Virus record (IMG/VR): IMGVR_UViG_3300021399_000107
Location: 93,173 to 157,172 of that record
DNA: 64,000 nucleotides
Source: a virus
Taxonomy: Duplodnaviria > Heunggongvirae > Uroviricota > Caudoviricetes
Strand: one strand, 5' to 3'
The position numbers and the translations under genes are program-made. Shown here piece after piece: positions 1 to 64,000 of the stretch. Each line of letters begins with the position of its first letter. Within the stretch, counting starts at the first letter, position 1. The notes under the pieces were generated by a model. That model was given only the letters and a program-made list of their open reading frames with translations, was not told the DNA's origin and made no database searches.

Positions 1-1986
1 TTTTACCAAGAGCATTAATTTCGCTAATGGCATAACGTGCATACCGTTCTGCACTATTAAAGAGAAGAATTTCATCTTCTTCCATACAGGCCGCCGCTAG
101 CATCAACTCTTCGCCGCTCTCTAACTTACAAATGTTTGTCCCACGTTTTCCACGATGCGTCACATACTCGTTAGTGGCGGTCTTTTTAATGTAGCCTTTG
201 GAAGAAACAGTAACTAGATAATGGTAGGCAAAGAAATCATAACTGGGCATGGTCAGCAGTGGTCGTTCACCATCATTAAGGGGTAGAATTTCCGCAAAAC
301 TATAATCTTGAGCGCGCGTAAGCGAACTGAGCGGGAACTGATACATGCGGCCCAAGTTGGTAACGACCTGAAAAGAGCTAAGATTCGTGGACGTAAACTC
401 TTGCGTAATGGTAATTCCACGTCCCAGTTTCTCATCTTTTTTCGTAGCCTTGTCATCTAGCAGCCGAATCTTACCGTTGCTAAGAAGAAGGACGCGTACC
501 GGTTTTTCCTCTACACGCTCTTGCTCTTCTTCTTCCACAAGGTCAATAACTTTGGTACGTCTTTCGTCGCCAAACTTATTAGCGACTTCTTGAAGAATTT
601 TCACAAGCTCATCGTCTATGGCGACACTATCATTAAGCATGTAACGATAGTGGTCAATTTGTACTTTAAGTTCCGCAAGTTCGTTATCAAGTTTGATACT
701 ATCAATTTTTGTAAGGGAAGAAAGACGCATAGCCAGGATGGCTTTTACTTGTTCTTCATTAAATCCAAAGCGCGCAATTAGTTTCACGGACGCTTCTTGT
801 GGATTCTGAGCAGAACGAATAATAGCAACAACCTCGTCAATGTTGGCAGCTGCAATAATAAGACCATCAACTACATTCTTGCGCGCCAAGGCTTTATCAA
901 GATCAAACTCGATTTCGCGCCGCTTACAGGAACGAATGTGGGCGATATACGCCAGTAGCGCATTTTTCCATGTATAAATTTTAGGAAAACGTCCATCCTC
1001 TAGCATGATAAGATTGATGGTATAATAGGATTCTAGTGATGTAACCTTATAGAGCAGCTTAATAACCTTTTTAACATTCGCGCCCTTTTCTAGATAAATG
1101 TGGATACGACCACCTTCATCATTAGTTGCATCAATATATTTAGTAATACCACAATTCTCTTCACCATTGATAAGTTCAGCAAGCTCGTGATCAATAGTGT
1201 CTGTATAAACAGAAAATGGAATTTGGGTAGCGATTAGCATATTCTTGTTAGGATCATAGTCAATTTTCGCGCGCATCTTTACCGCCTTGCCGCTACCAGC
1301 AAGCATACTTTCCTTTACTTCGGTGCCATTAATAATGGTTCCACCCATAGGAAAATCGGGCGCACAATAAACATCTTCATCTGATAGATTTGGATTTCTA
1401 ATTAGTCGAATAATTGTATCATTAACTTCGCGTAAATTTGTCGATGGATACGAAGTAGCCAGCCCCACGGCAATGCCACTAAAGCCATTCACTAGCGGAT
1501 AAATACCAATAGTAGGTAATACGCGTGGTAGCTGCATTGTATTTGCGTAGTTATCGTACCATTCCTCTATACTATTTTTTTCGATACCATCAAAAAGATA
1601 AGATGCAAGCTCGCTTTGACGCAACTCTAGATAACGCATATGTGCATGGTTATCAGGAGAAACCTGATTACCAACGTTACCTTGTAGTTCTTCAAAAACA
1701 TAAGGATAGGCATATTGCTTACCCATGTGAACAAGCGTTGCATAGGCACTAGCATCACCGTGTAGATAGCCGCACTTGAGAATCTGACCGACGGCGGCTG
1801 CACCCTTAATGAAGTTTTTTGTATGAATATTCTTATCTTTATATTGGATGTATAAGATTTTCCGCGCGCCGTCCTTGAGCGCGTCTCGAGCGTCAGGCAC
1901 ACTACGCTCTTGCATAACGTGTCCGGCATATTCGAGAAAATCATCTCTGATAATTGTATTAATATCTTCTTCGTAAAAAGGCATAT
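1..1986 (-). CDS. DNA topoisomerase II subunit A-like (GyrA/ParC/T4 gp52-like), partial: ORF runs off window start
   Basis: Own translation of the minus strand from the ATG at 1984-1986, which is preceded by GGAGGA. The frame stays open to position 1. The N-terminus MPFYEEDINTIIRDDFLEYAGHVMQERSVPDARDALKDGARKILY matches the GyrA/ParC N-terminal motif (RALPDVRDGLKPVHRRILY). It is absent from the ORF track only because it is truncated by the window edge. Confidence 0.8.
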
Positions 1987-2036
1987 AGCTTTCCTCCTAT
2001 TACTTATATTATATTATAAATTAGGACGAAAGTCAA

Positions 2037-3908
2037 TTATTCGCCTCGTAGCTTATGGAAATCAATATTATCAAAGATATATTGACGGCGTGCAGGAACA
2101 TCTTCGCCCATAAGTAATTCCAACAGTGAAGCGAAAGCGGGAAAATCTGTAACCTTATAAATCACGACTCGTCGTTCTTTCTCATTAAACATTGTATTTT
2201 TCATGTCTGTGCTGGAACATTCACCAATTCCCTTATAGTAAGTAGGTTCCCAATTTGGATACTTACCTTTTTCCTTCTCATATTCTTCACGGGAATAAAA
2301 ATATACATTTTGCTTACCTTTTCTCAGTCGATAAAGCGGTGGAATCACGCGTCCTAGTCGTCCTTCTCGAATGAAATCTGGACATAACACATAAATTAGC
2401 GTTACAATTAGATTAGAGATCGCCGCGCCATCTGGATCACGATCCGAAAAAATTAATAGTTTACCAAAATTTAACTTTTGTGAATTATATTTTTCAAAAA
2501 TGCCGCAGCCAAGAATTTGTAGAATATCACTAACTTCTTCGTTTTCCAAAACCTTTTCAATAGGATTCTTTAGAGCGCCAATAATTTTACCAAGAATATC
2601 ATAGACTGCTTCATTAGTGATATTGCGAGCATTTTGTACTGGTGTTTTTGCGCTTCGACCCTCCGTAATGTAGAGAATCGAATCTTGTCCGTGCTTTTCG
2701 CAATCCATAAGTTTGATTGGCGCAGAAAACTTCTTTTTCTTATTTTCTGCGGTTAGATGCTCATGTGCAAGAATAGCTTCGCGCGCACGATTAGCTGCTT
2801 CTTCGGCTTTATTAACCTTAGTAAGCAGATTCATAATTTTATCAAACTCGTCCTTATGAGAAGATGCGAATTGTTTTAGCGCTTCGGTAAATGCTTTGTC
2901 TGCTAGTGGACGAAGTGCGCCATTATTTACTCGCATTTTCGTTTGATCGCTAAAGCTTGCATGTGGTACTTTGGCATTAATAACATAGCATAAGTTATTA
3001 CGCACAAAATCACCAGTAAACTTATCACCTGCTAGATGATTCATTGTACGAGTAATAGCAGTTTTTGCGCCGGTAAGACTTGTACCACCATTTAAATTAT
3101 GTAGACCATTAGTAAAGACATAGGATTGTTCTGTTGGACTACCCCATAGAAAACCGATTTCCATCTTATTACCTTCGGCATCTTCAACATTATAAATAAA
3201 AGGCTCTTTTTGCACAGAAGGTGTTACTTTTGACTTAATAAAGTCGGCTACACCATTCTTTGAATAATAGGTAACAGTTTTGTTGGCAATAATATCAGTA
3301 AGAACAAAAGTTAGTCCCTTATTTAAATAGCTCCAATCTTCACACATTTGACAGATGTCTTGAAATGACATATGAATTTCTTCTAGCCTATAAACGTCCG
3401 GCGAGGGCGAAAATTCAATATAGGTGCCTTGCGGCTCATTCGACGGAGCAACAACGTATTGAATTTCTTTACCACGATTTAACTCTAATGTCGCACATTG
3501 CCCTCCACGATAACTGCGCGCGCAAAAATGTTCAGAAGAAAGCGCCACGCCTTTCATTCCGATACCATTGGTGCCGATTACCGCAGCTCCGTATTGTTTA
3601 TCCAAAAACTTTCCACCTGTATGTGGTTGGAGGAAAATAGCTTCCATCGCTTCTGTGCCGTCAGCACGTTTACCAAAAGGAATGGATCTGGCATAATCAC
3701 GACATGTAAAGATATTTTTATTAGTATCAACTGTTATTTCAATTTTATCGCCATAGCCAGCGGTAAATTCATCAATAGAATTACTGATGGTTTCTCGTAC
3801 ACATTGTAGCACGCCTTGATTGTCTGCGCTACCCATGTACATCTCAATTTTTGTACGTATAGCAGTTACAAAGTCTAGAGTTTGAATGGAATTAGCATCA
3901 TAAGCCAC
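2037..3908 (-). CDS. DNA topoisomerase II ATPase/TOPRIM subunit (GyrB/ParE/T4 gp39-like)
   Basis: 623 aa. GHKL ATPase N-terminus (EMYMGSADNQGVLQCVRETISNSIDEF). TOPRIM motif YITEGRSAKT. C-terminal FIREGRLGRVIPPLYRL resembles the GyrB PPLYK motif. Confidence 0.85.
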   Translation of the reverse strand: MAYDANSIQTLDFVTAIRTKIEMYMGSADNQGVLQCVRETISNSIDEFTAGYGDKIEITVDTNKNIFTCRDYARSIPFGKRADGTEAMEAIFLQPHTGGKFLDKQYGAAVIGTNGIGMKGVALSSEHFCARSYRGGQCATLELNRGKEIQYVVAPSNEPQGTYIEFSPSPDVYRLEEIHMSFQDICQMCEDWSYLNKGLTFVLTDIIANKTVTYYSKNGVADFIKSKVTPSVQKEPFIYNVEDAEGNKMEIGFLWGSPTEQSYVFTNGLHNLNGGTSLTGAKTAITRTMNHLAGDKFTGDFVRNNLCYVINAKVPHASFSDQTKMRVNNGALRPLADKAFTEALKQFASSHKDEFDKIMNLLTKVNKAEEAANRAREAILAHEHLTAENKKKKFSAPIKLMDCEKHGQDSILYITEGRSAKTPVQNARNITNEAVYDILGKIIGALKNPIEKVLENEEVSDILQILGCGIFEKYNSQKLNFGKLLIFSDRDPDGAAISNLIVTLIYVLCPDFIREGRLGRVIPPLYRLRKGKQNVYFYSREEYEKEKGKYPNWEPTYYKGIGECSSTDMKNTMFNEKERRVVIYKVTDFPAFASLLELLMGEDVPARRQYIFDNIDFHKLRGE

Positions 3909-3931
3909 TATCTCAATCCTCCTTTTTCATT

Positions 3932-3960
3932 ATTATATCATAAATTAAAAAGGAAGTCAA
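3932..3960 (-). promoter_or_regulatory. consensus sigma-A/sigma70 promoter (TTGACT-17-TATAAT) for topoisomerase operon
   Basis: The plus strand reads ATTATA-N17-AGTCAA, i.e. TTGACT N17 TATAAT on the minus strand. It sits about 25 nt upstream of the 3908 start. Confidence 0.6.
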
Positions 3961-4120
3961 CCGCTGGCGGCTGACTTATAACATTATGAAACATCTAATT
4001 CTTCAAAAATTAAATCTTTTGGTAAAAATTTACGACACAAATAAAAGCTACCAAACGATATATTACGATCCATATTAGTATGCGTTAAATCAGTATAATG
4101 TGATATTCGCTTATCAAAAA

Positions 4121-4498
4121 TTAGAACTTGGCAATCGCGCATAAAGGGAAAACGTTTTGTCCTTGTAAAGCCGGAATTGGCATTAACATCGCATATGGTT
4201 TGTTTAATTTCCATAGGCGCGCAAGAATTTTATCCTTACAGGAATAGGGCGGGTTCGATATGATAACATCATATGATTCGTTTGGTTCATATTCAAAAAA
4301 ATTTTGCCCAGCACTAATATTAGAATACAAAACATTGTATCCATTTTGCGCGAAAATTTTAACATATTCGCTTTCTGGCGTATCAAAAGGACACCAAATA
4401 GTATGATATGAGGTCATGGCTAAATATTTTAAGAGCGGGCGCACAGCGTAAGCTGGCGTATACCATTCATCCGAGTCTGAGGTGCGTTTAGCTGTCAT
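4121..4498 (-). CDS. short N6-adenine DNA methyltransferase-like protein (NPPY motif); possibly truncated
   Basis: The likely true start is MTAKRTSDSDEWYTP at 4498, preceded by GGAAAT. It has the EWYTP N-terminus and the NPPYS catalytic motif typical of N6/N4 methyltransferases. No SAM-binding motif I is visible, so it may be truncated or inactive. The 202-aa ORF-track start overlaps the upstream gene and is rejected. Confidence 0.45.
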   Translation of the reverse strand: MTAKRTSDSDEWYTPAYAVRPLLKYLAMTSYHTIWCPFDTPESEYVKIFAQNGYNVLYSNISAGQNFFEYEPNESYDVIISNPPYSCKDKILARLWKLNKPYAMLMPIPALQGQNVFPLCAIAKF

Positions 4499-4517
4499 AT
4501 TTCCAACGTTTAGCACT

Positions 4518-4739
4518 TTATTTTTCCTCCATCTTTTTTGCACGCATCCATTGATTAAATTCTTCACTGCACTCATCGCAAAGAAGAAACTCGTCAATAC
4601 GATTCCAACACGGCACATCGTGAAATAGTTTATAAAAGGGTTTACGTATATATATTTTTTTTCGCCAAGAGTTATTGTAACTACTAGCAATCTCTTTCCC
4701 ACATCTATCGCAAAAATCAGTTGACACAACTTTGTGCAT
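4518..4739 (-). CDS. small Cys-rich zinc-ribbon protein
   Basis: 73 aa with CDRCGK...CDECSEEF Cys pairs. Confidence 0.4.
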   Translation of the reverse strand: MHKVVSTDFCDRCGKEIASSYNNSWRKKIYIRKPFYKLFHDVPCWNRIDEFLLCDECSEEFNQWMRAKKMEEK

Positions 4740-4741
4740 AT

Positions 4742-5461
4742 TTATTTTACAACCTCCGTGTGTCCATCTGGAAATAATTCGATAATATTATCATAAAGAA
4801 GATTGTATTTGCCATCTGGTGTACTGCGATTAATATGATAATGCCCACAAAAAAATTTTTTGAAATCAGTCCAATCCATCACATGTTCAAGATAAACACT
4901 CATGTCGTCATGCTGATTTTCATAAGGAAAGAGAACATCAACGATACGATTTGGCGCGCAATGGGTAAGGATATAATCGACTTTCCAGTGATGAAGTTCA
5001 ATATTCTTTATACCATTATCCATTTCTTGATAAGACGCGATCTCTTGGGGCCACCATGAAATGCCTTCTTTTCGCCGCTCTCGGTCAGTTGAACGCGCTC
5101 CACCAAATACAAAAAAGGACGAACCGTTAAACTCAAAAATTTCTCCGCGCATTAGGTGATGAATATGCGGACGCAGTACATGGGTAAGGCCGCCGTGCCA
5201 TTCTTCGACTGGATAGTTATAAAGAAGCGGGAAGTTACTATGGTTGCCGTCACAAAAAGCAACGGAAAATGGCAGATCTTCAATCCATTCTAGCCAATAA
5301 TAATCTTCGCGCGCATATTTTCCTCCCCAAGGGAAGCCAAAATCGCCTGCTATAAGCACGCAATCATCTTTTGTAAGCGAGCGCCCAAGAGGAAAACGTT
5401 TGCGGCTCAGTTTCGTAATTTCTAGTGAACCATGTGTGTCTCCTGTAAGAAAAAGTCGCAT
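4742..5461 (-). CDS. calcineurin-like metallophosphoesterase
   Basis: Motifs LTGDTHG, GDFGFPWG and GNHSNF. Start chosen at MRLFLTGDTHG, which has an AGGAAGGAAG ribosome-binding site. Confidence 0.7.
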   Translation of the reverse strand: MRLFLTGDTHGSLEITKLSRKRFPLGRSLTKDDCVLIAGDFGFPWGGKYAREDYYWLEWIEDLPFSVAFCDGNHSNFPLLYNYPVEEWHGGLTHVLRPHIHHLMRGEIFEFNGSSFFVFGGARSTDRERRKEGISWWPQEIASYQEMDNGIKNIELHHWKVDYILTHCAPNRIVDVLFPYENQHDDMSVYLEHVMDWTDFKKFFCGHYHINRSTPDGKYNLLYDNIIELFPDGHTEVVK

Positions 5462-5495
5462 CGTTCTTCCTTCCTTTCTTTTTATACGATAATTA

Positions 5496-5696
5496 TTAAT
5501 TATTATCAATTACTCGACAGTTTGTAATAGCGCAAATACATCCATGTTCTTTGCTATATTGTTGTAATAGGTCTATTAAATTATCGCAACAATAAGAACT
5601 GTCGTTTAGGTAAAATTCTATGTCGCTATCATTCCACTCGGCTGGAAAAGTCATTGGTAATTGCATAGTGACTTCTACTGTCTTTTGTTGTCGCAT
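5496..5696 (-). CDS. hypothetical protein
   Basis: ORF with an AAAGGAGATGG ribosome-binding site before MRQQKTVEV. Confidence 0.35.
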   Translation of the reverse strand: MRQQKTVEVTMQLPMTFPAEWNDSDIEFYLNDSSYCCDNLIDLLQQYSKEHGCICAITNCRVIDNN

Positions 5697-5717
5697 CTTT
5701 CCATCTCCTTTTTCTTT

Positions 5718-5746
5718 ATTATACAACAAAATTAAAGGCAAGTCAA
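5718..5746 (-). promoter_or_regulatory. consensus promoter TTGACT-17-TATAAT
   Basis: ATTATA-N17-AGTCAA on the plus strand. Confidence 0.55.
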
Positions 5747-5762
5747 TTACTTGCCTTTCATC

Positions 5763-6140
5763 TTAATATTTAAGATAGCCATCGCAAACTCTTCGCAGAC
5801 ATTCATGAAAAATATAGCAACGAACAAGTGTATCCAGTAGTTGTGCGTTGATGTCGGGCTTTTGCGAAAAAAGATCGAGGTCGTGCATGGCTTCATTGAC
5901 AAGATCATAATTTCCTGCAAGCATGAGTCCGCACATAAACTCATTAGCGTAGTGTCGATCACCATTACCAGTCACGCTATCGGCTACCCATAGCTCGCTT
6001 TCCAGTACCTCAAATAGCGCGTCACTATCTTCAAAATCATTTAGATCAACATTGTGCTCAATATAATCACAAATATCGTCTTCCATTGCTTCATAATAGT
6101 TGTAAATTTCCTGCTCCATTATGCTACTAGCTCCTTCCAA
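5763..6140 (-). CDS. hypothetical acidic protein
   Basis: 125-aa ORF, no motif recognised. Confidence 0.4.
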   Translation of the reverse strand: MEGASSIMEQEIYNYYEAMEDDICDYIEHNVDLNDFEDSDALFEVLESELWVADSVTGNGDRHYANEFMCGLMLAGNYDLVNEAMHDLDLFSQKPDINAQLLDTLVRCYIFHECLRRVCDGYLKY

Positions 6141-6706
6141 GCATTAATAAGATTCTCAAGAGGTTGCGGAGTATAATTCATATAGGGCAGCATACAACCA
6201 ACATTAACGAGTTGACCGCGGTTTTCACCTGGTTGATGCTGCTTGCGCGCCAATTCACGAGTGAGTGATACCATTTGTTGATATTCTTTTGTAATATGTA
6301 CATGTCCATAAAGCATCCAACAATTATCATTGTAATCGGCCTTATAGAATGGCATAGGATAATGGGATAGAATTAGGTGCTTGCCGCGCACCTTTAGCTC
6401 CTTATAGTCAGAAATGGAGTCAAACATAGGTGCATATATTGTCGTCCATTTGTCTGGATCATGATTGCCCTTCACCAAATGCTTATGACCGCGCAATGAA
6501 CATACTAACTCTAGGTATTCTTGATCTTGCGCAGTTTTCCAACAAAAATCACCCAAAATGTAGACATGATCGGAAGCTGAAACTGCGGCGTTCCAATTCT
6601 CCACAAGCTTCTTGTTCATTTCCTCTACGGTTGAAAATGGGCGCGCATCGAATCGAATAACATTATCGTGAAAGAAATGCGTATCACTAATAAAATATTC
6701 CATCAA
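6119..6706 (-). CDS. metallophosphoesterase (second copy)
   Basis: Motifs FISDTHFFHDN, ILGDFCWK and VKGNHDP. Confidence 0.7.
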   Translation of the reverse strand: MMEYFISDTHFFHDNVIRFDARPFSTVEEMNKKLVENWNAAVSASDHVYILGDFCWKTAQDQEYLELVCSLRGHKHLVKGNHDPDKWTTIYAPMFDSISDYKELKVRGKHLILSHYPMPFYKADYNDNCWMLYGHVHITKEYQQMVSLTRELARKQHQPGENRGQLVNVGCMLPYMNYTPQPLENLINAWKELVA

Positions 6707-7230
6707 GTATCAATCCTTTTAAAAAAGGCCATGTAAATTTCTTGCCAACCGTTCTTGCAGGTGTAGGCACAAAAATCAGCCCATTGAATATCTTCCAAAC
6801 GTTCGCCTTCATCGGTAATTAGGAATTTTCCTTTATTATCACCAACAACCACCTTAACGCATTGATAGGCTTCGATTGCGGCATCAGTTTTAATGTACGC
6901 CATATCTCCTTCAACGCAATATTTAAGTGCGCCAAAAGCATGATTCCAATGATCGGCAATATAGCCACAACCGCCTTTAAATGACTTGCACCACGCGGCA
7001 CTGTCCCAATTATCAACTAATTGTTGGGCAACTTTGCCCGTAGCAGGTGAATCATAGACGCGAACGCTAATATTAACTGAAGGAATGTAGAGTCTACCCG
7101 CATCACCGAGAGGTTGATTATCGAGTAGAATTGAAGGAGGCGCGCAAGCCATACATACAAAGAGAATAGCGAGGTACAAACTTAAAACTCTAATACGCTC
7201 ACCTTCCATCATAAATCTTATACATTTCAC
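6703..7230 (-). CDS. hypothetical protein with N-terminal hydrophobic segment
   Basis: 175 aa. The N-terminal LSLYLAILFVCMACAPP looks like a signal peptide or lipoprotein signal. Confidence 0.4.
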   Translation of the reverse strand: MKCIRFMMEGERIRVLSLYLAILFVCMACAPPSILLDNQPLGDAGRLYIPSVNISVRVYDSPATGKVAQQLVDNWDSAAWCKSFKGGCGYIADHWNHAFGALKYCVEGDMAYIKTDAAIEAYQCVKVVVGDNKGKFLITDEGERLEDIQWADFCAYTCKNGWQEIYMAFFKRIDT

Positions 7231-7609
7231 ATATTAGGTTTCGTAGCGTTTCGCTTTCCATTAGGTCTACATATTTCTGTCTCACTTGCGGCTCTAGTCG
7301 TAAGGTAAGGAAGACAGCGAGATTAAAGGCGGCCGCATAATGAAAAGCAGTAGCTGCATCTATCCCTTGTTTCATTATGCCTTCTGCAACAGGATTGCGC
7401 GCTTGCTTACTAGTTGATGTTTCAATGCGCGCAATTTCCTGTTCATAGGCTTCAATCCAATCATCCGGCGTGGTGCCATTTATATACTTATTAATAATAT
7501 AGCGAATTAAACAATCGCCACTTGGCGTAATTGTATAGCGTCGCTTGAGATGGAAAAGACGCAAGAAAAAGCGTCCGATTTTTCTAATCAAGTTAACACA
7601 GTATTGCAT
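7199..7609 (-). CDS. hypothetical protein
   Basis: 136-aa ORF. Confidence 0.35.
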   Translation of the reverse strand: MQYCVNLIRKIGRFFLRLFHLKRRYTITPSGDCLIRYIINKYINGTTPDDWIEAYEQEIARIETSTSKQARNPVAEGIMKQGIDAATAFHYAAAFNLAVFLTLRLEPQVRQKYVDLMESETLRNLICEMYKIYDGR

Positions 7610-8058
7610 TTAGTCCTCATCCATTCGTTGGGATGTCTTACAATATCACGCATAATACAGTAGATTGGCGATTCAATATTTTCTGCGTTTGTATTAAAAA
7701 AATAGGAACAGCCGCAGAAAGTCATTAGGGAAGTAGATTGAGAATTATCAATTTGAATCACATAGATGCGCTTTTGGAGAGCGCGAGCGTACCCTTGCTC
7801 AAAATTCGTGCCTGCTGTACTATTGCGGCCCAGGCTAATAAGGATGAGCGCATCGGCTTCCAGAATGTGCGCAATATCGTTATCATAAACCTTTTGCGCC
7901 CAAATTTCTTGTGGATAATCCCATGCGTTCGGAACCTTGAACTCGAAAGGACAATAGAGGGAATCCTCTTCGCGCATAAGCTTTTCAATCGTATGTTTTA
8001 CTGTGTGCATTAAAGAACGATGTTCGCTGTCACAAGGGCCCGCAAGATAGTACTTCAT
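7588..8058 (-). CDS. nucleoside 2-deoxyribosyltransferase / dNMP N-glycosidase (NDT/DNPH1 family)-like
   Basis: N-terminal YLAGP and the GTNFEQGYA catalytic-Glu motif characteristic of the NDT/Rcl family. Confidence 0.6.
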   Translation of the reverse strand: MKYYLAGPCDSEHRSLMHTVKHTIEKLMREEDSLYCPFEFKVPNAWDYPQEIWAQKVYDNDIAHILEADALILISLGRNSTAGTNFEQGYARALQKRIYVIQIDNSQSTSLMTFCGCSYFFNTNAENIESPIYCIMRDIVRHPNEWMRTKCNTVLT

Positions 8059-8279
8059 ACGTTATCCTCCGAAATATCTTTTTTTATTTGCTGAATCGCC
8101 CATTCCATCTTTGACAGTTCATTAAGAAGTGAAGTCGGATTTGCATGATAATGCTTAAACAAAATTTCGTCGCATGTAGCTATTACAAGCATATCACCGG
8201 GTACGGTCGTAATCGGCTTTTTATAAAGCTCCACATGACCATCGCTACGAAATTGGATTCTATATTCTTTACTCATCAC
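8055..8279 (-). CDS. hypothetical protein
   Basis: 74-aa ORF in the operon. Confidence 0.3.
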   Translation of the reverse strand: MMSKEYRIQFRSDGHVELYKKPITTVPGDMLVIATCDEILFKHYHANPTSLLNELSKMEWAIQQIKKDISEDNV

Positions 8280-8556
8280 TTACAATATCATAGGGCGGCA
8301 TATAATGCGCGCGCCTAGTTACTCCTGCCGGTAGTTCAAGAGAGAATGAAATATCGAATCCCTCTTCGCCGTACTGACGAATATCCTGATAGAACTTACA
8401 ATTATAATCCTCTCTTTCAGGGTTTAGCGCTCGATGAAAATGGTGACGTACAGATGCTTCCGGACGTTGTGATTTGTTGCAGAAATACCAACCAGTTGCG
8501 CGATTTTTAATTAGATAATAGGTCATAATACGAAGTTTCTTTTTGGGATGTGGCAT
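8269..8556 (-). CDS. hypothetical protein
   Basis: 95-aa ORF. Confidence 0.35.
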   Translation of the reverse strand: MPHPKKKLRIMTYYLIKNRATGWYFCNKSQRPEASVRHHFHRALNPEREDYNCKFYQDIRQYGEEGFDISFSLELPAGVTRRAHYMPPYDIVSDE

Positions 8557-8588
8557 CTTTCAATACCCTCCTTTTCTTTTCTAAAATT

Positions 8589-8617
8589 ATTATAGCATGA
8601 AACTAAATAAAAGTCAA
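8589..8617 (-). promoter_or_regulatory. consensus promoter TTGACT-17-TATAAT
   Basis: ATTATA-N17-AGTCAA on the plus strand. Confidence 0.55.
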
Positions 8618-8689
8618 ACTTTTTTCAACTAGCCGTAAAGTGTAATGTCAACGGACGTTAAATTAACTTGCGTGCTTTGAAAAAAATTT

Positions 8690-8745
8690 TTCGCGTAGCG
8701 AACGCTTTTTATTTTTTATATTATTTTATATATTTTATATTTCTG
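8690..8745. other. AT-rich tract (candidate DNA unwinding element)
   Basis: ttttatttttatattattttatatattttatattt lies adjacent to the iterons. Confidence 0.4.
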
Positions 8746-8866
8746 GTATCAAATTGACACCACCCTAAGGGTCAAAATGAACCCACCTAGTGGTGTCAAA
8801 ATGAACCCACTCGTGGTGTCAAATTGACACAACTCGTTAACAGGTTAGGCCAAATTGAACCCACTC
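8745..8866. repeat. iteron array (5 copies of TCAAA[A/T]TGA[A/C]CCAC core, 23-24 bp spacing)
   Basis: Repeat copies start near 8749, 8772, 8796, 8819 and 8850. The array overlaps the 3' end of the adjacent rep-like gene. Confidence 0.6.
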
Positions 8867-9238
8867 AGGATGAGCATAAAAATGGTAAAGTGGTAGGCGC
8901 ATACCTTGAGAGTCCTCGGCTATTTCTTCATTATAGACCAGATAATGCTTATCTATTAATCCTTTAATCGCGCGCTTATAGGACGATTCGCTGATACCAG
9001 TTTCATTCATTATATTTACACGACTGAGGCCGCCAATATAGTTATCTTGATTAGAAATAAGGTATAAATAAATCTTCAATTCGCTTTCGTTTAACATACG
9101 ACAAGCAAGTAGTAAGTCATCTTTGTAAACTTCTGAAACTCTTATAGCGGAATCAGGTCGCTTTTTATGTATCTGAAAAGCGCGTTGATTTTCAACGCAT
9201 TTAAAGGTTTTAGAAGTCAGTTTCACAATTATTGCCAT
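8837..9238 (-). CDS. replication initiator / replisome organizer N-terminal-domain-like protein
   Basis: 133 aa. LKIYLYLIS...NIMNETGISESSYKRAIKGLIDKHYL resembles the winged-helix N-domain of Firmicutes phage/plasmid Rep organizers. Iterons lie at its 3' end. Confidence 0.45.
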   Translation of the reverse strand: MAIIVKLTSKTFKCVENQRAFQIHKKRPDSAIRVSEVYKDDLLLACRMLNESELKIYLYLISNQDNYIGGLSRVNIMNETGISESSYKRAIKGLIDKHYLVYNEEIAEDSQGMRLPLYHFYAHPEWVQFGLTC

Positions 9239-9270
9239 ATTGTTACCTCGTTTATATGTTTATCTGCTTA

Positions 9271-9441
9271 CTAATTTTTAGTAATTAAAGGACGAAGCGC
9301 ACGTCGGAACGCCACACCATCTTCAAAATAGTAAACCATATAACGTGGATTTTTTCTATTTTTATCCATTTTAATCACCGGGAAGCCGAGCGCTTCTAGC
9401 TGATTCGCCACTCGCATGTTAAAAATAGCGTATAGAGCCAT
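9271..9441 (-). CDS. small hypothetical protein (56 aa, below ORF-track cutoff)
   Basis: Own translation MALYAIFNMRVANQLEALGFPVIKMDKNRKNPRYMVYYFEDGVAFRRALRPLITKN. GGAGGA ribosome-binding site with a TAATG stop/start overlap against the upstream gene. Confidence 0.35.
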   Translation of the reverse strand: MALYAIFNMRVANQLEALGFPVIKMDKNRKNPRYMVYYFEDGVAFRRALRPLITKN

Positions 9442-9665
9442 TAATTTTTCCTCCCATTGGTTTCATTATACAAAAGCTCCATTTTTTCCAATAAAGCTAT
9501 TGAAGGAGAACGTGTTTTAGTAAAAATTTTAGAGATATATGAACGGCTGCATCCCAGTTGTTCCGCTATGCGCTTATGTGTCCACTTTTGTTTTTGACAA
9601 TAAAGTTTAAAATTTTGTAAAAATATTTGTTTTTCTTGTTCAAATTGCGCTGAATTAAATTGCAC
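9441..9665 (-). CDS. XRE-family HTH transcriptional regulator
   Basis: The sequence RIAEQLGCSRSYISKIF is a helix-turn-helix. Confidence 0.55.
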   Translation of the reverse strand: MQFNSAQFEQEKQIFLQNFKLYCQKQKWTHKRIAEQLGCSRSYISKIFTKTRSPSIALLEKMELLYNETNGRKN

Positions 9666-9703
9666 TTTTTGTCACCTTATTCACCATATTAACATCGCGC
9701 GTG

Positions 9704-10177
9704 TTAATATGAATTTGCAAAATATAGATTTAGTCCATTAGCTTGTAGCCGGTCATACATTTGATATAGCTGGCAAAGTCGCGGAAGACCGCTAAAGCCA
9801 TCAAAGTAATCTGAATGGAAAGCATAGAACTCAATCATAGCTTTTAGTGTCTCCTTCTTGAGACGTACTATGCCAGTATCATTATGAAACGTTTCTTGAA
9901 GCGCAGGAATGGCATCCACAAGATCATGAAACTTGCGCGCGTACCACGCATCAATAGGCTTGTCTGTGGGCAAATGAAATTGACCGTCTTCGTCATAAAA
10001 ATGCTGGTTATCTATGATTTCATCAAAATCATAATAGTCGTCATATGATTGGGCCGCAAGCATGTCATAAGATTTAGCAATATAGATATTTAAGTCCATT
10101 CCCATAATAGTTGCTCCTCTTTCTTTGATTATACGCATCAAAAATTCTACTGCGTTTGAGGCTTCCTCAAAAGTCAC
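9704..10177 (-). CDS. hypothetical protein (GTG start)
   Basis: 157 aa. The start context TCGTGACTTTTGAGGAAG is duplicated at the next gene. Confidence 0.4.
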   Translation of the reverse strand: MTFEEASNAVEFLMRIIKERGATIMGMDLNIYIAKSYDMLAAQSYDDYYDFDEIIDNQHFYDEDGQFHLPTDKPIDAWYARKFHDLVDAIPALQETFHNDTGIVRLKKETLKAMIEFYAFHSDYFDGFSGLPRLCQLYQMYDRLQANGLNLYFANSY

Positions 10178-10183
10178 GAATTT

Positions 10184-10660
10184 TTAACTCCTCATAAAAT
10201 AATTTTTAATTTCCTCATATGTGAAAAAGATTTTTCCGCGCCTAAATGCTTCTTCATTCCATACTTTAGCTGCCTGTTCTACTCTTGCAAGATAGTCATA
10301 ACCATTATCAATATTGTCAGGCTTTATAAGAATAATATCTTCTGTATTATTAACATCTATTTTTTCCCAGCCCCACTCATCAGTAAAAACAGCTGGGTAA
10401 AAATTGTTTGTATTTATGTCGTCATTTATATATCCACTAACTGGATAGTAGCTAAACGTCCAACATTCAAAATCATCGTGTGTTTCATTGTAATATATAA
10501 AAGGTAGAGTACCCGGACAACAGTTAAGCGGTGCATTGTCCCATTTTTCGATATTTTTTACATCATCATAGGAATGTGCAGTAAAACGTTCATCGCAATA
10601 AAAATTGCCAATATAGGTAGTGTGTGGAGGATATTTCTTTATTACTTCTTCAAAAGTCAC
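10184..10660 (-). CDS. hypothetical protein (GTG start)
   Basis: 158 aa with the same MTFEE start context. Confidence 0.4.
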   Translation of the reverse strand: MTFEEVIKKYPPHTTYIGNFYCDERFTAHSYDDVKNIEKWDNAPLNCCPGTLPFIYYNETHDDFECWTFSYYPVSGYINDDINTNNFYPAVFTDEWGWEKIDVNNTEDIILIKPDNIDNGYDYLARVEQAAKVWNEEAFRRGKIFFTYEEIKNYFMRS

Positions 10661-10844
10661 GACTTTCTAGTTCCTTCCAAATTTTATCAGCATAAACTTC
10701 AAAAATTTTGGATTCAGTATCATTTAAGCTAATGCCGTGGTATCGTTTGAAACTAAGCATCCAATTTTTATAAAGACGATTTAAATTTTTCTTTCTGTCT
10801 TTTTTCTTTTTAGCTGTAAAACATAGATTAAGTGGTGTTTTCAT
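10650..10844 (-). CDS. hypothetical small basic protein
   Basis: 64-aa ORF. Confidence 0.3.
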   Translation of the reverse strand: MKTPLNLCFTAKKKKDRKKNLNRLYKNWMLSFKRYHGISLNDTESKIFEVYADKIWKELESRDF

Positions 10845-10876
10845 TATGGCTTCGCTCCTTTTTCTTTTGTAGCTAC

Positions 10877-10905
10877 ATTATAGCTTATTTTAAGGAAAAA
10901 GTCAA
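10877..10905 (-). promoter_or_regulatory. consensus promoter TTGACT-17-TATAAT
   Basis: ATTATA-N17-AGTCAA on the plus strand. Confidence 0.55.
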
Positions 10906-10917
10906 GAAGAAGGCCGA

Positions 10918-12210
10918 TTAAACGGCCTTCTTTTCTTTGAGAACAAGATTTAAAAATAAGCCTACAATAATACTTAGGGCAACGCCACTAAAAGAAAAAG
11001 TTCCATAATTAATTGCTATTCCGCTGACACCACAACTTAGCATTGCGGCAAAAATTAAGCTATTTTTCATATTAGAAAAATCAACTTTATTATTCATAAT
11101 AGTACGCACGCCTGCGTTGGCAATTAATGAATAACACAGAATAGATATACCAGCAAATACACAATTAGGCATGGCCGCGACAGCGCGATTAAAAGGAGTA
11201 ATAAAGCCTAGAGCAATAAGTGTTAAAGAGGCAGTAAGGAAACACCATACACTTGCTACACCACTAACGGCGATCGTACCGGTTGCTTCACTAAAAGTTG
11301 TCGTACACTGTGAACCTGTTAAGGTGCCTACAAATGAGCTTAGGCCATCACCAAGAAGAGTACGAGGGAGTTGACTAAGCGTATCAGTTCCAGTTACAAC
11401 TCCAATAGTATTCATGTCCGCGATATGCTCTGCCAGCGCAGAACAGCTAACGACCCCGAACATTAGGATAATTTGTGGTAATGTATTCCAATGAAAAGTC
11501 GCAAAGTTGATATGTGTAAAAGTTAAATCAGGAACAGAGAATAAAGACATATTTTGGAATTGAGAGAAATCTACTAAATTAGCGACCCCGCAAACTGATA
11601 GAAGAATACATAATAGATAACCAGCGAGAGTTCCGCCTAAAAATGGTAGTGTCTGCCAGATGCCTTTTGCGTAATGCCCAATAAGACAAGTAACCAAGAC
11701 TACAAAAAAGGCGATTCCAATTCCTAATAAAGAATATTGTCCATTTACTTGCGCATAAACAGGAATAAAAGAGGTGAGTGAGATTCCTATGATAAGAACT
11801 GATGTGCCTGAGATCAACGGATTGAATAGTTTATTAATCCAATTTGTGCCATAATGTTTAACAAAAAGTGCGACAACAGCATAAATTATACACATTACTA
11901 ATCCGCCAATGACTACACCTAGAAAATTTTTATGAACGGCATCAGTAAGTGTAAGCGTAGAGACAATTGCGGCAACAGTTGCACCGCTATTACTAGTAAT
12001 CGCGCTTACTTTAAAACCAGTTACCAGTAAGAAAACAAAGGTTCCTAGTCCCGCAGAAATTAATCCTGCACTAATCGGTGTGCCGCATATTAGACTAATA
12101 AGCATTGTAGCTGGTAGTACTGACAGCACAAATTGGGCCGTATAGCCAATCCATTCCTTTAAAGTACGTGGCTTTTCGCGCACGCCATAAATTAAATTTG
12201 TATTATTCAT
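10918..12210 (-). CDS. nucleobase:cation symporter-2 (NCS2, UraA/xanthine-uracil permease family) membrane transporter
   Basis: 430 aa with about 12 predicted TM segments. AEHIADMNTIGVVTG...LPRTLLGDGLSSFVGTLTGSQCTTTFSEATGTIAVSGVASVW closely matches the UraA signature region (EHIG...GDG...G.P.TTY.ENIGV...T.V.S). Confidence 0.75.
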   Translation of the reverse strand: MNNTNLIYGVREKPRTLKEWIGYTAQFVLSVLPATMLISLICGTPISAGLISAGLGTFVFLLVTGFKVSAITSNSGATVAAIVSTLTLTDAVHKNFLGVVIGGLVMCIIYAVVALFVKHYGTNWINKLFNPLISGTSVLIIGISLTSFIPVYAQVNGQYSLLGIGIAFFVVLVTCLIGHYAKGIWQTLPFLGGTLAGYLLCILLSVCGVANLVDFSQFQNMSLFSVPDLTFTHINFATFHWNTLPQIILMFGVVSCSALAEHIADMNTIGVVTGTDTLSQLPRTLLGDGLSSFVGTLTGSQCTTTFSEATGTIAVSGVASVWCFLTASLTLIALGFITPFNRAVAAMPNCVFAGISILCYSLIANAGVRTIMNNKVDFSNMKNSLIFAAMLSCGVSGIAINYGTFSFSGVALSIIVGLFLNLVLKEKKAV

Positions 12211-12245
12211 TTATATTCTCCCTATTACAGATGGTATCGTTCTCC

Positions 12246-12497
12246 TCAAAAGAAATCACTAGTAGTAATATCGTTAGGATCAAGATGAACATCCAAATTT
12301 CTATTATTCTCAGTTACTTTTGCCGTAATAACGTCCCAACTAAATGTTGGCTGCTCGCTATTACAAACAGGACAGCCTACCAGTGTCGGACCCCATGAGC
12401 GCCCGCATTTGCTACAAACCCATCCATACTGGGTGAAATTGGACGGTTCCTTATAGATATTATCAACTGTATTGTAAATTGTATTATCAATCTTCAC
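12246..12497 (-). CDS. small zinc-ribbon protein
   Basis: 83 aa with CSKCGRSW...CPVCN. Confidence 0.35.
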   Translation of the reverse strand: MKIDNTIYNTVDNIYKEPSNFTQYGWVCSKCGRSWGPTLVGCPVCNSEQPTFSWDVITAKVTENNRNLDVHLDPNDITTSDFF

Positions 12498-12509
12498 GTG
12501 TTTTCCCCC

Positions 12510-12722
12510 TTACCACTGATGTGGTTGTTTAAGATCAATTGGATGAGTACTTGAAAATTTTATTGTGTTGCAAAAACGACAATAACATTTTCTTTTATCT
12601 TTTGTTAGATAAGAGTTCCATCTATTCATTTTGCGTTTGCAACATAAATAACTATCAACTTTAGTACGACCGCAAGGATATGGATTGTATAGAGAATAGA
12701 AAAAATGAATAATTTTATTCAT
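12510..12722 (-). CDS. small Cys-rich protein
   Basis: 70-aa ORF. Confidence 0.3.
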   Translation of the reverse strand: MNKIIHFFYSLYNPYPCGRTKVDSYLCCKRKMNRWNSYLTKDKRKCYCRFCNTIKFSSTHPIDLKQPHQW

Positions 12723-13368
12723 TCTTAAATTGCTCCTTTAAAAGAGGAATGATTTCATCAAAAGAATTGTGAAGCGTATGGTCTTCGGTCGCATATAGGC
12801 ACATTCCATAAAGCATTTGGTTGATGCTGAAACTACGTCGCCAATCCTTTTCATTTAGGTGATTAGTACGAATATCAAAATAGTGCGCATAATTTTTCTT
12901 GTTCTTTTGTCGCTCAAAAACTGCCCAAAAAATATCATACATTTCCGCCTTAAAAGGTTCAGGCTGTTGCTCTAGCGGCAGCATCCACCATGCGATACCG
13001 GCTTCGGGATGTCGCTTAAAGTATTCCTGCTTCATATTTTCCCAAAGATGTTCACAAAAATACTTCCAACCATATAGAACGCCCATTTCGCACATCGTAC
13101 CAATTGCGCTTTGTTCTGGACATATAACAGTATAATCGCTGTCCCAGAGCCTACCAATATCTGCTTCGCAGATTTTTTCAGCCAAATGATTATTCTCTTC
13201 TTCTGTCATACTGGCCTTATCATTAATAGACTTGTTCATTACCGGACTATACACTTCGCCGGGAATATTAGCAGCCTTAAACTTATCATATTCTTCTTGG
13301 CGCGCAAGGTTTTCTCCACGAGTCATGATTCCACCTGCAAGATAACCTAAAGGTCTTTTTTGCTCCAT
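12715..13368 (-). CDS. second NDT/DNPH1-family (nucleoside 2-deoxyribosyltransferase-like) protein
   Basis: GYLAGG N-terminal motif and AIGTMCEMGVLYG (GT..E.G catalytic motif), with a C-terminal extension. Start chosen at MEQKRPLGYLAGG, which has a GAGGAAAAATAGT ribosome-binding site. Confidence 0.55.
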   Translation of the reverse strand: MEQKRPLGYLAGGIMTRGENLARQEEYDKFKAANIPGEVYSPVMNKSINDKASMTEEENNHLAEKICEADIGRLWDSDYTVICPEQSAIGTMCEMGVLYGWKYFCEHLWENMKQEYFKRHPEAGIAWWMLPLEQQPEPFKAEMYDIFWAVFERQKNKKNYAHYFDIRTNHLNEKDWRRSFSINQMLYGMCLYATEDHTLHNSFDEIIPLLKEQFKNE

Positions 13369-13369
13369 A

Positions 13370-14086
13370 CTATTTTTCCTCATAATGTATAAGATTTTTT
13401 ATATAATTAATGTTTAATTGATTATATTCTTTATAAGAAATACGATATAGCGGAATATTATGTTTTTTACAATATTCATTTTTAATTTCATCTATTCCTT
13501 CTCTATACCAAGCATTGGTTTTATCGAAATGTTGTTCGCCGTCATACTCTAATAAACAAAATAATTTATGATTTTTTATAATGCCCCAATCAAATCTATA
13601 CGGGGATAATTTATCGGTAAGAAAATCTGGAAACTTATATTCTGAAATAAATTGAATGTTATTATCAGATAATATATTTGTTATTTTTCGCGCACCTTTT
13701 GACTTAATACAGCCACAGCTATTAGCTTTTCCGGCTCTTAAATCCCTTCCTGCGACAATGGTGGTATTACCGCATGAACATAAACAAAGCCAATATTTGT
13801 GATGGTCAGTGTTTTTATTTGGGTTAGGCGCTTCACTTATAACAGTTAGTTCTCCATATACATTACCGATTTCATTTATTATTCTGCCATCATTAGAATG
13901 TTTTCCACAACTGGTAGATAAGCCTTTATTATAATTTTTCTTGGAAGGACACCAATAATTTCCGCAATCACATTGACATAAATAATAATCTTTTGGATTA
14001 ACTTCTTTTTTACCACGCTTATATTGTAATATATCTTCTATTGTAGCCTCACGTATAATGATAGAATTATGTTGTTGTTTTATCAT
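13370..14086 (-). CDS. free-standing homing-endonuclease-like protein: tandem Cys4 Zn modules + C-terminal Vsr/DUF559-like PD-(D/E)XK nuclease
   Basis: Repeats of the pattern WLC.C.CGN...SCGC. C-terminal EYDGEQHF...HNIPLYRI is the E.DG..H Vsr/DUF559 motif. It is a paralog of the gene at 44715-45560. Confidence 0.5.
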   Translation of the reverse strand: MIKQQHNSIIIREATIEDILQYKRGKKEVNPKDYYLCQCDCGNYWCPSKKNYNKGLSTSCGKHSNDGRIINEIGNVYGELTVISEAPNPNKNTDHHKYWLCLCSCGNTTIVAGRDLRAGKANSCGCIKSKGARKITNILSDNNIQFISEYKFPDFLTDKLSPYRFDWGIIKNHKLFCLLEYDGEQHFDKTNAWYREGIDEIKNEYCKKHNIPLYRISYKEYNQLNINYIKNLIHYEEK

Positions 14087-14135
14087 AAGTTCTTGCCACC
14101 TAAGTACCCAAGAGGTCGTTTCGTTTCCATAATTC

Positions 14136-15011
14136 CTAATTCTCCTTTCTATAATTCGTTACAACAATTTCCTCTGTTGGAGGATCGCTTTGACTTACAG
14201 TATGCGTACAATGTGAATACCCCGCATTGTAGATATTATGTACAATAAAATTTGGGTTCTCATGAATCCATTCGTCCAAAAAGGTATTGGTTTTGCCGCG
14301 ATGATGTAGTACATTCGATAGCGCGAACTTGATACCTTTTTGATGCGCGTTTTCTAGGTAATTGAGAAGCACAATTTCATCGTCTTTTGTCCACTTTTGA
14401 TTTACCTGTTGTCGTATTCCATGATTATAAACATTATTGGTAATTAGATAAGGTGGGTCAGCATAGAGAAACATGGAGGTATCTGGTTGAAAATCAACAA
14501 AACTTTTATTGTTTATTTCAATATCGCGCAAGGCCGCATGGAATGGCCCGATAGTTTTACGCTGGCGAGAACTAAAATTGGAAAAACCGCGACCAAAGCC
14601 TGCGTTCATTTGTAGGTCAGCATTAAAGCGCATCGTGAAATGAAAGCTGTAACGGGATAGAGTAAAGAGATCAAGTGGCGTATGGTACTCGGGTTTAGTG
14701 TTGTATGCGTCTCGATACGCCAAATAGCCTAGTTCGTTTTCTTTCGTAAGATTAAATTCTGCAATACGGTGTTCCATAAAGGCAAGAATTTCAGAAAGCG
14801 GTAGTTTTTGAAATTCGTAAAAAATATCAGTTACATATGAATTAATTTCAATGCCTATCTTCTTGCGCGCTTGCACGTTAGTTATAACGTCGCCGCCGCC
14901 CATAAATAAGTCCACGAATGTGTCTATATTTTCAGGAAACAAAGGCATCAGTTGTGGTAAAATTTGATACTTATTGCCGATATAATTTAAGGGTGATTTA
15001 TTATACTCCAT
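14136..15011 (-). CDS. dam: Dam-family N6-adenine DNA methyltransferase
   Basis: SPLNYIGNKYQILPQL N-terminus and DPPY motif (FLYADPPYLITN). Start at MEYNKSPLNY with an AAAGGAGGG ribosome-binding site. Confidence 0.8.
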   Translation of the reverse strand: MEYNKSPLNYIGNKYQILPQLMPLFPENIDTFVDLFMGGGDVITNVQARKKIGIEINSYVTDIFYEFQKLPLSEILAFMEHRIAEFNLTKENELGYLAYRDAYNTKPEYHTPLDLFTLSRYSFHFTMRFNADLQMNAGFGRGFSNFSSRQRKTIGPFHAALRDIEINNKSFVDFQPDTSMFLYADPPYLITNNVYNHGIRQQVNQKWTKDDEIVLLNYLENAHQKGIKFALSNVLHHRGKTNTFLDEWIHENPNFIVHNIYNAGYSHCTHTVSQSDPPTEEIVVTNYRKEN

Positions 15012-15033
15012 AACTTCCCTCCTTTTTATTTTT

Positions 15034-15062
15034 ATTATAACACGTATTTTAGAAAAAGTCAA
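15034..15062 (-). promoter_or_regulatory. consensus promoter TTGACT-17-TATAAT
   Basis: ATTATA-N17-AGTCAA on the plus strand. Confidence 0.55.
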
Positions 15063-15107
15063 ATTATTAGGTAAAAAAATAATGGGCGCTTGCGCGCCCA
15101 TTTAACA

Positions 15108-15305
15108 TTATTCGCCGTCGTCTGCATCGAATTGGGCCTTAAATGCGCCCCAAGCGGTATTGTCAGCGACAGCATCAGTAGAAAGAGTAAGCTTGTCAAC
15201 GAACGCGCAAATGGCGTTCATTGCGGCCTTAGAAGCATTTGTGTTTTGTGCGAGAATATCGACTAGTTCAATACGGGTATCCTTTTCTGGATAATTACTA
15301 ATCAT
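15108..15305 (-). CDS. hypothetical protein
   Basis: 65-aa ORF. Confidence 0.3.
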   Translation of the reverse strand: MISNYPEKDTRIELVDILAQNTNASKAAMNAICAFVDKLTLSTDAVADNTAWGAFKAQFDADDGE

Positions 15306-15319
15306 AGTAGGTTCCTCCT

Positions 15320-16558
15320 TTATTTTGGTGGTATAAGTAAGTCACATAGACGCGGTACTGGGCCGCGCTCGGACTTAATAAGCTTTACAGTACCAAAAAG
15401 TTCATTACCGCTTAAATTTTTAAGCATAGATTTAATACCATTATGCGTTACAAATTGCGGCTTATCAATTTGTGCAACATCGCCGCAAAAGATAAGTTCG
15501 CTGTTTTCTTCAATGCGGCTCATCAGTAAGGTAACAAGTTTGTCATCCATATTTTCACATTCATCACATAATACAATCGAATCTTTTAAGCTGCGGCCGC
15601 GGATATGTGATAGAGGAATGGTTTCAATAATGTTATCTGCCATTAGCCTATCCAATTCTTCTGGCCCGCCCACATGGTCAGCAATACATTGCGAGAATAT
15701 GGATAGTTTTTCTTGGACAGTGCCGGGCAAAAAGCCTATATCATTTGTACCAGCAGCAATAATGTTATTGCGTACAAAAATTAGCTTGGCATAGTTACCT
15801 CTACTAATTTGTTCGAGGGCGTAATTCAATGATATAAGAGTTTTGCCGCCGCCCCATGCAGATGTTAGTAACTTTACCTTTATGTTCTGATTTTGTAATA
15901 GGTCAAAAGCCATCTTTTGTTCAAGATTGCGCGGTCGAATGGTTTCACCAAGAAATTTATTATAAATATCGTGATAGCAAAGATTGCGGTAGCGCGTACC
16001 ATCCCAACGCAGAATATCCTTCAATTCGCTACCCTCAAAAATTTCACAATATTCATTAATTTTTGCATCTAGAATATTGCGTTCTGGCATTGAATAGAGA
16101 ATAGCCATTTGCTCAGATGTAGGATAATATTTACCCCAGCCGCAATACAATTCTTGCGGCTCAGTCTCTTTTGTGTAGTAAATAGGATTAATTTTATGCG
16201 CGAAATAATCTGCATAAATCTTTTGCGCGCCATCGCTAGTAACAAAATGGACAGGCTCAATGTGGGAATAAGCTAATTCTAGCGCTTCCGCCAAGATATG
16301 ATGATCATTTATGTTGAGTAGAAAAGGATTCTGGAGATAAATCTTTTTAATGGCTTTTTCATTTATGTACGTAAAATTAATTTTATTTGAAAAAAGTATC
16401 TCGCGCACAGCTTCGCGCGCAAGATACTTCGTATGGTCGTCCCTCTGAGAAGTTTTGATATTTTCTAGTTCCTGCATTGAAAGCGGGCTGATATAAATTT
16501 TTTCGTACTCGTTAATCGCTCCGTTTAGTATTGCAGAAGTATCAAGAAAATAAATCAT
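15320..16558 (-). CDS. phoH: PhoH-like ATPase with N-terminal PIN domain
   Basis: PIN-like N-terminus (IYFLDTSAILNG) and Walker A AWGGGKT. Start chosen with a GAGAGGGTGAG ribosome-binding site. Confidence 0.75.
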   Translation of the reverse strand: MIYFLDTSAILNGAINEYEKIYISPLSMQELENIKTSQRDDHTKYLAREAVREILFSNKINFTYINEKAIKKIYLQNPFLLNINDHHILAEALELAYSHIEPVHFVTSDGAQKIYADYFAHKINPIYYTKETEPQELYCGWGKYYPTSEQMAILYSMPERNILDAKINEYCEIFEGSELKDILRWDGTRYRNLCYHDIYNKFLGETIRPRNLEQKMAFDLLQNQNIKVKLLTSAWGGGKTLISLNYALEQISRGNYAKLIFVRNNIIAAGTNDIGFLPGTVQEKLSIFSQCIADHVGGPEELDRLMADNIIETIPLSHIRGRSLKDSIVLCDECENMDDKLVTLLMSRIEENSELIFCGDVAQIDKPQFVTHNGIKSMLKNLSGNELFGTVKLIKSERGPVPRLCDLLIPPK

Positions 16559-16565
16559 ACTGTTC

Positions 16566-17162
16566 TCACCCTCTCTTAATTTCATGAATTAGTCCATACT
16601 TTAGCATATCATCAGCCAATAGATACCACTGTTTATGCTGATTACTATCATATTCGTCAGCGGTGATTTTGGTATTCGTAATAATATAATTTCTAATCAT
16701 ATCATCAATCTTTTGGTTGAATTGCATCGTATCCTTTACTGCGTTACTGTCGCCGCCAACGTAAGTTTGACCTGCGTGCAGGAGAGCAAAAGCAAAAGGA
16801 TATGCAATTTTATGGACATTCGGATTATTATTTCCTGAACATAGAATGATTGTGCCCATAGAACAAGAATAGGAAGGCACGATAATGTCCAGCGGAATAG
16901 AGTAATTATCAATAATGCTGCATACCGTTAGCGCGTCCATAATTGAGCCGCCAGGGGTATTGAGAACAAGAGTTACTTTTTCATTCGTGCCATCTTGCTC
17001 AAACTCTCGAAGCGGCATAATGACTGTTTCGAGTATATTCTCATCAATTTCTTCATTAAGAAGAATGGTTCGGCGCTTTAGTAGGTTATTAAAATATTGA
17101 TAAGTTACAGGATTAAGACTAGATAGTTGAATTGGTACTTCCAGAAAATCTGTTTGTTCCAT
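16566..17162 (-). CDS. clpP: ClpP-family serine peptidase
   Basis: LNTPGGSIMDALTV and the catalytic Ser context SYSCSMGTIILCSG. Start at MEQTD with an AAGGAG ribosome-binding site. Confidence 0.7.
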   Translation of the reverse strand: MEQTDFLEVPIQLSSLNPVTYQYFNNLLKRRTILLNEEIDENILETVIMPLREFEQDGTNEKVTLVLNTPGGSIMDALTVCSIIDNYSIPLDIIVPSYSCSMGTIILCSGNNNPNVHKIAYPFAFALLHAGQTYVGGDSNAVKDTMQFNQKIDDMIRNYIITNTKITADEYDSNQHKQWYLLADDMLKYGLIHEIKRG

Positions 17163-17189
17163 TAAAAACTCCTTGCGGCTAGGCCGCAA

Positions 17190-18317
17190 TTATATAATTT
17201 TATCAAGCGTACAGTCAGCAGGATTAAGATCATCCTTACGAATGGCTTTAATGTATGGATGGCGAATAGAAACATCCAGACGAGCGTCGCTCTTCTTTGT
17301 TTGACTCACCATCATGCCGCCAATCGTAATCGGACAAAGATACCATTCTTCCTTGAAATTATCACGCATAGATAGTTTCATTTCATCAGTTAGTCCTGCT
17401 ACTTTACAAAGCGGTACAAGTTCCCCATTCTTATCGTACACGCTAGTAAAAACTGCTCCGGGATAATTATAGAAATAATTTTTAGTAACGGGAATGTATG
17501 GCTCTCCACGCTGATAGTCGCTAAAATAATTACCCATAACAAATTCGCCCGTCTTCTTGTTCTGCCAATAGGGCCAATTTGCAAGCTCTTTACCTGTGTA
17601 GTCACGCACAGGCGGTTCAAGCGATGTGATTAGACAGTCAACGTCCGAGCTAATCTCTTGCTTTACCTTACAGGTATCCCACGCGCTAGTGCGCTTATCT
17701 GGCGTGTATGGTACGCCCTTTTTATAACAGACAGCTCCTTCTCCACCACGTTCAAAAATCTTTTGGATTTCATCAAAGAATGAGTCATCCATTTCGTGGT
17801 ATTCAATACCTTTTACAAGCGGGTTATTGATACGCGCGACTACCTCAGGGATGAAAAGAACGCGCTTTTCAATTGGTTCATTAATCATATCGTGTCCATC
17901 AAGCACTAGCACATCAAAAATGCGCCACTCAAGTTTTACGTCTTTTTGACGTTCACGGGCTTTTGGGGTGAGACAGCGTGCAATCGCACCTACATCCCGA
18001 TCAATACCGCCGGGCAAATATAGCTCTCCAAGAATGACAGTTGTCCCATTTTGAAAGGCATTAAGGACAGAATCCCAAAAAAATACCTTATCTTGTAGTT
18101 CCGAGTACGTACCAGTTCCTTTAGAAATACCGCGGGTTTGCAGAGCATTTCGTTCTGAGGTAATAACGGCGCGAGTGAAATTACCATCGAATTTTTCTGA
18201 CCAAAGATACTGACCATGCGCGGCCATTTGTTCAAGTTTTAGTCGCTTTGTGGCTGCACTCATAGTAGAAGTGGGGCTCCAATACTTTTGGACTCCCATA
18301 GTAAAATAATCTGTCAT
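17190..18317 (-). CDS. ATP-dependent DNA (or RNA) ligase, nucleotidyltransferase superfamily
   Basis: Motif I KFDGN, motif III VILGELYL, motif IV EGAVCYKKG and motif V CKVK, at T7-ligase-like spacing. Confidence 0.55.
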   Translation of the reverse strand: MTDYFTMGVQKYWSPTSTMSAATKRLKLEQMAAHGQYLWSEKFDGNFTRAVITSERNALQTRGISKGTGTYSELQDKVFFWDSVLNAFQNGTTVILGELYLPGGIDRDVGAIARCLTPKARERQKDVKLEWRIFDVLVLDGHDMINEPIEKRVLFIPEVVARINNPLVKGIEYHEMDDSFFDEIQKIFERGGEGAVCYKKGVPYTPDKRTSAWDTCKVKQEISSDVDCLITSLEPPVRDYTGKELANWPYWQNKKTGEFVMGNYFSDYQRGEPYIPVTKNYFYNYPGAVFTSVYDKNGELVPLCKVAGLTDEMKLSMRDNFKEEWYLCPITIGGMMVSQTKKSDARLDVSIRHPYIKAIRKDDLNPADCTLDKII

Positions 18318-18859
18318 ACGTACTCCTTTACGAACTTTGCCGCTGATTCAGCTAGTTGGTTTTCTGTTGAATGACCAATTATCCATTCAAAATTATAATT
18401 ATCTAGCGCGCACTCGCTAACGTGCGTCAGTTGGTTTATGCGCATAGCTGGATTATAATATGGCTTACCGTCTGTTGTAAAACGTTCTATACGAATTGTT
18501 ACAATGTTCTCAACGCCATTATATTCACATAAAGTTGCATATTCATCTTCAAAACGCCAATCAGGAACTAGTACGTAGTCCCATTGATCGGCAGTCGCGG
18601 CAATAAATTTTGCAATGATTTCGGCCCAATAGGTTGGAAACTTGGTTTTTACCCAATCGGTGCCAATAGATTGTAGCAACTTGCGGCCTTGCTCATCCTT
18701 TTCTCCATTCCACCCATATACTGAACGCGCGAAGTCCTTTACTGGGTCGCCAAAATGGAGAGTAAGAATTTTATCCGTTTCTAATTGATCCTTTAGAAAC
18801 TTTGCAAATGTATCTTTACCTGAGCCGCTTTTGCCGCTAATTAGAAAAATTTTCTTCAT
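18314..18859 (-). CDS. P-loop nucleotide kinase, dNMP-kinase-like
   Basis: Walker A ISGKSGSGKDT. Size and position resemble phage dNMP kinases. Confidence 0.5.
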   Translation of the reverse strand: MKKIFLISGKSGSGKDTFAKFLKDQLETDKILTLHFGDPVKDFARSVYGWNGEKDEQGRKLLQSIGTDWVKTKFPTYWAEIIAKFIAATADQWDYVLVPDWRFEDEYATLCEYNGVENIVTIRIERFTTDGKPYYNPAMRINQLTHVSECALDNYNFEWIIGHSTENQLAESAAKFVKEYV

Positions 18860-19091
18860 CTTTATATTTCTCCTCTAGTCGCAATTGGAAACACATATCA
18901 ACATAATCGCGTTCATGCTCAGTTAGGGTTTCTTCAAATTGCATTAGCATTTTTAATCCTTTTGGAACATTTTGTAGGAAAGCCATATCGAGCCAAAATT
19001 GAGTCTTTTGGCGTACTTCTTCTGATATATCAGGATACAGTTCCATCATGATGTTTCTGCCCCTCCTTATACATTTTACCGAGGGCATCAA
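18837..19091 (-). CDS. hypothetical protein
   Basis: 84-aa ORF. Confidence 0.3.
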   Translation of the reverse strand: MMPSVKCIRRGRNIMMELYPDISEEVRQKTQFWLDMAFLQNVPKGLKMLMQFEETLTEHERDYVDMCFQLRLEEKYKDEENFSN

Positions 19092-19359
19092 AAAATGCTT
19101 GAACCTCTTCTCGAGTATCTAAATGCAACCGTCTTACGGGAACAGGCGCAACTCGATCTTCATCCGGAGGAAAATTATAGATATAAACTTTATGCGTTTC
19201 GTTGTTTTGTTCGGCTAACGGTGTTCCAGTAATTTTGTGCCGAATAATTTTGCCTACTTCCGTAGGCTCAACTTTATACGTTCCTCTTTTAAGTGTACGT
19301 ATAAAATTGGTATAATCGCTAGCTGTTACTTCATAAAGTTCTTGTTGATTAAATTCCAT
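19030..19359 (-). CDS. hypothetical protein
   Basis: 109-aa ORF. Confidence 0.35.
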   Translation of the reverse strand: MEFNQQELYEVTASDYTNFIRTLKRGTYKVEPTEVGKIIRHKITGTPLAEQNNETHKVYIYNFPPDEDRVAPVPVRRLHLDTREEVQAFFDALGKMYKEGQKHHDGTVS

Positions 19360-19861
19360 GCTGCGTTCCTCGCCAATTTACTTTTCTTTTTTCTGCTTCA
19401 TTCTGAGCAAGTTCATCTGCTCTGATATTCCAGTAGCAGTCTTTATGCCCAGGCACCTTACTGAAAGTATACCAATAATTATCAAAGAAAGGAATAATTT
19501 TTTGCCACAGATCTACGTTAGCTACGTCTTTTCCTGAACTGGTATGCCAGCCATTTTCTAACCATTGTACATACCATTCTTGATCAAAACAGTTTATAGC
19601 GTAAGCAGAATCAGAATAGATACAAACACGTTCAACGTGTCGCCGCACCGATTGCGCGTACTCAAGAGCGTTAGCAATAGCAGTAAGTTCCATGCGCTGA
19701 TTTGTCGTCATGTCTTCTGCGCCAAAAGCTTGATACAAACATTCGCTATCGTGTACAACGACAAAAGCCCAACCACCAAAGGTAATGGTGCCCAATTTTT
19801 TGCAGGAGCCATCGGTGTAAATCTCTAGCTTCGGCACGCGCTCTTTACTATGACGTTCCAA
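19349..19861 (-). CDS. rnhA: ribonuclease H (RNase HI family)
   Basis: EIYTDGSC...MELTAI...IYSDSAYAIN...HKDCYWNIRADELA match the RNase HI catalytic D-E-D-D motifs. TTG start with a GGGAGGA ribosome-binding site. Confidence 0.8.
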   Translation of the reverse strand: MERHSKERVPKLEIYTDGSCKKLGTITFGGWAFVVVHDSECLYQAFGAEDMTTNQRMELTAIANALEYAQSVRRHVERVCIYSDSAYAINCFDQEWYVQWLENGWHTSSGKDVANVDLWQKIIPFFDNYWYTFSKVPGHKDCYWNIRADELAQNEAEKRKVNWRGTQHGI

Positions 19862-19890
19862 AATTATTCCTCCCTTTTCTCGTTTCTTCT

Positions 19891-19919
19891 ATTATAATAT
19901 GAAAAGCTAAAAAAGTCAA
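19891..19919 (-). promoter_or_regulatory. consensus promoter TTGACT-17-TATAAT
   Basis: ATTATA-N17-AGTCAA on the plus strand. Confidence 0.55.
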
Positions 19920-20293
19920 GTGTTATTGGAGTCGCCACGTAGAATTGAATAAAATTTACGTAGCGCATCATTAAGGTAGGTTGCGATGGAAGATATTAGT
20001 ACGCCCGCAATAGCGACAATACTTATGTCTTCAAATAGGTTATCTGGCGCACTAATACCGAATTGCTTGAGAATTTCTGGTAGCAATGATACCACAACGG
20101 TAATGAGAACGCCACCTACCAAAATGATACCGCCGCGCGCTAACCCATTTAGAAGCTTTTCCTTTGAAAACTCTTCTTTAATTTGCTTAACATTGTAATA
20201 GATTCCTAGAAGGGTATTGATTCCAAGAGAAATCAGATAGGCCGCAAGAAGGATAATGATAAGTTGTAAATTGTTGATAAGAATATTAAACAT
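19916..20293 (-). CDS. small integral membrane protein (3 TM, holin-like topology)
   Basis: 125 aa of hydrophobic segments with a charged C-terminus. Confidence 0.35.
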   Translation of the reverse strand: MFNILINNLQLIIILLAAYLISLGINTLLGIYYNVKQIKEEFSKEKLLNGLARGGIILVGGVLITVVVSLLPEILKQFGISAPDNLFEDISIVAIAGVLISSIATYLNDALRKFYSILRGDSNNT

Positions 20294-20738
20294 TCTTTTT
20301 TACCTCCATTTCCTCTGGACTTTCTGGGAGCGCCATAATTTCATCATAATAGTGCTGCCCTTGTCCATTGCCATTTAATTCTTCATGATAGACATGCCAA
20401 ATAGATTCCACTTCTTTTTTTTCCTGCATTGATGCCCATCCTCGATTAACAAGAATGACGCGCCAGTTATGCAGAGTATCAAAGAGTTCCATCTTTGTAC
20501 CGCGCTTAATAGTTTCTAGCTGGGCGGTTATTTGGTCAATGTCTGCATGTGTTTGATCAAGATTCGTATGTAAATCTTTGATAGAGGAAGAAAGCGTATT
20601 CATGGTCGCGCCAATGTTGGATAATTTAGTGGAATTTTCATTAGTTGTCAATAAAAATTTTTCTAAATCATCATTACGTTTTTTCCATTTATAATAGGTA
20701 TTAGGGATTTTTTTCAAAAAATCGGTCAACTTGCTCAT
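20286..20738 (-). CDS. coiled-coil protein
   Basis: 150-aa ORF. Confidence 0.35.
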   Translation of the reverse strand: MSKLTDFLKKIPNTYYKWKKRNDDLEKFLLTTNENSTKLSNIGATMNTLSSSIKDLHTNLDQTHADIDQITAQLETIKRGTKMELFDTLHNWRVILVNRGWASMQEKKEVESIWHVYHEELNGNGQGQHYYDEIMALPESPEEMEVKKNV

Positions 20739-20804
20739 CTTTACTCTCCCTCCCGCGCAAGTTTTTCCTCTAGGGATAAGTAATAGAAAAAGCCGCTCGC
20801 CAGT

Positions 20805-21131
20805 TTAAAATTGGCGAACGGCATAATCAATTCGACTATCCAATTCTCGCGCGAAAGTTTCTGCTTTCTTTTTATCTGTCCAAAACATAGTAATATGTTT
20901 ACGAATATATTTATGAGGTTGGAAGGATGCACCATAATGCGCGCCTACGTAGTGATAAAAATCGCGCGGAAGGAGTCCAAAAACACGAAACATGACGTTC
21001 CAATAACTATTATGACCTTTATAAAGAGGCATAAAGATGTCATAAAAAGCATTGGTATAGCGTAGTTCGTAATTGCCGTCAAAATTCTGTTCAATCTTAA
21101 TGTACTTCATCTGCCGAACTCCTTCCACCAT
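20805..21131 (-). CDS. hypothetical protein
   Basis: 108-aa ORF. Confidence 0.35.
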   Translation of the reverse strand: MVEGVRQMKYIKIEQNFDGNYELRYTNAFYDIFMPLYKGHNSYWNVMFRVFGLLPRDFYHYVGAHYGASFQPHKYIRKHITMFWTDKKKAETFARELDSRIDYAVRQF

Positions 21132-21388
21132 TCAACAAAACTTTCTTCTTCTTGCGGCGTAAGCTCTGAGAAGTTTTTGACAGCCAGAATGTCGATGAAA
21201 CGAATTGCTGGCGGCTCAATTACGTCAGTATAGCGTGGGGCCGCAACGATGGTATTTGCTTGCTTTACGTAGCGTGAAACAGTTGCGGCAGAAACGCTCA
21301 TTTGCTTGGCTACTGCTGAATATGTACCAAGTTGCTCATAAAGCTGAACCATTTGCTGAATTTGTTCTTGGGTAATTCTTGCGGCCAA
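21107..21388 (-). CDS. HTH DNA-binding protein (sigma region-4-like)
   Basis: TYSAVAKQMSVSAATVSRYVKQ is a helix-turn-helix. Confidence 0.4.
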   Translation of the reverse strand: MAARITQEQIQQMVQLYEQLGTYSAVAKQMSVSAATVSRYVKQANTIVAAPRYTDVIEPPAIRFIDILAVKNFSELTPQEEESFVEWWKEFGR

Positions 21389-21420
21389 ATTTTATCGCTT
21401 CCTTTCGCTTTTCTACATAT

Positions 21421-21449
21421 ATTATAAATGATTTTAGGAAAAAAGTCAA
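21421..21449 (-). promoter_or_regulatory. consensus promoter TTGACT-17-TATAAT
   Basis: ATTATA-N17-AGTCAA on the plus strand. Confidence 0.55.
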
Positions 21450-24346
21450 GAAAGAGGATTCTGCAATTTTGCTTCTAGGTTTCTAAATATGTCTAACATA
21501 TTACCTAAAAATACAAATTTCATCGTAACTTTTTGCTGTGCCAATTCAGAATAGTATTCCCACCGTTGCTGTTTTGTGAGTCCATCTCTTCCTATTCCTT
21601 GTTTTTGTTCTTTAGGATCATCAGACCAAGCAGCCCCTGAGCGATCATATTGGATGTCATTATGTACAATGATATTGTTTGTAGAAATCATATCATTAAA
21701 GGTATTTATTGTTTTTAAAAATGCGTTTTCTACAGATTGCAGAATTGTAGACAATATATATGATTGTGGAATAAATAGTTCATTCACAAAATAAAAATGA
21801 GCTACACTCGGTGCGATTTTTGTTCCTGATAAACTTGTGCCTTCAAATAGGGCTTCTTGAAAATTTTCAAAGACTAGTTGTGTATTGGCAAAACCCTCAT
21901 CAAACATTGTCATAGCTGCGGCTCCTAGCAAAAAAGTTTTTACTTTATTTATTAAATCTGGATACTTTCGTCCAGCAATCATAGCATCACCTGAGTTTAA
22001 TAAAACATCAATTAATAACTGTTGAAAATTTGCATTATGACCAGACATTAAATTCTCGCCGTGCGCATTAACAACAAAAGAATAATTGTGTTTGCCGCCT
22101 GCCGCAATATAGTTATTTAAAATATTTGGGACAGCTTCTATTACACGACCTTCACCACCAAGTGAGCCTCCTTCATATCCAATTTCATTATAGTAAACAT
22201 TGTATTCTTTAACGCTAGCTTCGACAGTAAGCAAATTATTAATATAGTCTAAAATTTCTTGTAATATTTTATTTTGTTCCGCTTGATCAGCTGTTGTTTT
22301 ATCAATTTCTTTAATTATTGTGTTGATAGCTGTTGCCGCATTAGATTGTTTGGTTATATAAGTGGTAAAATTTTCCCCAACGCTTCTCTGAGATGTGGAT
22401 GTTCTTGCTACGTCTTTAATAAAATCAAGCCATAAATTATCAATAGATTTAAGAGCGCTTATTATAAAAGCATCGCTAATGGGCGATTTTCCTTTTTGCG
22501 ATTTTGGTGGATACTTTTTGAAAAAAGCTTGCACTTGTTTTATAACATTTGCGCTATCATTGAAGGAATAAATAGCGTCTACTTTGGGATTTTTATCGCC
22601 CGGGTAAAACGCGTGCTCGAGAGCAGACATTTGTCCATTTTGTGATAAAATATCGCCAACTTTTTGCATACCTTGCAAAACCATAGTCTCTGCTACCTGA
22701 TTTGGTTTTTGTTCAACAGCAATTTTTATATTCGCATGAATATAATCAACTATGAGTTTATTAACAAAATCTGTTAAAGCTTGTTGTGAAATTTGAGGCA
22801 AGCGACCTGAGTAATATTGCAAGATGTCGCTTTCACTTTTATCCCACAGATCATTAAACTGGTTTTGCAAAGTCTGTTTTGTTTGTTGTAAATAACCCTC
22901 AATTAATACTTTTAAAGTGTTTGTTATAGTGGATTTATAACCAGACCGTTTCTTATTTTCGGTTGCTTTTTTATTGTATATATTTTCAGGAGCATTTAAA
23001 TAGTTAGCTAACGCTTGTCTTAATCTGCCTTCTAGCATATCGCGTGATTGAGCACTGGTATTTGCTGAAAATAAATTATCAAACAAATCGTTAATAAAAT
23101 CTTGTTGTGCACCTGCTTTAAATTGTTTCCTATTAAATTGCTCAAATTGCATTACATTTTGACTAACCGTTTCTAATAATAGGTCAGCTAAATTTCTCGC
23201 AATGCGTTTTGATTGATAACTTTGATCAAAAGCTTTTTTAAATTTTTCTTTATAAATTTGTCCAATATTTTCAAAGAGATTTATGGTATCAGTGCGTCTA
23301 TTTAATGGTAATGAAATGGTTACATTATGAGTAGTAGGGTCATAAACAATAGGAGCGTGATGCGGGTCATTCTGAATTTGTTGAATTAACAAATCCCATA
23401 ATAAAGCAGAATCATGTTCATCATCGCCGTTCATAGCATTTCCAAAATATGCGCGTACAGCTGGTATAATTTTGTCATTATTAAAAATTAATCTCAATTG
23501 TTCATTGATTAGTTGAGCAATTTTTTCAATGTTCTCTGAATAAATGCTTCCTAATACATCTTGACTTCCAACTTTTTGTAATGCTTCTTCTATGGAGTCA
23601 TACATTTGACTGCGCATAAAGGTATAGAGAGTCTCGAAGTCAGTTTTAATAACGTTTCCCTCAGCATCGGTACGAGTTAAACCTGCTGCGCTAGCAGTAT
23701 CAATAACTTTTTGCTGATGTTCCATTTTTTTTCTGACGTTATACAAATCTTTTTGATACTCATTTATATCTTGGGTATAATTATTTAAGCCTAAAATTAA
23801 ATCTTCATAATCACTTTGTGAATAACCGCGAGTAGCTGGATTTTGTAAATGTTGATTTAGATTGTCTAAAGCCACCTGTAAATGTTTTAACATAGGATCA
23901 TCATCTATCTTCACTTGTTTTATTTTAGTTAAATATTCTAAAAATTTTGCCGCCCATTTTTGTTCTGCTATTCTCTCATTTATAATAAGTTTTTGTAAAA
24001 TATTTGCGTATTCTTGAAACAATACTTTAATTTGAGATTCTTGTTTATCGAAATCAGTATCTAATAGGTGTGACTTATAGTGCGTGTCTACACCTTTAAC
24101 AATAATGCCTGCATAACGTCCTAATCGAGTGTTACGAAGGTTTTGATCTTGCAACAATTGTGTGAAAAATACATAATAACGATCAAATAAACGACCTCCC
24201 CACGGATCTTCATTTTCATAATCTATACTAGTTATTTTTTTAACCACATGTTCATCTAATTGTTTTTGTTTACGTGCTGCTTTTCGTTTACCTTGTTCTG
24301 GTCGTATCTTCTTCTTTTGTTTGACAGATAATGGTTCGCCTGGCAT
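21446..24346 (-). CDS. large hypothetical protein (966 aa) with highly basic N-terminus
   Basis: Long ORF. KKKIRPEQGKRKAARKQKQ at the N-terminus. No catalytic motif recognised. Confidence 0.5.
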   Translation of the reverse strand: MPGEPLSVKQKKKIRPEQGKRKAARKQKQLDEHVVKKITSIDYENEDPWGGRLFDRYYVFFTQLLQDQNLRNTRLGRYAGIIVKGVDTHYKSHLLDTDFDKQESQIKVLFQEYANILQKLIINERIAEQKWAAKFLEYLTKIKQVKIDDDPMLKHLQVALDNLNQHLQNPATRGYSQSDYEDLILGLNNYTQDINEYQKDLYNVRKKMEHQQKVIDTASAAGLTRTDAEGNVIKTDFETLYTFMRSQMYDSIEEALQKVGSQDVLGSIYSENIEKIAQLINEQLRLIFNNDKIIPAVRAYFGNAMNGDDEHDSALLWDLLIQQIQNDPHHAPIVYDPTTHNVTISLPLNRRTDTINLFENIGQIYKEKFKKAFDQSYQSKRIARNLADLLLETVSQNVMQFEQFNRKQFKAGAQQDFINDLFDNLFSANTSAQSRDMLEGRLRQALANYLNAPENIYNKKATENKKRSGYKSTITNTLKVLIEGYLQQTKQTLQNQFNDLWDKSESDILQYYSGRLPQISQQALTDFVNKLIVDYIHANIKIAVEQKPNQVAETMVLQGMQKVGDILSQNGQMSALEHAFYPGDKNPKVDAIYSFNDSANVIKQVQAFFKKYPPKSQKGKSPISDAFIISALKSIDNLWLDFIKDVARTSTSQRSVGENFTTYITKQSNAATAINTIIKEIDKTTADQAEQNKILQEILDYINNLLTVEASVKEYNVYYNEIGYEGGSLGGEGRVIEAVPNILNNYIAAGGKHNYSFVVNAHGENLMSGHNANFQQLLIDVLLNSGDAMIAGRKYPDLINKVKTFLLGAAAMTMFDEGFANTQLVFENFQEALFEGTSLSGTKIAPSVAHFYFVNELFIPQSYILSTILQSVENAFLKTINTFNDMISTNNIIVHNDIQYDRSGAAWSDDPKEQKQGIGRDGLTKQQRWEYYSELAQQKVTMKFVFLGNMLDIFRNLEAKLQNPLS

Positions 24347-24360
24347 ATTCCCACCTCCCT

Positions 24361-24392
24361 AATAAAAAAATAAACCTGCCATATAGCAGGTT
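24361..24392 (-). terminator. rho-independent terminator
   Basis: Minus-strand hairpin AACCTGC-N6-GCAGGTT followed by TATTTTTTTATT. Confidence 0.55.
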
Positions 24393-24396
24393 AGTT

Positions 24397-24642
24397 TTAA
24401 ATTCGATATTCATCAATGCCGCTTGGGTAACGCCCATCTACGGTCTTGTTCACTAGAAAAGTATCTTCATGATGTTCAGAAATAAAGTATAGTACGCCAA
24501 GTAGTGAGCGTGCATCAACACAATATTCACGATTGGTACTTTCAAGAATATACTTATCTGTTGAGCCATCTGTGTTTAGATGCTGTACAAAATTAATCGC
24601 ATCAGAGTTGGTATCTAGCCGAATATGTGCGCGAGTATACAT
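24397..24642 (-). CDS. hypothetical protein
   Basis: 81-aa ORF. Confidence 0.35.
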   Translation of the reverse strand: MYTRAHIRLDTNSDAINFVQHLNTDGSTDKYILESTNREYCVDARSLLGVLYFISEHHEDTFLVNKTVDGRYPSGIDEYRI

Positions 24643-24657
24643 ATAATTTTGGCCTCC

Positions 24658-25119
24658 TTAAATTTCAAATTCACCAGTTTCAACCCCATGAGAACTAAGC
24701 CATTGTTGAAGAATAACGCGTTCACTACAAGGATTAGAAGGTGCTTCGTGAACTAATAGTAATAGTTGCGGCGATTCGGTAAAACCCAAATCAGTTTGGA
24801 CTTGAGCCGCAATTTGATTCATGCGAGTAATAATCTTAGGAAAGTCGAGGGATTCGAGCTGTTTACGATAAGCAATTAGAAAACTGCACTCGCCCTTGCG
24901 CGCCAAGTCAGTATTCTTTTCGCACCCTATGCAATCTTCGCATTTGGGTGCAAGAGGAGGAATACGTAACCCATTCAATACTCCTCGCTTATCTACGAAT
25001 TGATGTTGCTGTCCACAAAAATCGTGAAACCATTGTGGATCCCAAACAGCAGTAGAAAAGGCGATATGGTAGGGCCGCAAGAAGCGTACCTTGTAAAAAT
25101 AAGATGTTAAAATTTTCAT
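24658..25119 (-). CDS. hypothetical protein
   Basis: 153-aa ORF. Confidence 0.4.
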   Translation of the reverse strand: MKILTSYFYKVRFLRPYHIAFSTAVWDPQWFHDFCGQQHQFVDKRGVLNGLRIPPLAPKCEDCIGCEKNTDLARKGECSFLIAYRKQLESLDFPKIITRMNQIAAQVQTDLGFTESPQLLLLVHEAPSNPCSERVILQQWLSSHGVETGEFEI

Positions 25120-25127
25120 AAAATAAA

Positions 25128-25148
25128 AGATTCCTTACTAAATAAATG
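25128..25148. repeat. left copy of 21-bp perfect inverted repeat
   Basis: agattccttactaaataaatg is the reverse complement of 25687-25707. Confidence 0.7.
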
Positions 25149-25686
25149 TGCGCGACCTTCGTCGTACTTAATATATCCTCTAGTATTTTCAGCCAACGAG
25201 TAGTCTAGGGCTGTGCATGGGTAGCTATTCCATACATCCTAAACCAGCTTTCGCAAATCTCGTGCAAGATTGATGACTTGCAAGTTTCAGACAAATCATT
25301 CAGCAATAATAATAACAACTTATTAATTGTAAGAATCAAAGCTGCGTCTTTTGTCCTACTCCAACCGCGCACCTCACTTATATGCGATTTCTCGCTTTCA
25401 ACGACGCTAGCATCTTGTGGCTATTCCACTGTACCATTAGTTGCCACACCAATGTCTTTAGTGGATTCGGCAAGTCTCTTCAACTTGCTTTCAATTGTGA
25501 TGCCGTGAGGAACCGTGCTTTTACTTAGGGAATATACCAAGCGCCAACTCTTGACATTGGAAGTTTCTTCCTATCGCTAATACTTACGTATTTCGCGTCC
25601 GCGATTTAATAGTATCCCGTTAAATCGTATGGATGTCGTTCAAGCTGCCCAAGCAGAGTGATTAGCTCTTCTTCACTTGGCTCACC

Positions 25687-25707
25687 CATTTATTTAGTAA
25701 GGAATCT
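25687..25707. repeat. right copy of 21-bp perfect inverted repeat
   Basis: catttatttagtaaggaatct. The pair encloses a 538-bp ORF-free segment. Confidence 0.7.
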
Positions 25708-25728
25708 CTCATCCTTTCTTATGTAATA

Positions 25729-25757
25729 ATTATAACAGAATTTTTAGAAAAAGTCAA
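25729..25757 (-). promoter_or_regulatory. consensus promoter TTGACT-17-TATAAT
   Basis: ATTATA-N17-AGTCAA on the plus strand. It transcribes into the inverted-repeat-bounded ORF-free region. Confidence 0.55.
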
Positions 25758-25911
25758 ATATTGGAAGATATAGGGTTAATATTGCGTTTCATTATTTAAG
25801 CTTGACTAACTATCATGCCGTGCAACTGGGCACGATACTAAAATCCAAGCCCCTATTCTCGACATCTTCCTGCCGCCGCTAGACTTCCGTCATAGGGATA
25901 AGCAGTACCCT

Positions 25912-26062
25912 TGGTGCGCGCAGAGGAACTCGAATCCTCGACTCCATGATTAATGGTGGAGCGCCTAGGTACTACCCCTAGTTAAGATAAGCCTTGCTTC
26001 TTATCTGTGTTTTTTACACTAACGCCCCAAGTCATGTGCTCTTCCAACTGAGCTATGCGCGC
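25912..26062 (-). tRNA. tRNA-Pro(UGG)-like gene interrupted by ~75-nt insertion in anticodon loop (or disrupted pseudo-tRNA)
   Basis: On the minus strand: GCGCGCA-TA-GCTC-AGTTGGAA-GAGC-A-CATGA-CTTGGGG[75-nt insert]A-TCATG-GAGTC-GAGGA-TTCGAGT-TCCTC-TGCGCGC-A-CCA. All four arms are canonical. Only the anticodon loop is expanded. Confidence 0.4.
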
Positions 26063-26113
26063 ATATTGGTAATTTTTTACTAAGTTATTGTCATATCGGT
26101 GGTAATAAAGAAT

Positions 26114-26305
26114 TTATTTATTATTTTCTATCATACGCGAAATCTGTTTTTTAATCTCTATAATATCATCTCTCCGGACACGATCATTTGCTTCTAACGT
26201 GTCAACTCGTCTAAACAGATCATGTAGATTACTCGCTAAACTGGTAATACCTAAAGCAATAGCTAGTCCTCCAACATATGCCAGTATAGTAACTATTATC
26301 TCCAT
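26114..26305 (-). CDS. small membrane protein
   Basis: 63 aa with one TM segment. Confidence 0.3.
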   Translation of the reverse strand: MEIIVTILAYVGGLAIALGITSLASNLHDLFRRVDTLEANDRVRRDDIIEIKKQISRMIENNK

Positions 26306-26307
26306 TA

Positions 26308-26640
26308 TTAATCATCCTCGTCCATCTTAGCGCCGCAATGAGGGCAATGTTCCAGTCCGTCGTATCTCTTTCCGCTCACGTAGACATATGGCATGAATAC
26401 AATCTCGTCTTTATATCTCGCACCGCATACACTGCACATAATATTGGTTCTATCGTCAATCCACCGCCCATGTACCACTGGGGCTACATCGACAGCGGGA
26501 GCGTTTTCAATGCGGTTGTATCCAGCTAATGCCCCTATTGTATTATCTACAAATGTTTCCACGGCAGGTTTAGTGAGCTCCTTTATGAGAGCCAACTCAT
26601 TTTCTATTGGCCCATGCCAAATCTGATCGTCATTCTCCAC
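26308..26640 (-). CDS. zinc-ribbon protein
   Basis: CSVCGARY...HCPHCGAKM. Confidence 0.4.
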   Translation of the reverse strand: MENDDQIWHGPIENELALIKELTKPAVETFVDNTIGALAGYNRIENAPAVDVAPVVHGRWIDDRTNIMCSVCGARYKDEIVFMPYVYVSGKRYDGLEHCPHCGAKMDEDD

Positions 26641-26833
26641 GTCTTTCAGCCTCCTTCGGCGGCTCTGGTAACGGCATCCAATAGGTGATATTTACTCGTG
26701 TAGTTGGAGCAATCCACACCCCATCATGAAAGATTGCCGTCCCAACCACACCATAATTGATAACCAAATATTCGCATGGAATGTTGTCCGGCAATCTGTC
26801 TCTAACACTGATCCAGTCAGCCATCATCGTCAT
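26630..26833 (-). CDS. hypothetical protein
   Basis: 67-aa ORF. Confidence 0.3.
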   Translation of the reverse strand: MTMMADWISVRDRLPDNIPCEYLVINYGVVGTAIFHDGVWIAPTTRVNITYWMPLPEPPKEAERRGE

Positions 26834-27096
26834 CCTTTCCCTGGCTGAACGTCTGCCCGCATCCGCTCGTACTCTAAATAGTCAATCGCACGACATTGTT
26901 CCGTTTTACTCTCTGCACTTAAAGCATCGCGCTCGAAAAAATATCCATTACACTTAGAACAAGAATAGTCCCATGGATAGTTCATTGCTCCGTAAACACG
27001 AAACAATTTTCCGCCACACTGTGGACATTTCTTGATCAATTCCACTCTGTGACTTCTCCCTGCTCGTCTGTCGGTCTTGATGTTAAGCAGCGCCAT
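26830..27096 (-). CDS. zinc-ribbon protein
   Basis: KCPQCGGKLF...CSKCNGYF. Confidence 0.4.
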   Translation of the reverse strand: MALLNIKTDRRAGRSHRVELIKKCPQCGGKLFRVYGAMNYPWDYSCSKCNGYFFERDALSAESKTEQCRAIDYLEYERMRADVQPGKG

Positions 27097-27446
27097 GTCT
27101 TGCCGTATTGGTCTACTCGCTTCGGGAAAACGTATGTCTCTCCTTTGAAATATACATATTCATCAATTGTCGCAATATAGAACACATCTTGACATTTCGC
27201 TATTGCATTACGATCCTCATAGTAAATTGCTCGTCCACGTCCGCGCAACTCATCCAGTTCATTCAGCGTCATCACACGAGGCTCCTGGGCTTTCACCATT
27301 TCATAAGTCTCATTTATGAGATTCAATAAGCACATATGTGTTTCATCGTCGCCCTTGATATCGAACGGGCAATAGCCGCAAGTGCCCGGGTGCGTGCAGC
27401 ACTCCAGCCCTTTGATAACCTTCTCGTGATCAAATTCGCCATTCAT
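27036..27446 (-). CDS. Cys-rich hypothetical protein
   Basis: CCTHPGTCGYCPF. 136 aa. Confidence 0.4.
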   Translation of the reverse strand: MNGEFDHEKVIKGLECCTHPGTCGYCPFDIKGDDETHMCLLNLINETYEMVKAQEPRVMTLNELDELRGRGRAIYYEDRNAIAKCQDVFYIATIDEYVYFKGETYVFPKRVDQYGKTWRCLTSRPTDEQGEVTEWN

Positions 27447-28156
27447 TTCAATTGCTTTCCTGCCTGTCTTAAAAAGTCTAGAAGTTACTTTGCTTCTTTA
27501 TATACCGTTTTCCACTCAGCCACATATCATGACTGATCGACCCACTTGTCAATTACCAAGTGTTTTTAAATGCGCGGCCGGTTTCATGCCGGTGGTAGTG
27601 TACTTCTAGCAAAACTAATGTTAACGGTTCCATAACCGCACGCTTAAATGTTTTTTACTTTTAAACTACCTGTCCCTTTGCGGGCAGTGAGAGAGTTTAC
27701 TCCCATCTTTTAAGCGTCGGATAAGTCTTCTAGTGGTGCGCTTTAACTCGAGAGGCGTAGTAAGAAGAACTTTTGTTGTATTTTGCATTACCTAGCATCA
27801 CCACGTAGAGGTATACAACTTGATGCCAAGCATTTGATAACCCAGTGCCTTCTGGGGAGACAGGATAACTTTCAATACCGTACTAGTACTACATTTTGGT
27901 TCAGTGCCACATCTACTGAACCACGGTAGCTTTTCCAGTCCAACGGATTGGCGAGAACTAGGTTATCCTCCCTGTGGCACAAAACTCCCGTCATATATCC
28001 CATAAATGCCTTTCTCATTTCTTCCGCAGAAGAAGAGCTTTCACGACTTTCGTCAATCATGGCAGACGCATCCGCCGGTGTTTTACCGATCCGAAGATCG
28101 CAGTGGGCCAGTCATTTTATCATTGTTAATGGCTCGCGTCTCAACCTTACATAAAT

Positions 28157-28185
28157 ATTATATTAGGATTTCAACTAAAAGTCAA
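28157..28185 (-). promoter_or_regulatory. consensus promoter TTGACT-17-TATAAT heading an ORF-free RNA region
   Basis: ATTATA-N17-AGTCAA on the plus strand. Confidence 0.5.
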
Positions 28186-28654
28186 ATATTGCGCCAATGG
28201 ACTTTCACCATTGGGAGCAAGATTCTGATACTCGGCGCCTGAGACATCAGAAAGATTCTACATTTATCCATCCTTTTCTTGCTTTTTCATACATAATACT
28301 TTTAAGAAAATACGTAATACCACAGCAGACTCGAACTGCACCTCAGGCTGCGCGCCAGCGTGCTACCTTTTACACCATGTGCGCAATTCTGCCACTCCAT
28401 ATTTTAAGTTGTACAGGCTCATCAATATGGATTGTACACGTGGCATATTATGTATGGCTTTGTACTCACTACGCAATTTATATGTTATACCATAAAAATC
28501 AAGCTGGTGCCTTCAGCGAGATGTGCGCTCGCGATGTGATCATTAATCTGTAGTGGTTTTTGAGACCACCCCGTCTCAACTAGCTGCGGCATGAAGGCAT
28601 ATAATCACTTCTATGTCATTTTTAGCGTCGGATGAAGTAATAACAGTAGACGCA

Positions 28655-28744
28655 TGGTGGCCTATCGGAGGCTCGAACTCCGAATCCCTTATGGGCAGCA
28701 GATTTTAAGTCTGCTATGTATTCCAAAAATTCCATCAATAGGCC
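28655..28744 (-). tRNA. tRNA-Leu(UAA), class II with long variable arm
   Basis: Minus-strand fold: acceptor GGCCTAT/ATAGGCC, 3-bp D-stem with GG in the loop, anticodon stem GCAGA/TCTGC, loop CTTAAAA, variable hairpin CCC-ATAA-GGG, T-arm CGGAG-TTCGAGC-CTCCG, encoded CCA. Confidence 0.75.
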
Positions 28745-28833
28745 GAGAAATAATGGCTGATGCTATCTTGCCCGCACGGGATAGCTTTACTATATTTCTA
28801 AAAGCGGGAATATATTGGTCGTCAGCCCCGACC

Positions 28834-28862
28834 TTATGTAAATATTATAACTTAAATTCAAC
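28834..28862 (-). promoter_or_regulatory. consensus promoter driving tRNA-Leu
   Basis: ATTATA-N17-AGTCAA on the plus strand, about 90 nt upstream of the tRNA. Confidence 0.55.
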
Positions 28863-28875
28863 CAAAAGTCAAATC

Positions 28876-29688
28876 TTAGTCATAAACAATTACCGTAGTA
28901 CCAGTTTGCGCTTTTCGCGCAAGTTGCTCAACAGTAGTAAAAGCAACATTTACGCATCCGTGAGAACCATTGGCGGCATAGCCAGCCCCTCCGAAAGAAG
29001 AACGCCATGAGGCATCGTGAATGGCAATGCCATTGTTGAAATACAACGCTATTTGAACGTTCTGCTCACCCATAGTCTCATTGCGCCCAACGCGATAAAT
29101 TTTGTACACGCCAGAAGGAGTCGGCGTAGCGTCAGCCCCAGTAACACATTTCGCATCACAAACCAGCTCACCATTGGCGTATTGCTTCACTGTCTGCGCC
29201 TGCTTGGACACAAAAATCGCATCCTTATTTTGTTCCAAACAATAAGCTTCAATGTCATCTGTGACGCAACTTTTATGGATGTAGAAGCCACTTTTGGTTT
29301 TATACCATTCGCCAGTTTCACCGATAATTTTTAGGCGAGTACCAAACGAAAGTGTTTCATGCACAGCAGAATGTGTTGATGGTTCGGTGCGAATGTTAGC
29401 CTTGAATACGCAAATGGTACGATAGGTATTTAAAGCTTTTACCACCATATTATCTTGTTTTGCTACATTCTGCGCATAAACATAATGTCCATTACTAAGT
29501 TTGGCCCAACCGTCTACAATTTCCTTCACAGAAAGAGAGTCACCGACATTGTGCATGGTCACGATTTCGTAGGAGGTGCTTGGGCCAGTACGCTCATAAA
29601 CATTATGGGTTACGGTATATGTAGCTCCGCGTGCGGCCGCAGGAGCAAACAATAGAATGGCAGTAAGCGCAATAATTGTTTTTCTCAT
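28876..29688 (-). CDS. secreted L,D-transpeptidase (YkuD domain) with signal peptide
   Basis: N-terminal MRKTIIALTAILLFAPAAARG signal peptide. C-terminal GSHGCVNV is the L,D-transpeptidase catalytic H-G-C motif. Confidence 0.65.
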   Translation of the reverse strand: MRKTIIALTAILLFAPAAARGATYTVTHNVYERTGPSTSYEIVTMHNVGDSLSVKEIVDGWAKLSNGHYVYAQNVAKQDNMVVKALNTYRTICVFKANIRTEPSTHSAVHETLSFGTRLKIIGETGEWYKTKSGFYIHKSCVTDDIEAYCLEQNKDAIFVSKQAQTVKQYANGELVCDAKCVTGADATPTPSGVYKIYRVGRNETMGEQNVQIALYFNNGIAIHDASWRSSFGGAGYAANGSHGCVNVAFTTVEQLARKAQTGTTVIVYD

Positions 29689-29926
29689 ATAATACCCACC
29701 TTTTTTCTACGGTAACGAGAACTCCTTGTACCATTGTACATGAGATACTCGGTGGCGGACTCAGTTTACCGAAATTTCCCTTGTAGTCCCGTAGGTGGAA
29801 CCGCCGCCCAAAACTGCCAGTCAACATCAAGCTCTTCCGCTTGCTTGACGCGACTCCAAGAAGAAGAAAACACCAGACGACCGTGAGCGCGCATAAACAT
29901 CATCCTTTCGTTCTTTCTGCTTCTAT

Positions 29927-30093
29927 TATACTAAAATTCATACTTTTTGTCAATTGTTGAACTGGTGAAAATTGCCTCATAAAATGCTGCCGCAAACGCC
30001 TTGAGCGTTTCATAAGAAACATCATCAGTGTCCTCGAAACGATATTCGTGATCAATATGGATGCCTTCATCAGTATCCCAACGAAACTCCAAA
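29927..30093 (-). CDS. small acidic hypothetical protein (56 aa)
   Basis: Own translation MGKYLEFRWDTDEGIHIDHEYRFEDTDDV... TAAATG stop/start overlap with the upstream gene. Confidence 0.3.
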
Positions 30094-30096
30094 TAC

Positions 30097-30696
30097 TTAC
30101 CCATTTAACTGACCTGCGTCACACGTTATAGATTGATTTGGTAGATAGAGAGTATAGGTTAGTTGATTGCGCCTTGTGGTACAATAATAAACATTCGGAA
30201 TGTCATTAAAGATTTCATGCGCAAGAATCTGATACAGAGTTGAACAAAAGCCATTATAGTCGCTTAGATTGTCATTCCAATACTGAACAACCTCGTTCTT
30301 AAACATAATGTAAACTAGCTCGGCATCACAAATTCCTCGAATTACATTGATGGTGTCAACAATGGGATTACCTGCAAAAGCATTACGGAAAAGCTGCTCA
30401 AGATTCGCCACGTCATTCTTTACGTAGCTAACACGTGTTACATTACATGGCACAACACGTACATGCACAGTAATATTTCCAAATTCCTTGGTGTCGCGCA
30501 GTAGAATCGAAAGTGCGTCCGCCTTCGCTGCATTTTCTACATAAAGCGTAATGATACGGTCAGTAGGATTCTCGTCATCGTAAATAATACGAATATCTTT
30601 ATCGTCCTTAAAAAACACCTCAAGTCGGCTTTTATACTCTTCCCAAGGTGGCGATACATGTAGTCTAGGCATATTATTATTCTCCTTTATATACAT
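30097..30696 (-). CDS. hypothetical protein
   Basis: 199-aa ORF. Confidence 0.4.
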   Translation of the reverse strand: MYIKENNNMPRLHVSPPWEEYKSRLEVFFKDDKDIRIIYDDENPTDRIITLYVENAAKADALSILLRDTKEFGNITVHVRVVPCNVTRVSYVKNDVANLEQLFRNAFAGNPIVDTINVIRGICDAELVYIMFKNEVVQYWNDNLSDYNGFCSTLYQILAHEIFNDIPNVYYCTTRRNQLTYTLYLPNQSITCDAGQLNG

Positions 30697-30934
30697 TTAA
30701 TTGAGAGAGAAGGTCTCCAAAATTATTATGAAACATTGCTTGGCTATAAATTTGGCTATTTGGATTAAAATACTGGTCTACTATTCTGAAATAGGTACGA
30801 AACTGCTGGAGTTGCCGTTCGTATTTTTGACTAACTTCGTCTTCAATTTTTTGTCTTACAAAAGATGATTTACAAGCGGCTTCCCAGCCTGCAACCCATC
30901 CTTCGCCATAGGCTTGACATTCTGATTTTACCAT
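30677..30934 (-). CDS. hypothetical protein
   Basis: 85-aa ORF. Confidence 0.3.
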   Translation of the reverse strand: MVKSECQAYGEGWVAGWEAACKSSFVRQKIEDEVSQKYERQLQQFRTYFRIVDQYFNPNSQIYSQAMFHNNFGDLLSQLNVYKGE

Positions 30935-31191
30935 AAATCCTCACTATATAACTCAGGTACTTGTTCACAAATTTGGCCACAATGTCGCGCTTCTAGCGCG
31001 GCTTCGGTTCTATTATAAAACCTATCCTTTTCGTCAAGAAAACCTTGCTCTACTTCAATATAATCAGTACCTTTTGTATAGCCAAATTCCTTTAGAATTT
31101 GAAAGGCATCACAATGGCGATGACATGGTATACAAATTGTTTTACAATTTTGCCGCAAGTCAATGATTTTTACAGCTGCTGTGACAATCAT
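30928..31191 (-). CDS. hypothetical Cys-containing protein
   Basis: 87-aa ORF. Confidence 0.3.
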   Translation of the reverse strand: MIVTAAVKIIDLRQNCKTICIPCHRHCDAFQILKEFGYTKGTDYIEVEQGFLDEKDRFYNRTEAALEARHCGQICEQVPELYSEDLW

Positions 31192-31408
31192 TTAGTGACT
31201 CCTTAAATATTTTTACTGCTTTACCAAGCCGAATCAGCTCATTATTTTTTTGTTGTTCTTCTAATATATGATTTAATCTCCATTCTAAATATTTTACTTG
31301 TTCTTTATAATACTCTTTATCTTCTTCAACTTCAATTAATAAATTTTCATAATACCTTTTACAATCTTGATAACCATCATAATACCCGTATTCATAAGGC
31401 TTTTTCAT
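31160..31408 (-). CDS. hypothetical protein
   Basis: 82-aa ORF. Confidence 0.3.
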   Translation of the reverse strand: MKKPYEYGYYDGYQDCKRYYENLLIEVEEDKEYYKEQVKYLEWRLNHILEEQQKNNELIRLGKAVKIFKESLNDCHSSCKNH

Positions 31409-31459
31409 ATAATAATAAAGTCTCCTTGGTTATGCACTATTCACCCTTTCTTTATTACT

Positions 31460-31488
31460 ATTATACCTCAATTTTCAAAAAAAGTCAA
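31460..31488 (-). promoter_or_regulatory. consensus promoter TTGACT-17-TATAAT
   Basis: ATTATA-N17-AGTCAA on the plus strand. Confidence 0.55.
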
Positions 31489-31502
31489 AAGAAAAGGTTG
31501 CC

Positions 31503-32486
31503 TTAATCGGCAACCTCACCCATATCCATAATTGTCATAGCATTATCGGTAGAAACTGTAGGAAGTTTTCCATTCCATTGCTTAATCCAGTAGTATCTAA
31601 TAAGTTCAGGAGTTAGTGCTTCTGAAATTCTCTTATTCATTTCGGCTTCCTTCTCGCCAGCATATAGCGCGGCTTCAGCCTGAATTTTAACAACTTCAAG
31701 ATCTGCCTGCGCAGCAATCTTAGCTTTTTCAGCTTCGGCGTTAGCTACAATTACAGCACGGTTAGCTGCGGCTTCTTCTTCCATTGTCATACGTTCCTGC
31801 TCAGTTTGAGCGCGCTGTTTTTCTTGCGTAGCGACCTGCTTAGCTTCGACCGCGGCTTCAAATGCGTCAGTAAAATCAACGTTTTCAAGGGCGAGCGAAA
31901 TAACATTAATGCCTTTTTCTGTTAGTTCTTCCTTAATAAGTTCATAAATAGTATCCGATGCGGCCTGTCTATTACTTATAAGGTCTTCCGCAGTATATCT
32001 AGCAATAACAATCTTTACATCTTCTTGAATACGCGGAGTTACAAAAATATTAACATAATCAATACCTACTTCACGATACAGGTTCATCGCAGTAGCTTTA
32101 TTAATGTTAATATTAATAGAACCTTGAATATCTACTTGTTGGATGTCCTTTGAGAAAGCTTGTAGTGTAAAAGGTACGCGCTGTTCCCTATTGTCCATAT
32201 TGACAACATTAATCCAAGGTGCGTGCCACACAAGTCCAGCATCAAGTGTACCATCATTTACGCGACCGAAAGTAGTTTGGATACCGGTATGACCAGTTGG
32301 TACAACGCTCATACAACTAAATAAAATTAGGCCGCACCCAAAAATTACGCCGAGAATCCTAGTGACGTTACGATACTTACTTTTATCAATTCTCTTGCCG
32401 TTAGCTCTTGTTTCGTCTGGAAAAATAATCATACCTGCAACAAGTCCAAAAATTAAAATAATAATACCAAGAATAAAAGTGCCCAT
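31503..32486 (-). CDS. SPFH/band-7 (stomatin/prohibitin/HflC-like) membrane protein
   Basis: N-terminal TM segment, an SPFH core and an Ala/Glu-rich coiled-coil C-terminus. Confidence 0.7.
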   Translation of the reverse strand: MGTFILGIIILIFGLVAGMIIFPDETRANGKRIDKSKYRNVTRILGVIFGCGLILFSCMSVVPTGHTGIQTTFGRVNDGTLDAGLVWHAPWINVVNMDNREQRVPFTLQAFSKDIQQVDIQGSINININKATAMNLYREVGIDYVNIFVTPRIQEDVKIVIARYTAEDLISNRQAASDTIYELIKEELTEKGINVISLALENVDFTDAFEAAVEAKQVATQEKQRAQTEQERMTMEEEAAANRAVIVANAEAEKAKIAAQADLEVVKIQAEAALYAGEKEAEMNKRISEALTPELIRYYWIKQWNGKLPTVSTDNAMTIMDMGEVAD

Positions 32487-32713
32487 ACATCCTCCTTAAT
32501 TATAGTATATCATGTAAGTCCACAATTTTATTTCAAGCTTCATCAGAAATGCCGCTGCAAATCTATTTTTCAAAAAATTAAAAAACATTATTATTAGTAT
32601 TGTCTACGGCTTGAGAAATAATTATATTACAAAATAAACAAGTTCTGCCTAAGTCATAAATGGTTACTTCCTTTCTTCTGGCGCTTCGGCAACAAATGAA
32701 ATATCACAACCAT

Positions 32714-32944
32714 CTAATATAAATTTAATTTTTTTAACTTATTTTGCTCCTTACAACTTTCATATTCAAACATACGTTTTTCAATCTCCGCTTCGTAATC
32801 TTGATAATTCTGAATAAGCATGGATTCCAATTCTTCGCTAATAAAGCCATGATATTCTTGCTTTTTATATTTCCAATAATCTAACCGCGCTTCAAAATAT
32901 TCATCCAAAAGTTCGTGAAACGAAAGCTTAGAATAATAGCCCAT
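32714..32944 (-). CDS. hypothetical protein
   Basis: 76-aa ORF. Confidence 0.3.
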   Translation of the reverse strand: MGYYSKLSFHELLDEYFEARLDYWKYKKQEYHGFISEELESMLIQNYQDYEAEIEKRMFEYESCKEQNKLKKLNLY

Positions 32945-33014
32945 AATGACATAAATCCTTCCTTAAAATTCGCATTCATCTCATATAAATATTAAGACTA
33001 TTTTCTAGACCATA

Positions 33015-33245
33015 TTAATAATAATAACGCAGTGCACAAGTCGGTATATTAATTTGTGAATATAAAGAATATTGCATTATTGGATATGCTAATAGTGATG
33101 CTTGATTGATTTGATTTTGTAATTCTTGTAGACTTTTTTCATACTTTTCTTTGTCTTGTAGTTGAAATTTTTCTTTAAGATAATCAGAGTTAAGTGCGGC
33201 ATTAAAGCCATCTACAAAACCTTGACCGTAGTCTTCATGAGCCAT
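33015..33245 (-). CDS. hypothetical protein
   Basis: 76-aa ORF. Confidence 0.3.
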   Translation of the reverse strand: MAHEDYGQGFVDGFNAALNSDYLKEKFQLQDKEKYEKSLQELQNQINQASLLAYPIMQYSLYSQINIPTCALRYYY

Positions 33246-33614
33246 TTAATAAATCTCCTTATATCCGTAATGTGTAAGCAGATGCCGCATATTATTTGCT
33301 CCAATTGGATTCATAGAATGAATATGAAAACCAACAAGTGAAATCTGATTTTCAACAATCCACTTACAAATTCCATATCCGTTTGGCTCAAGTTCATTCT
33401 CATTACCTTCACCTAAATCGTGGTCAAGATCGAGAATGAATTGGGCAGTTTCACCACTATAACAAATAGCCGTGATAAGATCAATAGTTCCTTGAGCTGT
33501 TCGACAAATATGAGACCGCCAATCAGAAGTCAAATGAGAATTATACCAATCCGCATTTTCACGAATATCATCAACATAAATATAATGTTTTATATTTCTC
33601 ATCCTTCCTCGCAA
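33246..33614 (-). CDS. hypothetical protein
   Basis: 122-aa ORF. Confidence 0.4.
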   Translation of the reverse strand: MRGRMRNIKHYIYVDDIRENADWYNSHLTSDWRSHICRTAQGTIDLITAICYSGETAQFILDLDHDLGEGNENELEPNGYGICKWIVENQISLVGFHIHSMNPIGANNMRHLLTHYGYKEIY

Positions 33615-33679
33615 CTTAAAACGTTAATTTAGAATAATAGCCCATAAAAACAAAAAACCTCCTTCCTTATTACGATAAT

Positions 33680-33708
33680 ATTATATCATAAATTTGAAAG
33701 AAGGTCAA
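33680..33708 (-). promoter_or_regulatory. promoter TTGACC-17-TATAAT
   Basis: ATTATA-N17-GGTCAA on the plus strand. Confidence 0.5.
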
Positions 33709-33787
33709 CTATTTGATTAGAAGAATTTTAGAAAGTGAAGGAGGAAAGAAGCATAAATTTGTATTCTTCTAATCCGCGAGATATGAA

Positions 33788-33862
33788 TGGTCGGCGTGGG
33801 CGGAGTTGGACCACCGTTCGACGCTTATAAGACGCCAGCACTAACCGTTATACTACACGCCG
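33788..33862 (-). tRNA. tRNA with anticodon UAU (Ile/AUA-decoding type), atypical T-loop
   Basis: Minus-strand fold: CGGCGTG-TA-GTAT-AACGGTTA-GTGC-T-GGCGT-CTTATAA-GCGTC-GAAC-GGTGG-TCCAACT-CCGCC-CACGCCG-A-CCA. 75 nt, perfect acceptor stem. The T-loop has C55 instead of U. Confidence 0.5.
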
Positions 33863-34560
33863 TCAAAAAAATCCTATGATGTGCTATTACGCCAAATTAT
33901 CCACCAAGATATGTCTCCGGCAAGTAAGTGATAGATATACCTCTCTCATAACACTTACCTTAATTCTCGTCAGAATCCGTCGCCTACGATATTTTCATAT
34001 CACATTATCTATTCGTCAATAGCGTGAGATACGGGCATTGCCCATCAAATATCGTAATTGTAAACCTAGTAGGATTCCTCTACCATTAGCTTACAACGCT
34101 GACAGCGATAAACTCTTTAGAAGATGGCTGTTTCTAAGCCAACTTTTCATAGGATAAAAAGAGAAACAGAACTAAGTTTCGTACTGCCGTCCTAGACCTC
34201 ATCCTGTTTCTCTTGCGGCCAAAGTTCGCGTTACCTTGGCGCGCACGCGGTTTAACTTGGGACGCAGCCCGAGCTGGACTGACGTGCCAGCCTACGGTTT
34301 GCTATTATGGTACTAACTTCACCAAATAGATTAGAACTAGAATCTATTAAACTAGGACATAATAAATCTACATCAGTACTCAATGCTTACGATCAGATAA
34401 GACCGGCGATTTCTTCTAAATCTTACAATAGCTATGTCATTTCTATTGCATAGATGCTAAAACTAGTACATATTTACTGGTAGCAGACCGAATGTACAGA
34501 ACGGATTAATTTCAGGCATTAATTGCCGCCAACCACACTCTACCTTATGCGTTTGGCATA

Positions 34561-34634
34561 TGGAGCACGATACCAGACTCGAACTGGCAACGCAACCTTG
34601 GAAGGGTCGAATGTTACCATTACACTAATCGTGC
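34561..34634 (-). tRNA. tRNA-Gly(UCC)
   Basis: Minus-strand fold: GCACGAT-TA-GTGT-AATGGTA-ACAT-T-CGACC-CTTCCAA-GGTTG-CGTT-GCCAG-TTCGAGT-CTGGT-ATCGTGC-T-CCA. Confidence 0.7.
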
Positions 34635-34674
34635 ATAAGCGGGGCGATTTTAAAGTCCACGCCCCTCAATGGAC

Positions 34675-35007
34675 TTACAGCAGGTCAAAGATGTCGAAAA
34701 GAGTTGGCACAACGCTATCATTCTGCTTTAGCGTCTGATGATAATAACCATACTTCTTACAGAAATCTGAAAGCTTCTGCGAGTATTCGGAACGTGCCTT
34801 CTGGAGGGTCTTGAAGGCGGCATCAACCTCAGCAGCGGCCTGCTTGCGCTCCGCGGCTTGCTGTTCCTTGATTGCCCGTTCCTTTGCCTGCGCGGCTTCG
34901 CGTTCCTTACGTGCCTGTGCCTGCTTAGCTTCGTATTCAGCCTCAGCTGTTAGGCAATCCTTTTCGGTGTTATAAGTTCGACCTAGAATTTCACTGTAAT
35001 ACTTCAT
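34675..35007 (-). CDS. Ala/Glu/Lys-rich coiled-coil protein
   Basis: 110-aa ORF. Confidence 0.4.
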   Translation of the reverse strand: MKYYSEILGRTYNTEKDCLTAEAEYEAKQAQARKEREAAQAKERAIKEQQAAERKQAAAEVDAAFKTLQKARSEYSQKLSDFCKKYGYYHQTLKQNDSVVPTLFDIFDLL

Positions 35008-35084
35008 AATATAAGTTCCTCTCCTTATAATGATTTATGTTGGAAGAAGCAAGTTCCTCTCCTTTCTCCCTCTCAACATAAATA

Positions 35085-35113
35085 ATTATAGCACAAATTT
35101 AAGCGAGAGTCAA
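35085..35113 (-). promoter_or_regulatory. consensus promoter TTGACT-17-TATAAT
   Basis: ATTATA-N17-AGTCAA on the plus strand. Confidence 0.55.
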
Positions 35114-35237
35114 ACCTTCGTTGGATGAGTTTTGTAGTATTCATCCAGTAGAGTTTCTACTGCTAAACGTAAATGCTGAGGAACATCATTAATTGTTTTT
35201 CGGCCATTAATAATTAGGTTGAAATAAATCTTTGCCA

Positions 35238-35525
35238 TTATTCCATTCCTCCAAGCATTTCGTAAACATCACAAAGCGCACTTTGAGTATCTAAAAGTTC
35301 AGTTTGAAGATTAGCATTATCTTCATCCATTTTATGGATATACTCATCTTTTGTATAACCATAATAATCAAACTCATACCCTTTCATTGTATGATCTTCA
35401 TCAATGACTTTGGTATAAGGTTGGATATTTTCTGCTACAAATACCATTGTTTGCTGTACATCTACTTTAGGAGGTTCAATGTCAGAATAGGTATGACCGT
35501 AGTTAATCATTATTATCCCTCCCAT
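35238..35525 (-). CDS. hypothetical acidic protein
   Basis: 95-aa ORF. Confidence 0.35.
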   Translation of the reverse strand: MGGIIMINYGHTYSDIEPPKVDVQQTMVFVAENIQPYTKVIDEDHTMKGYEFDYYGYTKDEYIHKMDEDNANLQTELLDTQSALCDVYEMLGGME

Positions 35526-37441
35526 TTAGTTTTCCAAAGGTTGTAGTTTGCGTCATGAATGGCACCTGGGGTTGGCACATGGATTAGGCGCGCAGAGTAA
35601 CGATTACTGTATTGATTGGTACTGTAATCACTAGCAATATAGAATGGGCCATTATTATCGCCAGAAGAATAGTTACCACCAAAGGCGACAATATGAGTGT
35701 CATTAAGATTGCTGGTTAGGAAATCATAGTCGCCTACCGGTACTGCCGCATTACCAGTAACTGAGCCGCCAGTAGGAATGAAAGCCCAATCATAGTCAGG
35801 GTCATAGCCAAATTGCCCAATCCAAGAAGAGAGGTTCGGAAGAGTGAAAGACATGGCTTCAAAGGTATCGGTATCATAATTAAAAGTTGAGCAAACTATT
35901 GGCGCGCCGCCTTTAAGCGAGCCATCGCCATAAACACGCGCGTTGCCAATCATACGCCATGTATTGCCCCAAGGATTTTCAAAACCACGATAGGAAATGG
36001 CGCGCTTACCATTAACTGTGTAGGTTTCTACGGTGCCGCCATGCTCGTTAATTGTTGAATCGGCGTGTCCAGTAGCGTTGCCCAAAGACGAAGTGGAACC
36101 AGTTAGCGAAGCGCCATTAATGTTGTTGTATGCGGGCAAATCACTAATGCCGCGTTCAATCGCTTCTTGGCCATTGAACGTGTTAAATTCGAGTGTACAA
36201 AGCATTTGGTTGATGCTTTCCATTTCGAGTGTCATAATATGCCAGCCGATGCCCCTGTTTTTTGCCATACGCTCTGCCGCATCTGCTGTGAAGCTTTTAG
36301 AAGCGCCTGTAATTGGCTTGACATTAGCAACAGAAGAGAGATAGGCGGTATTAAAATTAGTGGTACTGGCGTCTGCTGTATCGTATGTTGCGGTGGTTGG
36401 ATCATAGGCACAACCTTCATAAGCGCCCAAGAGGACATATTCTAATTCTTTGCCGTCATCAGTTAGGAAAGCTGGGTGAATCTTTAGTCCTTTTTGTGGG
36501 ACCGATGAGACCGCAAATACCTCCTTGATAACATTTCCGCTGGTATCATAATCCAATGGCATCCTTACATAATAGAACTTGGGTTGATAAACCATTGTTT
36601 GGTATCCAGAAGCCATAGTATCATTATAGTTAGCATCGCCATAGAAAGCTACAATGCGTCCCGTATTGTCTACAAGACAGCGTTTGCGACCACCGAACGG
36701 TACACTAGCGTCATAATCGACTTGCCCAATAGAGTTATATTTGCGCGCAAAAGTTTTATTCTTATAGTCTACTTCGATACCGAAAGCGTTTACTGGTACA
36801 AAAGTACCTGCCGCTATTTCTGCCTCAATAATAGATTCTTCGGTGATTTGACCAGGGGTAATTGCGCCTTCATCTCCAACTACAACAATTTTTCCCTCAT
36901 CCTCAGGGTCAAAAGATGGAGTTGTACCGCCGCCACCGCCACCTGACTCTTCAATCTCCTTTTCTAGCTGTACCTTGAGATCATTAAGAGCCTTGGTAAT
37001 GGCGTCTTGCGTCATACCACCTGTCTTGCTTGTGCCTGTGACCGCATAAAGAGTAAGATAGTTTGTAGCATTACTAAGAACTTCTTGCGCATACCGAAGG
37101 GTCATAGAGAAATTGGTTGCACTTGCGGCGACAGCTGGGTCTGAAGAAATAGCCAATTTACGAATTTCTGTCGTAATTGCGTCTTTATCTACCTCTTCAA
37201 TTTGTTCTAGCGCTTCTTCCACCTCTGTTAATGCCTGTTGCACTTGAGTCAGTGTCGCTTGTGTTTGTGTAACATTATCTTGGGCAGCTTCATTTATTTC
37301 ATTTACGGTTGTGACTGCTTCCTGCGCGGCTGCTACTGCTGTGTTTGCGTTAGTTACGGCGGCGCGCGCCTTCGCTGCGTAGGTTTCAATTTGTCCTTGT
37401 GGAGTTAATGATTTTGCAAGAATGACATCAATTATATCCAT
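35513..37441 (-). CDS. tail fibre / receptor-binding protein (coiled-coil N-terminus, Gly linker, globular C-terminus)
   Basis: 642 aa. N-terminal Ala/Gln-rich coiled coil, a GGGGGG linker, and a Gly/Asn/Tyr-rich C-terminus. Confidence 0.5.
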   Translation of the reverse strand: MDIIDVILAKSLTPQGQIETYAAKARAAVTNANTAVAAAQEAVTTVNEINEAAQDNVTQTQATLTQVQQALTEVEEALEQIEEVDKDAITTEIRKLAISSDPAVAASATNFSMTLRYAQEVLSNATNYLTLYAVTGTSKTGGMTQDAITKALNDLKVQLEKEIEESGGGGGGTTPSFDPEDEGKIVVVGDEGAITPGQITEESIIEAEIAAGTFVPVNAFGIEVDYKNKTFARKYNSIGQVDYDASVPFGGRKRCLVDNTGRIVAFYGDANYNDTMASGYQTMVYQPKFYYVRMPLDYDTSGNVIKEVFAVSSVPQKGLKIHPAFLTDDGKELEYVLLGAYEGCAYDPTTATYDTADASTTNFNTAYLSSVANVKPITGASKSFTADAAERMAKNRGIGWHIMTLEMESINQMLCTLEFNTFNGQEAIERGISDLPAYNNINGASLTGSTSSLGNATGHADSTINEHGGTVETYTVNGKRAISYRGFENPWGNTWRMIGNARVYGDGSLKGGAPIVCSTFNYDTDTFEAMSFTLPNLSSWIGQFGYDPDYDWAFIPTGGSVTGNAAVPVGDYDFLTSNLNDTHIVAFGGNYSSGDNNGPFYIASDYSTNQYSNRYSARLIHVPTPGAIHDANYNLWKTKWEG

Positions 37442-37453
37442 AAAGTTGCCTCC

Positions 37454-37648
37454 TTATCCAATAAGATGCCACTGTTTATCACTGGAAGCCATGTAAACAG
37501 TGAGTTTACCATCGTCATCTAAAACAATGGCTACCGACCCCAAGTTGATTAGCTTGGGGTCGATAGTTTCTAGATCAGCGATGGTATCACATATGTGTTC
37601 ATAAGTAGCCACATTATCCATTTGGCCACGTTTTGTTGTTTGTACCAT
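37454..37648 (-). CDS. small protein paralogous to N-terminal domain of the 1278-aa fibre
   Basis: MVQTTKRGQMDNVATYEHICDTIADL...GSVAIVLDDDGKLTVYM aligns with the fibre N-terminus MTKRGNHDNIVTYEHICDRHADL...GSVAIVLKDEGGVLGVYM. It has its own GGAGG ribosome-binding site. Confidence 0.5.
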   Translation of the reverse strand: MVQTTKRGQMDNVATYEHICDTIADLETIDPKLINLGSVAIVLDDDGKLTVYMASSDKQWHLIG

Positions 37649-37659
37649 CTTTATCACCT

Positions 37660-40600
37660 TTATGAAAGTTGTGCAAGAAGAGCTTGCAACTGAGCTTCGG
37701 TAATTGTAGTGGAACCAATTGTGAGGGAGCCACCTGCGGCTGTCATGGAGCCAGCAATCCATTCATTACCGTTCCAGTCTAGACGACGAGCATCAGAACG
37801 CACAATATTGGAGAAAGTCATGTCCGCAGAGACGCCATTTCCGGTGCGCGTATAAGTACCATTACCAATGACTTCTGCGTAACCAGAAGAGGTGCTATTT
37901 GCGCGCCCGCCAACGTGCATACCCTCACTGTTAGTATCAATTTGACAACAAACGCCTTCAAGATGGGCGCCTGTGACGTTAACCGCAGTGACCGTATTAT
38001 TAATGCCTTCAATATGGCTACCTATACCTGCAATACGGATGTTATTGTAACCTTCAATGTGTAGTGCCATAGAGTAGTATTGCACTTGATCGAAAGTATT
38101 TACAATAGTATTGTAATGACCTTCAATATGCGAAGTAAGAGTGTAAGCGTCAGTTGTACTATGGTCGCCTTCTGCGTGGACAGCATGACCATAAGCTTCA
38201 GTTTCTACACCTTCGGCGTGATTGCCCTTTCCATCGACGGTAGAGTTACCCGTGCCGCCACCGGCGCGGGTCTTTATGCCTTCTGCGTGGCTAACAAAAT
38301 TGGCTATTGTTAAATAACCTTCTGCGTGACTGCCGAGATGCGTAAGTTCCGGTGTGTCATCAAGTCCTGCTTTTGTGAACGCACCTTCTGCATGACCGCG
38401 TGTTCCCGCTTGCGTGCCATAACCTTCGGCATGGCTTGCATCTCCAATAGCTAAACTATTATATCCTTCTGCGTGACCACCAATGGCTCTTCGCACAATG
38501 GTATTAACGCCTTCTGCGTGGCCGCCTACGGATGCCCATTCTCTATATGGACTATCAGATTCGGGGCCATTACCAAATACAATAGTATTCTTTCCTTCTG
38601 TATGGGAAGCGCTAGCCAAAGCAAGAGTAAGGTATCCTTCTGAATGAGCACCTGGCGCATCATCTCGATATTCTACTTGACTAGTACTAGAATCCCAACT
38701 AGCTTCGTCACCATAAGCGCCGGTTGCGTAACCTTCGCTGTGCGTGGCCCCGCTATTAGCTCCACCAGCATAGACAGTGCCATCTCCTGTATATTCTGGC
38801 AAAGTTATTGTGCCGGTTGTATCAAAAGAAATATAACCTATGTTTTTAATTTTATAGGTAGTCATTTCATTTTCAGGAGCTGGTTTAGCAGAATTATCTA
38901 CTTGTTCAACGGCAAGAGCCGCGCCAAACCCTTCTGCATGGCTAAAGATACCTATGGCCGCAGTTCTTTGTCCTTCACTATGCGCTCCATTGCCGCCTTT
39001 GGATAACGTGGCATCTCCTTCGGCGTGTCCACCATTACTACCAATAGCAACAGTATACGCGCCTTCTGTGTGAGAAGCATTGCCACCACTGTAAGTTTGG
39101 TAGCCCTCTGCGTGTTGGCCTGGCATACCTTGCCCGCTGGCAATATTTTGATAGCCTTCAACGTGATTAGCTGCGCCGCCTGCGGTATTCAAGTAACCTT
39201 CAACGTGCGAAAAACTGCCGGCCTTTAGCCAGTTTTGATCGCCTTCAACGTGCCCAAAGCTGTGATTTTGAGCGTAATTTCCTGCGCCTTCTACGTGATT
39301 CGTTGTCCCACCATTAATTCTATTGACGTCTCCTTCGACGTGAGCAAAATTGCTATTTTCTATTAAATGCTCTTTACCTTCTATATGATGCGCAGAACCG
39401 CCAGTAACAGTTGGCGTTGTAATATAGAATGTAGTATTACCATTGATAATAGTGTCAAGATAGGTTCTTGTACCTGATTCTACAAGTCCTTCTACATGAG
39501 ATACATCGCCATTATTATAGGATGGATTAATACCATTCTCGACAATCGAATTGGTGCCAACGCCTTCTTTAATAGGCAGATTAATTAAATCTTGTACTTC
39601 TTGAGGTAAATATTTTATATCAAGAGTTTGAATCTGCTCCGTCATGCTTTCTACTAATAAATTATTAGTATCAGAAATATTAAATGATTCTAGGTCATCA
39701 GTATTTATTATTGCTATACGAAAGCTACCTGGCGCCTCTACGCTACCAGTAATCGTGGTTTGAAGAATACCTAAAATTATACCGCTACTAAAGTTAGCAA
39801 CTTGGTTGTAGGTATCATTTATAGTACCAGTATAGTTTGAACTTAGGATAAGAATAGGAGTGTTATCAACTATCCGTGGTGCGTTTACGGTGAGATAGCA
39901 TTTACAGTTTTTTTGAGATCCATCTGGATACGTAATACGATATTGAGAGCCAGGTATAAGTGCTGGCACTACTTCTGGCTGTCCAAAATTGTGATAATAT
40001 GATGCGCCCCAGTTATCATCTTCATAGAAAGTTGGTGTAAAAGTAAAATTTTGTGCATTAAGTATTGTACCAATTTCATATCCAGTGATTCCGTGCGTTT
40101 TATTTTTTATATATGCGGCAGATGTTGCATCTAATTCATTCCAATCTCCTTGACCTTCAGTTAAATACTTAGCATCAATGGCTTTTATGTCGCTTTTTAA
40201 TAACTTAATGGTATGACTTTGACCATCTAATAAAGATACGTAAGGATTAGCAGCGGGGAAAGTCGATGAAATCTCCAGTTCTGCTAGATCGTTACTACTG
40301 AAAAAACCAATAGACACATATACAGTAGTTGGATCATCTGGGTTTAAAATAATAGATTTATCATCATTAAAATCAATACCCCTGATTGGACCTATAAAGA
40401 CTTTACTATTATTAAACACAATATCGTCAACAATTAATATATAAGAGTCAGTTTCCGATAATGTATCATATGTAAATTTTTCTGAAAATGGTAAGGTTGG
40501 ATAATAGGGGCTATCCAATGTACCAAAATTAACACTCACCCCGTCATAAATAGTATCACTTACATCATAACAAATTCTATTTTTAATATAGGCGCCGCTA

Positions 40601-41496
40601 GTAGTATCATTTTCATTCCAGTCAGCTTGCTCATAAAATTTGGGGTCGAGTTTGTGGATACTAGATTCGTTGTAGCTTAACTTTAAATCAATATCTTGAT
40701 TGTCTCCTTGAACCAATGAAGAACTGAAAAAATAGTCAACACCGTTATAAAAAACTAACCATTGGTTATTAGCACTGTCCCATTCACCAGTAGATGAATA
40801 GTATGGGTAGATATCACCATAATCATCATCATAATATTGATGTGGCTCCACATTAACAGCATTAATGCCTAATGCTGAGGTGGTAATGTTAATATTTTTT
40901 GTAAAATCAATAGTAACGCCATCGGTCCAATATTGAGTAGGCAAGCTTGCGTTACCAATCGCTGAAACCTTAATGGTTTCACTACCGGTATCAAAAAAGA
41001 TAGCGCCGCCATTTTCTTCCCAGTGCGTCCTATTCTTCACATAATCAGGCGCGCTGGCGGTATTCTGACTCCAATCCGCTTGCGCTCCACCTGAGCCGCC
41101 ACCACTTCCAAACTTTTCCCAAGCTTCATTTACCCAAATATATTCATCGTACATGTTACCGGAAACTTGATCACCTGGTACAAGATAAAAAGTATTGGAT
41201 TGCGGGTTTTCAATACTTGGTAAACCGGTGGTAGCGTCAATTTCATCATTTGTGCAGATATGAATTTCCGCGCCAGAGCCGCCGCCGCCACCGCTCATAT
41301 CTCCGACTAAGCTCCATTCTTGCTCGCTATTGCACATATAGACACCAAGCACGCCGCCTTCATCCTTGAGTACAATAGCGACTGACCCAAGCGTTGCTTG
41401 GGCCGCAGGAATATTAGCCAAATCGGCGTGCCTATCGCAGATATGTTCATAAGTGACAATATTGTCATGATTGCCACGTTTGGTCATAATATTCAT
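37660..41496 (-). CDS. giant tail fibre/spike protein with dozens of ~15-aa HxEG repeats
   Basis: 1278 aa. The C-terminal half repeats the pattern [SGN]H[AVI]EG[YD]xTx[AS]xGxxS more than 25 times, likely a beta-helix. Gly linkers (GGGGGSG, GSGGGSGG) are present. Confidence 0.6.
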   Translation of the reverse strand: MNIMTKRGNHDNIVTYEHICDRHADLANIPAAQATLGSVAIVLKDEGGVLGVYMCNSEQEWSLVGDMSGGGGGSGAEIHICTNDEIDATTGLPSIENPQSNTFYLVPGDQVSGNMYDEYIWVNEAWEKFGSGGGSGGAQADWSQNTASAPDYVKNRTHWEENGGAIFFDTGSETIKVSAIGNASLPTQYWTDGVTIDFTKNINITTSALGINAVNVEPHQYYDDDYGDIYPYYSSTGEWDSANNQWLVFYNGVDYFFSSSLVQGDNQDIDLKLSYNESSIHKLDPKFYEQADWNENDTTSGAYIKNRICYDVSDTIYDGVSVNFGTLDSPYYPTLPFSEKFTYDTLSETDSYILIVDDIVFNNSKVFIGPIRGIDFNDDKSIILNPDDPTTVYVSIGFFSSNDLAELEISSTFPAANPYVSLLDGQSHTIKLLKSDIKAIDAKYLTEGQGDWNELDATSAAYIKNKTHGITGYEIGTILNAQNFTFTPTFYEDDNWGASYYHNFGQPEVVPALIPGSQYRITYPDGSQKNCKCYLTVNAPRIVDNTPILILSSNYTGTINDTYNQVANFSSGIILGILQTTITGSVEAPGSFRIAIINTDDLESFNISDTNNLLVESMTEQIQTLDIKYLPQEVQDLINLPIKEGVGTNSIVENGINPSYNNGDVSHVEGLVESGTRTYLDTIINGNTTFYITTPTVTGGSAHHIEGKEHLIENSNFAHVEGDVNRINGGTTNHVEGAGNYAQNHSFGHVEGDQNWLKAGSFSHVEGYLNTAGGAANHVEGYQNIASGQGMPGQHAEGYQTYSGGNASHTEGAYTVAIGSNGGHAEGDATLSKGGNGAHSEGQRTAAIGIFSHAEGFGAALAVEQVDNSAKPAPENEMTTYKIKNIGYISFDTTGTITLPEYTGDGTVYAGGANSGATHSEGYATGAYGDEASWDSSTSQVEYRDDAPGAHSEGYLTLALASASHTEGKNTIVFGNGPESDSPYREWASVGGHAEGVNTIVRRAIGGHAEGYNSLAIGDASHAEGYGTQAGTRGHAEGAFTKAGLDDTPELTHLGSHAEGYLTIANFVSHAEGIKTRAGGGTGNSTVDGKGNHAEGVETEAYGHAVHAEGDHSTTDAYTLTSHIEGHYNTIVNTFDQVQYYSMALHIEGYNNIRIAGIGSHIEGINNTVTAVNVTGAHLEGVCCQIDTNSEGMHVGGRANSTSSGYAEVIGNGTYTRTGNGVSADMTFSNIVRSDARRLDWNGNEWIAGSMTAAGGSLTIGSTTITEAQLQALLAQLS

Positions 41497-41509
41497 TTCA
41501 TTACCTCCT

Positions 41510-43699
41510 TTATGCTAATTCCCAACTATAAACTGGAACGCCATCCGTTACTACCACTTTTAGATTATAGGTGCCATCACTAGAGGGCGCAGTTGGAATA
41601 GCTGGGCGCGCCATTTCCATTGTGCCAGTATATTGCACAATATGCTCACCATTATGATACCAGACCGGATGAGTAATAGAAAGGCCGCAATGGGTTGCAT
41701 CAGCTGCTTGTCCTAAGTAAATATATAAAAAACCATCATATTGTGTAGGTAATGCTTGCACGAGCGGATCAGCGCTAGCGAGTGTACAATATCCATCATT
41801 AGCAAGAATTACCTTTAAATATACAGGAAGATTTGCTGTGAGTGGCAAATGAGAAGTAGTTATATTAAAGGAATAGTCTATGGGCATATTATATTGTATA
41901 TATAAATATGCTCTGTTAAAAGCAGCACTTTTATTTACTGTTGATGTATAATAATAATAATAAAAATTGCCGAGTGGATTAAACTTTAAATCAGTATCTA
42001 AAGTTTTAGTTGCAGTTGTAACATTATTACTGCCATCTAATGGAGATAAGCTATCTTCATCTGTTTGTACCAATAATTTATATCTATAACATGTGTAATA
42101 CTGGTCATTAATAAAGCTACCGGGTGCTTTATATAAAGCGTAAGTAACAGTAGTATCTTTATCTCCGGTTATCGTATAACCACGCGTCTGACAAGATATA
42201 TTAATTCTATCAGCGGCATCATAGATAGTAGTGTTCAACTGATCTTGTCGAACGACGTCTTCTAAAAATTCAATTTCGCAATTTTCATGCTCTAAAATTT
42301 CTAATTTTACAAAACGAGGATAAACATTTGGGCCATACGCACTTTGTAATGAAAAGCCAAACAAAAACGGACTCTGCGCACTAGTGTCCTTTGGCGGCAA
42401 TACCATCGTATAATAAATTGGACGGTAGGATGTAGATTGAAAAACACTGTAAATAGAACTTATTAAATCAGTACCGCCTGATCTACTAAAAACACCTTCA
42501 TAGATACCTGTTTTATATGTAACTGTATTAAGAATGTGTACTGTAAGACGATACTTAATTGTCCAAGGGAGTATCGTAGCTGATAGTGCATTAATTTTTA
42601 AAAGATAAAAACTTTGAACATCAATCGACGCAGTGCTTGGAGCAATAATGTTGTTATATTCGCGCACATAACGACCATTTGGTTTAGCACTATTTAATCG
42701 TTGCGTCTGTTCCCCTAACTGTTTCCCTATTGGTGTTTGCCAAGACAACTGATAGTTAGTAATAGAGCCATGGCTGCAAAATAAGAAATTAGAATCTGTT
42801 TGTATCTGAAAAAAAGCGCGTGGTATATCGTATTGTTTATCATTATTTATAAACAGCCCTTGCATCGGTTTAATTATGCCGCCGGTGCAATTTGGAACCT
42901 GTAATCCTAGTTCGTACTTATAGGTTTGGCCGCAATAAGGTGCATATTCAGTTGCAGTAGAGCCTAATTCTATCATTGGATAAAAAATAATTTCATATTC
43001 TGTATTAGCCCTATATACAACAGAATTAGTAATAATATCCAAAACTTGCGCATTTTGTGTTAGCGTAAAGCTACTCCCGTTTGTTACTGTTTGAATGGTT
43101 CCATCTGCCAATTCTAATTCGCAACTTAAAGTTGAGAAAAAATTTGCAGGAGAAGTGGAACATGAAAAAGTGTAGGTGTGTCCAGCAGGCAACCACTGTT
43201 TAATATAAATGCGCCCAACAGTATTATTCATTCCTATACCAATTGTAGACGCTACACGTCCAGTTACCGCACCCTTTGCTTGATAATTTTTATCTACAGG
43301 ATCATATGAATATACTAAGCCATGATCCGTAAAGGAAATAAGTTGGCTTAAATCAAGTAGATTTTTTCCGCAACATTGGACATATACGTCTTTATAAGTT
43401 CCTGTTGTTAATGTAGGTAAAGATATTACCAAATCCCTAATATATTCCCCGTGTCCAGTAATTTCTATCAATGCCTCATTCGTAGTTTGCGCTTCTTGCA
43501 AAATAGGCTCTACAAGCCAGTCTAAGTCATTCACTTTTGTATTTCCATCGCCGACCTTCGCGCGACTAGCGCTATATTCGGTATCACTATCATAGATAAT
43601 CATTTCGCCATTTTTTGGCGTAAAGTTAGTGGCTAATTTCCAATGTTCTTCAGTATCATTTTTCAACTGAATACGAGTTTTTATGGTATTTTCTCCCAT
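41510..43699 (-). CDS. tail fibre protein sharing N-terminal TRIQLK-DTE-W anchor domain
   Basis: 729 aa. The N-terminus MGENTIKTRIQLKNDTEEHWK is conserved with the fibres starting at 47577 and 47926. Confidence 0.55.
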   Translation of the reverse strand: MGENTIKTRIQLKNDTEEHWKLATNFTPKNGEMIIYDSDTEYSASRAKVGDGNTKVNDLDWLVEPILQEAQTTNEALIEITGHGEYIRDLVISLPTLTTGTYKDVYVQCCGKNLLDLSQLISFTDHGLVYSYDPVDKNYQAKGAVTGRVASTIGIGMNNTVGRIYIKQWLPAGHTYTFSCSTSPANFFSTLSCELELADGTIQTVTNGSSFTLTQNAQVLDIITNSVVYRANTEYEIIFYPMIELGSTATEYAPYCGQTYKYELGLQVPNCTGGIIKPMQGLFINNDKQYDIPRAFFQIQTDSNFLFCSHGSITNYQLSWQTPIGKQLGEQTQRLNSAKPNGRYVREYNNIIAPSTASIDVQSFYLLKINALSATILPWTIKYRLTVHILNTVTYKTGIYEGVFSRSGGTDLISSIYSVFQSTSYRPIYYTMVLPPKDTSAQSPFLFGFSLQSAYGPNVYPRFVKLEILEHENCEIEFLEDVVRQDQLNTTIYDAADRINISCQTRGYTITGDKDTTVTYALYKAPGSFINDQYYTCYRYKLLVQTDEDSLSPLDGSNNVTTATKTLDTDLKFNPLGNFYYYYYTSTVNKSAAFNRAYLYIQYNMPIDYSFNITTSHLPLTANLPVYLKVILANDGYCTLASADPLVQALPTQYDGFLYIYLGQAADATHCGLSITHPVWYHNGEHIVQYTGTMEMARPAIPTAPSSDGTYNLKVVVTDGVPVYSWELA

Positions 43700-43724
43700 A
43701 AAATTCCTCCTTTGGTATCAATTT

Positions 43725-44684
43725 TCAACCAATTTTTACATATTTATCTGAAACCCAACCAATTTGATTTCCGCAATATACGGCATACCATCCATTTTCC
43801 GATACTAGCGGCTCACCGATCTTATCTTGCACTACATTTAGTTCCGTATTGCGGCCAAAGGTAGTAATGATGCTATACTTCGTGGAGTCGCCTTGACGCG
43901 CATTGACGCTAGCCGTAGTCACATATTTTGTACCATTATCAATACTCACTTGCGGCTCCTCGGTTACATCAGGCGCACAGTCAGCCAATGCCGACATGAG
44001 CGCAGTATGGGTTTGCGCGCCATAAACGCCATCAGCCGTCAGGTTATGGGTCTTTTGAAATTTAAGAACAGCTGCTTCGGTTTTAGCGCCAAAATCGCCA
44101 TCTGCTTCCAAATCGCAATGTAGAATTTCATTTAAGTCTTTTTGTAGTTCGCGCACATCTTCACCTGTCATGCCCTTACGTAGAGTGCGGTTGCCCAATA
44201 CTGGCATTTCCGGTGTAACCTCTTGCGCGCCAGTCAGATATTTAATGCCAGGAATTTTATACCAATTCAGCCAATTCCTATTCTTTAGCTTCGTTAGAAC
44301 GCATCCATAATTGAAACCGCGTTCCTCTACAACTTCGCCATTACCAACATATACACCCACATGTCCATCATAACGAACGGCAATACCGGGAATATCGGGA
44401 ATGGTATCTATTGTTCCCCAATCCATGCCTTTAGACTTAGCGTATTCAAACATACCGTTTGCGCTACGATCTGGCATACCATTGGAAGCATAAGAATTTT
44501 TAAATAATGGGGTCGGAAGACCAATGGATTCGATTACGTTTTCACCACCGTTGGTCCAAAAATAGCCTTTCAGTAGCCCGACACAATCACTGCAAATTAA
44601 ATGCTTCTCAATCGCTTCCTTATACTTTGGCATACGAGTCTCGGCATAATGAGCGGGATATTGCTTTGATTTAGAATTTAGCAA
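43725..44684 (-). CDS. cell-wall hydrolase: NlpC/P60 endopeptidase + PG_binding_1 + SH3-like domain (tail lysin or endolysin)
   Basis: Catalytic Cys context CSDCVGLL and His GHVGVYVGNG. The repeat GMTGEDVRELQKDLN...DGDFGAKTEAAVLKFQ is a peptidoglycan-binding domain. C-terminal GWYAVYCGNQIGWV. Confidence 0.65.
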   Translation of the reverse strand: MLNSKSKQYPAHYAETRMPKYKEAIEKHLICSDCVGLLKGYFWTNGGENVIESIGLPTPLFKNSYASNGMPDRSANGMFEYAKSKGMDWGTIDTIPDIPGIAVRYDGHVGVYVGNGEVVEERGFNYGCVLTKLKNRNWLNWYKIPGIKYLTGAQEVTPEMPVLGNRTLRKGMTGEDVRELQKDLNEILHCDLEADGDFGAKTEAAVLKFQKTHNLTADGVYGAQTHTALMSALADCAPDVTEEPQVSIDNGTKYVTTASVNARQGDSTKYSIITTFGRNTELNVVQDKIGEPLVSENGWYAVYCGNQIGWVSDKYVKIG

Positions 44685-44714
44685 AGCATTAGTACAGGCA
44701 TATACACACGTGCC

Positions 44715-45560
44715 CTATTTTGTGATTAAAAAATCATTACCCATTAACATGTTCCATGACAAGTTTTTTAATTGTTCGTATGGTATTCGTACCAATGGAA
44801 TGTTATGTGCTAGAGCATATTCATTTTTAATACGGTCTTTTAATTGACGCTCCTGAAACTCTTCTTTAGTATTATAAAAATTACTTTTTGCACTATAATG
44901 TTGCCGGCCATCAAATTCGATAATTCGATAGGGTTTATCATTATTATCTAATAATACAAAATCATATCTAGCTGGAAAACCACTTGGTAATATTAAATCC
45001 TCAAAAAATGCTAAATCATATACATAATTGACATCATGCTCTTGTAAAATATGCTCAATGATTACTTCTCCTTTAGATTTCCGCGTACCTAAACATCCGC
45101 AAGACACAATTCTATTTTGTAAAATTTCACCAGAATTAGCTGTAAAAATTTTACCACAATGACATTTACAATCCCAATAAGCATTTTTTGACCGAATATG
45201 ATGGTTAATTTTATACTGTTGGTTTAATTGAAGAAATTCAATTCCATTAACAGTTTTCCCAGTTAGTTCTCTAAGATTAGAGCCTCCTATTTTTCTAGCA
45301 AATTCTTTTTGAAGACAACCACAACTTTTAACGGTGACTTTGTTTGCGTCATTTATTTTACTAGAACAAACTGCAATAATATTACCACATTCACATTGAC
45401 ATAACCAAAAAACTTGTTTACCATAATCATGATTTAGGATTTTTACTCGCCATAAAGCAGTTAAGCGACCGTTTTTTTGACCGGTATAATCTTTTGCTTT
45501 ACCTAAATCTATTTTCTGGTATTCTTTACCTTTACAGTCGATTCCATGTTCGGCAATCAT
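44715..45560 (-). CDS. second Zn-finger + Vsr/DUF559-like endonuclease (homing-endonuclease-like)
   Basis: WLCQCECGN...SCGCL and WDCKCHCGK...SCGCL modules, plus EFDGRQHY...HNIPLVRI. It is a paralog of 13370-14086. Confidence 0.5.
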   Translation of the reverse strand: MIAEHGIDCKGKEYQKIDLGKAKDYTGQKNGRLTALWRVKILNHDYGKQVFWLCQCECGNIIAVCSSKINDANKVTVKSCGCLQKEFARKIGGSNLRELTGKTVNGIEFLQLNQQYKINHHIRSKNAYWDCKCHCGKIFTANSGEILQNRIVSCGCLGTRKSKGEVIIEHILQEHDVNYVYDLAFFEDLILPSGFPARYDFVLLDNNDKPYRIIEFDGRQHYSAKSNFYNTKEEFQERQLKDRIKNEYALAHNIPLVRIPYEQLKNLSWNMLMGNDFLITK

Positions 45561-46050
45561 TTTTAATCCTCCTTTCTTTATGTTTCCATAAAGTATAGAT
45601 CATATCATCATCCTAATTTTAGGATGTACTCCACTTCGGTTTTACCCTACTTCCATTTTGGAATGATCGTTGAACTTTCTTCTATTTGAAGCTTAGCTGC
45701 TGATTATCCATTACGCAAAACTTAGGATTTAACCTTATTTCATTTATATTTTTCTTTCTACTTTCGTCGCTATCACAAATAGCTTTATTTCATGCTTTTG
45801 TTGTAGCAAATATAACTTTAGGATTTCCCAGCAATTCGGAGTAAATTTTTCACGCAAATTACTTTACGCGGGTACTAAACTTGTGTGTATAATACCAATA
45901 TGGCATCCCAACAAATTTTCGTAGAAACTCTACAAAATGTACATTACTAAATTTTTCCGCCATAAAAAAGTCCTCCTTGGGCTTGAATAGCCCGCTACCA
46001 GCAAAGTAGGCAATATCAGTAAAAAAAATTCTAGTATACGCTGTCTGGGT

Positions 46051-46086
46051 AAAAAAATAAAGTACCGAGTAGGCACTCGGTACTTT
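46051..46086 (-). terminator. rho-independent terminator
   Basis: Hairpin AGTACCGAGT-N4-ACTCGGTACT followed by a T-run on the minus strand. Confidence 0.55.
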
Positions 46087-46089
46087 ATA

Positions 46090-47577
46090 TTAAATCACAG
46101 TTGTGGCTGAGCCGCAATCGAATACCAAAATAGTATTATCTGTCTGCTTCAAATTTTTGACTTCGCCGTCAAAGGCAATCGCGTCGAGAGAAGAGGATAA
46201 GGCAAAATCACCAACCAGAGGCTCCCATGCGGGCGCTCCTGTAAGTACATAAGCGCGTCCAGTAGTTGTAACGTAATAAACGCTACCAATATCAGCAGAT
46301 TGAGGCAAATTGCCAACTGTACTAACTGTACCAGCATAGAACATCTTTTCTGCTAACGCATTATTTAAACCAGTCAACGCATCATAGACTGCTAAAGCAG
46401 ACGGCACATAATCATTACTATAATAGTTGCGACTTTCAGTTATATCAATCGTTGTCTTTACGGTTGTGTCTGCGGCATTACCTAAGGTTTTTACGGCAGT
46501 GCCAACTACGTGTCCAAAGGCGTCTGTGGTAATGGATTTAAGGATGGATAGTGAGGTTTCGCCACCCTTTTGCCCACTTGCGGCACCACTTGGTACTGCG
46601 TGAGCAATGGTGCGGTTAGCTGCAAGAGTGCCGCCGCCAGTAAGGCCATCTCCAGCCGATATTAAAGTACTTTTAATAACGTAAGAGCCTTCGTCACCAA
46701 ATAGTTCCCATGAGTTACCGTCCCAAATATATTCTTGTTGCTCATAAAGAACAACATCGCCATTCGCTTTTGTGGTGTAAATTGTGCCGCCAATAGTGGG
46801 GTCTTCTGTTCCACCATCAGTAATCGGTGTAGTAGACTTACCGATAAATTTCATTGCGCCAGATAAGCCTTCAAGAGCGGTATATAGCGCACCACTAGTA
46901 ATAAGGTGGTTACTGTTTTGCGTAGCAACAGTATCAATGCCTAACGTTTGAATTGCCGCTGTACCATTTCCAACCAATACTTCATTTGCGGCAAAACTTG
47001 ATGCGCCTGTGCCGCCATTAGTTACCCCAAGTACACCAGATGAAATTTTCGCCGCACTAATATTAGGAATGTCAGCAGCCGTGAGAGCGCGACTAGATAT
47101 TACAAAGCCATTGGTCGAATCAAAACCAACGCTAGAAATGACTTGATTTGCGGCTGCACTTTGCGTTCCAAAAGCAGACTTAGTTAGAGCAAAGAGATCT
47201 AAATCAGTCACGGACGTCCAATTATCAGAGGAAAGATAAGGTTTGGATTGTAATGATACCACCCATCCTGTCGGTCGGCCGCTAATGGCCGGCATAATGC
47301 TGCGAAGCTGATAGTCATGACCAATGCCTTCGGGCGTCTCGGCTTTAGCCCAATCGTAGACGTCTCCAGCGATAGCCTGCAACCAATTTAGTTCACTAAA
47401 GGTATGCAAACCATCGCCAACTTTTATACCAACGTTATTAAAACCTTCGGCTGATGTGCCAGTCGCAACTTGCGCGACAGCCACTTCGCCCGCCTTTAGT
47501 TGTATTGTGCTATTATTCCAGTTGCTTTCCGTATCAAATTTTAATTGAATACGTGTTTTTAAAATGTTTTCACTCAT
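46090..47577 (-). CDS. tail fibre protein with shared N-terminal anchor domain
   Basis: Start chosen at MSENILKTRIQLKFDTESNW, which has a GGAGGT ribosome-binding site. The rest is Gly/Ser/Thr/Ala-rich. Confidence 0.55.
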   Translation of the reverse strand: MSENILKTRIQLKFDTESNWNNSTIQLKAGEVAVAQVATGTSAEGFNNVGIKVGDGLHTFSELNWLQAIAGDVYDWAKAETPEGIGHDYQLRSIMPAISGRPTGWVVSLQSKPYLSSDNWTSVTDLDLFALTKSAFGTQSAAANQVISSVGFDSTNGFVISSRALTAADIPNISAAKISSGVLGVTNGGTGASSFAANEVLVGNGTAAIQTLGIDTVATQNSNHLITSGALYTALEGLSGAMKFIGKSTTPITDGGTEDPTIGGTIYTTKANGDVVLYEQQEYIWDGNSWELFGDEGSYVIKSTLISAGDGLTGGGTLAANRTIAHAVPSGAASGQKGGETSLSILKSITTDAFGHVVGTAVKTLGNAADTTVKTTIDITESRNYYSNDYVPSALAVYDALTGLNNALAEKMFYAGTVSTVGNLPQSADIGSVYYVTTTGRAYVLTGAPAWEPLVGDFALSSSLDAIAFDGEVKNLKQTDNTILVFDCGSATTVI

Positions 47578-47926
47578 TGTTACTTGTACCTCCATTTAAA
47601 ACTAAGTTATCGTCTAAAGGCACGAATAACTTGGAGGTTGAGACATAGTTTATTTCCATCAGGCCGCTTGGTAGCACCTTCACCCTATTATCGTCATCAG
47701 AAGAACGCACACCACCAATAGTAGTAGATGTAGCCGTAGCAATGGATGCGGCTACACCTTGAAGCTCAAGCCATTCTGTAACACCATCACCAATTTTTAG
47801 AACTTTAGATGTCAAGTCATAGCCTGCTTCGCCTTTTAACAAAATTGGATTTTCAGTGGCCCATTTTTCTTGCGTTGCATTACGTAAAGTAAGGCGAGCC
47901 GCAACTTTTGTAGGGTTAGATAACAT
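47570..47926 (-). CDS. short fibre-anchor-domain protein
   Basis: LTLRNATQEKWATENPILLKGEAGYDLTSKVLKIGDGVTEW matches the conserved N-domain of phage tail fibres/hyaluronidases. GAAGGAGG ribosome-binding site. Confidence 0.5.
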   Translation of the reverse strand: MLSNPTKVAARLTLRNATQEKWATENPILLKGEAGYDLTSKVLKIGDGVTEWLELQGVAASIATATSTTIGGVRSSDDDNRVKVLPSGLMEINYVSTSKLFVPLDDNLVLNGGTSNNE

Positions 47927-48381
47927 TAGGCATCGCCTCCTTCAATAAGCGTATTTTCGATAAGCAGTGCGCGAATTGGAATGTATGCGGCGGTATCTGT
48001 AACCATAATACCGCCATTCGCCGCCACAGCATCAGGATCAATTTGTGCGCCATAGTCTTTAAAAAAGAAAACGGTGCCGCTAGGCGAATCCACATACAGA
48101 TTCTTTTCGTCACCATTTTCAGGAAAATCATCAACAACTACCGTACCGCTATTGAATAAAGAAATGAATTTCGTGTAGAAATCATCTTCATCTCCAATAA
48201 AACCGCGTTCTTGTACCACTTTATAGATTTCATCCGTGAGAACAGAGATTGGAATGTTTTCCCAAGGATAAATCATAGCTAAACCTGCGGCTCTTGGGCG
48301 TGGTGGCACGATAGTATAATCATATTCAAGCAATCGGTCTCTAGTACGCTTGCGCTCACGATTCCAATCAAGTCTCATCAT
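47926..48381 (-). CDS. hypothetical structural protein
   Basis: 151-aa ORF. Confidence 0.4.
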   Translation of the reverse strand: MMRLDWNRERKRTRDRLLEYDYTIVPPRPRAAGLAMIYPWENIPISVLTDEIYKVVQERGFIGDEDDFYTKFISLFNSGTVVVDDFPENGDEKNLYVDSPSGTVFFFKDYGAQIDPDAVAANGGIMVTDTAAYIPIRALLIENTLIEGGDA

Positions 48382-48622
48382 CGCTTATCACTTCATGGGT
48401 ATAACAATGGGACATTATTGCGCGCCCATCAGCTGTAATAAGAGATGCAGAATGGGATAGCAACGTTGATATAGCTGCGGCCGCAAGTACGCTATGATAG
48501 GTGCTTTCAGCCTGCAAACGAGCAACTGTCGCATCTTCATTAAAAACAGGATGCACAATATGAGCATAGGTATTAGGAGCAGATTGCTGGATTTCTAGGA
48601 TATAATATTGATTCATAATCAT
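48368..48622 (-). CDS. hypothetical protein
   Basis: 84-aa ORF. Confidence 0.3.
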   Translation of the reverse strand: MIMNQYYILEIQQSAPNTYAHIVHPVFNEDATVARLQAESTYHSVLAAAAISTLLSHSASLITADGRAIMSHCYTHEVISDDET

Positions 48623-48630
48623 CTCTCCTT

Positions 48631-49272
48631 TTATTGCGGGCCAGGTGTAAAAGTATCGTCATTTTTCGATGCAAAGAATCGTTTACTTACTTTATCATAC
48701 ATACCCGCAACTCCATTATATAGACAAGGGATAAAATCTCGGACAAGCCGCGATCCTAACCAAAATTTTGCATAATATATGTTAAAAACACCATTACCGC
48801 CACCTAATGATGGAACTGAATTTGTGTAAGCGGCAAAGAGAGCCATTGTTTGTTCAGGATAGGCAATAAAACTGTTCCCAGAATAGTTCTGATTTGTGAT
48901 AATATCTGTGGTAAAATTTGTAACGGTAAAAATCCTATCTTTAAATGTTAGAAGCATTTCACCAGTTTTACCATTTACAAGTTTTGAGTCTCCTCTCCCA
49001 TTACCATAATCTAAACGAAGTTTATCTTGATCTGCTAAAAAATTAATATTATTATATGGAGCGGCACCTACATTCTTTCTTGCCCCATACACAAACACTT
49101 CTTTTTTTGTGTTATAACAACGTATTTCAAATTCTAACTCAGCTGTTAACGCGATTCCCATATCAATGTAAGGATGCGTTCCACTAATTGTACCGATGTA
49201 TTGTAATGGAATATAGGAAATAGAGGGCGTGGAGTCTAGTAAGATACGCCTGCGTAGTTCTAGCGCGCCCAT
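48631..49272 (-). CDS. hypothetical structural protein
   Basis: 213-aa ORF. Confidence 0.4.
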   Translation of the reverse strand: MGALELRRRILLDSTPSISYIPLQYIGTISGTHPYIDMGIALTAELEFEIRCYNTKKEVFVYGARKNVGAAPYNNINFLADQDKLRLDYGNGRGDSKLVNGKTGEMLLTFKDRIFTVTNFTTDIITNQNYSGNSFIAYPEQTMALFAAYTNSVPSLGGGNGVFNIYYAKFWLGSRLVRDFIPCLYNGVAGMYDKVSKRFFASKNDDTFTPGPQ

Positions 49273-50369
49273 ATGCCAACAACTCCTCGCCCATTTAACA
49301 CATTAATTTCATATATCATGTTTGCTTGTATATTTGATGGATCAAATGTGTTGGGCCATAGGATACTTGTAGAGGTGAAGACAGGAATAGTATCACCGGT
49401 AGAAAAAACGACAGAAAAGATTCCAGTAGCAGGAGGAGTGATAGAAATGGAATATATTTCACCGCACAAATAGCTGGTGTTATTTTCTGCTACAATAACG
49501 GGGTCTGTACCAGAAACTTCAATTACAGCCGGGCGCGCAAGTGTATCAACATAGGTCTTAATACCACCGCTAGTGACTGGATTGGTGCTATTTTGAGTAG
49601 GAGTTGTATCAAATGTTAGAATATCCTGCTTCCCACTTATATCCTGATGTTGGGTAAGATAACCAGCATCATTGTCCAACTCAGACACTTTTGTTGGCAC
49701 CGTAGCAGTAGGCAATACAAGATTTAGAACCGGATCTTCTGCTGTTCCAGTAATTGTAGCTGCCGCTTGCGGCCCTTCTTCAACTGTGCCAATGTGCAAT
49801 TGCGAAACACTACCGCTTGCCTTCACACTTGTATTAACATATTGTGATGTTTCTGCATCCCAAGCATACCAATAACCGTCATCACCAATAGTAGGATAAT
49901 GGTCAACATTTGATTGTGTTTGCTGTATGGCTTGATCTAGAGCTATAAGAGCGTTAGAAATAATATCTAAATCTTGCGGCGAAATTTTAGCGCTTGCGCC
50001 ATCAGGCGAAACTAAATAGTTATCAGCCGTTTCTCGAATTTCGCAAATCGGGAGAGCAAAACCCGCATAATAGGAATCCACTTCATCCCCATTAACAAGT
50101 TCATCTTCAACAAATTCTGGATTTGTATAATATTTAATATCCCAAAAGTATTTACCTGGCTTTAAATTAACGGTATCATTGTGAGAGAAGGCGATACTAA
50201 GTGTATCGCCTTCGCTTGGAACAATTTTTTGAAATAACTTTGTGCGCGTTAAGTTATCAAAAATTGTAAAAACGGCAATGTTACCGGTGACATTATTTAA
50301 AGCTGGTAAAGAAAAAGAGCCAGTGTCTCCACGCGGTATAATTAATCGCCGTCCAATCATTCTAATCAT
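49260..50369 (-). CDS. hypothetical structural protein (baseplate/fibre-associated)
   Basis: 369-aa ORF. Confidence 0.4.
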   Translation of the reverse strand: MIRMIGRRLIIPRGDTGSFSLPALNNVTGNIAVFTIFDNLTRTKLFQKIVPSEGDTLSIAFSHNDTVNLKPGKYFWDIKYYTNPEFVEDELVNGDEVDSYYAGFALPICEIRETADNYLVSPDGASAKISPQDLDIISNALIALDQAIQQTQSNVDHYPTIGDDGYWYAWDAETSQYVNTSVKASGSVSQLHIGTVEEGPQAAATITGTAEDPVLNLVLPTATVPTKVSELDNDAGYLTQHQDISGKQDILTFDTTPTQNSTNPVTSGGIKTYVDTLARPAVIEVSGTDPVIVAENNTSYLCGEIYSISITPPATGIFSVVFSTGDTIPVFTSTSILWPNTFDPSNIQANMIYEINVLNGRGVVGIWAR

Positions 50370-51148
50370 TAGTCATTATACCGCCTATCATAACGTGGCA
50401 TACGTCTATATGAGTACCACTCATCGTCATCATGCTCAGGCATATCATAATTTGTATAATTGCCTTCGCCCCTGCGGCGATACTGATAATTTTCCATATT
50501 TAGACGACGAATTTTTTCTGCGTATTTTTCCTTTAGTGGCTCTTGTTGGGATAGGATATAATTCATGTCATAACCGTCGCTCTCAAGAGAAATAAGTTTC
50601 TCTTCGGCGTGTTGGAGTTCTTTATCTACGTGGTCAATTAGGTAATCCATCTTGCGGGCAGCTTCGCGCTCATTCAGTTGATTGAGCTTGTCGGTCATAT
50701 TGATCAGAAATTGCTTAGTTTCTTTCTCATAGTCAATCCACTTCTTGAAACCATCTTTTACACCATTACGTTTAGTGCTGCCGTCAACATCATAGCGTGT
50801 ATATTTATACCAATTTTGAGGAATGACGTTATTAGCATAATTGGTTGAACCCATAGAATTACCATTGTTGTTATTATTATTTCCCATATTACCTAAATTA
50901 TACATATAGGTGGGCTGCACAAGCTGGTTATATTCTTTCATATACATATCTTTTGCTTTACGATAGGTTAGAAGCTCGCAAAGCATCTGATATTCATGAC
51001 ATTTCTGATAACCGGGTAGATTGAGAAAAGAATAGTAATCGGCTAGTTGCTCGTGCATTTCAACGCCCTGCTTCATTCGATTTAGTAATTCAGAATAAAG
51101 TTGCTGGGCTTCTTGATTTTGAGACATCATATTACCCCTCCTTAGCAA
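50369..51148 (-). CDS. Asn/Tyr-rich hypothetical protein
   Basis: 259 aa with NMGNNNNNNGNSMG. Confidence 0.4.
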   Translation of the reverse strand: MLRRGNMMSQNQEAQQLYSELLNRMKQGVEMHEQLADYYSFLNLPGYQKCHEYQMLCELLTYRKAKDMYMKEYNQLVQPTYMYNLGNMGNNNNNNGNSMGSTNYANNVIPQNWYKYTRYDVDGSTKRNGVKDGFKKWIDYEKETKQFLINMTDKLNQLNEREAARKMDYLIDHVDKELQHAEEKLISLESDGYDMNYILSQQEPLKEKYAEKIRRLNMENYQYRRRGEGNYTNYDMPEHDDDEWYSYRRMPRYDRRYND

Positions 51149-51555
51149 AGCTGCGTAACAATTACATTATAGTGCGCGTCAGCCGACGCAACATCGCTAG
51201 GATTGATTATTTGAACTGCGGTTGGCGCAGAAGTACAGTTACAAGGACAATTGGTTTGCGCGACAGTCACAAGGCAACAGGTTGAGGCACTAGCAAGGTC
51301 TCCAACAGCAACAGTAGCCATGTTGATTGCGTCAAGCCTTGGCGCGCCATTAACGGCAACTTGCACGCCAAAGTCGCCAGCGGCTTCAACACTTCCATAA
51401 GCATCGACCTTAATGAGGTATACACCACGTTTTTCAAGGAGGATAGTAGCAGGCGCGCTGTGTGATGCAGAGTTGCCTTTTGCATAAGTAACATTATTTA
51501 GTGGGACGGCTGCGCCAGCAGCAACAGTCAGCCCATCGCTATATAGTTGAAGCAT
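51142..51555 (-). CDS. hypothetical structural protein
   Basis: 137-aa ORF. Confidence 0.4.
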   Translation of the reverse strand: MLQLYSDGLTVAAGAAVPLNNVTYAKGNSASHSAPATILLEKRGVYLIKVDAYGSVEAAGDFGVQVAVNGAPRLDAINMATVAVGDLASASTCCLVTVAQTNCPCNCTSAPTAVQIINPSDVASADAHYNVIVTQLC

Positions 51556-51580
51556 TTTAAATTACCTCCATATGTATACA

Positions 51581-51613
51581 AAAAATAGGGCGCACATAAG
51601 TGCGCCCTATTTT
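51581..51613 (-). terminator. rho-independent terminator
   Basis: Hairpin AATAGGGCGCAC-N4-GTGCGCCCTATT followed by TTTTGTAT on the minus strand. Confidence 0.55.
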
Positions 51614-51647
51614 AAACTAGACACACTAAATGTGTTCGATGTTTAAA

Positions 51648-51947
51648 TTACATATTCACTCCATTGCAGCAAGTGTTGCCGCAAGTGTTGCCGCCGCAGA
51701 AGGGATTGGTTCCAGCATTATAGGTCCAACCATTGGGATAACGCATTACACCTTGTAACTGATTAGCTAGCTGTAGCTGACCAACCTGGTCACGAAGGTC
51801 TTGAATGGTGTTGCCGGTCATCATATCAATGATACGCTGGGTCTGTGCAGTAGTATTGGCATTAATAGAAGAAGTGTTCATCGCGTTCTCATAGCGCGCC
51901 TGTGCAATTTGAGCAGCTAGGTTGTTACCAACCTCATTGATGAGCAT
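51648..51947 (-). CDS. probable 3' exon of intron-interrupted structural gene (99-aa ORF)
   Basis: Gln/Asn/Ala-rich composition like the upstream 142-aa ORF. Its ribosome-binding site is poor. It lies immediately 3' of the intron's P9 hairpin. Confidence 0.4.
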   Translation of the reverse strand: MLINEVGNNLAAQIAQARYENAMNTSSINANTTAQTQRIIDMMTGNTIQDLRDQVGQLQLANQLQGVMRYPNGWTYNAGTNPFCGGNTCGNTCCNGVNM

Positions 51948-51949
51948 CC

Positions 51950-52965
51950 TCGTATCACAACCATGGTGTTATCATAAAAGCTCTTTATCTTTTATTTCTT
52001 ATGGTTTCCCATAAGTTCGGACTATATCTTCACCCATAAGTGGGGTCGGGCACTCGTGGAGAGATTATTGGTAAATCTTCCTCACTCTCTAAGTCTCTGA
52101 GCCTTCCAAGATACCAGATTGATTATTCTCTTGGCTTGGCTGCTGGTTGGCATATTTACAAATATGGTTTTTATATTTAATTTGCCCATTATTATCTTTT
52201 AATTTTTTGGAAAAGCTAACATAGGAAAAATTATAATATTTTGCTGCGGCTTTAATGCTCGGAAATAAAATATCATCTACATATATTGATAAACTTTTTG
52301 ATGTATTTGGATTAATAAATACAGGAAAATTTTTATTTAATTCATCTTCATATCTACAAATATTTCCATAAGCATCATATCCTTTTTTACACCAACGAAT
52401 TACCGTATCTTCACAAACATGCAGTTGCCGTGCTGCTTCTAAAACTCCAATATAGCGCTGTCCGTTTATTACAACAGGACGACGCTTTTGTCCATTTACT
52501 TTTTCTGCAATTTCTGGATCTTGCATTGGATTATTTTTAGACATTCGTTCTCGTTGTTGTGATCGTTTCATTGGATTGTATTCTGATTGATATGCACGCA
52601 TAGCATCTGTCCAAACAAAGTGACAACCACCTTTTCCACCATTATCTAAACTGGCTTTTGCTTGTCCTATTTTATGATAGTATTTAATTAATGCCGCTTC
52701 TTTAGCGAAAGCGTCTTGCTCTTTGTCAAAATATTCAATAATTTCTACTTCACAATTATAGTTATTGTAGTATTTTTTAAAAATTTCATTACGACCAGCA
52801 ATTTGATGGCATCTATTCCCTGTTCCTTTTCCAATATAAAATACTTCATTTATATCTATAGCTATCCATCTATACACATAAAAAATTTTTTCTTCCATTG
52901 TAATTCTCCATATTTTATAATTTGGCTGTTCCAGCAATTCACCCGATTGCCATAGCAACTTACGC
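51950..52965 (-). mobile_element. group I intron (approximate bounds) carrying GIY-YIG homing endonuclease ORF
   Basis: On the minus strand: an R-like element GGCTCAGAGACTTAGA at 52091-52106 and an exact S element AAGATATAGTCC at about 52038-52049. These are followed by a P9-like hairpin TTATGG-GAAA-CCATAA. A P-like element GAATTGCTGGAA lies 5' of the ORF. The HEG stop codon sits inside R. Confidence 0.6.
52089..52898 (-). CDS. GIY-YIG homing endonuclease (intron-encoded)
   Basis: Start at MEEKIFYVYRW, which has a TGGAGA ribosome-binding site. GIY-YIG block YVYRW...FYIGKGTGNR and conserved SLDNGGKG. The C-terminal region is a DNA-binding repeat. Confidence 0.7.
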   Translation of the reverse strand: MEEKIFYVYRWIAIDINEVFYIGKGTGNRCHQIAGRNEIFKKYYNNYNCEVEIIEYFDKEQDAFAKEAALIKYYHKIGQAKASLDNGGKGGCHFVWTDAMRAYQSEYNPMKRSQQRERMSKNNPMQDPEIAEKVNGQKRRPVVINGQRYIGVLEAARQLHVCEDTVIRWCKKGYDAYGNICRYEDELNKNFPVFINPNTSKSLSIYVDDILFPSIKAAAKYYNFSYVSFSKKLKDNNGQIKYKNHICKYANQQPSQENNQSGILEGSET

Positions 52966-53388
52966 TGCTAAAGTGTCATTGTAGATATAACACTGATTCT
53001 GATTTGCAAGTAGCGTCATCTGATTGGTACGAACATCATTAATCTGAGAGCCGATAACCGCTTGAATATCCTTCATCACATTAATGTTATCGTACTTAGC
53101 CTGAGAAGTAGCCGCAACAGCCTGCGCAGTACCATTTGTAATGGCGGTCATGATATCACGATTCTGATCTTGTAGATCAGAGAAGTTCATGCCAGCCTGT
53201 ACAAAATCCTGCGTTGCGTATTGAGGACGATAGCCGCCGCCACCGCCAAAATTGCCAAAGCCGCCGCCAAAGAGTGCGAGGATAGCAAATAGCCAAATCA
53301 TACCGCCCCAGCCGCTACCACCAAAACTGTCATTATTGTTTCCACTGAGTAGAGCGACATCAGCAGCAGAAAGTCCATTTTCGCTCAT
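52960..53388 (-). CDS. probable 5' exon region of interrupted gene (142-aa ORF; Gly-rich membrane/structural protein)
   Basis: GGGFGNFGGGGG and a hydrophobic segment. The C-terminal residues may be read-through into the intron. Confidence 0.4.
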   Translation of the reverse strand: MSENGLSAADVALLSGNNNDSFGGSGWGGMIWLFAILALFGGGFGNFGGGGGYRPQYATQDFVQAGMNFSDLQDQNRDIMTAITNGTAQAVAATSQAKYDNINVMKDIQAVIGSQINDVRTNQMTLLANQNQCYIYNDTLAA

Positions 53389-53418
53389 AATTATTCCTCC
53401 TTAGAAAAGAAAAATTAT

Positions 53419-53455
53419 ATATATAAAAAACGTTCGTGTTTAAAACACGAACGTT
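53419..53455 (-). terminator. rho-independent terminator
   Basis: Hairpin AACGTTCGTGTTT-AAA-ACACGAACGTT followed by TTTTTTATATAT on the minus strand. Confidence 0.55.
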
Positions 53456-53781
53456 CATTGCAGAGCACGCAACACATCTTCGGGATTTACGCCCGCTTGT
53501 TGCGCTAAATAATAGAACAATTGTTGCATATTAATGCCATTAGAAGAAGCCATTTTAATTAGATTCGCTAGTGTCGGATTCTGATTTATCGCTTCTGTAA
53601 TAACTTGTTGCGGATTAGCACTCATTTTTACCGCACTCATCAGATTCCTAATTTGTTGAATCTGTGGATTCATCTGCGGCTGTTGCTGCGTTCCTTTGCT
53701 TCTTATTTGATTTTGAAACTCCAGAATTGGATTGCTTGGCATATAATTCCTCCAAGTGGCGTAGTCGACTATCAAGATCAT
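53455..53781 (-). CDS. Gln/Asn-rich hypothetical protein
   Basis: 108-aa ORF. Confidence 0.35.
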   Translation of the reverse strand: MILIVDYATWRNYMPSNPILEFQNQIRSKGTQQQPQMNPQIQQIRNLMSAVKMSANPQQVITEAINQNPTLANLIKMASSNGINMQQLFYYLAQQAGVNPEDVLRALQ

Positions 53782-54055
53782 TTAGATCAATAGGCGGCTG
53801 AGTTTGGTGCGGCTTCACGTCAAATGGCGCAACCGTTAGATAACCGGCTCCATCTGTTTGCGCAAGCCAGACAATAGCGCCCGATTCATCTAGCAGTAAG
53901 ATACTGCTATTCGCATCCATTTGAATACTGCGCGCGCCTGCTTCACCTTTAACCTTAATGATTTCATAGTGCGGCAAAATTTGATATGGTGAGCGCATAG
54001 ACATGCGTCCCATATTCATATTCATATTATTATTAATTCTATTTCCTAAGTCCAT
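53648..54055 (-). CDS. hypothetical protein (overlaps downstream ORF in another frame; one of the two may be mis-started)
   Basis: 135-aa ORF. Confidence 0.3.
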   Translation of the reverse strand: MDLGNRINNNMNMNMGRMSMRSPYQILPHYEIIKVKGEAGARSIQMDANSSILLLDESGAIVWLAQTDGAGYLTVAPFDVKPHQTQPPIDLNDLDSRLRHLEELYAKQSNSGVSKSNKKQRNAATAADESTDSTN

Positions 54056-54057
54056 AT

Positions 54058-54273
54058 TTATGCCTCATTCTTATATTTGCGACCACAATATGGACACCAC
54101 ACGCATGGCCGCATGTTGTTCGCATTATCTAGAAAAAAGAGCGGGATTTCGCGCTTCTTTTTCTGATTGTAACAGAAGCCGCATCCGATTGTTTGTGGCT
54201 CTTTCCATGAAGCATCTTTAGTAGCTTCTTCGTAGTTTTCGTATTCTTCGTATTCGTACCTAAATCGTGCCAT
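54058..54273 (-). CDS. zinc-ribbon protein
   Basis: CGFCYN...CVWCPYCG. Confidence 0.4.
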   Translation of the reverse strand: MARFRYEYEEYENYEEATKDASWKEPQTIGCGFCYNQKKKREIPLFFLDNANNMRPCVWCPYCGRKYKNEA

Positions 54274-54282
54274 AATGCTCCT

Positions 54283-54927
54283 TTATGTACCTGCGTAGTC
54301 AATAATGACTATTTTATTATTTATATAGCCGACATTCCCAAAGTGAATGTCGTCAATTTTATTTGTAGCAAGAAAATTAGATAAGCGTTCATATGCTTCA
54401 CGTCCATAATCTTCATAAAAATTATTGGCTATATCAACATAAGTGTTTAGACAAGAAGGAACGGAACGTAAATAAGAACGTCTACCTGAACGTATGTAGT
54501 GATGATGTATAGAGGAAGTACGCGCACGCGGATACGCATACAAAGGAAGCCGTATATTCTTTGCTGTATATGTTCCTAGTTGATATGGTTGCGCGAAAAA
54601 TTGTGAACAAGAAGCCTTTTCAGCCAATTTATAATTTTCGCACTCATGAAGACAATGAAAAACACTAGGCTGTAAATCAAATTTTACAACATATTCGCAC
54701 GTATCATCAATTAGACAACCTCGAAACGCGCCGCAGGCGATGTGAAGGTGAGGATTAAACAAGTCCTCACCTTCATCTTCTTCTTCAAAACTAAGTTCAT
54801 AAGGTGAAGAAAAATACTTATTCCAAAAAGATGAATTATGAATAAGCGTAGTGAGTGCGCTAGAATAGCGGTCGTAAACTTCGTTGAAATTCATCTTTAC
54901 ACTTCCTTTCATGTTTCTATTATACAC
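54283..54927 (-). CDS. hypothetical protein
   Basis: 214-aa ORF. Confidence 0.4.
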   Translation of the reverse strand: MYNRNMKGSVKMNFNEVYDRYSSALTTLIHNSSFWNKYFSSPYELSFEEEDEGEDLFNPHLHIACGAFRGCLIDDTCEYVVKFDLQPSVFHCLHECENYKLAEKASCSQFFAQPYQLGTYTAKNIRLPLYAYPRARTSSIHHHYIRSGRRSYLRSVPSCLNTYVDIANNFYEDYGREAYERLSNFLATNKIDDIHFGNVGYINNKIVIIDYAGT

Positions 54928-54947
54928 GAAAGTGCGTAAAAAGTCAA
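54919..54947 (-). promoter_or_regulatory. consensus promoter TTGACT-17-TATAAT
   Basis: ATTATA-N17-AGTCAA on the plus strand. Confidence 0.55.
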
Positions 54948-55013
54948 GTATTAAAATTACTGTTCTGTAAGATAGGTAGAAAAAATTGGTTGAAAAATGT
55001 ATATTATGCGCGC

Positions 55014-57659
55014 TTACCTTTCAACCCAACCACGATTCAAATATTGCCATCCTTTTGTATGTCCTGTTGTGTCTACCATTTGCGCGCCAAATGGAACATT
55101 AGTATCGGTAGGATATTCGGTTCCATAGGCTACACCAGAATTAAGGTATGGTGATTGTAGTGTCCATGCGCCTTCGTTGAAGCCACCTAGACGAATAGAG
55201 ATATGACTAAAAGATGGGGCATTGGTATCGGCTAATTCAAGTGGAAACTCATTAAAAGGATAGAGACAGGGATAGAACTTGATTACCATTGTGTGGTAAG
55301 TTTCGTTTCCATTCTCATCCGGTAAGTCAGGAAAGCGTTTTATCATTAGTGCGTTATGTCCCATTGGTTTTCCATAATAGTTACCTACTGTCAAAGTGCC
55401 TTCATCATTAGTGATGGGCGCGCCAATGGTACGATCATAGCCATACAAATCTTCGCGCCTAATAGTAGGTGCATCGCATAAGTAAACGATTGCGCCATCA
55501 TCTGGCCTCGTTGCACGATAGAATTTTGCTGAGCCACTATCCAATTCTCGTACTCCTTGAGAATTGTAAAGAAGACAATTCCACATGATACCCTCAACAT
55601 CGGCGTCAATTTCGACAACATAAGATGTGTTTAAGGTAAGGGTAAGAGTAGCGAAACAATACTGGTCTTGAAAAAGATCGGCTGGCATCATGCGCAGATG
55701 GGTTAGATCATCTTGATACACTCTTGGATTATAATGCTGTTTTTTGGGATTCAAAATTTCTACTCGCGGGTGGCCGCCAGTAGCTACCAAGTTGGTTGGT
55801 AATGTGAATTTCTCTTGCGGCGTAATTAGATTAAAAATTGGAACAAACTTCCAATACTTTTTGTTTCTAAATGCGCGCACATTTGATTTCTTATCTATGG
55901 TATCCCATTTCTTTGTTACCATCAGCATAGAGTCATAGGTCTCGTCGTGCGTGCGCTCGACAATATTACTTGCGGAATCGTAGTAGGCGGTTGGAATCCA
56001 ATAGCCATAGGGAAGTCCAGAATACTCAAAAGCGGATTGAGTATTAAGAATTTCGCCGCCATCCTTGTAAATAATAGCATCAAGAACGTAGTAGTATTCA
56101 ACATCATTTTCTGTGCTATATATATAACCATAAGTAATAAGTTTTTGAATCCAATCGGGCAATATGTAAGCCTTATGAGTGCCTTCTTTCCAAGTGTTAT
56201 TATTTATATCTGTTGGATCGCTGCCAGGATCACAAGTATACACACCATTTGGCACTTGCTGTACCAAACCTTCGTTATCATCGGGGTCCTCGGCTTGCAC
56301 TTTTGCCGCAATAGAATAAAAAGGATACTCGGTATTTGTTTCATTATTAGGTAAACGTTGCCTGTTCATAAGATAAGTAGTGTCACTGTCACTTGTTGGA
56401 TTAATGAAGCTAACTGTTGGCGCGCTTGTGCCTGACTTATTAATTACATATTTCCTATACTTAATTTGATCTATTAGTTCAAAATAAATGGTATCGTAAA
56501 GGAAATAATTGGGATTCAAATTTTCACCACGACAAATAAACATATTATTGCGACCATTATTAATATTAAGTGATGAAGTACTTGATTCCAATGAAACATT
56601 ATAGAAATAATTGTTATTGCTCTTGTAGTCTTTTATTTTAGACCCATACAAGAAAATATGCGACACTTGCATATCATAAAATTTGTTATCATTGGTATAA
56701 CCATAGGTGCCACCATTTATTTTTACAGAATCATAGAAAGTATGAGTTACGTCAGGCCATAGTTCTTCATCTGCTCCATTTAAAGAATGATATTTCAAAT
56801 CTTCGGGTTGTGCTTGATAATTTTCAATAGCCATTAGCTTTAATGTATTTACATAATGACCATGAATTGTATTATAAGTACATGAGCAGTCGCGCAAAAC
56901 GCTACGATCATCGCCAATAAAGTTGAGAGTGTCGATGCGGTCGAAGGTAATATCACAATGACCCATGTTAATAAAGGAAATAAATGTAGCGCGATAGATG
57001 AAAATATTGAGATATAGATATTGGCGCGCTGGGCGATCACCAATAACAACAGGAACGGCGTTTGTGTCGTCTTCAGGATCGAGTTTAGTTGTCTTTGCTC
57101 GCCATGCGCTTGAGGTCGCGTCATCTAAATCGTATTTAAACACAAGCCCAAGATTTTCAAACGTACTATTTAAATTTATACTTTTAGGAAAATTTTCAGC
57201 AGGCGTTGGAACTAATAGATCACCAACATAAGTTGATGTTAAATTTGTAGAACGTAGTGTAATTAAATATGGTGCATTTGTGCCGCTATATGTAAAAACA
57301 TCACTATTACTTGTCCAGTTTAATTTATGCTGACAACAATAGCGAAAACTATTTTGTACAATAGATTCAAATTTTTGCGCGCCTGCGTCTTCTGTAAGAA
57401 CAGAAGGCAGTCCACCAAAGGATTCAATACTTATGTCGGTAGATGGAACAATTTCTACGGAATATGAACCTACGTTAGATTGCCCATTAGCACTAAAGTA
57501 ATTTATGGGTAGCTCTTCTTGCGGCTCCTCGATAATACGATAACGAGCTTGCCCGCCATCATTAACCTCCCTAAATCCTAGGGTTGAAAAAATGGTTCCA
57601 ATCGGTAGCGTTGGTTCGTTTACAATACCCAGTAGTGTATCAAAAAGTTGTTCTTGCAT
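55014..57659 (-). CDS. large structural protein (tail spike/baseplate-like, 882 aa)
   Basis: Start at MQEQLFDTLL with an AGGTGAGAAT ribosome-binding site. Tyr/Asn/Thr-rich, beta-rich composition. Confidence 0.45.
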   Translation of the reverse strand: MQEQLFDTLLGIVNEPTLPIGTIFSTLGFREVNDGGQARYRIIEEPQEELPINYFSANGQSNVGSYSVEIVPSTDISIESFGGLPSVLTEDAGAQKFESIVQNSFRYCCQHKLNWTSNSDVFTYSGTNAPYLITLRSTNLTSTYVGDLLVPTPAENFPKSINLNSTFENLGLVFKYDLDDATSSAWRAKTTKLDPEDDTNAVPVVIGDRPARQYLYLNIFIYRATFISFINMGHCDITFDRIDTLNFIGDDRSVLRDCSCTYNTIHGHYVNTLKLMAIENYQAQPEDLKYHSLNGADEELWPDVTHTFYDSVKINGGTYGYTNDNKFYDMQVSHIFLYGSKIKDYKSNNNYFYNVSLESSTSSLNINNGRNNMFICRGENLNPNYFLYDTIYFELIDQIKYRKYVINKSGTSAPTVSFINPTSDSDTTYLMNRQRLPNNETNTEYPFYSIAAKVQAEDPDDNEGLVQQVPNGVYTCDPGSDPTDINNNTWKEGTHKAYILPDWIQKLITYGYIYSTENDVEYYYVLDAIIYKDGGEILNTQSAFEYSGLPYGYWIPTAYYDSASNIVERTHDETYDSMLMVTKKWDTIDKKSNVRAFRNKKYWKFVPIFNLITPQEKFTLPTNLVATGGHPRVEILNPKKQHYNPRVYQDDLTHLRMMPADLFQDQYCFATLTLTLNTSYVVEIDADVEGIMWNCLLYNSQGVRELDSGSAKFYRATRPDDGAIVYLCDAPTIRREDLYGYDRTIGAPITNDEGTLTVGNYYGKPMGHNALMIKRFPDLPDENGNETYHTMVIKFYPCLYPFNEFPLELADTNAPSFSHISIRLGGFNEGAWTLQSPYLNSGVAYGTEYPTDTNVPFGAQMVDTTGHTKGWQYLNRGWVER

Positions 57660-57663
57660 ATTC

Positions 57664-58749
57664 TCACCTCGCCTGTACAATAGCATTAACTACTTTCGAT
57701 AAAATATTTGTCTTATATCTACAATAAATATGACTAGCTTCGGTCAGATATAAAGCATAATTATATTTGTTAATACCAAAATTGTTATACAAATCAACTA
57801 CTGGCACATGATATTTTTTACCAATTTCCTTAATTAATTCTACATATTCTGGTAATAATGTATCAGCAATGATTTTATCTTCTGCTCCACCTGGATTGGT
57901 AGCAAAATTCCAATACGCATAGGAAGGAGTTAGTAATTTTAAAGTAAAATCAGAATTTCGTTTAGAATACAAAATTGAATCGACAGTTGATTCATAATCA
58001 GTTTTAAATTGAGAACCGAGGTTCACCGACCCATTAAAATCATACAATCCATAACCAAACCATAGTTCATCTACTTGCGGCCAAACGCTATTATTAACTC
58101 CTAGATTTAAATAATTAACAACATAATTCTGAAAAGTAGAAGTCATCGCATTGTAACTTGCAACTTGCGTAGAAAAATCTCCAGAAATTAATGCTGTAAT
58201 TAATTTGGTGCCAGTAAAATCATTCATATGATTAGTGCTACGCGATTCAATATCGCTACACGAACCATAAGTGATGGTGCCATTGATAATATTGGCATGA
58301 GCCGCTAGTCGCGCTTGTTGTATAAAAGACGCAGCACCAAATAATTCTGATCCTAAAATTAAGATATTTGGTGTGGTTGCTTGAATCGCAGCTAAGGAAT
58401 TAAGTGTACCATTACTTATTGGCGCTATATTATCGTTAATAATTAGCGTATCATTAATATTAATTGGCTTAATAGCTTGATAGAAAACATTTTTCCAAAT
58501 GCCATATTCGCCTATATTTAATGCGATTTGCGCGCTATTAGAATCACTAGTAGCTAACAGGGGCGCAAATTGTGTTATATCAGGAACAGAACGCGCCGTT
58601 GGCACCGTCCCTAATTCATTACTTTCGGTAAATGTATCAAGGATTACGTTTAATCTTTCCAAAATATCATAAACAAGACCTTGTTTAATTGGCTTACTAG
58701 CAACTAAATTTGCTTTCATATAGTCAATCCAAGATTGTTCATTCGGCAT
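57664..58749 (-). CDS. hypothetical protein, possible SGNH/GDSL-like hydrolase
   Basis: 361 aa. The functional assignment is weak. Confidence 0.3.
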   Translation of the reverse strand: MPNEQSWIDYMKANLVASKPIKQGLVYDILERLNVILDTFTESNELGTVPTARSVPDITQFAPLLATSDSNSAQIALNIGEYGIWKNVFYQAIKPININDTLIINDNIAPISNGTLNSLAAIQATTPNILILGSELFGAASFIQQARLAAHANIINGTITYGSCSDIESRSTNHMNDFTGTKLITALISGDFSTQVASYNAMTSTFQNYVVNYLNLGVNNSVWPQVDELWFGYGLYDFNGSVNLGSQFKTDYESTVDSILYSKRNSDFTLKLLTPSYAYWNFATNPGGAEDKIIADTLLPEYVELIKEIGKKYHVPVVDLYNNFGINKYNYALYLTEASHIYCRYKTNILSKVVNAIVQAR

Positions 58750-58825
58750 TTTATCATCTCCTTGTGCGCATATAGCGCTCTAACAGGTAAGTGGCTACCT
58801 TTCATTAAATTACTTATGCTTTTTG

Positions 58826-58858
58826 CATAAAAGAAAGGAACCTTATTCAGGTTCCTTC
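58826..58858 (-). terminator. rho-independent terminator
   Basis: Hairpin AAGGAACC-N7-GGTTCCTT followed by TCTTTTATG on the minus strand. Confidence 0.5.
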
Positions 58859-59361
58859 CCAATCTTATTTTCAATATTTCTTTGTAGCGACTCTTCTTCA
58901 TTGGCAATTCTATTACAGGCGCTGTCAGCAATATCAGCAACCTGATTCAGCCAATTAAATTCGCTTTCAAAAAACACATTAAGAGCGCGCACCCAAGCCT
59001 TGTCCATCTTGCGCTTCATGCGGGCAAATGCGATTTGCGCACCAATCTTTTCATCCCATTGGTCGTGAATAGAACATCTTGCAATACCCTTAAAATAATC
59101 AGGCATATAACATCCAGTAACGCCGCGATAGAGATCATAACGTCCAGATGTGTCATGCCTCTCATTATAATGATTAAGAAAATCTTGCGCCATATATTTC
59201 GTTCCTTCACAAATACACACTACCGTGCGCGTTTGCTCATTCACAAAAAAGTTACAATCATTCATCTTAATTTGCGTTGGCTTCATACAGCTTTTGTTCA
59301 TTCTTGCCGTTCTCCTTCCAAAAATTACGAATTTTATGTAAAAATAAACCACAAGGGTCAA
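58843..59361 (-). CDS. hypothetical protein
   Basis: 172-aa ORF. Confidence 0.4.
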   Translation of the reverse strand: MTLVVYFYIKFVIFGRRTARMNKSCMKPTQIKMNDCNFFVNEQTRTVVCICEGTKYMAQDFLNHYNERHDTSGRYDLYRGVTGCYMPDYFKGIARCSIHDQWDEKIGAQIAFARMKRKMDKAWVRALNVFFESEFNWLNQVADIADSACNRIANEEESLQRNIENKIGKEPE

Positions 59362-59650
59362 ACCTTAAACTATCATCATTTTCTGCCATTAGAGCGCTTC
59401 GCAATTCGGGATGCTGACGAAACTTTTCAAACATAATATCATAAAGTATGTCGTTTTTAATAGTATCCCAATCTGGTCTAACTCTTATTTGAGAACCTAA
59501 GATGCGCGCTTGGGCCGCAGTAAGGTCACAAAAAACATCTCGACATGAGGCATCGGCAATACGCATTGAAAAGTAGGCGCTAGTGACACAACTAAAAGTT
59601 AAACCTAAGTATTTAATTTCACAGGGGAAATCATTATCAAATATAGTCAT
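59267..59650 (-). CDS. possible NADAR-domain (YbiA-like ADP-ribose processing) protein
   Basis: 127 aa. FDNDFPCEIKYLGLTFSCVTSAYFSMRI loosely fits the NADAR N-terminal pattern (F..P..........F.S.E..F...KF). Weak call. Confidence 0.3.
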   Translation of the reverse strand: MTIFDNDFPCEIKYLGLTFSCVTSAYFSMRIADASCRDVFCDLTAAQARILGSQIRVRPDWDTIKNDILYDIMFEKFRQHPELRSALMAENDDSLRFDPCGLFLHKIRNFWKENGKNEQKLYEANAN

Positions 59651-60173
59651 AATGTTCCTCCCAACGAACTTGATTTGCTGTTAGAATAGCTCGAGCGGCC
59701 GCGTAGCTCTCAGGCTTAGAATCGGCTGTCGCGTCTCCAACTACCACGATGCGACTTTCAGGACAATAGGTTTTAAGAAGAAGCGCATTGGTGACGACGC
59801 AAATAGAAGTCACAAGACCACAAATGACAATTTCCTCATCACTAAGCAAGTCATAATGCCGTTCCCACTGATCGTAGCCAAAACCCCATTTTTCTACGAT
59901 GCGCACATTATCTCCTTGCGGCACAATTAGGTCAGGATGGAGATGCCATCCTGATGTCCCACGAAGTCCGTGTATAATAGGAAGACGCTTACCCTCTTGC
60001 GTGTCGTAGTACCACGGATAGTGGGTATCTTGTGTGAAGATAATGGCGTCATTATGCTCTACGGCACAATTAATTAGTCTGTTGCACTCCGGTATAATGG
60101 TTTTTGCAGAAGGAAAACCTAAAGCTCCCTCTATAAAGTCCTTCTGCATGTCGATAACTACTAATGTTTTCAT
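59637..60173 (-). CDS. isochorismatase-family hydrolase, nicotinamidase (PncA)-like
   Basis: VIDMQKDF N-terminus and the catalytic Cys context IVICGLVTSICV. Confidence 0.65.
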   Translation of the reverse strand: MKTLVVIDMQKDFIEGALGFPSAKTIIPECNRLINCAVEHNDAIIFTQDTHYPWYYDTQEGKRLPIIHGLRGTSGWHLHPDLIVPQGDNVRIVEKWGFGYDQWERHYDLLSDEEIVICGLVTSICVVTNALLLKTYCPESRIVVVGDATADSKPESYAAARAILTANQVRWEEHYDYI

Positions 60174-60191
60174 ATAGTCCTCCGATATGAA

Positions 60192-60440
60192 TTACCAAGA
60201 AATCCAATACCCGGTTTCGGTCTTGTCTATATCATATCCTAAAGAACGTAAGAAATCAAATACGGAGCTATCTACTATTGTTGCAACAAAAAACCATCGT
60301 GTTATACCTAGGGCGTTCAGATTTTGGCAAACATTAAGAATATAAAATAATTGAATGTCGGGCGGCGGATTTTGCATTACAGTTTTATCATGCAAATTAT
60401 CTGCCCGAAAGCATGGTGAGAAATAGTATTGTGGAAACAT
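60192..60440 (-). CDS. hypothetical protein
   Basis: 82-aa ORF. Confidence 0.3.
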   Translation of the reverse strand: MFPQYYFSPCFRADNLHDKTVMQNPPPDIQLFYILNVCQNLNALGITRWFFVATIVDSSVFDFLRSLGYDIDKTETGYWISW

Positions 60441-60462
60441 TGTTTTGTCCTTTCATAATTCT

Positions 60463-60491
60463 ATTATAGCAGAAAAGAGAGGAAAAGTCAA
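60463..60491 (-). promoter_or_regulatory. consensus promoter TTGACT-17-TATAAT
   Basis: ATTATA-N17-AGTCAA on the plus strand. Confidence 0.55.
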
Positions 60492-60709
60492 GAGTTGGGC
60501 GCAAACGGAAGTTCCATCCAAAAGCTAGGCGCTTCATCCATTCTACACTCATATCCCGCATCTGCCACCGCGCGCCATTCTTCGTGTTCTTGATATATGA
60601 CTCGATGCGCGACGAGCATATCCTCAGTAACAGGACAATAACATAGAACGTAGCGCTCCATTGGCGGCAACTGTTCAGTTACTTTCATCCAATCTCCCAT
60701 TACCACCAT
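60488..60709 (-). CDS. hypothetical protein
   Basis: 73-aa ORF. Confidence 0.3.
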   Translation of the reverse strand: MVVMGDWMKVTEQLPPMERYVLCYCPVTEDMLVAHRVIYQEHEEWRAVADAGYECRMDEAPSFWMELPFAPNS

Positions 60710-61068
60710 TCCTCCGTATCTTCCGTAACGAGACTTTCTGCTCCATCATATTCTTCAATGCGCCACTTTACATTAATTGGCACCCATTCAATATGACAGT
60801 CACCTAAGCCACCTGTATATATATTAGTGTATCCTAGCTGCGCAAGAAAAGCGATGGCAGCAGCCTGATCAGAATTGGCATGAAATGCGCTTACGTTGGC
60901 GCGCCAACCGGCATCTTGTTCATTGGAAAGAAACCATTCAATAATGCGCTTATCATAAGCAACTTCAGGAGAATACCACGTACTCCAGCCAGCGCCAAAA
61001 CCTGAAGAAACCAGAACAGCAAATTTGGTATTATCTTCGTTATAGTATAGCGGAATATTCTTATTCAT
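60700..61068 (-). CDS. hypothetical protein
   Basis: 122-aa ORF. Confidence 0.35.
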   Translation of the reverse strand: MNKNIPLYYNEDNTKFAVLVSSGFGAGWSTWYSPEVAYDKRIIEWFLSNEQDAGWRANVSAFHANSDQAAAIAFLAQLGYTNIYTGGLGDCHIEWVPINVKWRIEEYDGAESLVTEDTEEWW

Positions 61069-61073
61069 AAACT

Positions 61074-61325
61074 TTAACCCCTTTCATAAGTCTCTTCAAA
61101 TATGTCGCGACGACATGGATAGAACTCGCCACGCACTCCATGAATAATATAGTCACCGATATGCGCGGTCATGACGCCTTCAAGAGTAGGAACGAATACA
61201 ACGCATGGGTCGTCGTCATCGAAGGCAACAGTATCGTTAGTAAAAATTTTTAGTTCTGTTTGATTTATGCCTGTCCACTGTACGGCAGTAACGGCAACCG
61301 GCTTTTTAATATACTTGGCAATCAT
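61074..61325 (-). CDS. hypothetical protein
   Basis: 83-aa ORF. Confidence 0.3.
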   Translation of the reverse strand: MIAKYIKKPVAVTAVQWTGINQTELKIFTNDTVAFDDDDPCVVFVPTLEGVMTAHIGDYIIHGVRGEFYPCRRDIFEETYERG

Positions 61326-61966
61326 AGATTTTCCCTCACAATATCTTTCGTAATGCTAGAAAGAGACCAAAACAAACCGACGTCGGTCTGTTCCGGCATA
61401 GGAATAGTGTTAATTAAGTCAGCGTCAAAATCCATTCTTCCTTCTAGTCGCATCTTGCGCGGCTCGCCCCAAATGAAAGGTGAATGGAAGAGGTCGCGTG
61501 TAAGACAATAGTCGTTTTCTTGGATAGCGGCAGCGAAATTATAGAACCAATAGGCGCGAGCCGTACCTTTAGGATCATTTTTACGCAAGCAATCTTTGAT
61601 CATACCTTTAATTGCAGCAATAAAATCAGGCCACACTTGTTGTAGATGCCCTTGTGCGAGACTTGCTTCCGCAGCCATACAGAATTGCGTAAATTTTGTA
61701 TCACCGTAGGAGCCAGAATGAGTAGAATACAATAGCTCTACCGCATTTGGATTACCTCTTCTTAGTTGATACTCCCAATCACGAATATCCATAGTAACAT
61801 AATGTTCGCTTGCGGGAAAACCAGGCGCATGTTTCTTTCTAAGGTTTTCATTATAATAAAGTTCATCGAAAGAAGGTGTTACAATTACCTTATAATCATA
61901 GTCACTAGTAGGTAAATCAAGATGATAGTTTTGTGATCCATAAAGAAAATATCCAAGTACTTTCAT
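61322..61966 (-). CDS. Pol-beta-fold nucleotidyltransferase-like protein
   Basis: YGSQNYHLDLPTSDYDYKV matches the GS-x(9-13)-DxD nucleotidyltransferase signature. Confidence 0.45.
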   Translation of the reverse strand: MKVLGYFLYGSQNYHLDLPTSDYDYKVIVTPSFDELYYNENLRKKHAPGFPASEHYVTMDIRDWEYQLRRGNPNAVELLYSTHSGSYGDTKFTQFCMAAEASLAQGHLQQVWPDFIAAIKGMIKDCLRKNDPKGTARAYWFYNFAAAIQENDYCLTRDLFHSPFIWGEPRKMRLEGRMDFDADLINTIPMPEQTDVGLFWSLSSITKDIVRENL

Positions 61967-62029
61967 TTTATTAACTCCTTAATATCAATTTACTGATTTC
62001 TTCTATTACTTTTTCCTTTTTCTATATCT

Positions 62030-62058
62030 ATTATACTTCAAATTTAAAAAGAAGTCAA
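62030..62058 (-). promoter_or_regulatory. consensus promoter TTGACT-17-TATAAT
   Basis: ATTATA-N17-AGTCAA on the plus strand. It sits immediately after the upstream terminator. Confidence 0.55.
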
Positions 62059-62088
62059 GAAAAAAAGAAGTAGATTTTCATCTACTTC
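62058..62088 (-). terminator. rho-independent terminator
   Basis: Hairpin GAAGTAGA-N6-TCTACTTC followed by TTTTTTTCT on the minus strand. Confidence 0.5.
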
Positions 62089-63155
62089 AAAATCTCCATA
62101 TAATCCTTTTTAGTAGAAACATACATATTCGTTAAGAAGTGCGGCTTAACCACTTGGAGTCGTCCTTCGGTTGTTTCCAATTCACTATTAGTATAGTTGA
62201 AGTGTGTAAAAACCATATTAATGGTTTTGTCGCAATTATATTGCGCGGCATCGCCATTTACGCGTCTATACAGTTTCTCCATATCAATGCGGCCAAATCG
62301 TAGTGCGCCTTGCCAATCATTGGGCTGATTAGTTGTATCTGTAATAGAGAAGTTAATATCCGATTTGTCACATTCCGCATCCATTGGACCTTTTCCGTGT
62401 CGTGTAATATACGAGCGCGATACATAATAGAGGTCTGCGCGCACTTGAAGGCTCTCAATATCACTATGAATATTATATGCGCCAGTAGAAGAGGGTGTAA
62501 GATGCGGGAAATCGCCCTTATTGGCTTGGTCTAATAGTAGACCCTGACCACCCTCATAAATAATAGTATCATATTTATTTTCTCTAACTAATTCTTCAAA
62601 AGTTATAATACGACAATTCGCCCTTACCCATTTAAGAGCAATAAGAAAATTAGATAAATTGTGGATGGCATTAGGAATATATTTATAATAGCTATCGGCC
62701 TTTTGAAAAACAGGATAGAGCGTCTTATCAGGTAATTCAAAATCCGTAACCTGAACAAGATAATCTAATTCTTTACTGCGTTTAACGGCGGCAAAAAGAC
62801 CAAAACCGCAAGAGCCGTGCTGTAACTGCTTTTCGCGCGATTGCCCATAAAGAACATCACAAGGCATAATAACCCGGCATCGTGGATCAATAATTGGCGT
62901 TTCACCAGAAAGCCAAAGCATAATCGGGTCAACTACAAATTGCTGATGGTAGAAAGTGTCAGAACCATAAGGTGTGCCTGCACCAGTTAGACGACGAGCT
63001 ACACCCTCAAAAGTATGACTACGCTGACTTGTGCCGTTATAGAATACAGTTAATGTCCTATTGCCACGATTCGCGGCTTCTCGCGCAAGGCATCCAGACA
63101 CCAAACCCTTGCCTTCATCACCATAATTGGCACCGATTACAACTTTGACTTCCAT
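62082..63155 (-). CDS. adenylosuccinate synthetase homologue, short form (PurA/PurZ-like)
   Basis: N-terminus VVIGANYGDEGKG (PurA P-loop GDEGKGK), then FYNGTSQRSHT (compare QGGHNAGHT) and HGSCGFGLFAAV (compare GTTGRGIGPAY). At 357 aa it is shorter than bacterial PurA (about 430 aa). Confidence 0.55.
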   Translation of the reverse strand: MEVKVVIGANYGDEGKGLVSGCLAREAANRGNRTLTVFYNGTSQRSHTFEGVARRLTGAGTPYGSDTFYHQQFVVDPIMLWLSGETPIIDPRCRVIMPCDVLYGQSREKQLQHGSCGFGLFAAVKRSKELDYLVQVTDFELPDKTLYPVFQKADSYYKYIPNAIHNLSNFLIALKWVRANCRIITFEELVRENKYDTIIYEGGQGLLLDQANKGDFPHLTPSSTGAYNIHSDIESLQVRADLYYVSRSYITRHGKGPMDAECDKSDINFSITDTTNQPNDWQGALRFGRIDMEKLYRRVNGDAAQYNCDKTINMVFTHFNYTNSELETTEGRLQVVKPHFLTNMYVSTKKDYMEILK

Positions 63156-63170
63156 ATAAATCTCCTTTAT

Positions 63171-63983
63171 TTACCAAGAGATACCATCATTGCTTGTAGT
63201 TACAGAAGACTCAGCCATTGTCCTGTGACTACTATTTACAATTGCGGCAATAAGCTGTGGTAGATCGGTACTTTCCGCAATAATTAGATGGTCGCCAAGT
63301 AGAGGACGCCAAGTATCTTCAATAAGATTCTTATTCCATTTATAAGAACTCTGGTCTGTAATAGCGATATGATAAATGTCAAACTTTTCAGATGCGGCAG
63401 CATACAGCTGCTTCGTATCAATGTCTCCGTCTACTTGACCACCAATAACATCCTTAATTCGCTTACCGGGGAGCATTGGATTGAGAGCTTCATCACCAAT
63501 AGTAATTATAATGCCACGCTCACCGCGATCCCAGCAATCAAAGATGCAGTTATGGAGACCGAAATACCACGCAGCAGTATAGGATTCCCAATTATTGCCG
63601 CCACCGCCACCCTCAAAGTATAGTTTGAGTGTCTGTTCTAGAATACGAATGTCGGATTCAAACTGTGTAACTTGTAGAGGTGCGCTGTCGTAAATAAAGT
63701 CGCCAATGCCCATTACGCAAAACTCTACGTCGTGGTTGTTTTTGTAAAGTTCAGTCATTGTTTCATCAAGCTTCGCGGCACAGGTAGTTGCAGCGTGACC
63801 CATAGAGCCGGTAACATCCAGCCCTAGAATTACAGGCAGGCTATGTGGGTGGTCATCACTATCGCGACATTCCCGTACTACATTATAGGGATTAAGCATA
63901 GAACTAAGATGATGAGACCTATATACTGTTTGCGCACTAGCATTACTCATTGCGTCAGTAGAGGCAAAGCCGCGAGCGCTCAT
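63171..63983 (-). CDS. von Willebrand factor A (vWA) domain protein; N-terminal extent uncertain (frame open to window end)
   Basis: The MIDAS-like motif LGLDVTGSMG. The reading frame is still open upstream of the annotated Met. Confidence 0.45.
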   Translation of the reverse strand: MSARGFASTDAMSNASAQTVYRSHHLSSMLNPYNVVRECRDSDDHPHSLPVILGLDVTGSMGHAATTCAAKLDETMTELYKNNHDVEFCVMGIGDFIYDSAPLQVTQFESDIRILEQTLKLYFEGGGGGNNWESYTAAWYFGLHNCIFDCWDRGERGIIITIGDEALNPMLPGKRIKDVIGGQVDGDIDTKQLYAAASEKFDIYHIAITDQSSYKWNKNLIEDTWRPLLGDHLIIAESTDLPQLIAAIVNSSHRTMAESSVTTSNDGISW

Positions 63984-64000
63984 TACCGTCGTTGCCGCTC

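Follow-up and report, generated by a model that had tools for sequence, protein, structure and literature searches.

Near one end of the window (the whole stretch of 64,000 nucleotides analysed here), the minus strand carries a cassette of adjacent genes. The last of these, which we designate c0, is an ATG-initiated open reading frame (62082..63155) encoding a 357-aa PurA-like protein of the adenylosuccinate synthetase (AdSS) superfamily, with the N-terminus MEVKVVIGANYGDEGKGLVSG; the reading frame, Pfam PF00709, an AlphaFold (AF2) model, clade membership and a residue map all underlie this assignment. Immediately upstream on the same strand lies c1 (phrog_2971; 63171..64000), a gene for a vWA-domain protein that is cut by the window edge and so was out of view when c0 was originally predicted. 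In full, c1 encodes 284 aa from a start 25 nt past position 64000, the ATG at 63983 being internal. Its product combines a Rossmann-like vWA fold with a MIDAS-type D-x-(S/T)-x-S motif. By their coordinates, only a 15-nt spacer (63156..63170, minus strand) separates the stop of c1 from the start of c0, as in a tightly packed operon. The locus that carries the sequence 8 kb beyond the window (L088) has equal spacing between the two genes (8946 to 8962), and there a third gene of the same genome, c2, sits just past the window edge with a gap of 2 nt to c1. The c2 protein has a conserved N-terminal domain and a Met/Gly-rich tail with an acidic end.

Signals found by consensus scan flank the downstream end of the cassette. 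A terminator-like hairpin with a 9-bp stem followed by TTTTTTTCTT (62067..62088, minus strand) overlaps the stop codon of c0 and marks the putative end of the cassette's transcription unit. Beyond it, a promoter-like TTGACT-17-TATAAT site (11/12 matches; 62030..62058, minus strand) lies ahead of the next gene (61322-61966) and marks the putative start of a separate unit. The region had no nucleotide match in GenBank phages, so this phage is known from metagenomes only.

The membership of c0 in the AdSS superfamily, already proposed from its length and its GDEGKG P-loop, is borne out by profile and structure searches. The protein matches Pfam PF00709 (Adenylsucc_synt) at E=3.2e-15 and 56 bits (cutoff 27) and PHROG 1211 at E=3.6e-32. 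The AlphaFold model (pLDDT 86.4, pTM 0.88) retrieved only adenylosuccinate-synthetase folds at E<=0.001 in Foldseek, with cellular PurAs at ranks 1-23 and PurZ structures after them; PurA shares the fold at E=1e-13 to 1e-10 and TM 0.5-0.68. Ranks 41-50 go to Get3, ArsA and SRP GTPases, a remote fold kinship.

At 75 aa below E. coli PurA (432 aa; L003:688-1986), with the loss mostly C-terminal, the protein is about as short as originally predicted (roughly 70 aa). This shortness had been read as the hallmark of PurZ, a reading that does not hold. The archaeal PurA of Pyrococcus horikoshii (PH0438; 2D7U/5K7X) has only 339-340 aa, a large part of the bacterial C-terminal region being absent from it too, so short length alone is no sign of PurZ; the clade to which c0 itself belongs has members mostly of 360-420 aa. 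Sequence similarity between PH0438 and c0 is weak (E=3e-3), and PH0438 is a genuine IMP/GTP/aspartate enzyme that was crystallised with GTP, IMP and hadacidin.

PurZ and PurZ0 (N6-succino-2-amino-2'-deoxyadenylate synthase; PDB 6FM1, 7ODX, 7VF6) are likewise short (343-367 aa), phage-borne AdSS-family proteins, and the P-loop separates them from PurA. In place of PurA Asp13 they carry Ser, rarely Gly, in the pattern G-S-x-x-K-G; a published survey found Ser in 100% of 147 phage PurZ/PurZ0 proteins and Asp13 in 99% of PurA (PMC12884076). The P-loop reads GDEGKG in c0, compared with GSTGKG in the PurZ of PhiVC8 and S-2L and GSEAKG in the PurZ0 7VF6. Across the clade, 265 of 274 members have Asp and none has Ser, the motif going unmatched in the other nine. 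On the curated NCBIfam PurZ model NF038379 (amino_Aden_PurZ), the protein scored 26.8 bits where 300 are required, with a good match at residues 3-31 only. Using hhalign, the clade profile aligned best with E. coli PurA, over 281 columns (98.3% probability, E=2e-14, versus 35.7% and E=4e-4 for PhiVC8 PurZ). Identity to PurZ and PurZ0 is about 17%. In a distance-based neighbour-joining tree (Poisson correction, 100 bootstraps, E. coli as the one cellular PurA), the clade was monophyletic in 98/100 replicates, and PurZ plus PurZ0 split from the clade and E. coli PurA in 100/100.

The gene neighbourhood gives a similar picture. None of the window's open reading frames of at least 70 aa contained an HD, MazG, DUF550, DUF5664, dUTPase (DutZ) or DNA_pol_A domain in a Pfam sweep, part of which covers the best 25 of 31 families, the remaining six being single matches weaker than E=2.7e-4. 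Seed searches for DatZ, MazZ and DpoZ found nothing in the window or its 8-kb extension. Identical seeds recovered DatZ in 17/17, DpoZ in 15/17 and MazZ in 12/17 control loci of genuine PurZ, whereas the 161 clade loci yielded no DatZ or MazZ, and DpoZ in only 2 of the 81 viral and none of the 80 bacterial ones. These neighbourhoods span 10 kb to each side, in genomes of about 175 kb for the closest relatives, so a distant Z-cluster falls outside their scope. The original prediction, which saw no DatZ or MazZ in the window, proposed a search of the rest of the genome; ours covered the 8 kb beyond the window and the related loci, and neither gene appeared there. An HD-motif protein just beyond the window (L088:5681-6574) was considered as DatZ and rejected: it is a fusion of a Pnkp-type kinase with an HDIG/CCA-type HD domain, beside Rnl1, and its likeness to DatZ covers 45 residues round the generic HD motif (E=0.03). 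DatZ tblastn matches among GenBank phages came mainly from Vibrio, Aeromonas and Acinetobacter phages of about 38-66 kb among the records listed. At most one of the listed matches was a Mycobacterium or Rhizobium record, while 212 of 223 clade carriers are phages of these two genera. PurZ phages measured about 25-66 kb among the records seen, and carriers of the clade mostly 130-240 kb.

Taken with the tree and the PurZ model, these results lead us to conclude with high confidence that the c0 product is not PurZ, although it had been called PurZ-like. The pocket comparison and phylogeny suggested with that name both went against it, the catalytic and purine-pocket residues being of the PurA type.

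Is c0 then an ordinary PurA? The four curated NCBIfam PurA equivalog models (TIGR00184, NF002223, NF010355 and NF003295) scored 37-45 bits against cutoffs of 368-445, each missed by more than 300 bits, and identity to PurA is about 22-24%. We mapped residues with a MAFFT alignment and checked the result against the hhalign (HH) alignment. The equivalents of Asp13, Lys16, His41, Gln224 and Thr239, which we take to be catalytic and IMP-pocket residues of E. coli AdSS, are D13, K16, H47, Q204 and T220 here; they are invariant in the clade, and the HH alignment confirms their mapping. A TRHGxGP motif is invariant too, across members that are only about 30% identical.

The amine side of the active site looks different. 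The aspartate loop TTGRRRR (Thr300/Thr301/Arg303/Arg305) is missing under both alignments, MAFFT placing W-Q-G-x-L and a gap there and HH a 4-residue deletion, so that the alignment is ambiguous at this point. One Arg, R286, is nearly invariant in the clade; given this residue and the ambiguity, aspartate may be bound in another geometry. Val273 is replaced by an invariant His and Thr129 by Cys. Arg143, supplied in PurA by the partner subunit, does not appear conserved (Leu130 by MAFFT, in a poorly aligned region). The GTP-specificity motif (T/S)-K331-x-D333 reads T-H-F-N by MAFFT, with Lys331/Asp333 changed to His/Asn, and the HH alignment ends before it; Rhizobium and Mycobacterium members of the clade keep the Asp at position 333.

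These proteins form a large, distinct clade of the AdSS superfamily that is neither PurA nor PurZ/PurZ0. It comprises about 2,000 clusters at 50% identity, spread over phages of Firmicutes, Proteobacteria and Actinobacteria and over bacterial chromosomes, and its top 150 representatives show no domain fusions. Cultured carriers include Vibrio phiKT1024, Rhizobium RHph_Y65 and Mycobacterium Tonenili along with other Bixzunaviruses, which makes its function directly testable. The literature searched holds no biochemical description of any member, so the substrate and product discussed below are inferred.

The most consistent companion of the clade is c1. It adjoins the clade gene in 79 of 81 viral and 75 of 80 bacterial loci, including those of phiKT1024, RHph_Y65 and Tonenili, and it occurs in none of the 17 PurZ loci; PurZ keeps company with DatZ, MazZ and DpoZ, c1 and c2 never being among its neighbours, and the clade shows the opposite pattern. 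That the clade is both distinct and vWA-linked is, in our judgement, nearly certain. The cassette runs in the order third gene, c1, c0, where the third gene is either c2 or c26, which encodes a J-domain (with the invariant HPD) joined to a protein kinase. We found no description of such a vWA/PurA-like cassette in the literature searched.

Its design recalls the MoxR-vWA and GTPase-vWA ternary systems of phages and bacteria, systems with ties to Hsp70 co-chaperone domains (Kaur et al. 2020, PMC7159879). Common to them and the cassette are a protein that uses NTP, a vWA protein that binds peptides and a third component that varies. However, no MoxR-type AAA+ ATPase stands beside the cassette in the window, L088 or the clustered loci, nor is there a TRAFAC GTPase; the NTP user in the cassette comes from the AdSS family, its purine pocket intact. 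Neither the PMC7159879 survey nor a jumbo-phage survey describes a combination of AdSS-family and vWA proteins.

Genes near the cassette encode Rnl1, the Pnkp-HD protein, an RlaP-like nucleotidyltransferase, NADAR and an isochorismatase. Metallophosphoesterases, an AAA_33 kinase, an RNA ligase and a TROVE-like vWA protein recur in related loci. From this adjacency, it is a reasonable reading that the cassette serves phage-host conflict and not Z-DNA synthesis, though one we would hold and doubt in equal measure. A role in NAD salvage (NARP), raised by the isochorismatase, NADAR and a Rhizobium-phage NMNAT, was rejected, since conservation of those genes does not extend across the clade and a PurA-like component is nowhere mentioned in the NARP3 paper. 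The window also encodes two NDT-family genes, a T4-type dNMP kinase, an NCS2 permease and a D12-class N6-adenine methyltransferase.

On balance, we think c0 probably represents an uncharacterised, vWA-linked clade in which PurA-type chemistry may serve an altered acceptor, be coupled to proteins and operate in a conflict setting. The invariance of the catalytic and purine-pocket residues somewhat favours retention of the ligase chemistry: at the expense of an NTP, the enzyme would phosphorylate a purine nucleotide akin to IMP on its 6-oxo group, and an amine would then displace the phosphorylated group. The amine site appears to have been rebuilt, which suggests an acceptor other than free L-aspartate bound in the manner of PurA, a suggestion with about an even chance of being right. 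Through the vWA partner and the Hsp70-linked third component, the reaction might be tied to proteins, be under their control or have them as its target. If the acceptor has indeed changed, the clade would be a third functional branch of a family so far known for AMP and Z-DNA synthesis only.

A more daring version of this proposal, to which we give little weight, is a reaction not yet described in which the activated 6-oxo group is attacked by a non-aspartate nucleophile, as a weapon or countermeasure in both phages and bacteria. One candidate nucleophile would be an amine of a protein held on the vWA partner, yielding a covalent N6-linked adduct of purine nucleotide and protein; ammonia or another metabolite are others. 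Control could be exerted through c2 or the Hsp70-recruiting J-domain kinase.

Does the protein perform ligase chemistry at all? By analogy with the MoxR-vWA systems, it might instead be an NTPase switch, the engine of a chaperone-like ternary system with vWA and J-domain parts. The near-obligate vWA partner would suit such an engine, as would a third component that brings in either a J-domain with a kinase or a Met/Gly-rich tail of chaperone-like character; the AdSS fold is remotely akin to the NTPases Get3, ArsA and SRP GTPases, and the grouping of an NTPase with a vWA protein and a third member that varies is an established design (PMC7159879). Retention of D13, K16 and H41 would also be expected of a pure NTPase, which weighs against the ligase proposal. 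However, the equivalents of Gln224, Thr239 and TRxG are irrelevant to NTP hydrolysis and are nevertheless invariant at about 30% identity. They favour a bound purine-nucleotide-like substrate over a switch, which we therefore consider unlikely.

An ordinary auxiliary PurA, which would convert IMP, L-Asp and GTP to adenylosuccinate and raise the AMP supply during infection, appears no more promising. It would account for the five retained residues and for E. coli PurA being the best alignment of the clade profile, the window has other salvage genes (the NCS2 permease, the NDTs and the dNMP kinase), and phage PurA-type genes have been reported on unmodified contigs. Auxiliary AMP synthesis was one of three roles originally offered for c0; it is weakened by the low equivalog scores and the lack of the aspartate loop, and the changes at Val273 and, by MAFFT, at Arg143 and Lys331/Asp333 also speak against it. 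Moreover, a housekeeping-type enzyme needs neither a near-obligate vWA partner nor a J-domain kinase. The Z pathway, also among the three, is not supported, and a different purine chemistry survives.

Similarly doubtful is a counter-defence enzyme that re-aminates IMP or dIMP formed by the adenosine deaminases of host immunity (Kongming and RADAR-like systems), removing the precursor of the dITP alarm or restoring adenine nucleotides. Asp13 fits a 6-oxopurine without a 2-amino group, anti-defence-type genes surround the cassette, and the T4-type dNMP kinase encoded in the window belongs to the class that triggers Kongming (bioRxiv 10.1101/2024.12.20.629578). Yet we found no paper that ties a PurA-like enzyme to these systems, and the Kongming dITP paper just cited describes none; the sole counter published so far is a dNMP phosphatase, Dmp. 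Re-amination also leaves the vWA, c2 and J-domain-kinase partners and the rebuilt aspartate loop unexplained, and the cassette is found in bacterial chromosomes as well.

A PurZ-type enzyme that makes dSMP from dGMP, Asp and ATP for 2-aminoadenine DNA, with DatZ, MazZ and DpoZ elsewhere or dispensable, is highly improbable given the Asp in the P-loop, the profile scores, the tree and the missing partners, to which the D12-class methyltransferase and a GC content of 39% may be added, as dZ contigs reportedly tend to high GC. In its favour, beyond short length and phage origin, are the Asn for Asp333 as in PurZ (by MAFFT alignment only) and the two NDT-family genes and dNMP kinase in the window, an NDT enzyme, DmtZ, having been linked to PurZ0 phages. 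In addition, what the S14D mutant of PhiVC8 PurZ reportedly loses is selectivity and not activity (bioRxiv 10.1101/2025.10.22.683976), so Asp is no strict bar to a guanine substrate.

PurZ and c0 also have a PHROG family label in common. Hundreds of GenBank phages, cluster C mycobacteriophages and phages of Rhizobium and Vibrio among them, have clade members to which annotation automatically attaches the label "2-aminooxy adenylosuccinate synthetase", and PurZ bears the same label in the RefSeq and PHROG annotations seen. Taken at face value, this label would wrongly predict Z-genomes for many large phages; recognising a separate clade with its own conserved partners corrects the annotation and defines a widespread module.

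The PurA-like gene lies exactly where the original prediction had placed a 357-aa ORF of the adenylosuccinate synthetase family, at 62082–63155 on the minus strand, with an ATG start and the N-terminus MEVKVVIGANYGDEGKGLVSG. Its product scores 56 bits on the Pfam adenylosuccinate synthetase model PF00709, where the cutoff is 27, and also matches PHROG 1211 (E = 3.6e-32). Its confident AlphaFold model (pLDDT 86.4, pTM 0.88) matches, as a predicted fold, adenylosuccinate-synthetase structures only at E ≤ 0.001. Alignment with PurA, PurZ and the PurZ relative PurZ0 confirmed the GDEGKG P-loop, and the shortfall of about 70 residues relative to cellular PurA also stands, at 75 residues against the 432 of E. 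coli PurA. This shortness had been read as a hallmark of PurZ. However, length is not diagnostic of PurZ, because archaeal Pyrococcus PurA has 339–340 aa and the window protein's own clade within the family mostly 360–420 aa.

The PurZ identity itself failed in every comparison. The P-loop reads G-S-T-G-K-G in PurZ of PhiVC8 and S-2L, G-S-E-A-K-G in PurZ0 (7VF6) and G-D-E-G-K-G in PurA and the window protein, which thus carries the Asp of PurA rather than the Ser of PurZ. According to a 2026 NAR survey, 100% of 147 phage PurZ/PurZ0 sequences have Ser here, and 99% of the PurA group carry Asp13 (E. coli PurA numbering; PMC12884076). Within the clade, Asp occupies the position in 265 of 274 members and Ser in none; the other nine lack a P-loop motif match and are probably truncated ORFs. 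The NCBIfam PurZ model gives the protein 26.8 bits, below its cutoff of 300. In profile-profile alignment, the clade matches E. coli PurA with 98.3% probability (E = 2e-14, 281 columns), compared to 35.7% for PhiVC8 PurZ (E = 4e-4, 176 columns). A distance-based tree of 74 clade members, 19 PurZ, PurZ0 and E. coli PurA, the sole cellular PurA included, recovers the clade as monophyletic in 98 of 100 bootstraps and PurZ plus PurZ0 as a separate group in 100 of 100. In the structure search with the predicted model, cellular PurAs take ranks 1–23, followed by S-2L PurZ at 24, PurZ0 at 33 and PhiVC8 PurZ from 34 onward.

The genes that accompany PurZ were searched for using real DatZ, MazZ and DpoZ proteins as single seeds, validated on 17 genuine PurZ loci from the same viral collection (DatZ in 17, DpoZ in 15, MazZ in 12). 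With the same seeds and neighbourhoods of up to 10 kb on each side of the PurA-like gene, 81 viral clade loci (1.44 Mb) yielded no DatZ, no MazZ and two DpoZ hits, and 80 bacterial clade loci yielded none of the three. None was found in the window and an 8-kb extension either, and a Pfam sweep of window ORFs of at least 70 aa detected no HD, MazG, DUF550, DUF5664, dUTPase or family-A polymerase domain, in agreement with the predicted absence of DatZ and MazZ from the window. The two gene families also occur in largely different GenBank phages: DatZ homologues are found chiefly in Vibrio, Aeromonas and Acinetobacter phages, with no more than one record from a Mycobacterium or Rhizobium phage; those two groups account for 212 of the 223 records that carry the clade. 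The sequence, structure and partner-gene comparisons, made on the window, its extension and the related loci, do not support the PurZ interpretation, and on them we reject a Z-pathway role for this gene.

The protein is not an ordinary PurA either, judging from its sequence. PurA equivalog models score it at 37–45 bits against cutoffs of 368–445. Of the catalytic and purine-pocket residues, Asp13, Lys16, His41, Gln224 and Thr239 are kept (D13, K16, H47, Q204 and T220 in the window protein) and are invariant among clade members only about 30% identical. In contrast to PurA, Thr129 is replaced by Cys, Val273 by a His invariant in the clade (motif TRHGxGP), and Arg143, in a poorly aligned region, is not conserved in the clade. 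The aspartate-binding loop T300-T301-G-R303-R-R305 is missing whether the region is aligned by MAFFT, which places W-Q-G-x-L there, or by HH alignment, which places a 4-residue deletion, the placement being uncertain at about 20% identity. A single arginine, R286, is nearly invariant in the clade. In place of the GTP-specificity motif T-K-L-D, the MAFFT alignment shows T-H-F-N (the region falls outside the HH alignment). The Asp of this motif is kept in Rhizobium and Mycobacterium members, suggesting that nucleotide-donor preference may vary within the clade.

The clade is large: it has 1,719 matches among 90%-identity clusters and, at E ≤ 1e-30, comprises 1,972 clusters at 50% identity. Each of the 150 that score best is single-domain. 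We fetched 80 related viral loci and clustered every flanking ORF. A vWA-domain gene (c1) sits directly upstream of the PurA-like gene in a fixed adjacent position; profile searches recover it in 79 of 81 viral loci, 75 of 80 loci from bacterial assemblies and none of the 17 PurZ loci. The adjacency holds in the cultured phages Vibrio phiKT1024 (E = 4e-102), Rhizobium RHph_Y65 (E = 1e-78) and Mycobacterium Tonenili (E = 4e-56), and on large isolate-genome contigs of Mesorhizobium, Clostridium drakei, Hymenobacter, Acetobacter, Desulfamplus and others.

In the window, c1 spans 63171–64000 on the minus strand, 15 nt from the PurA-like gene, and is cut by the window edge by 14 codons. Contig L088 is 100% identical to 53171–64000 and continues 8.1 kb further; together with a 100% identical protein of 284 aa (P0121), it places the start of c1 25 nt past position 64000, making the ATG at 63983 an internal Met. 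The region L088:7532–8946 covers c1 and, after a 2-nt gap, a third cassette gene, c2 (185 aa; E = 7e-94 to its family profile), which lies wholly outside the window and comes first. A terminator-like hairpin (62088–62067, minus strand) overlaps the stop codon of the PurA-like gene, and beyond it lies a promoter-like site close to consensus (62058–62030, minus strand), both from consensus scans; with the short gene gaps, these define a c2–c1–PurA-like unit.

The c2 family lies upstream of c1 in 52 of 81 viral loci and matches no known family. It has a conserved N-terminal domain of ~125 aa and a Met/Gly-rich low-complexity tail with an acidic end. Two possible leads to its role are that GroEL and Hsp70 also have Met/Gly-rich tails and that acidic residues on partner proteins are the ligands of MIDAS sites. 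Its slot is taken in ~30 loci, among them Tonenili and the chromosomes of Mesorhizobium and C. drakei, by a fusion protein, c26. The J-domain of c26 has an invariant H-P-D motif and matches DnaJ J-domains by profile (E = 1e-7); its other domain is a protein kinase of eukaryotic type, Aurora-kinase-like at E = 2e-6 and, in Tonenili, matching Pfam Pkinase at 8.5e-9. The cassette is thus c2 or J-domain kinase, then vWA, then PurA-like. Neither the PurZ literature nor general literature searches yielded a description of it, and it is likewise missing from a jumbo-phage survey (PMC7824862) and a survey of vWA conflict systems (PMC7159879). We conclude that the gene belongs to an undescribed vWA-associated branch of the adenylosuccinate synthetase family. 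GenBank/RefSeq entries for clade members from cluster C Mycobacterium, Rhizobium and Vibrio phages bear the label "2-aminooxy adenylosuccinate synthetase", as does PhiVC8 PurZ in RefSeq, and the label is probably misleading for several hundred records.

The constrained catalytic and purine-pocket residues, combined with a rebuilt aspartate site, suggest that 6-oxo activation is kept and the acceptor changed. The enzyme would most likely still activate the 6-oxo group of an IMP-like nucleotide by lactam-oxygen phosphorylation, with an acceptor other than free aspartate bound as in PurA. The near-obligate vWA partner and Hsp70-linked third component point to a reaction regulated by, coupled to or aimed at proteins. 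An attractive alternative is re-amination of (d)IMP, countering deaminase-based immunity such as the dITP-signal defence Kongming; the phage does encode the dNMP-kinase trigger class, but the idea is without literature support and leaves the partner genes unaccounted for. The invariant purine pocket speaks against a protein that serves a vWA chaperone-like system purely as an NTPase switch. A plain auxiliary PurA, the AMP-synthesis role also raised originally, fits poorly with the lack of the aspartate loop, the scores below the equivalog cutoffs and the presence of the partner genes. If its acceptor has indeed changed, this clade, widespread, labelled PurZ-like in databases and experimentally tractable in cultured phages, may perform new chemistry.

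Some chromosomal versions carry further genes. In C. drakei, a flavin amine oxidase (L129:7288–8967) comes after the triad of J-domain kinase, vWA and PurA-like genes, and in Hymenobacter a GAF-domain protein (L155:7227–7724) comes after the vWA/PurA-like pair; they may be clues to substrate or regulation there.

By adjacency, the cassette neighbours are typical of RNA-repair and counter-defence regions in large phages. Before the cassette, the same genome encodes a dCMP deaminase and, 2–4 kb past the window end (L088:4533–6574), a T4-type RNA ligase 1 and a 297-aa fusion of a Pnkp-type polynucleotide kinase to an HDIG/CCA-type HD domain, a pair that looks like tRNA/RNA end healing and sealing. 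We rejected the fusion as a DatZ: the similarity covers 45 residues around a generic HD motif (E = 0.03), and the architecture is that of RNA-end healing. Directly after the cassette, with its own promoter-like site, comes a gene for a 214-aa RlaP-like protein whose N-terminal region resembles nucleotidyltransferases (61322–61966, minus strand; phrog_388, E = 3.5e-11), homologues of which lie near the cassette in 11 loci. A DUF551 protein and overlapping genes for an isochorismatase-family hydrolase (nicotinamidase-like, weak PncA match) and a NADAR protein (59267–60173, minus strand) are also found on this side. The latter pair may serve ADP-ribose/NAD-related counter-defence; in a relative 67% identical (L007), the isochorismatase gene directly follows the PurA-like gene. 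Metallophosphoesterases, an AAA_33 kinase, RNA ligase, a TROVE-like DUF2828+vWA protein and PhoH-PIN recur in related loci.

The window as a whole is phage-like, with 85 of 93 called ORFs on one strand and genes for topoisomerase II/GyrB, RNase H, DNA ligase, T4-type dNMP kinase, PhoH and tail-fibre-like proteins; its relatives are found on viral contigs of 160–185 kb. Positions 1–21500 hold the dNMP kinase (T4 gp1-type), a D12-class N6-adenine DNA methyltransferase and two genes of the nucleoside 2-deoxyribosyltransferase (NDT) family, one at 7588–8058 (minus strand) starting MKYYLAGP. NDT enzymes are associated with PurZ0 phages (DmtZ); in this case the cassette is 54 kb away from the NDT genes, and there is no PurZ0. 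An NCS2-family nucleobase:cation symporter (10918–12210, minus strand; uracil permease best match, E = 3e-53; Xan_ur_permease, E = 2e-43), an unusual gene for a phage, suggests base salvage during infection. Within 21446–54927, the Pfam sweep identified BclA_C, an SPFH/Band 7 protein, a YkuD L,D-transpeptidase with SH3 and PG-binding domains, cREC_REC (cyclic-phosphate-processing receiver) and Mtd_N, the N-terminal domain of the major tropism determinant, which may hint at a diversity-generating retroelement target. Finally, a gene-poor stretch (33614–34675) contains tRNA-Ile(TAT) at 33788–33862 and tRNA-Gly(TCC) at 34561–34634, both on the minus strand.
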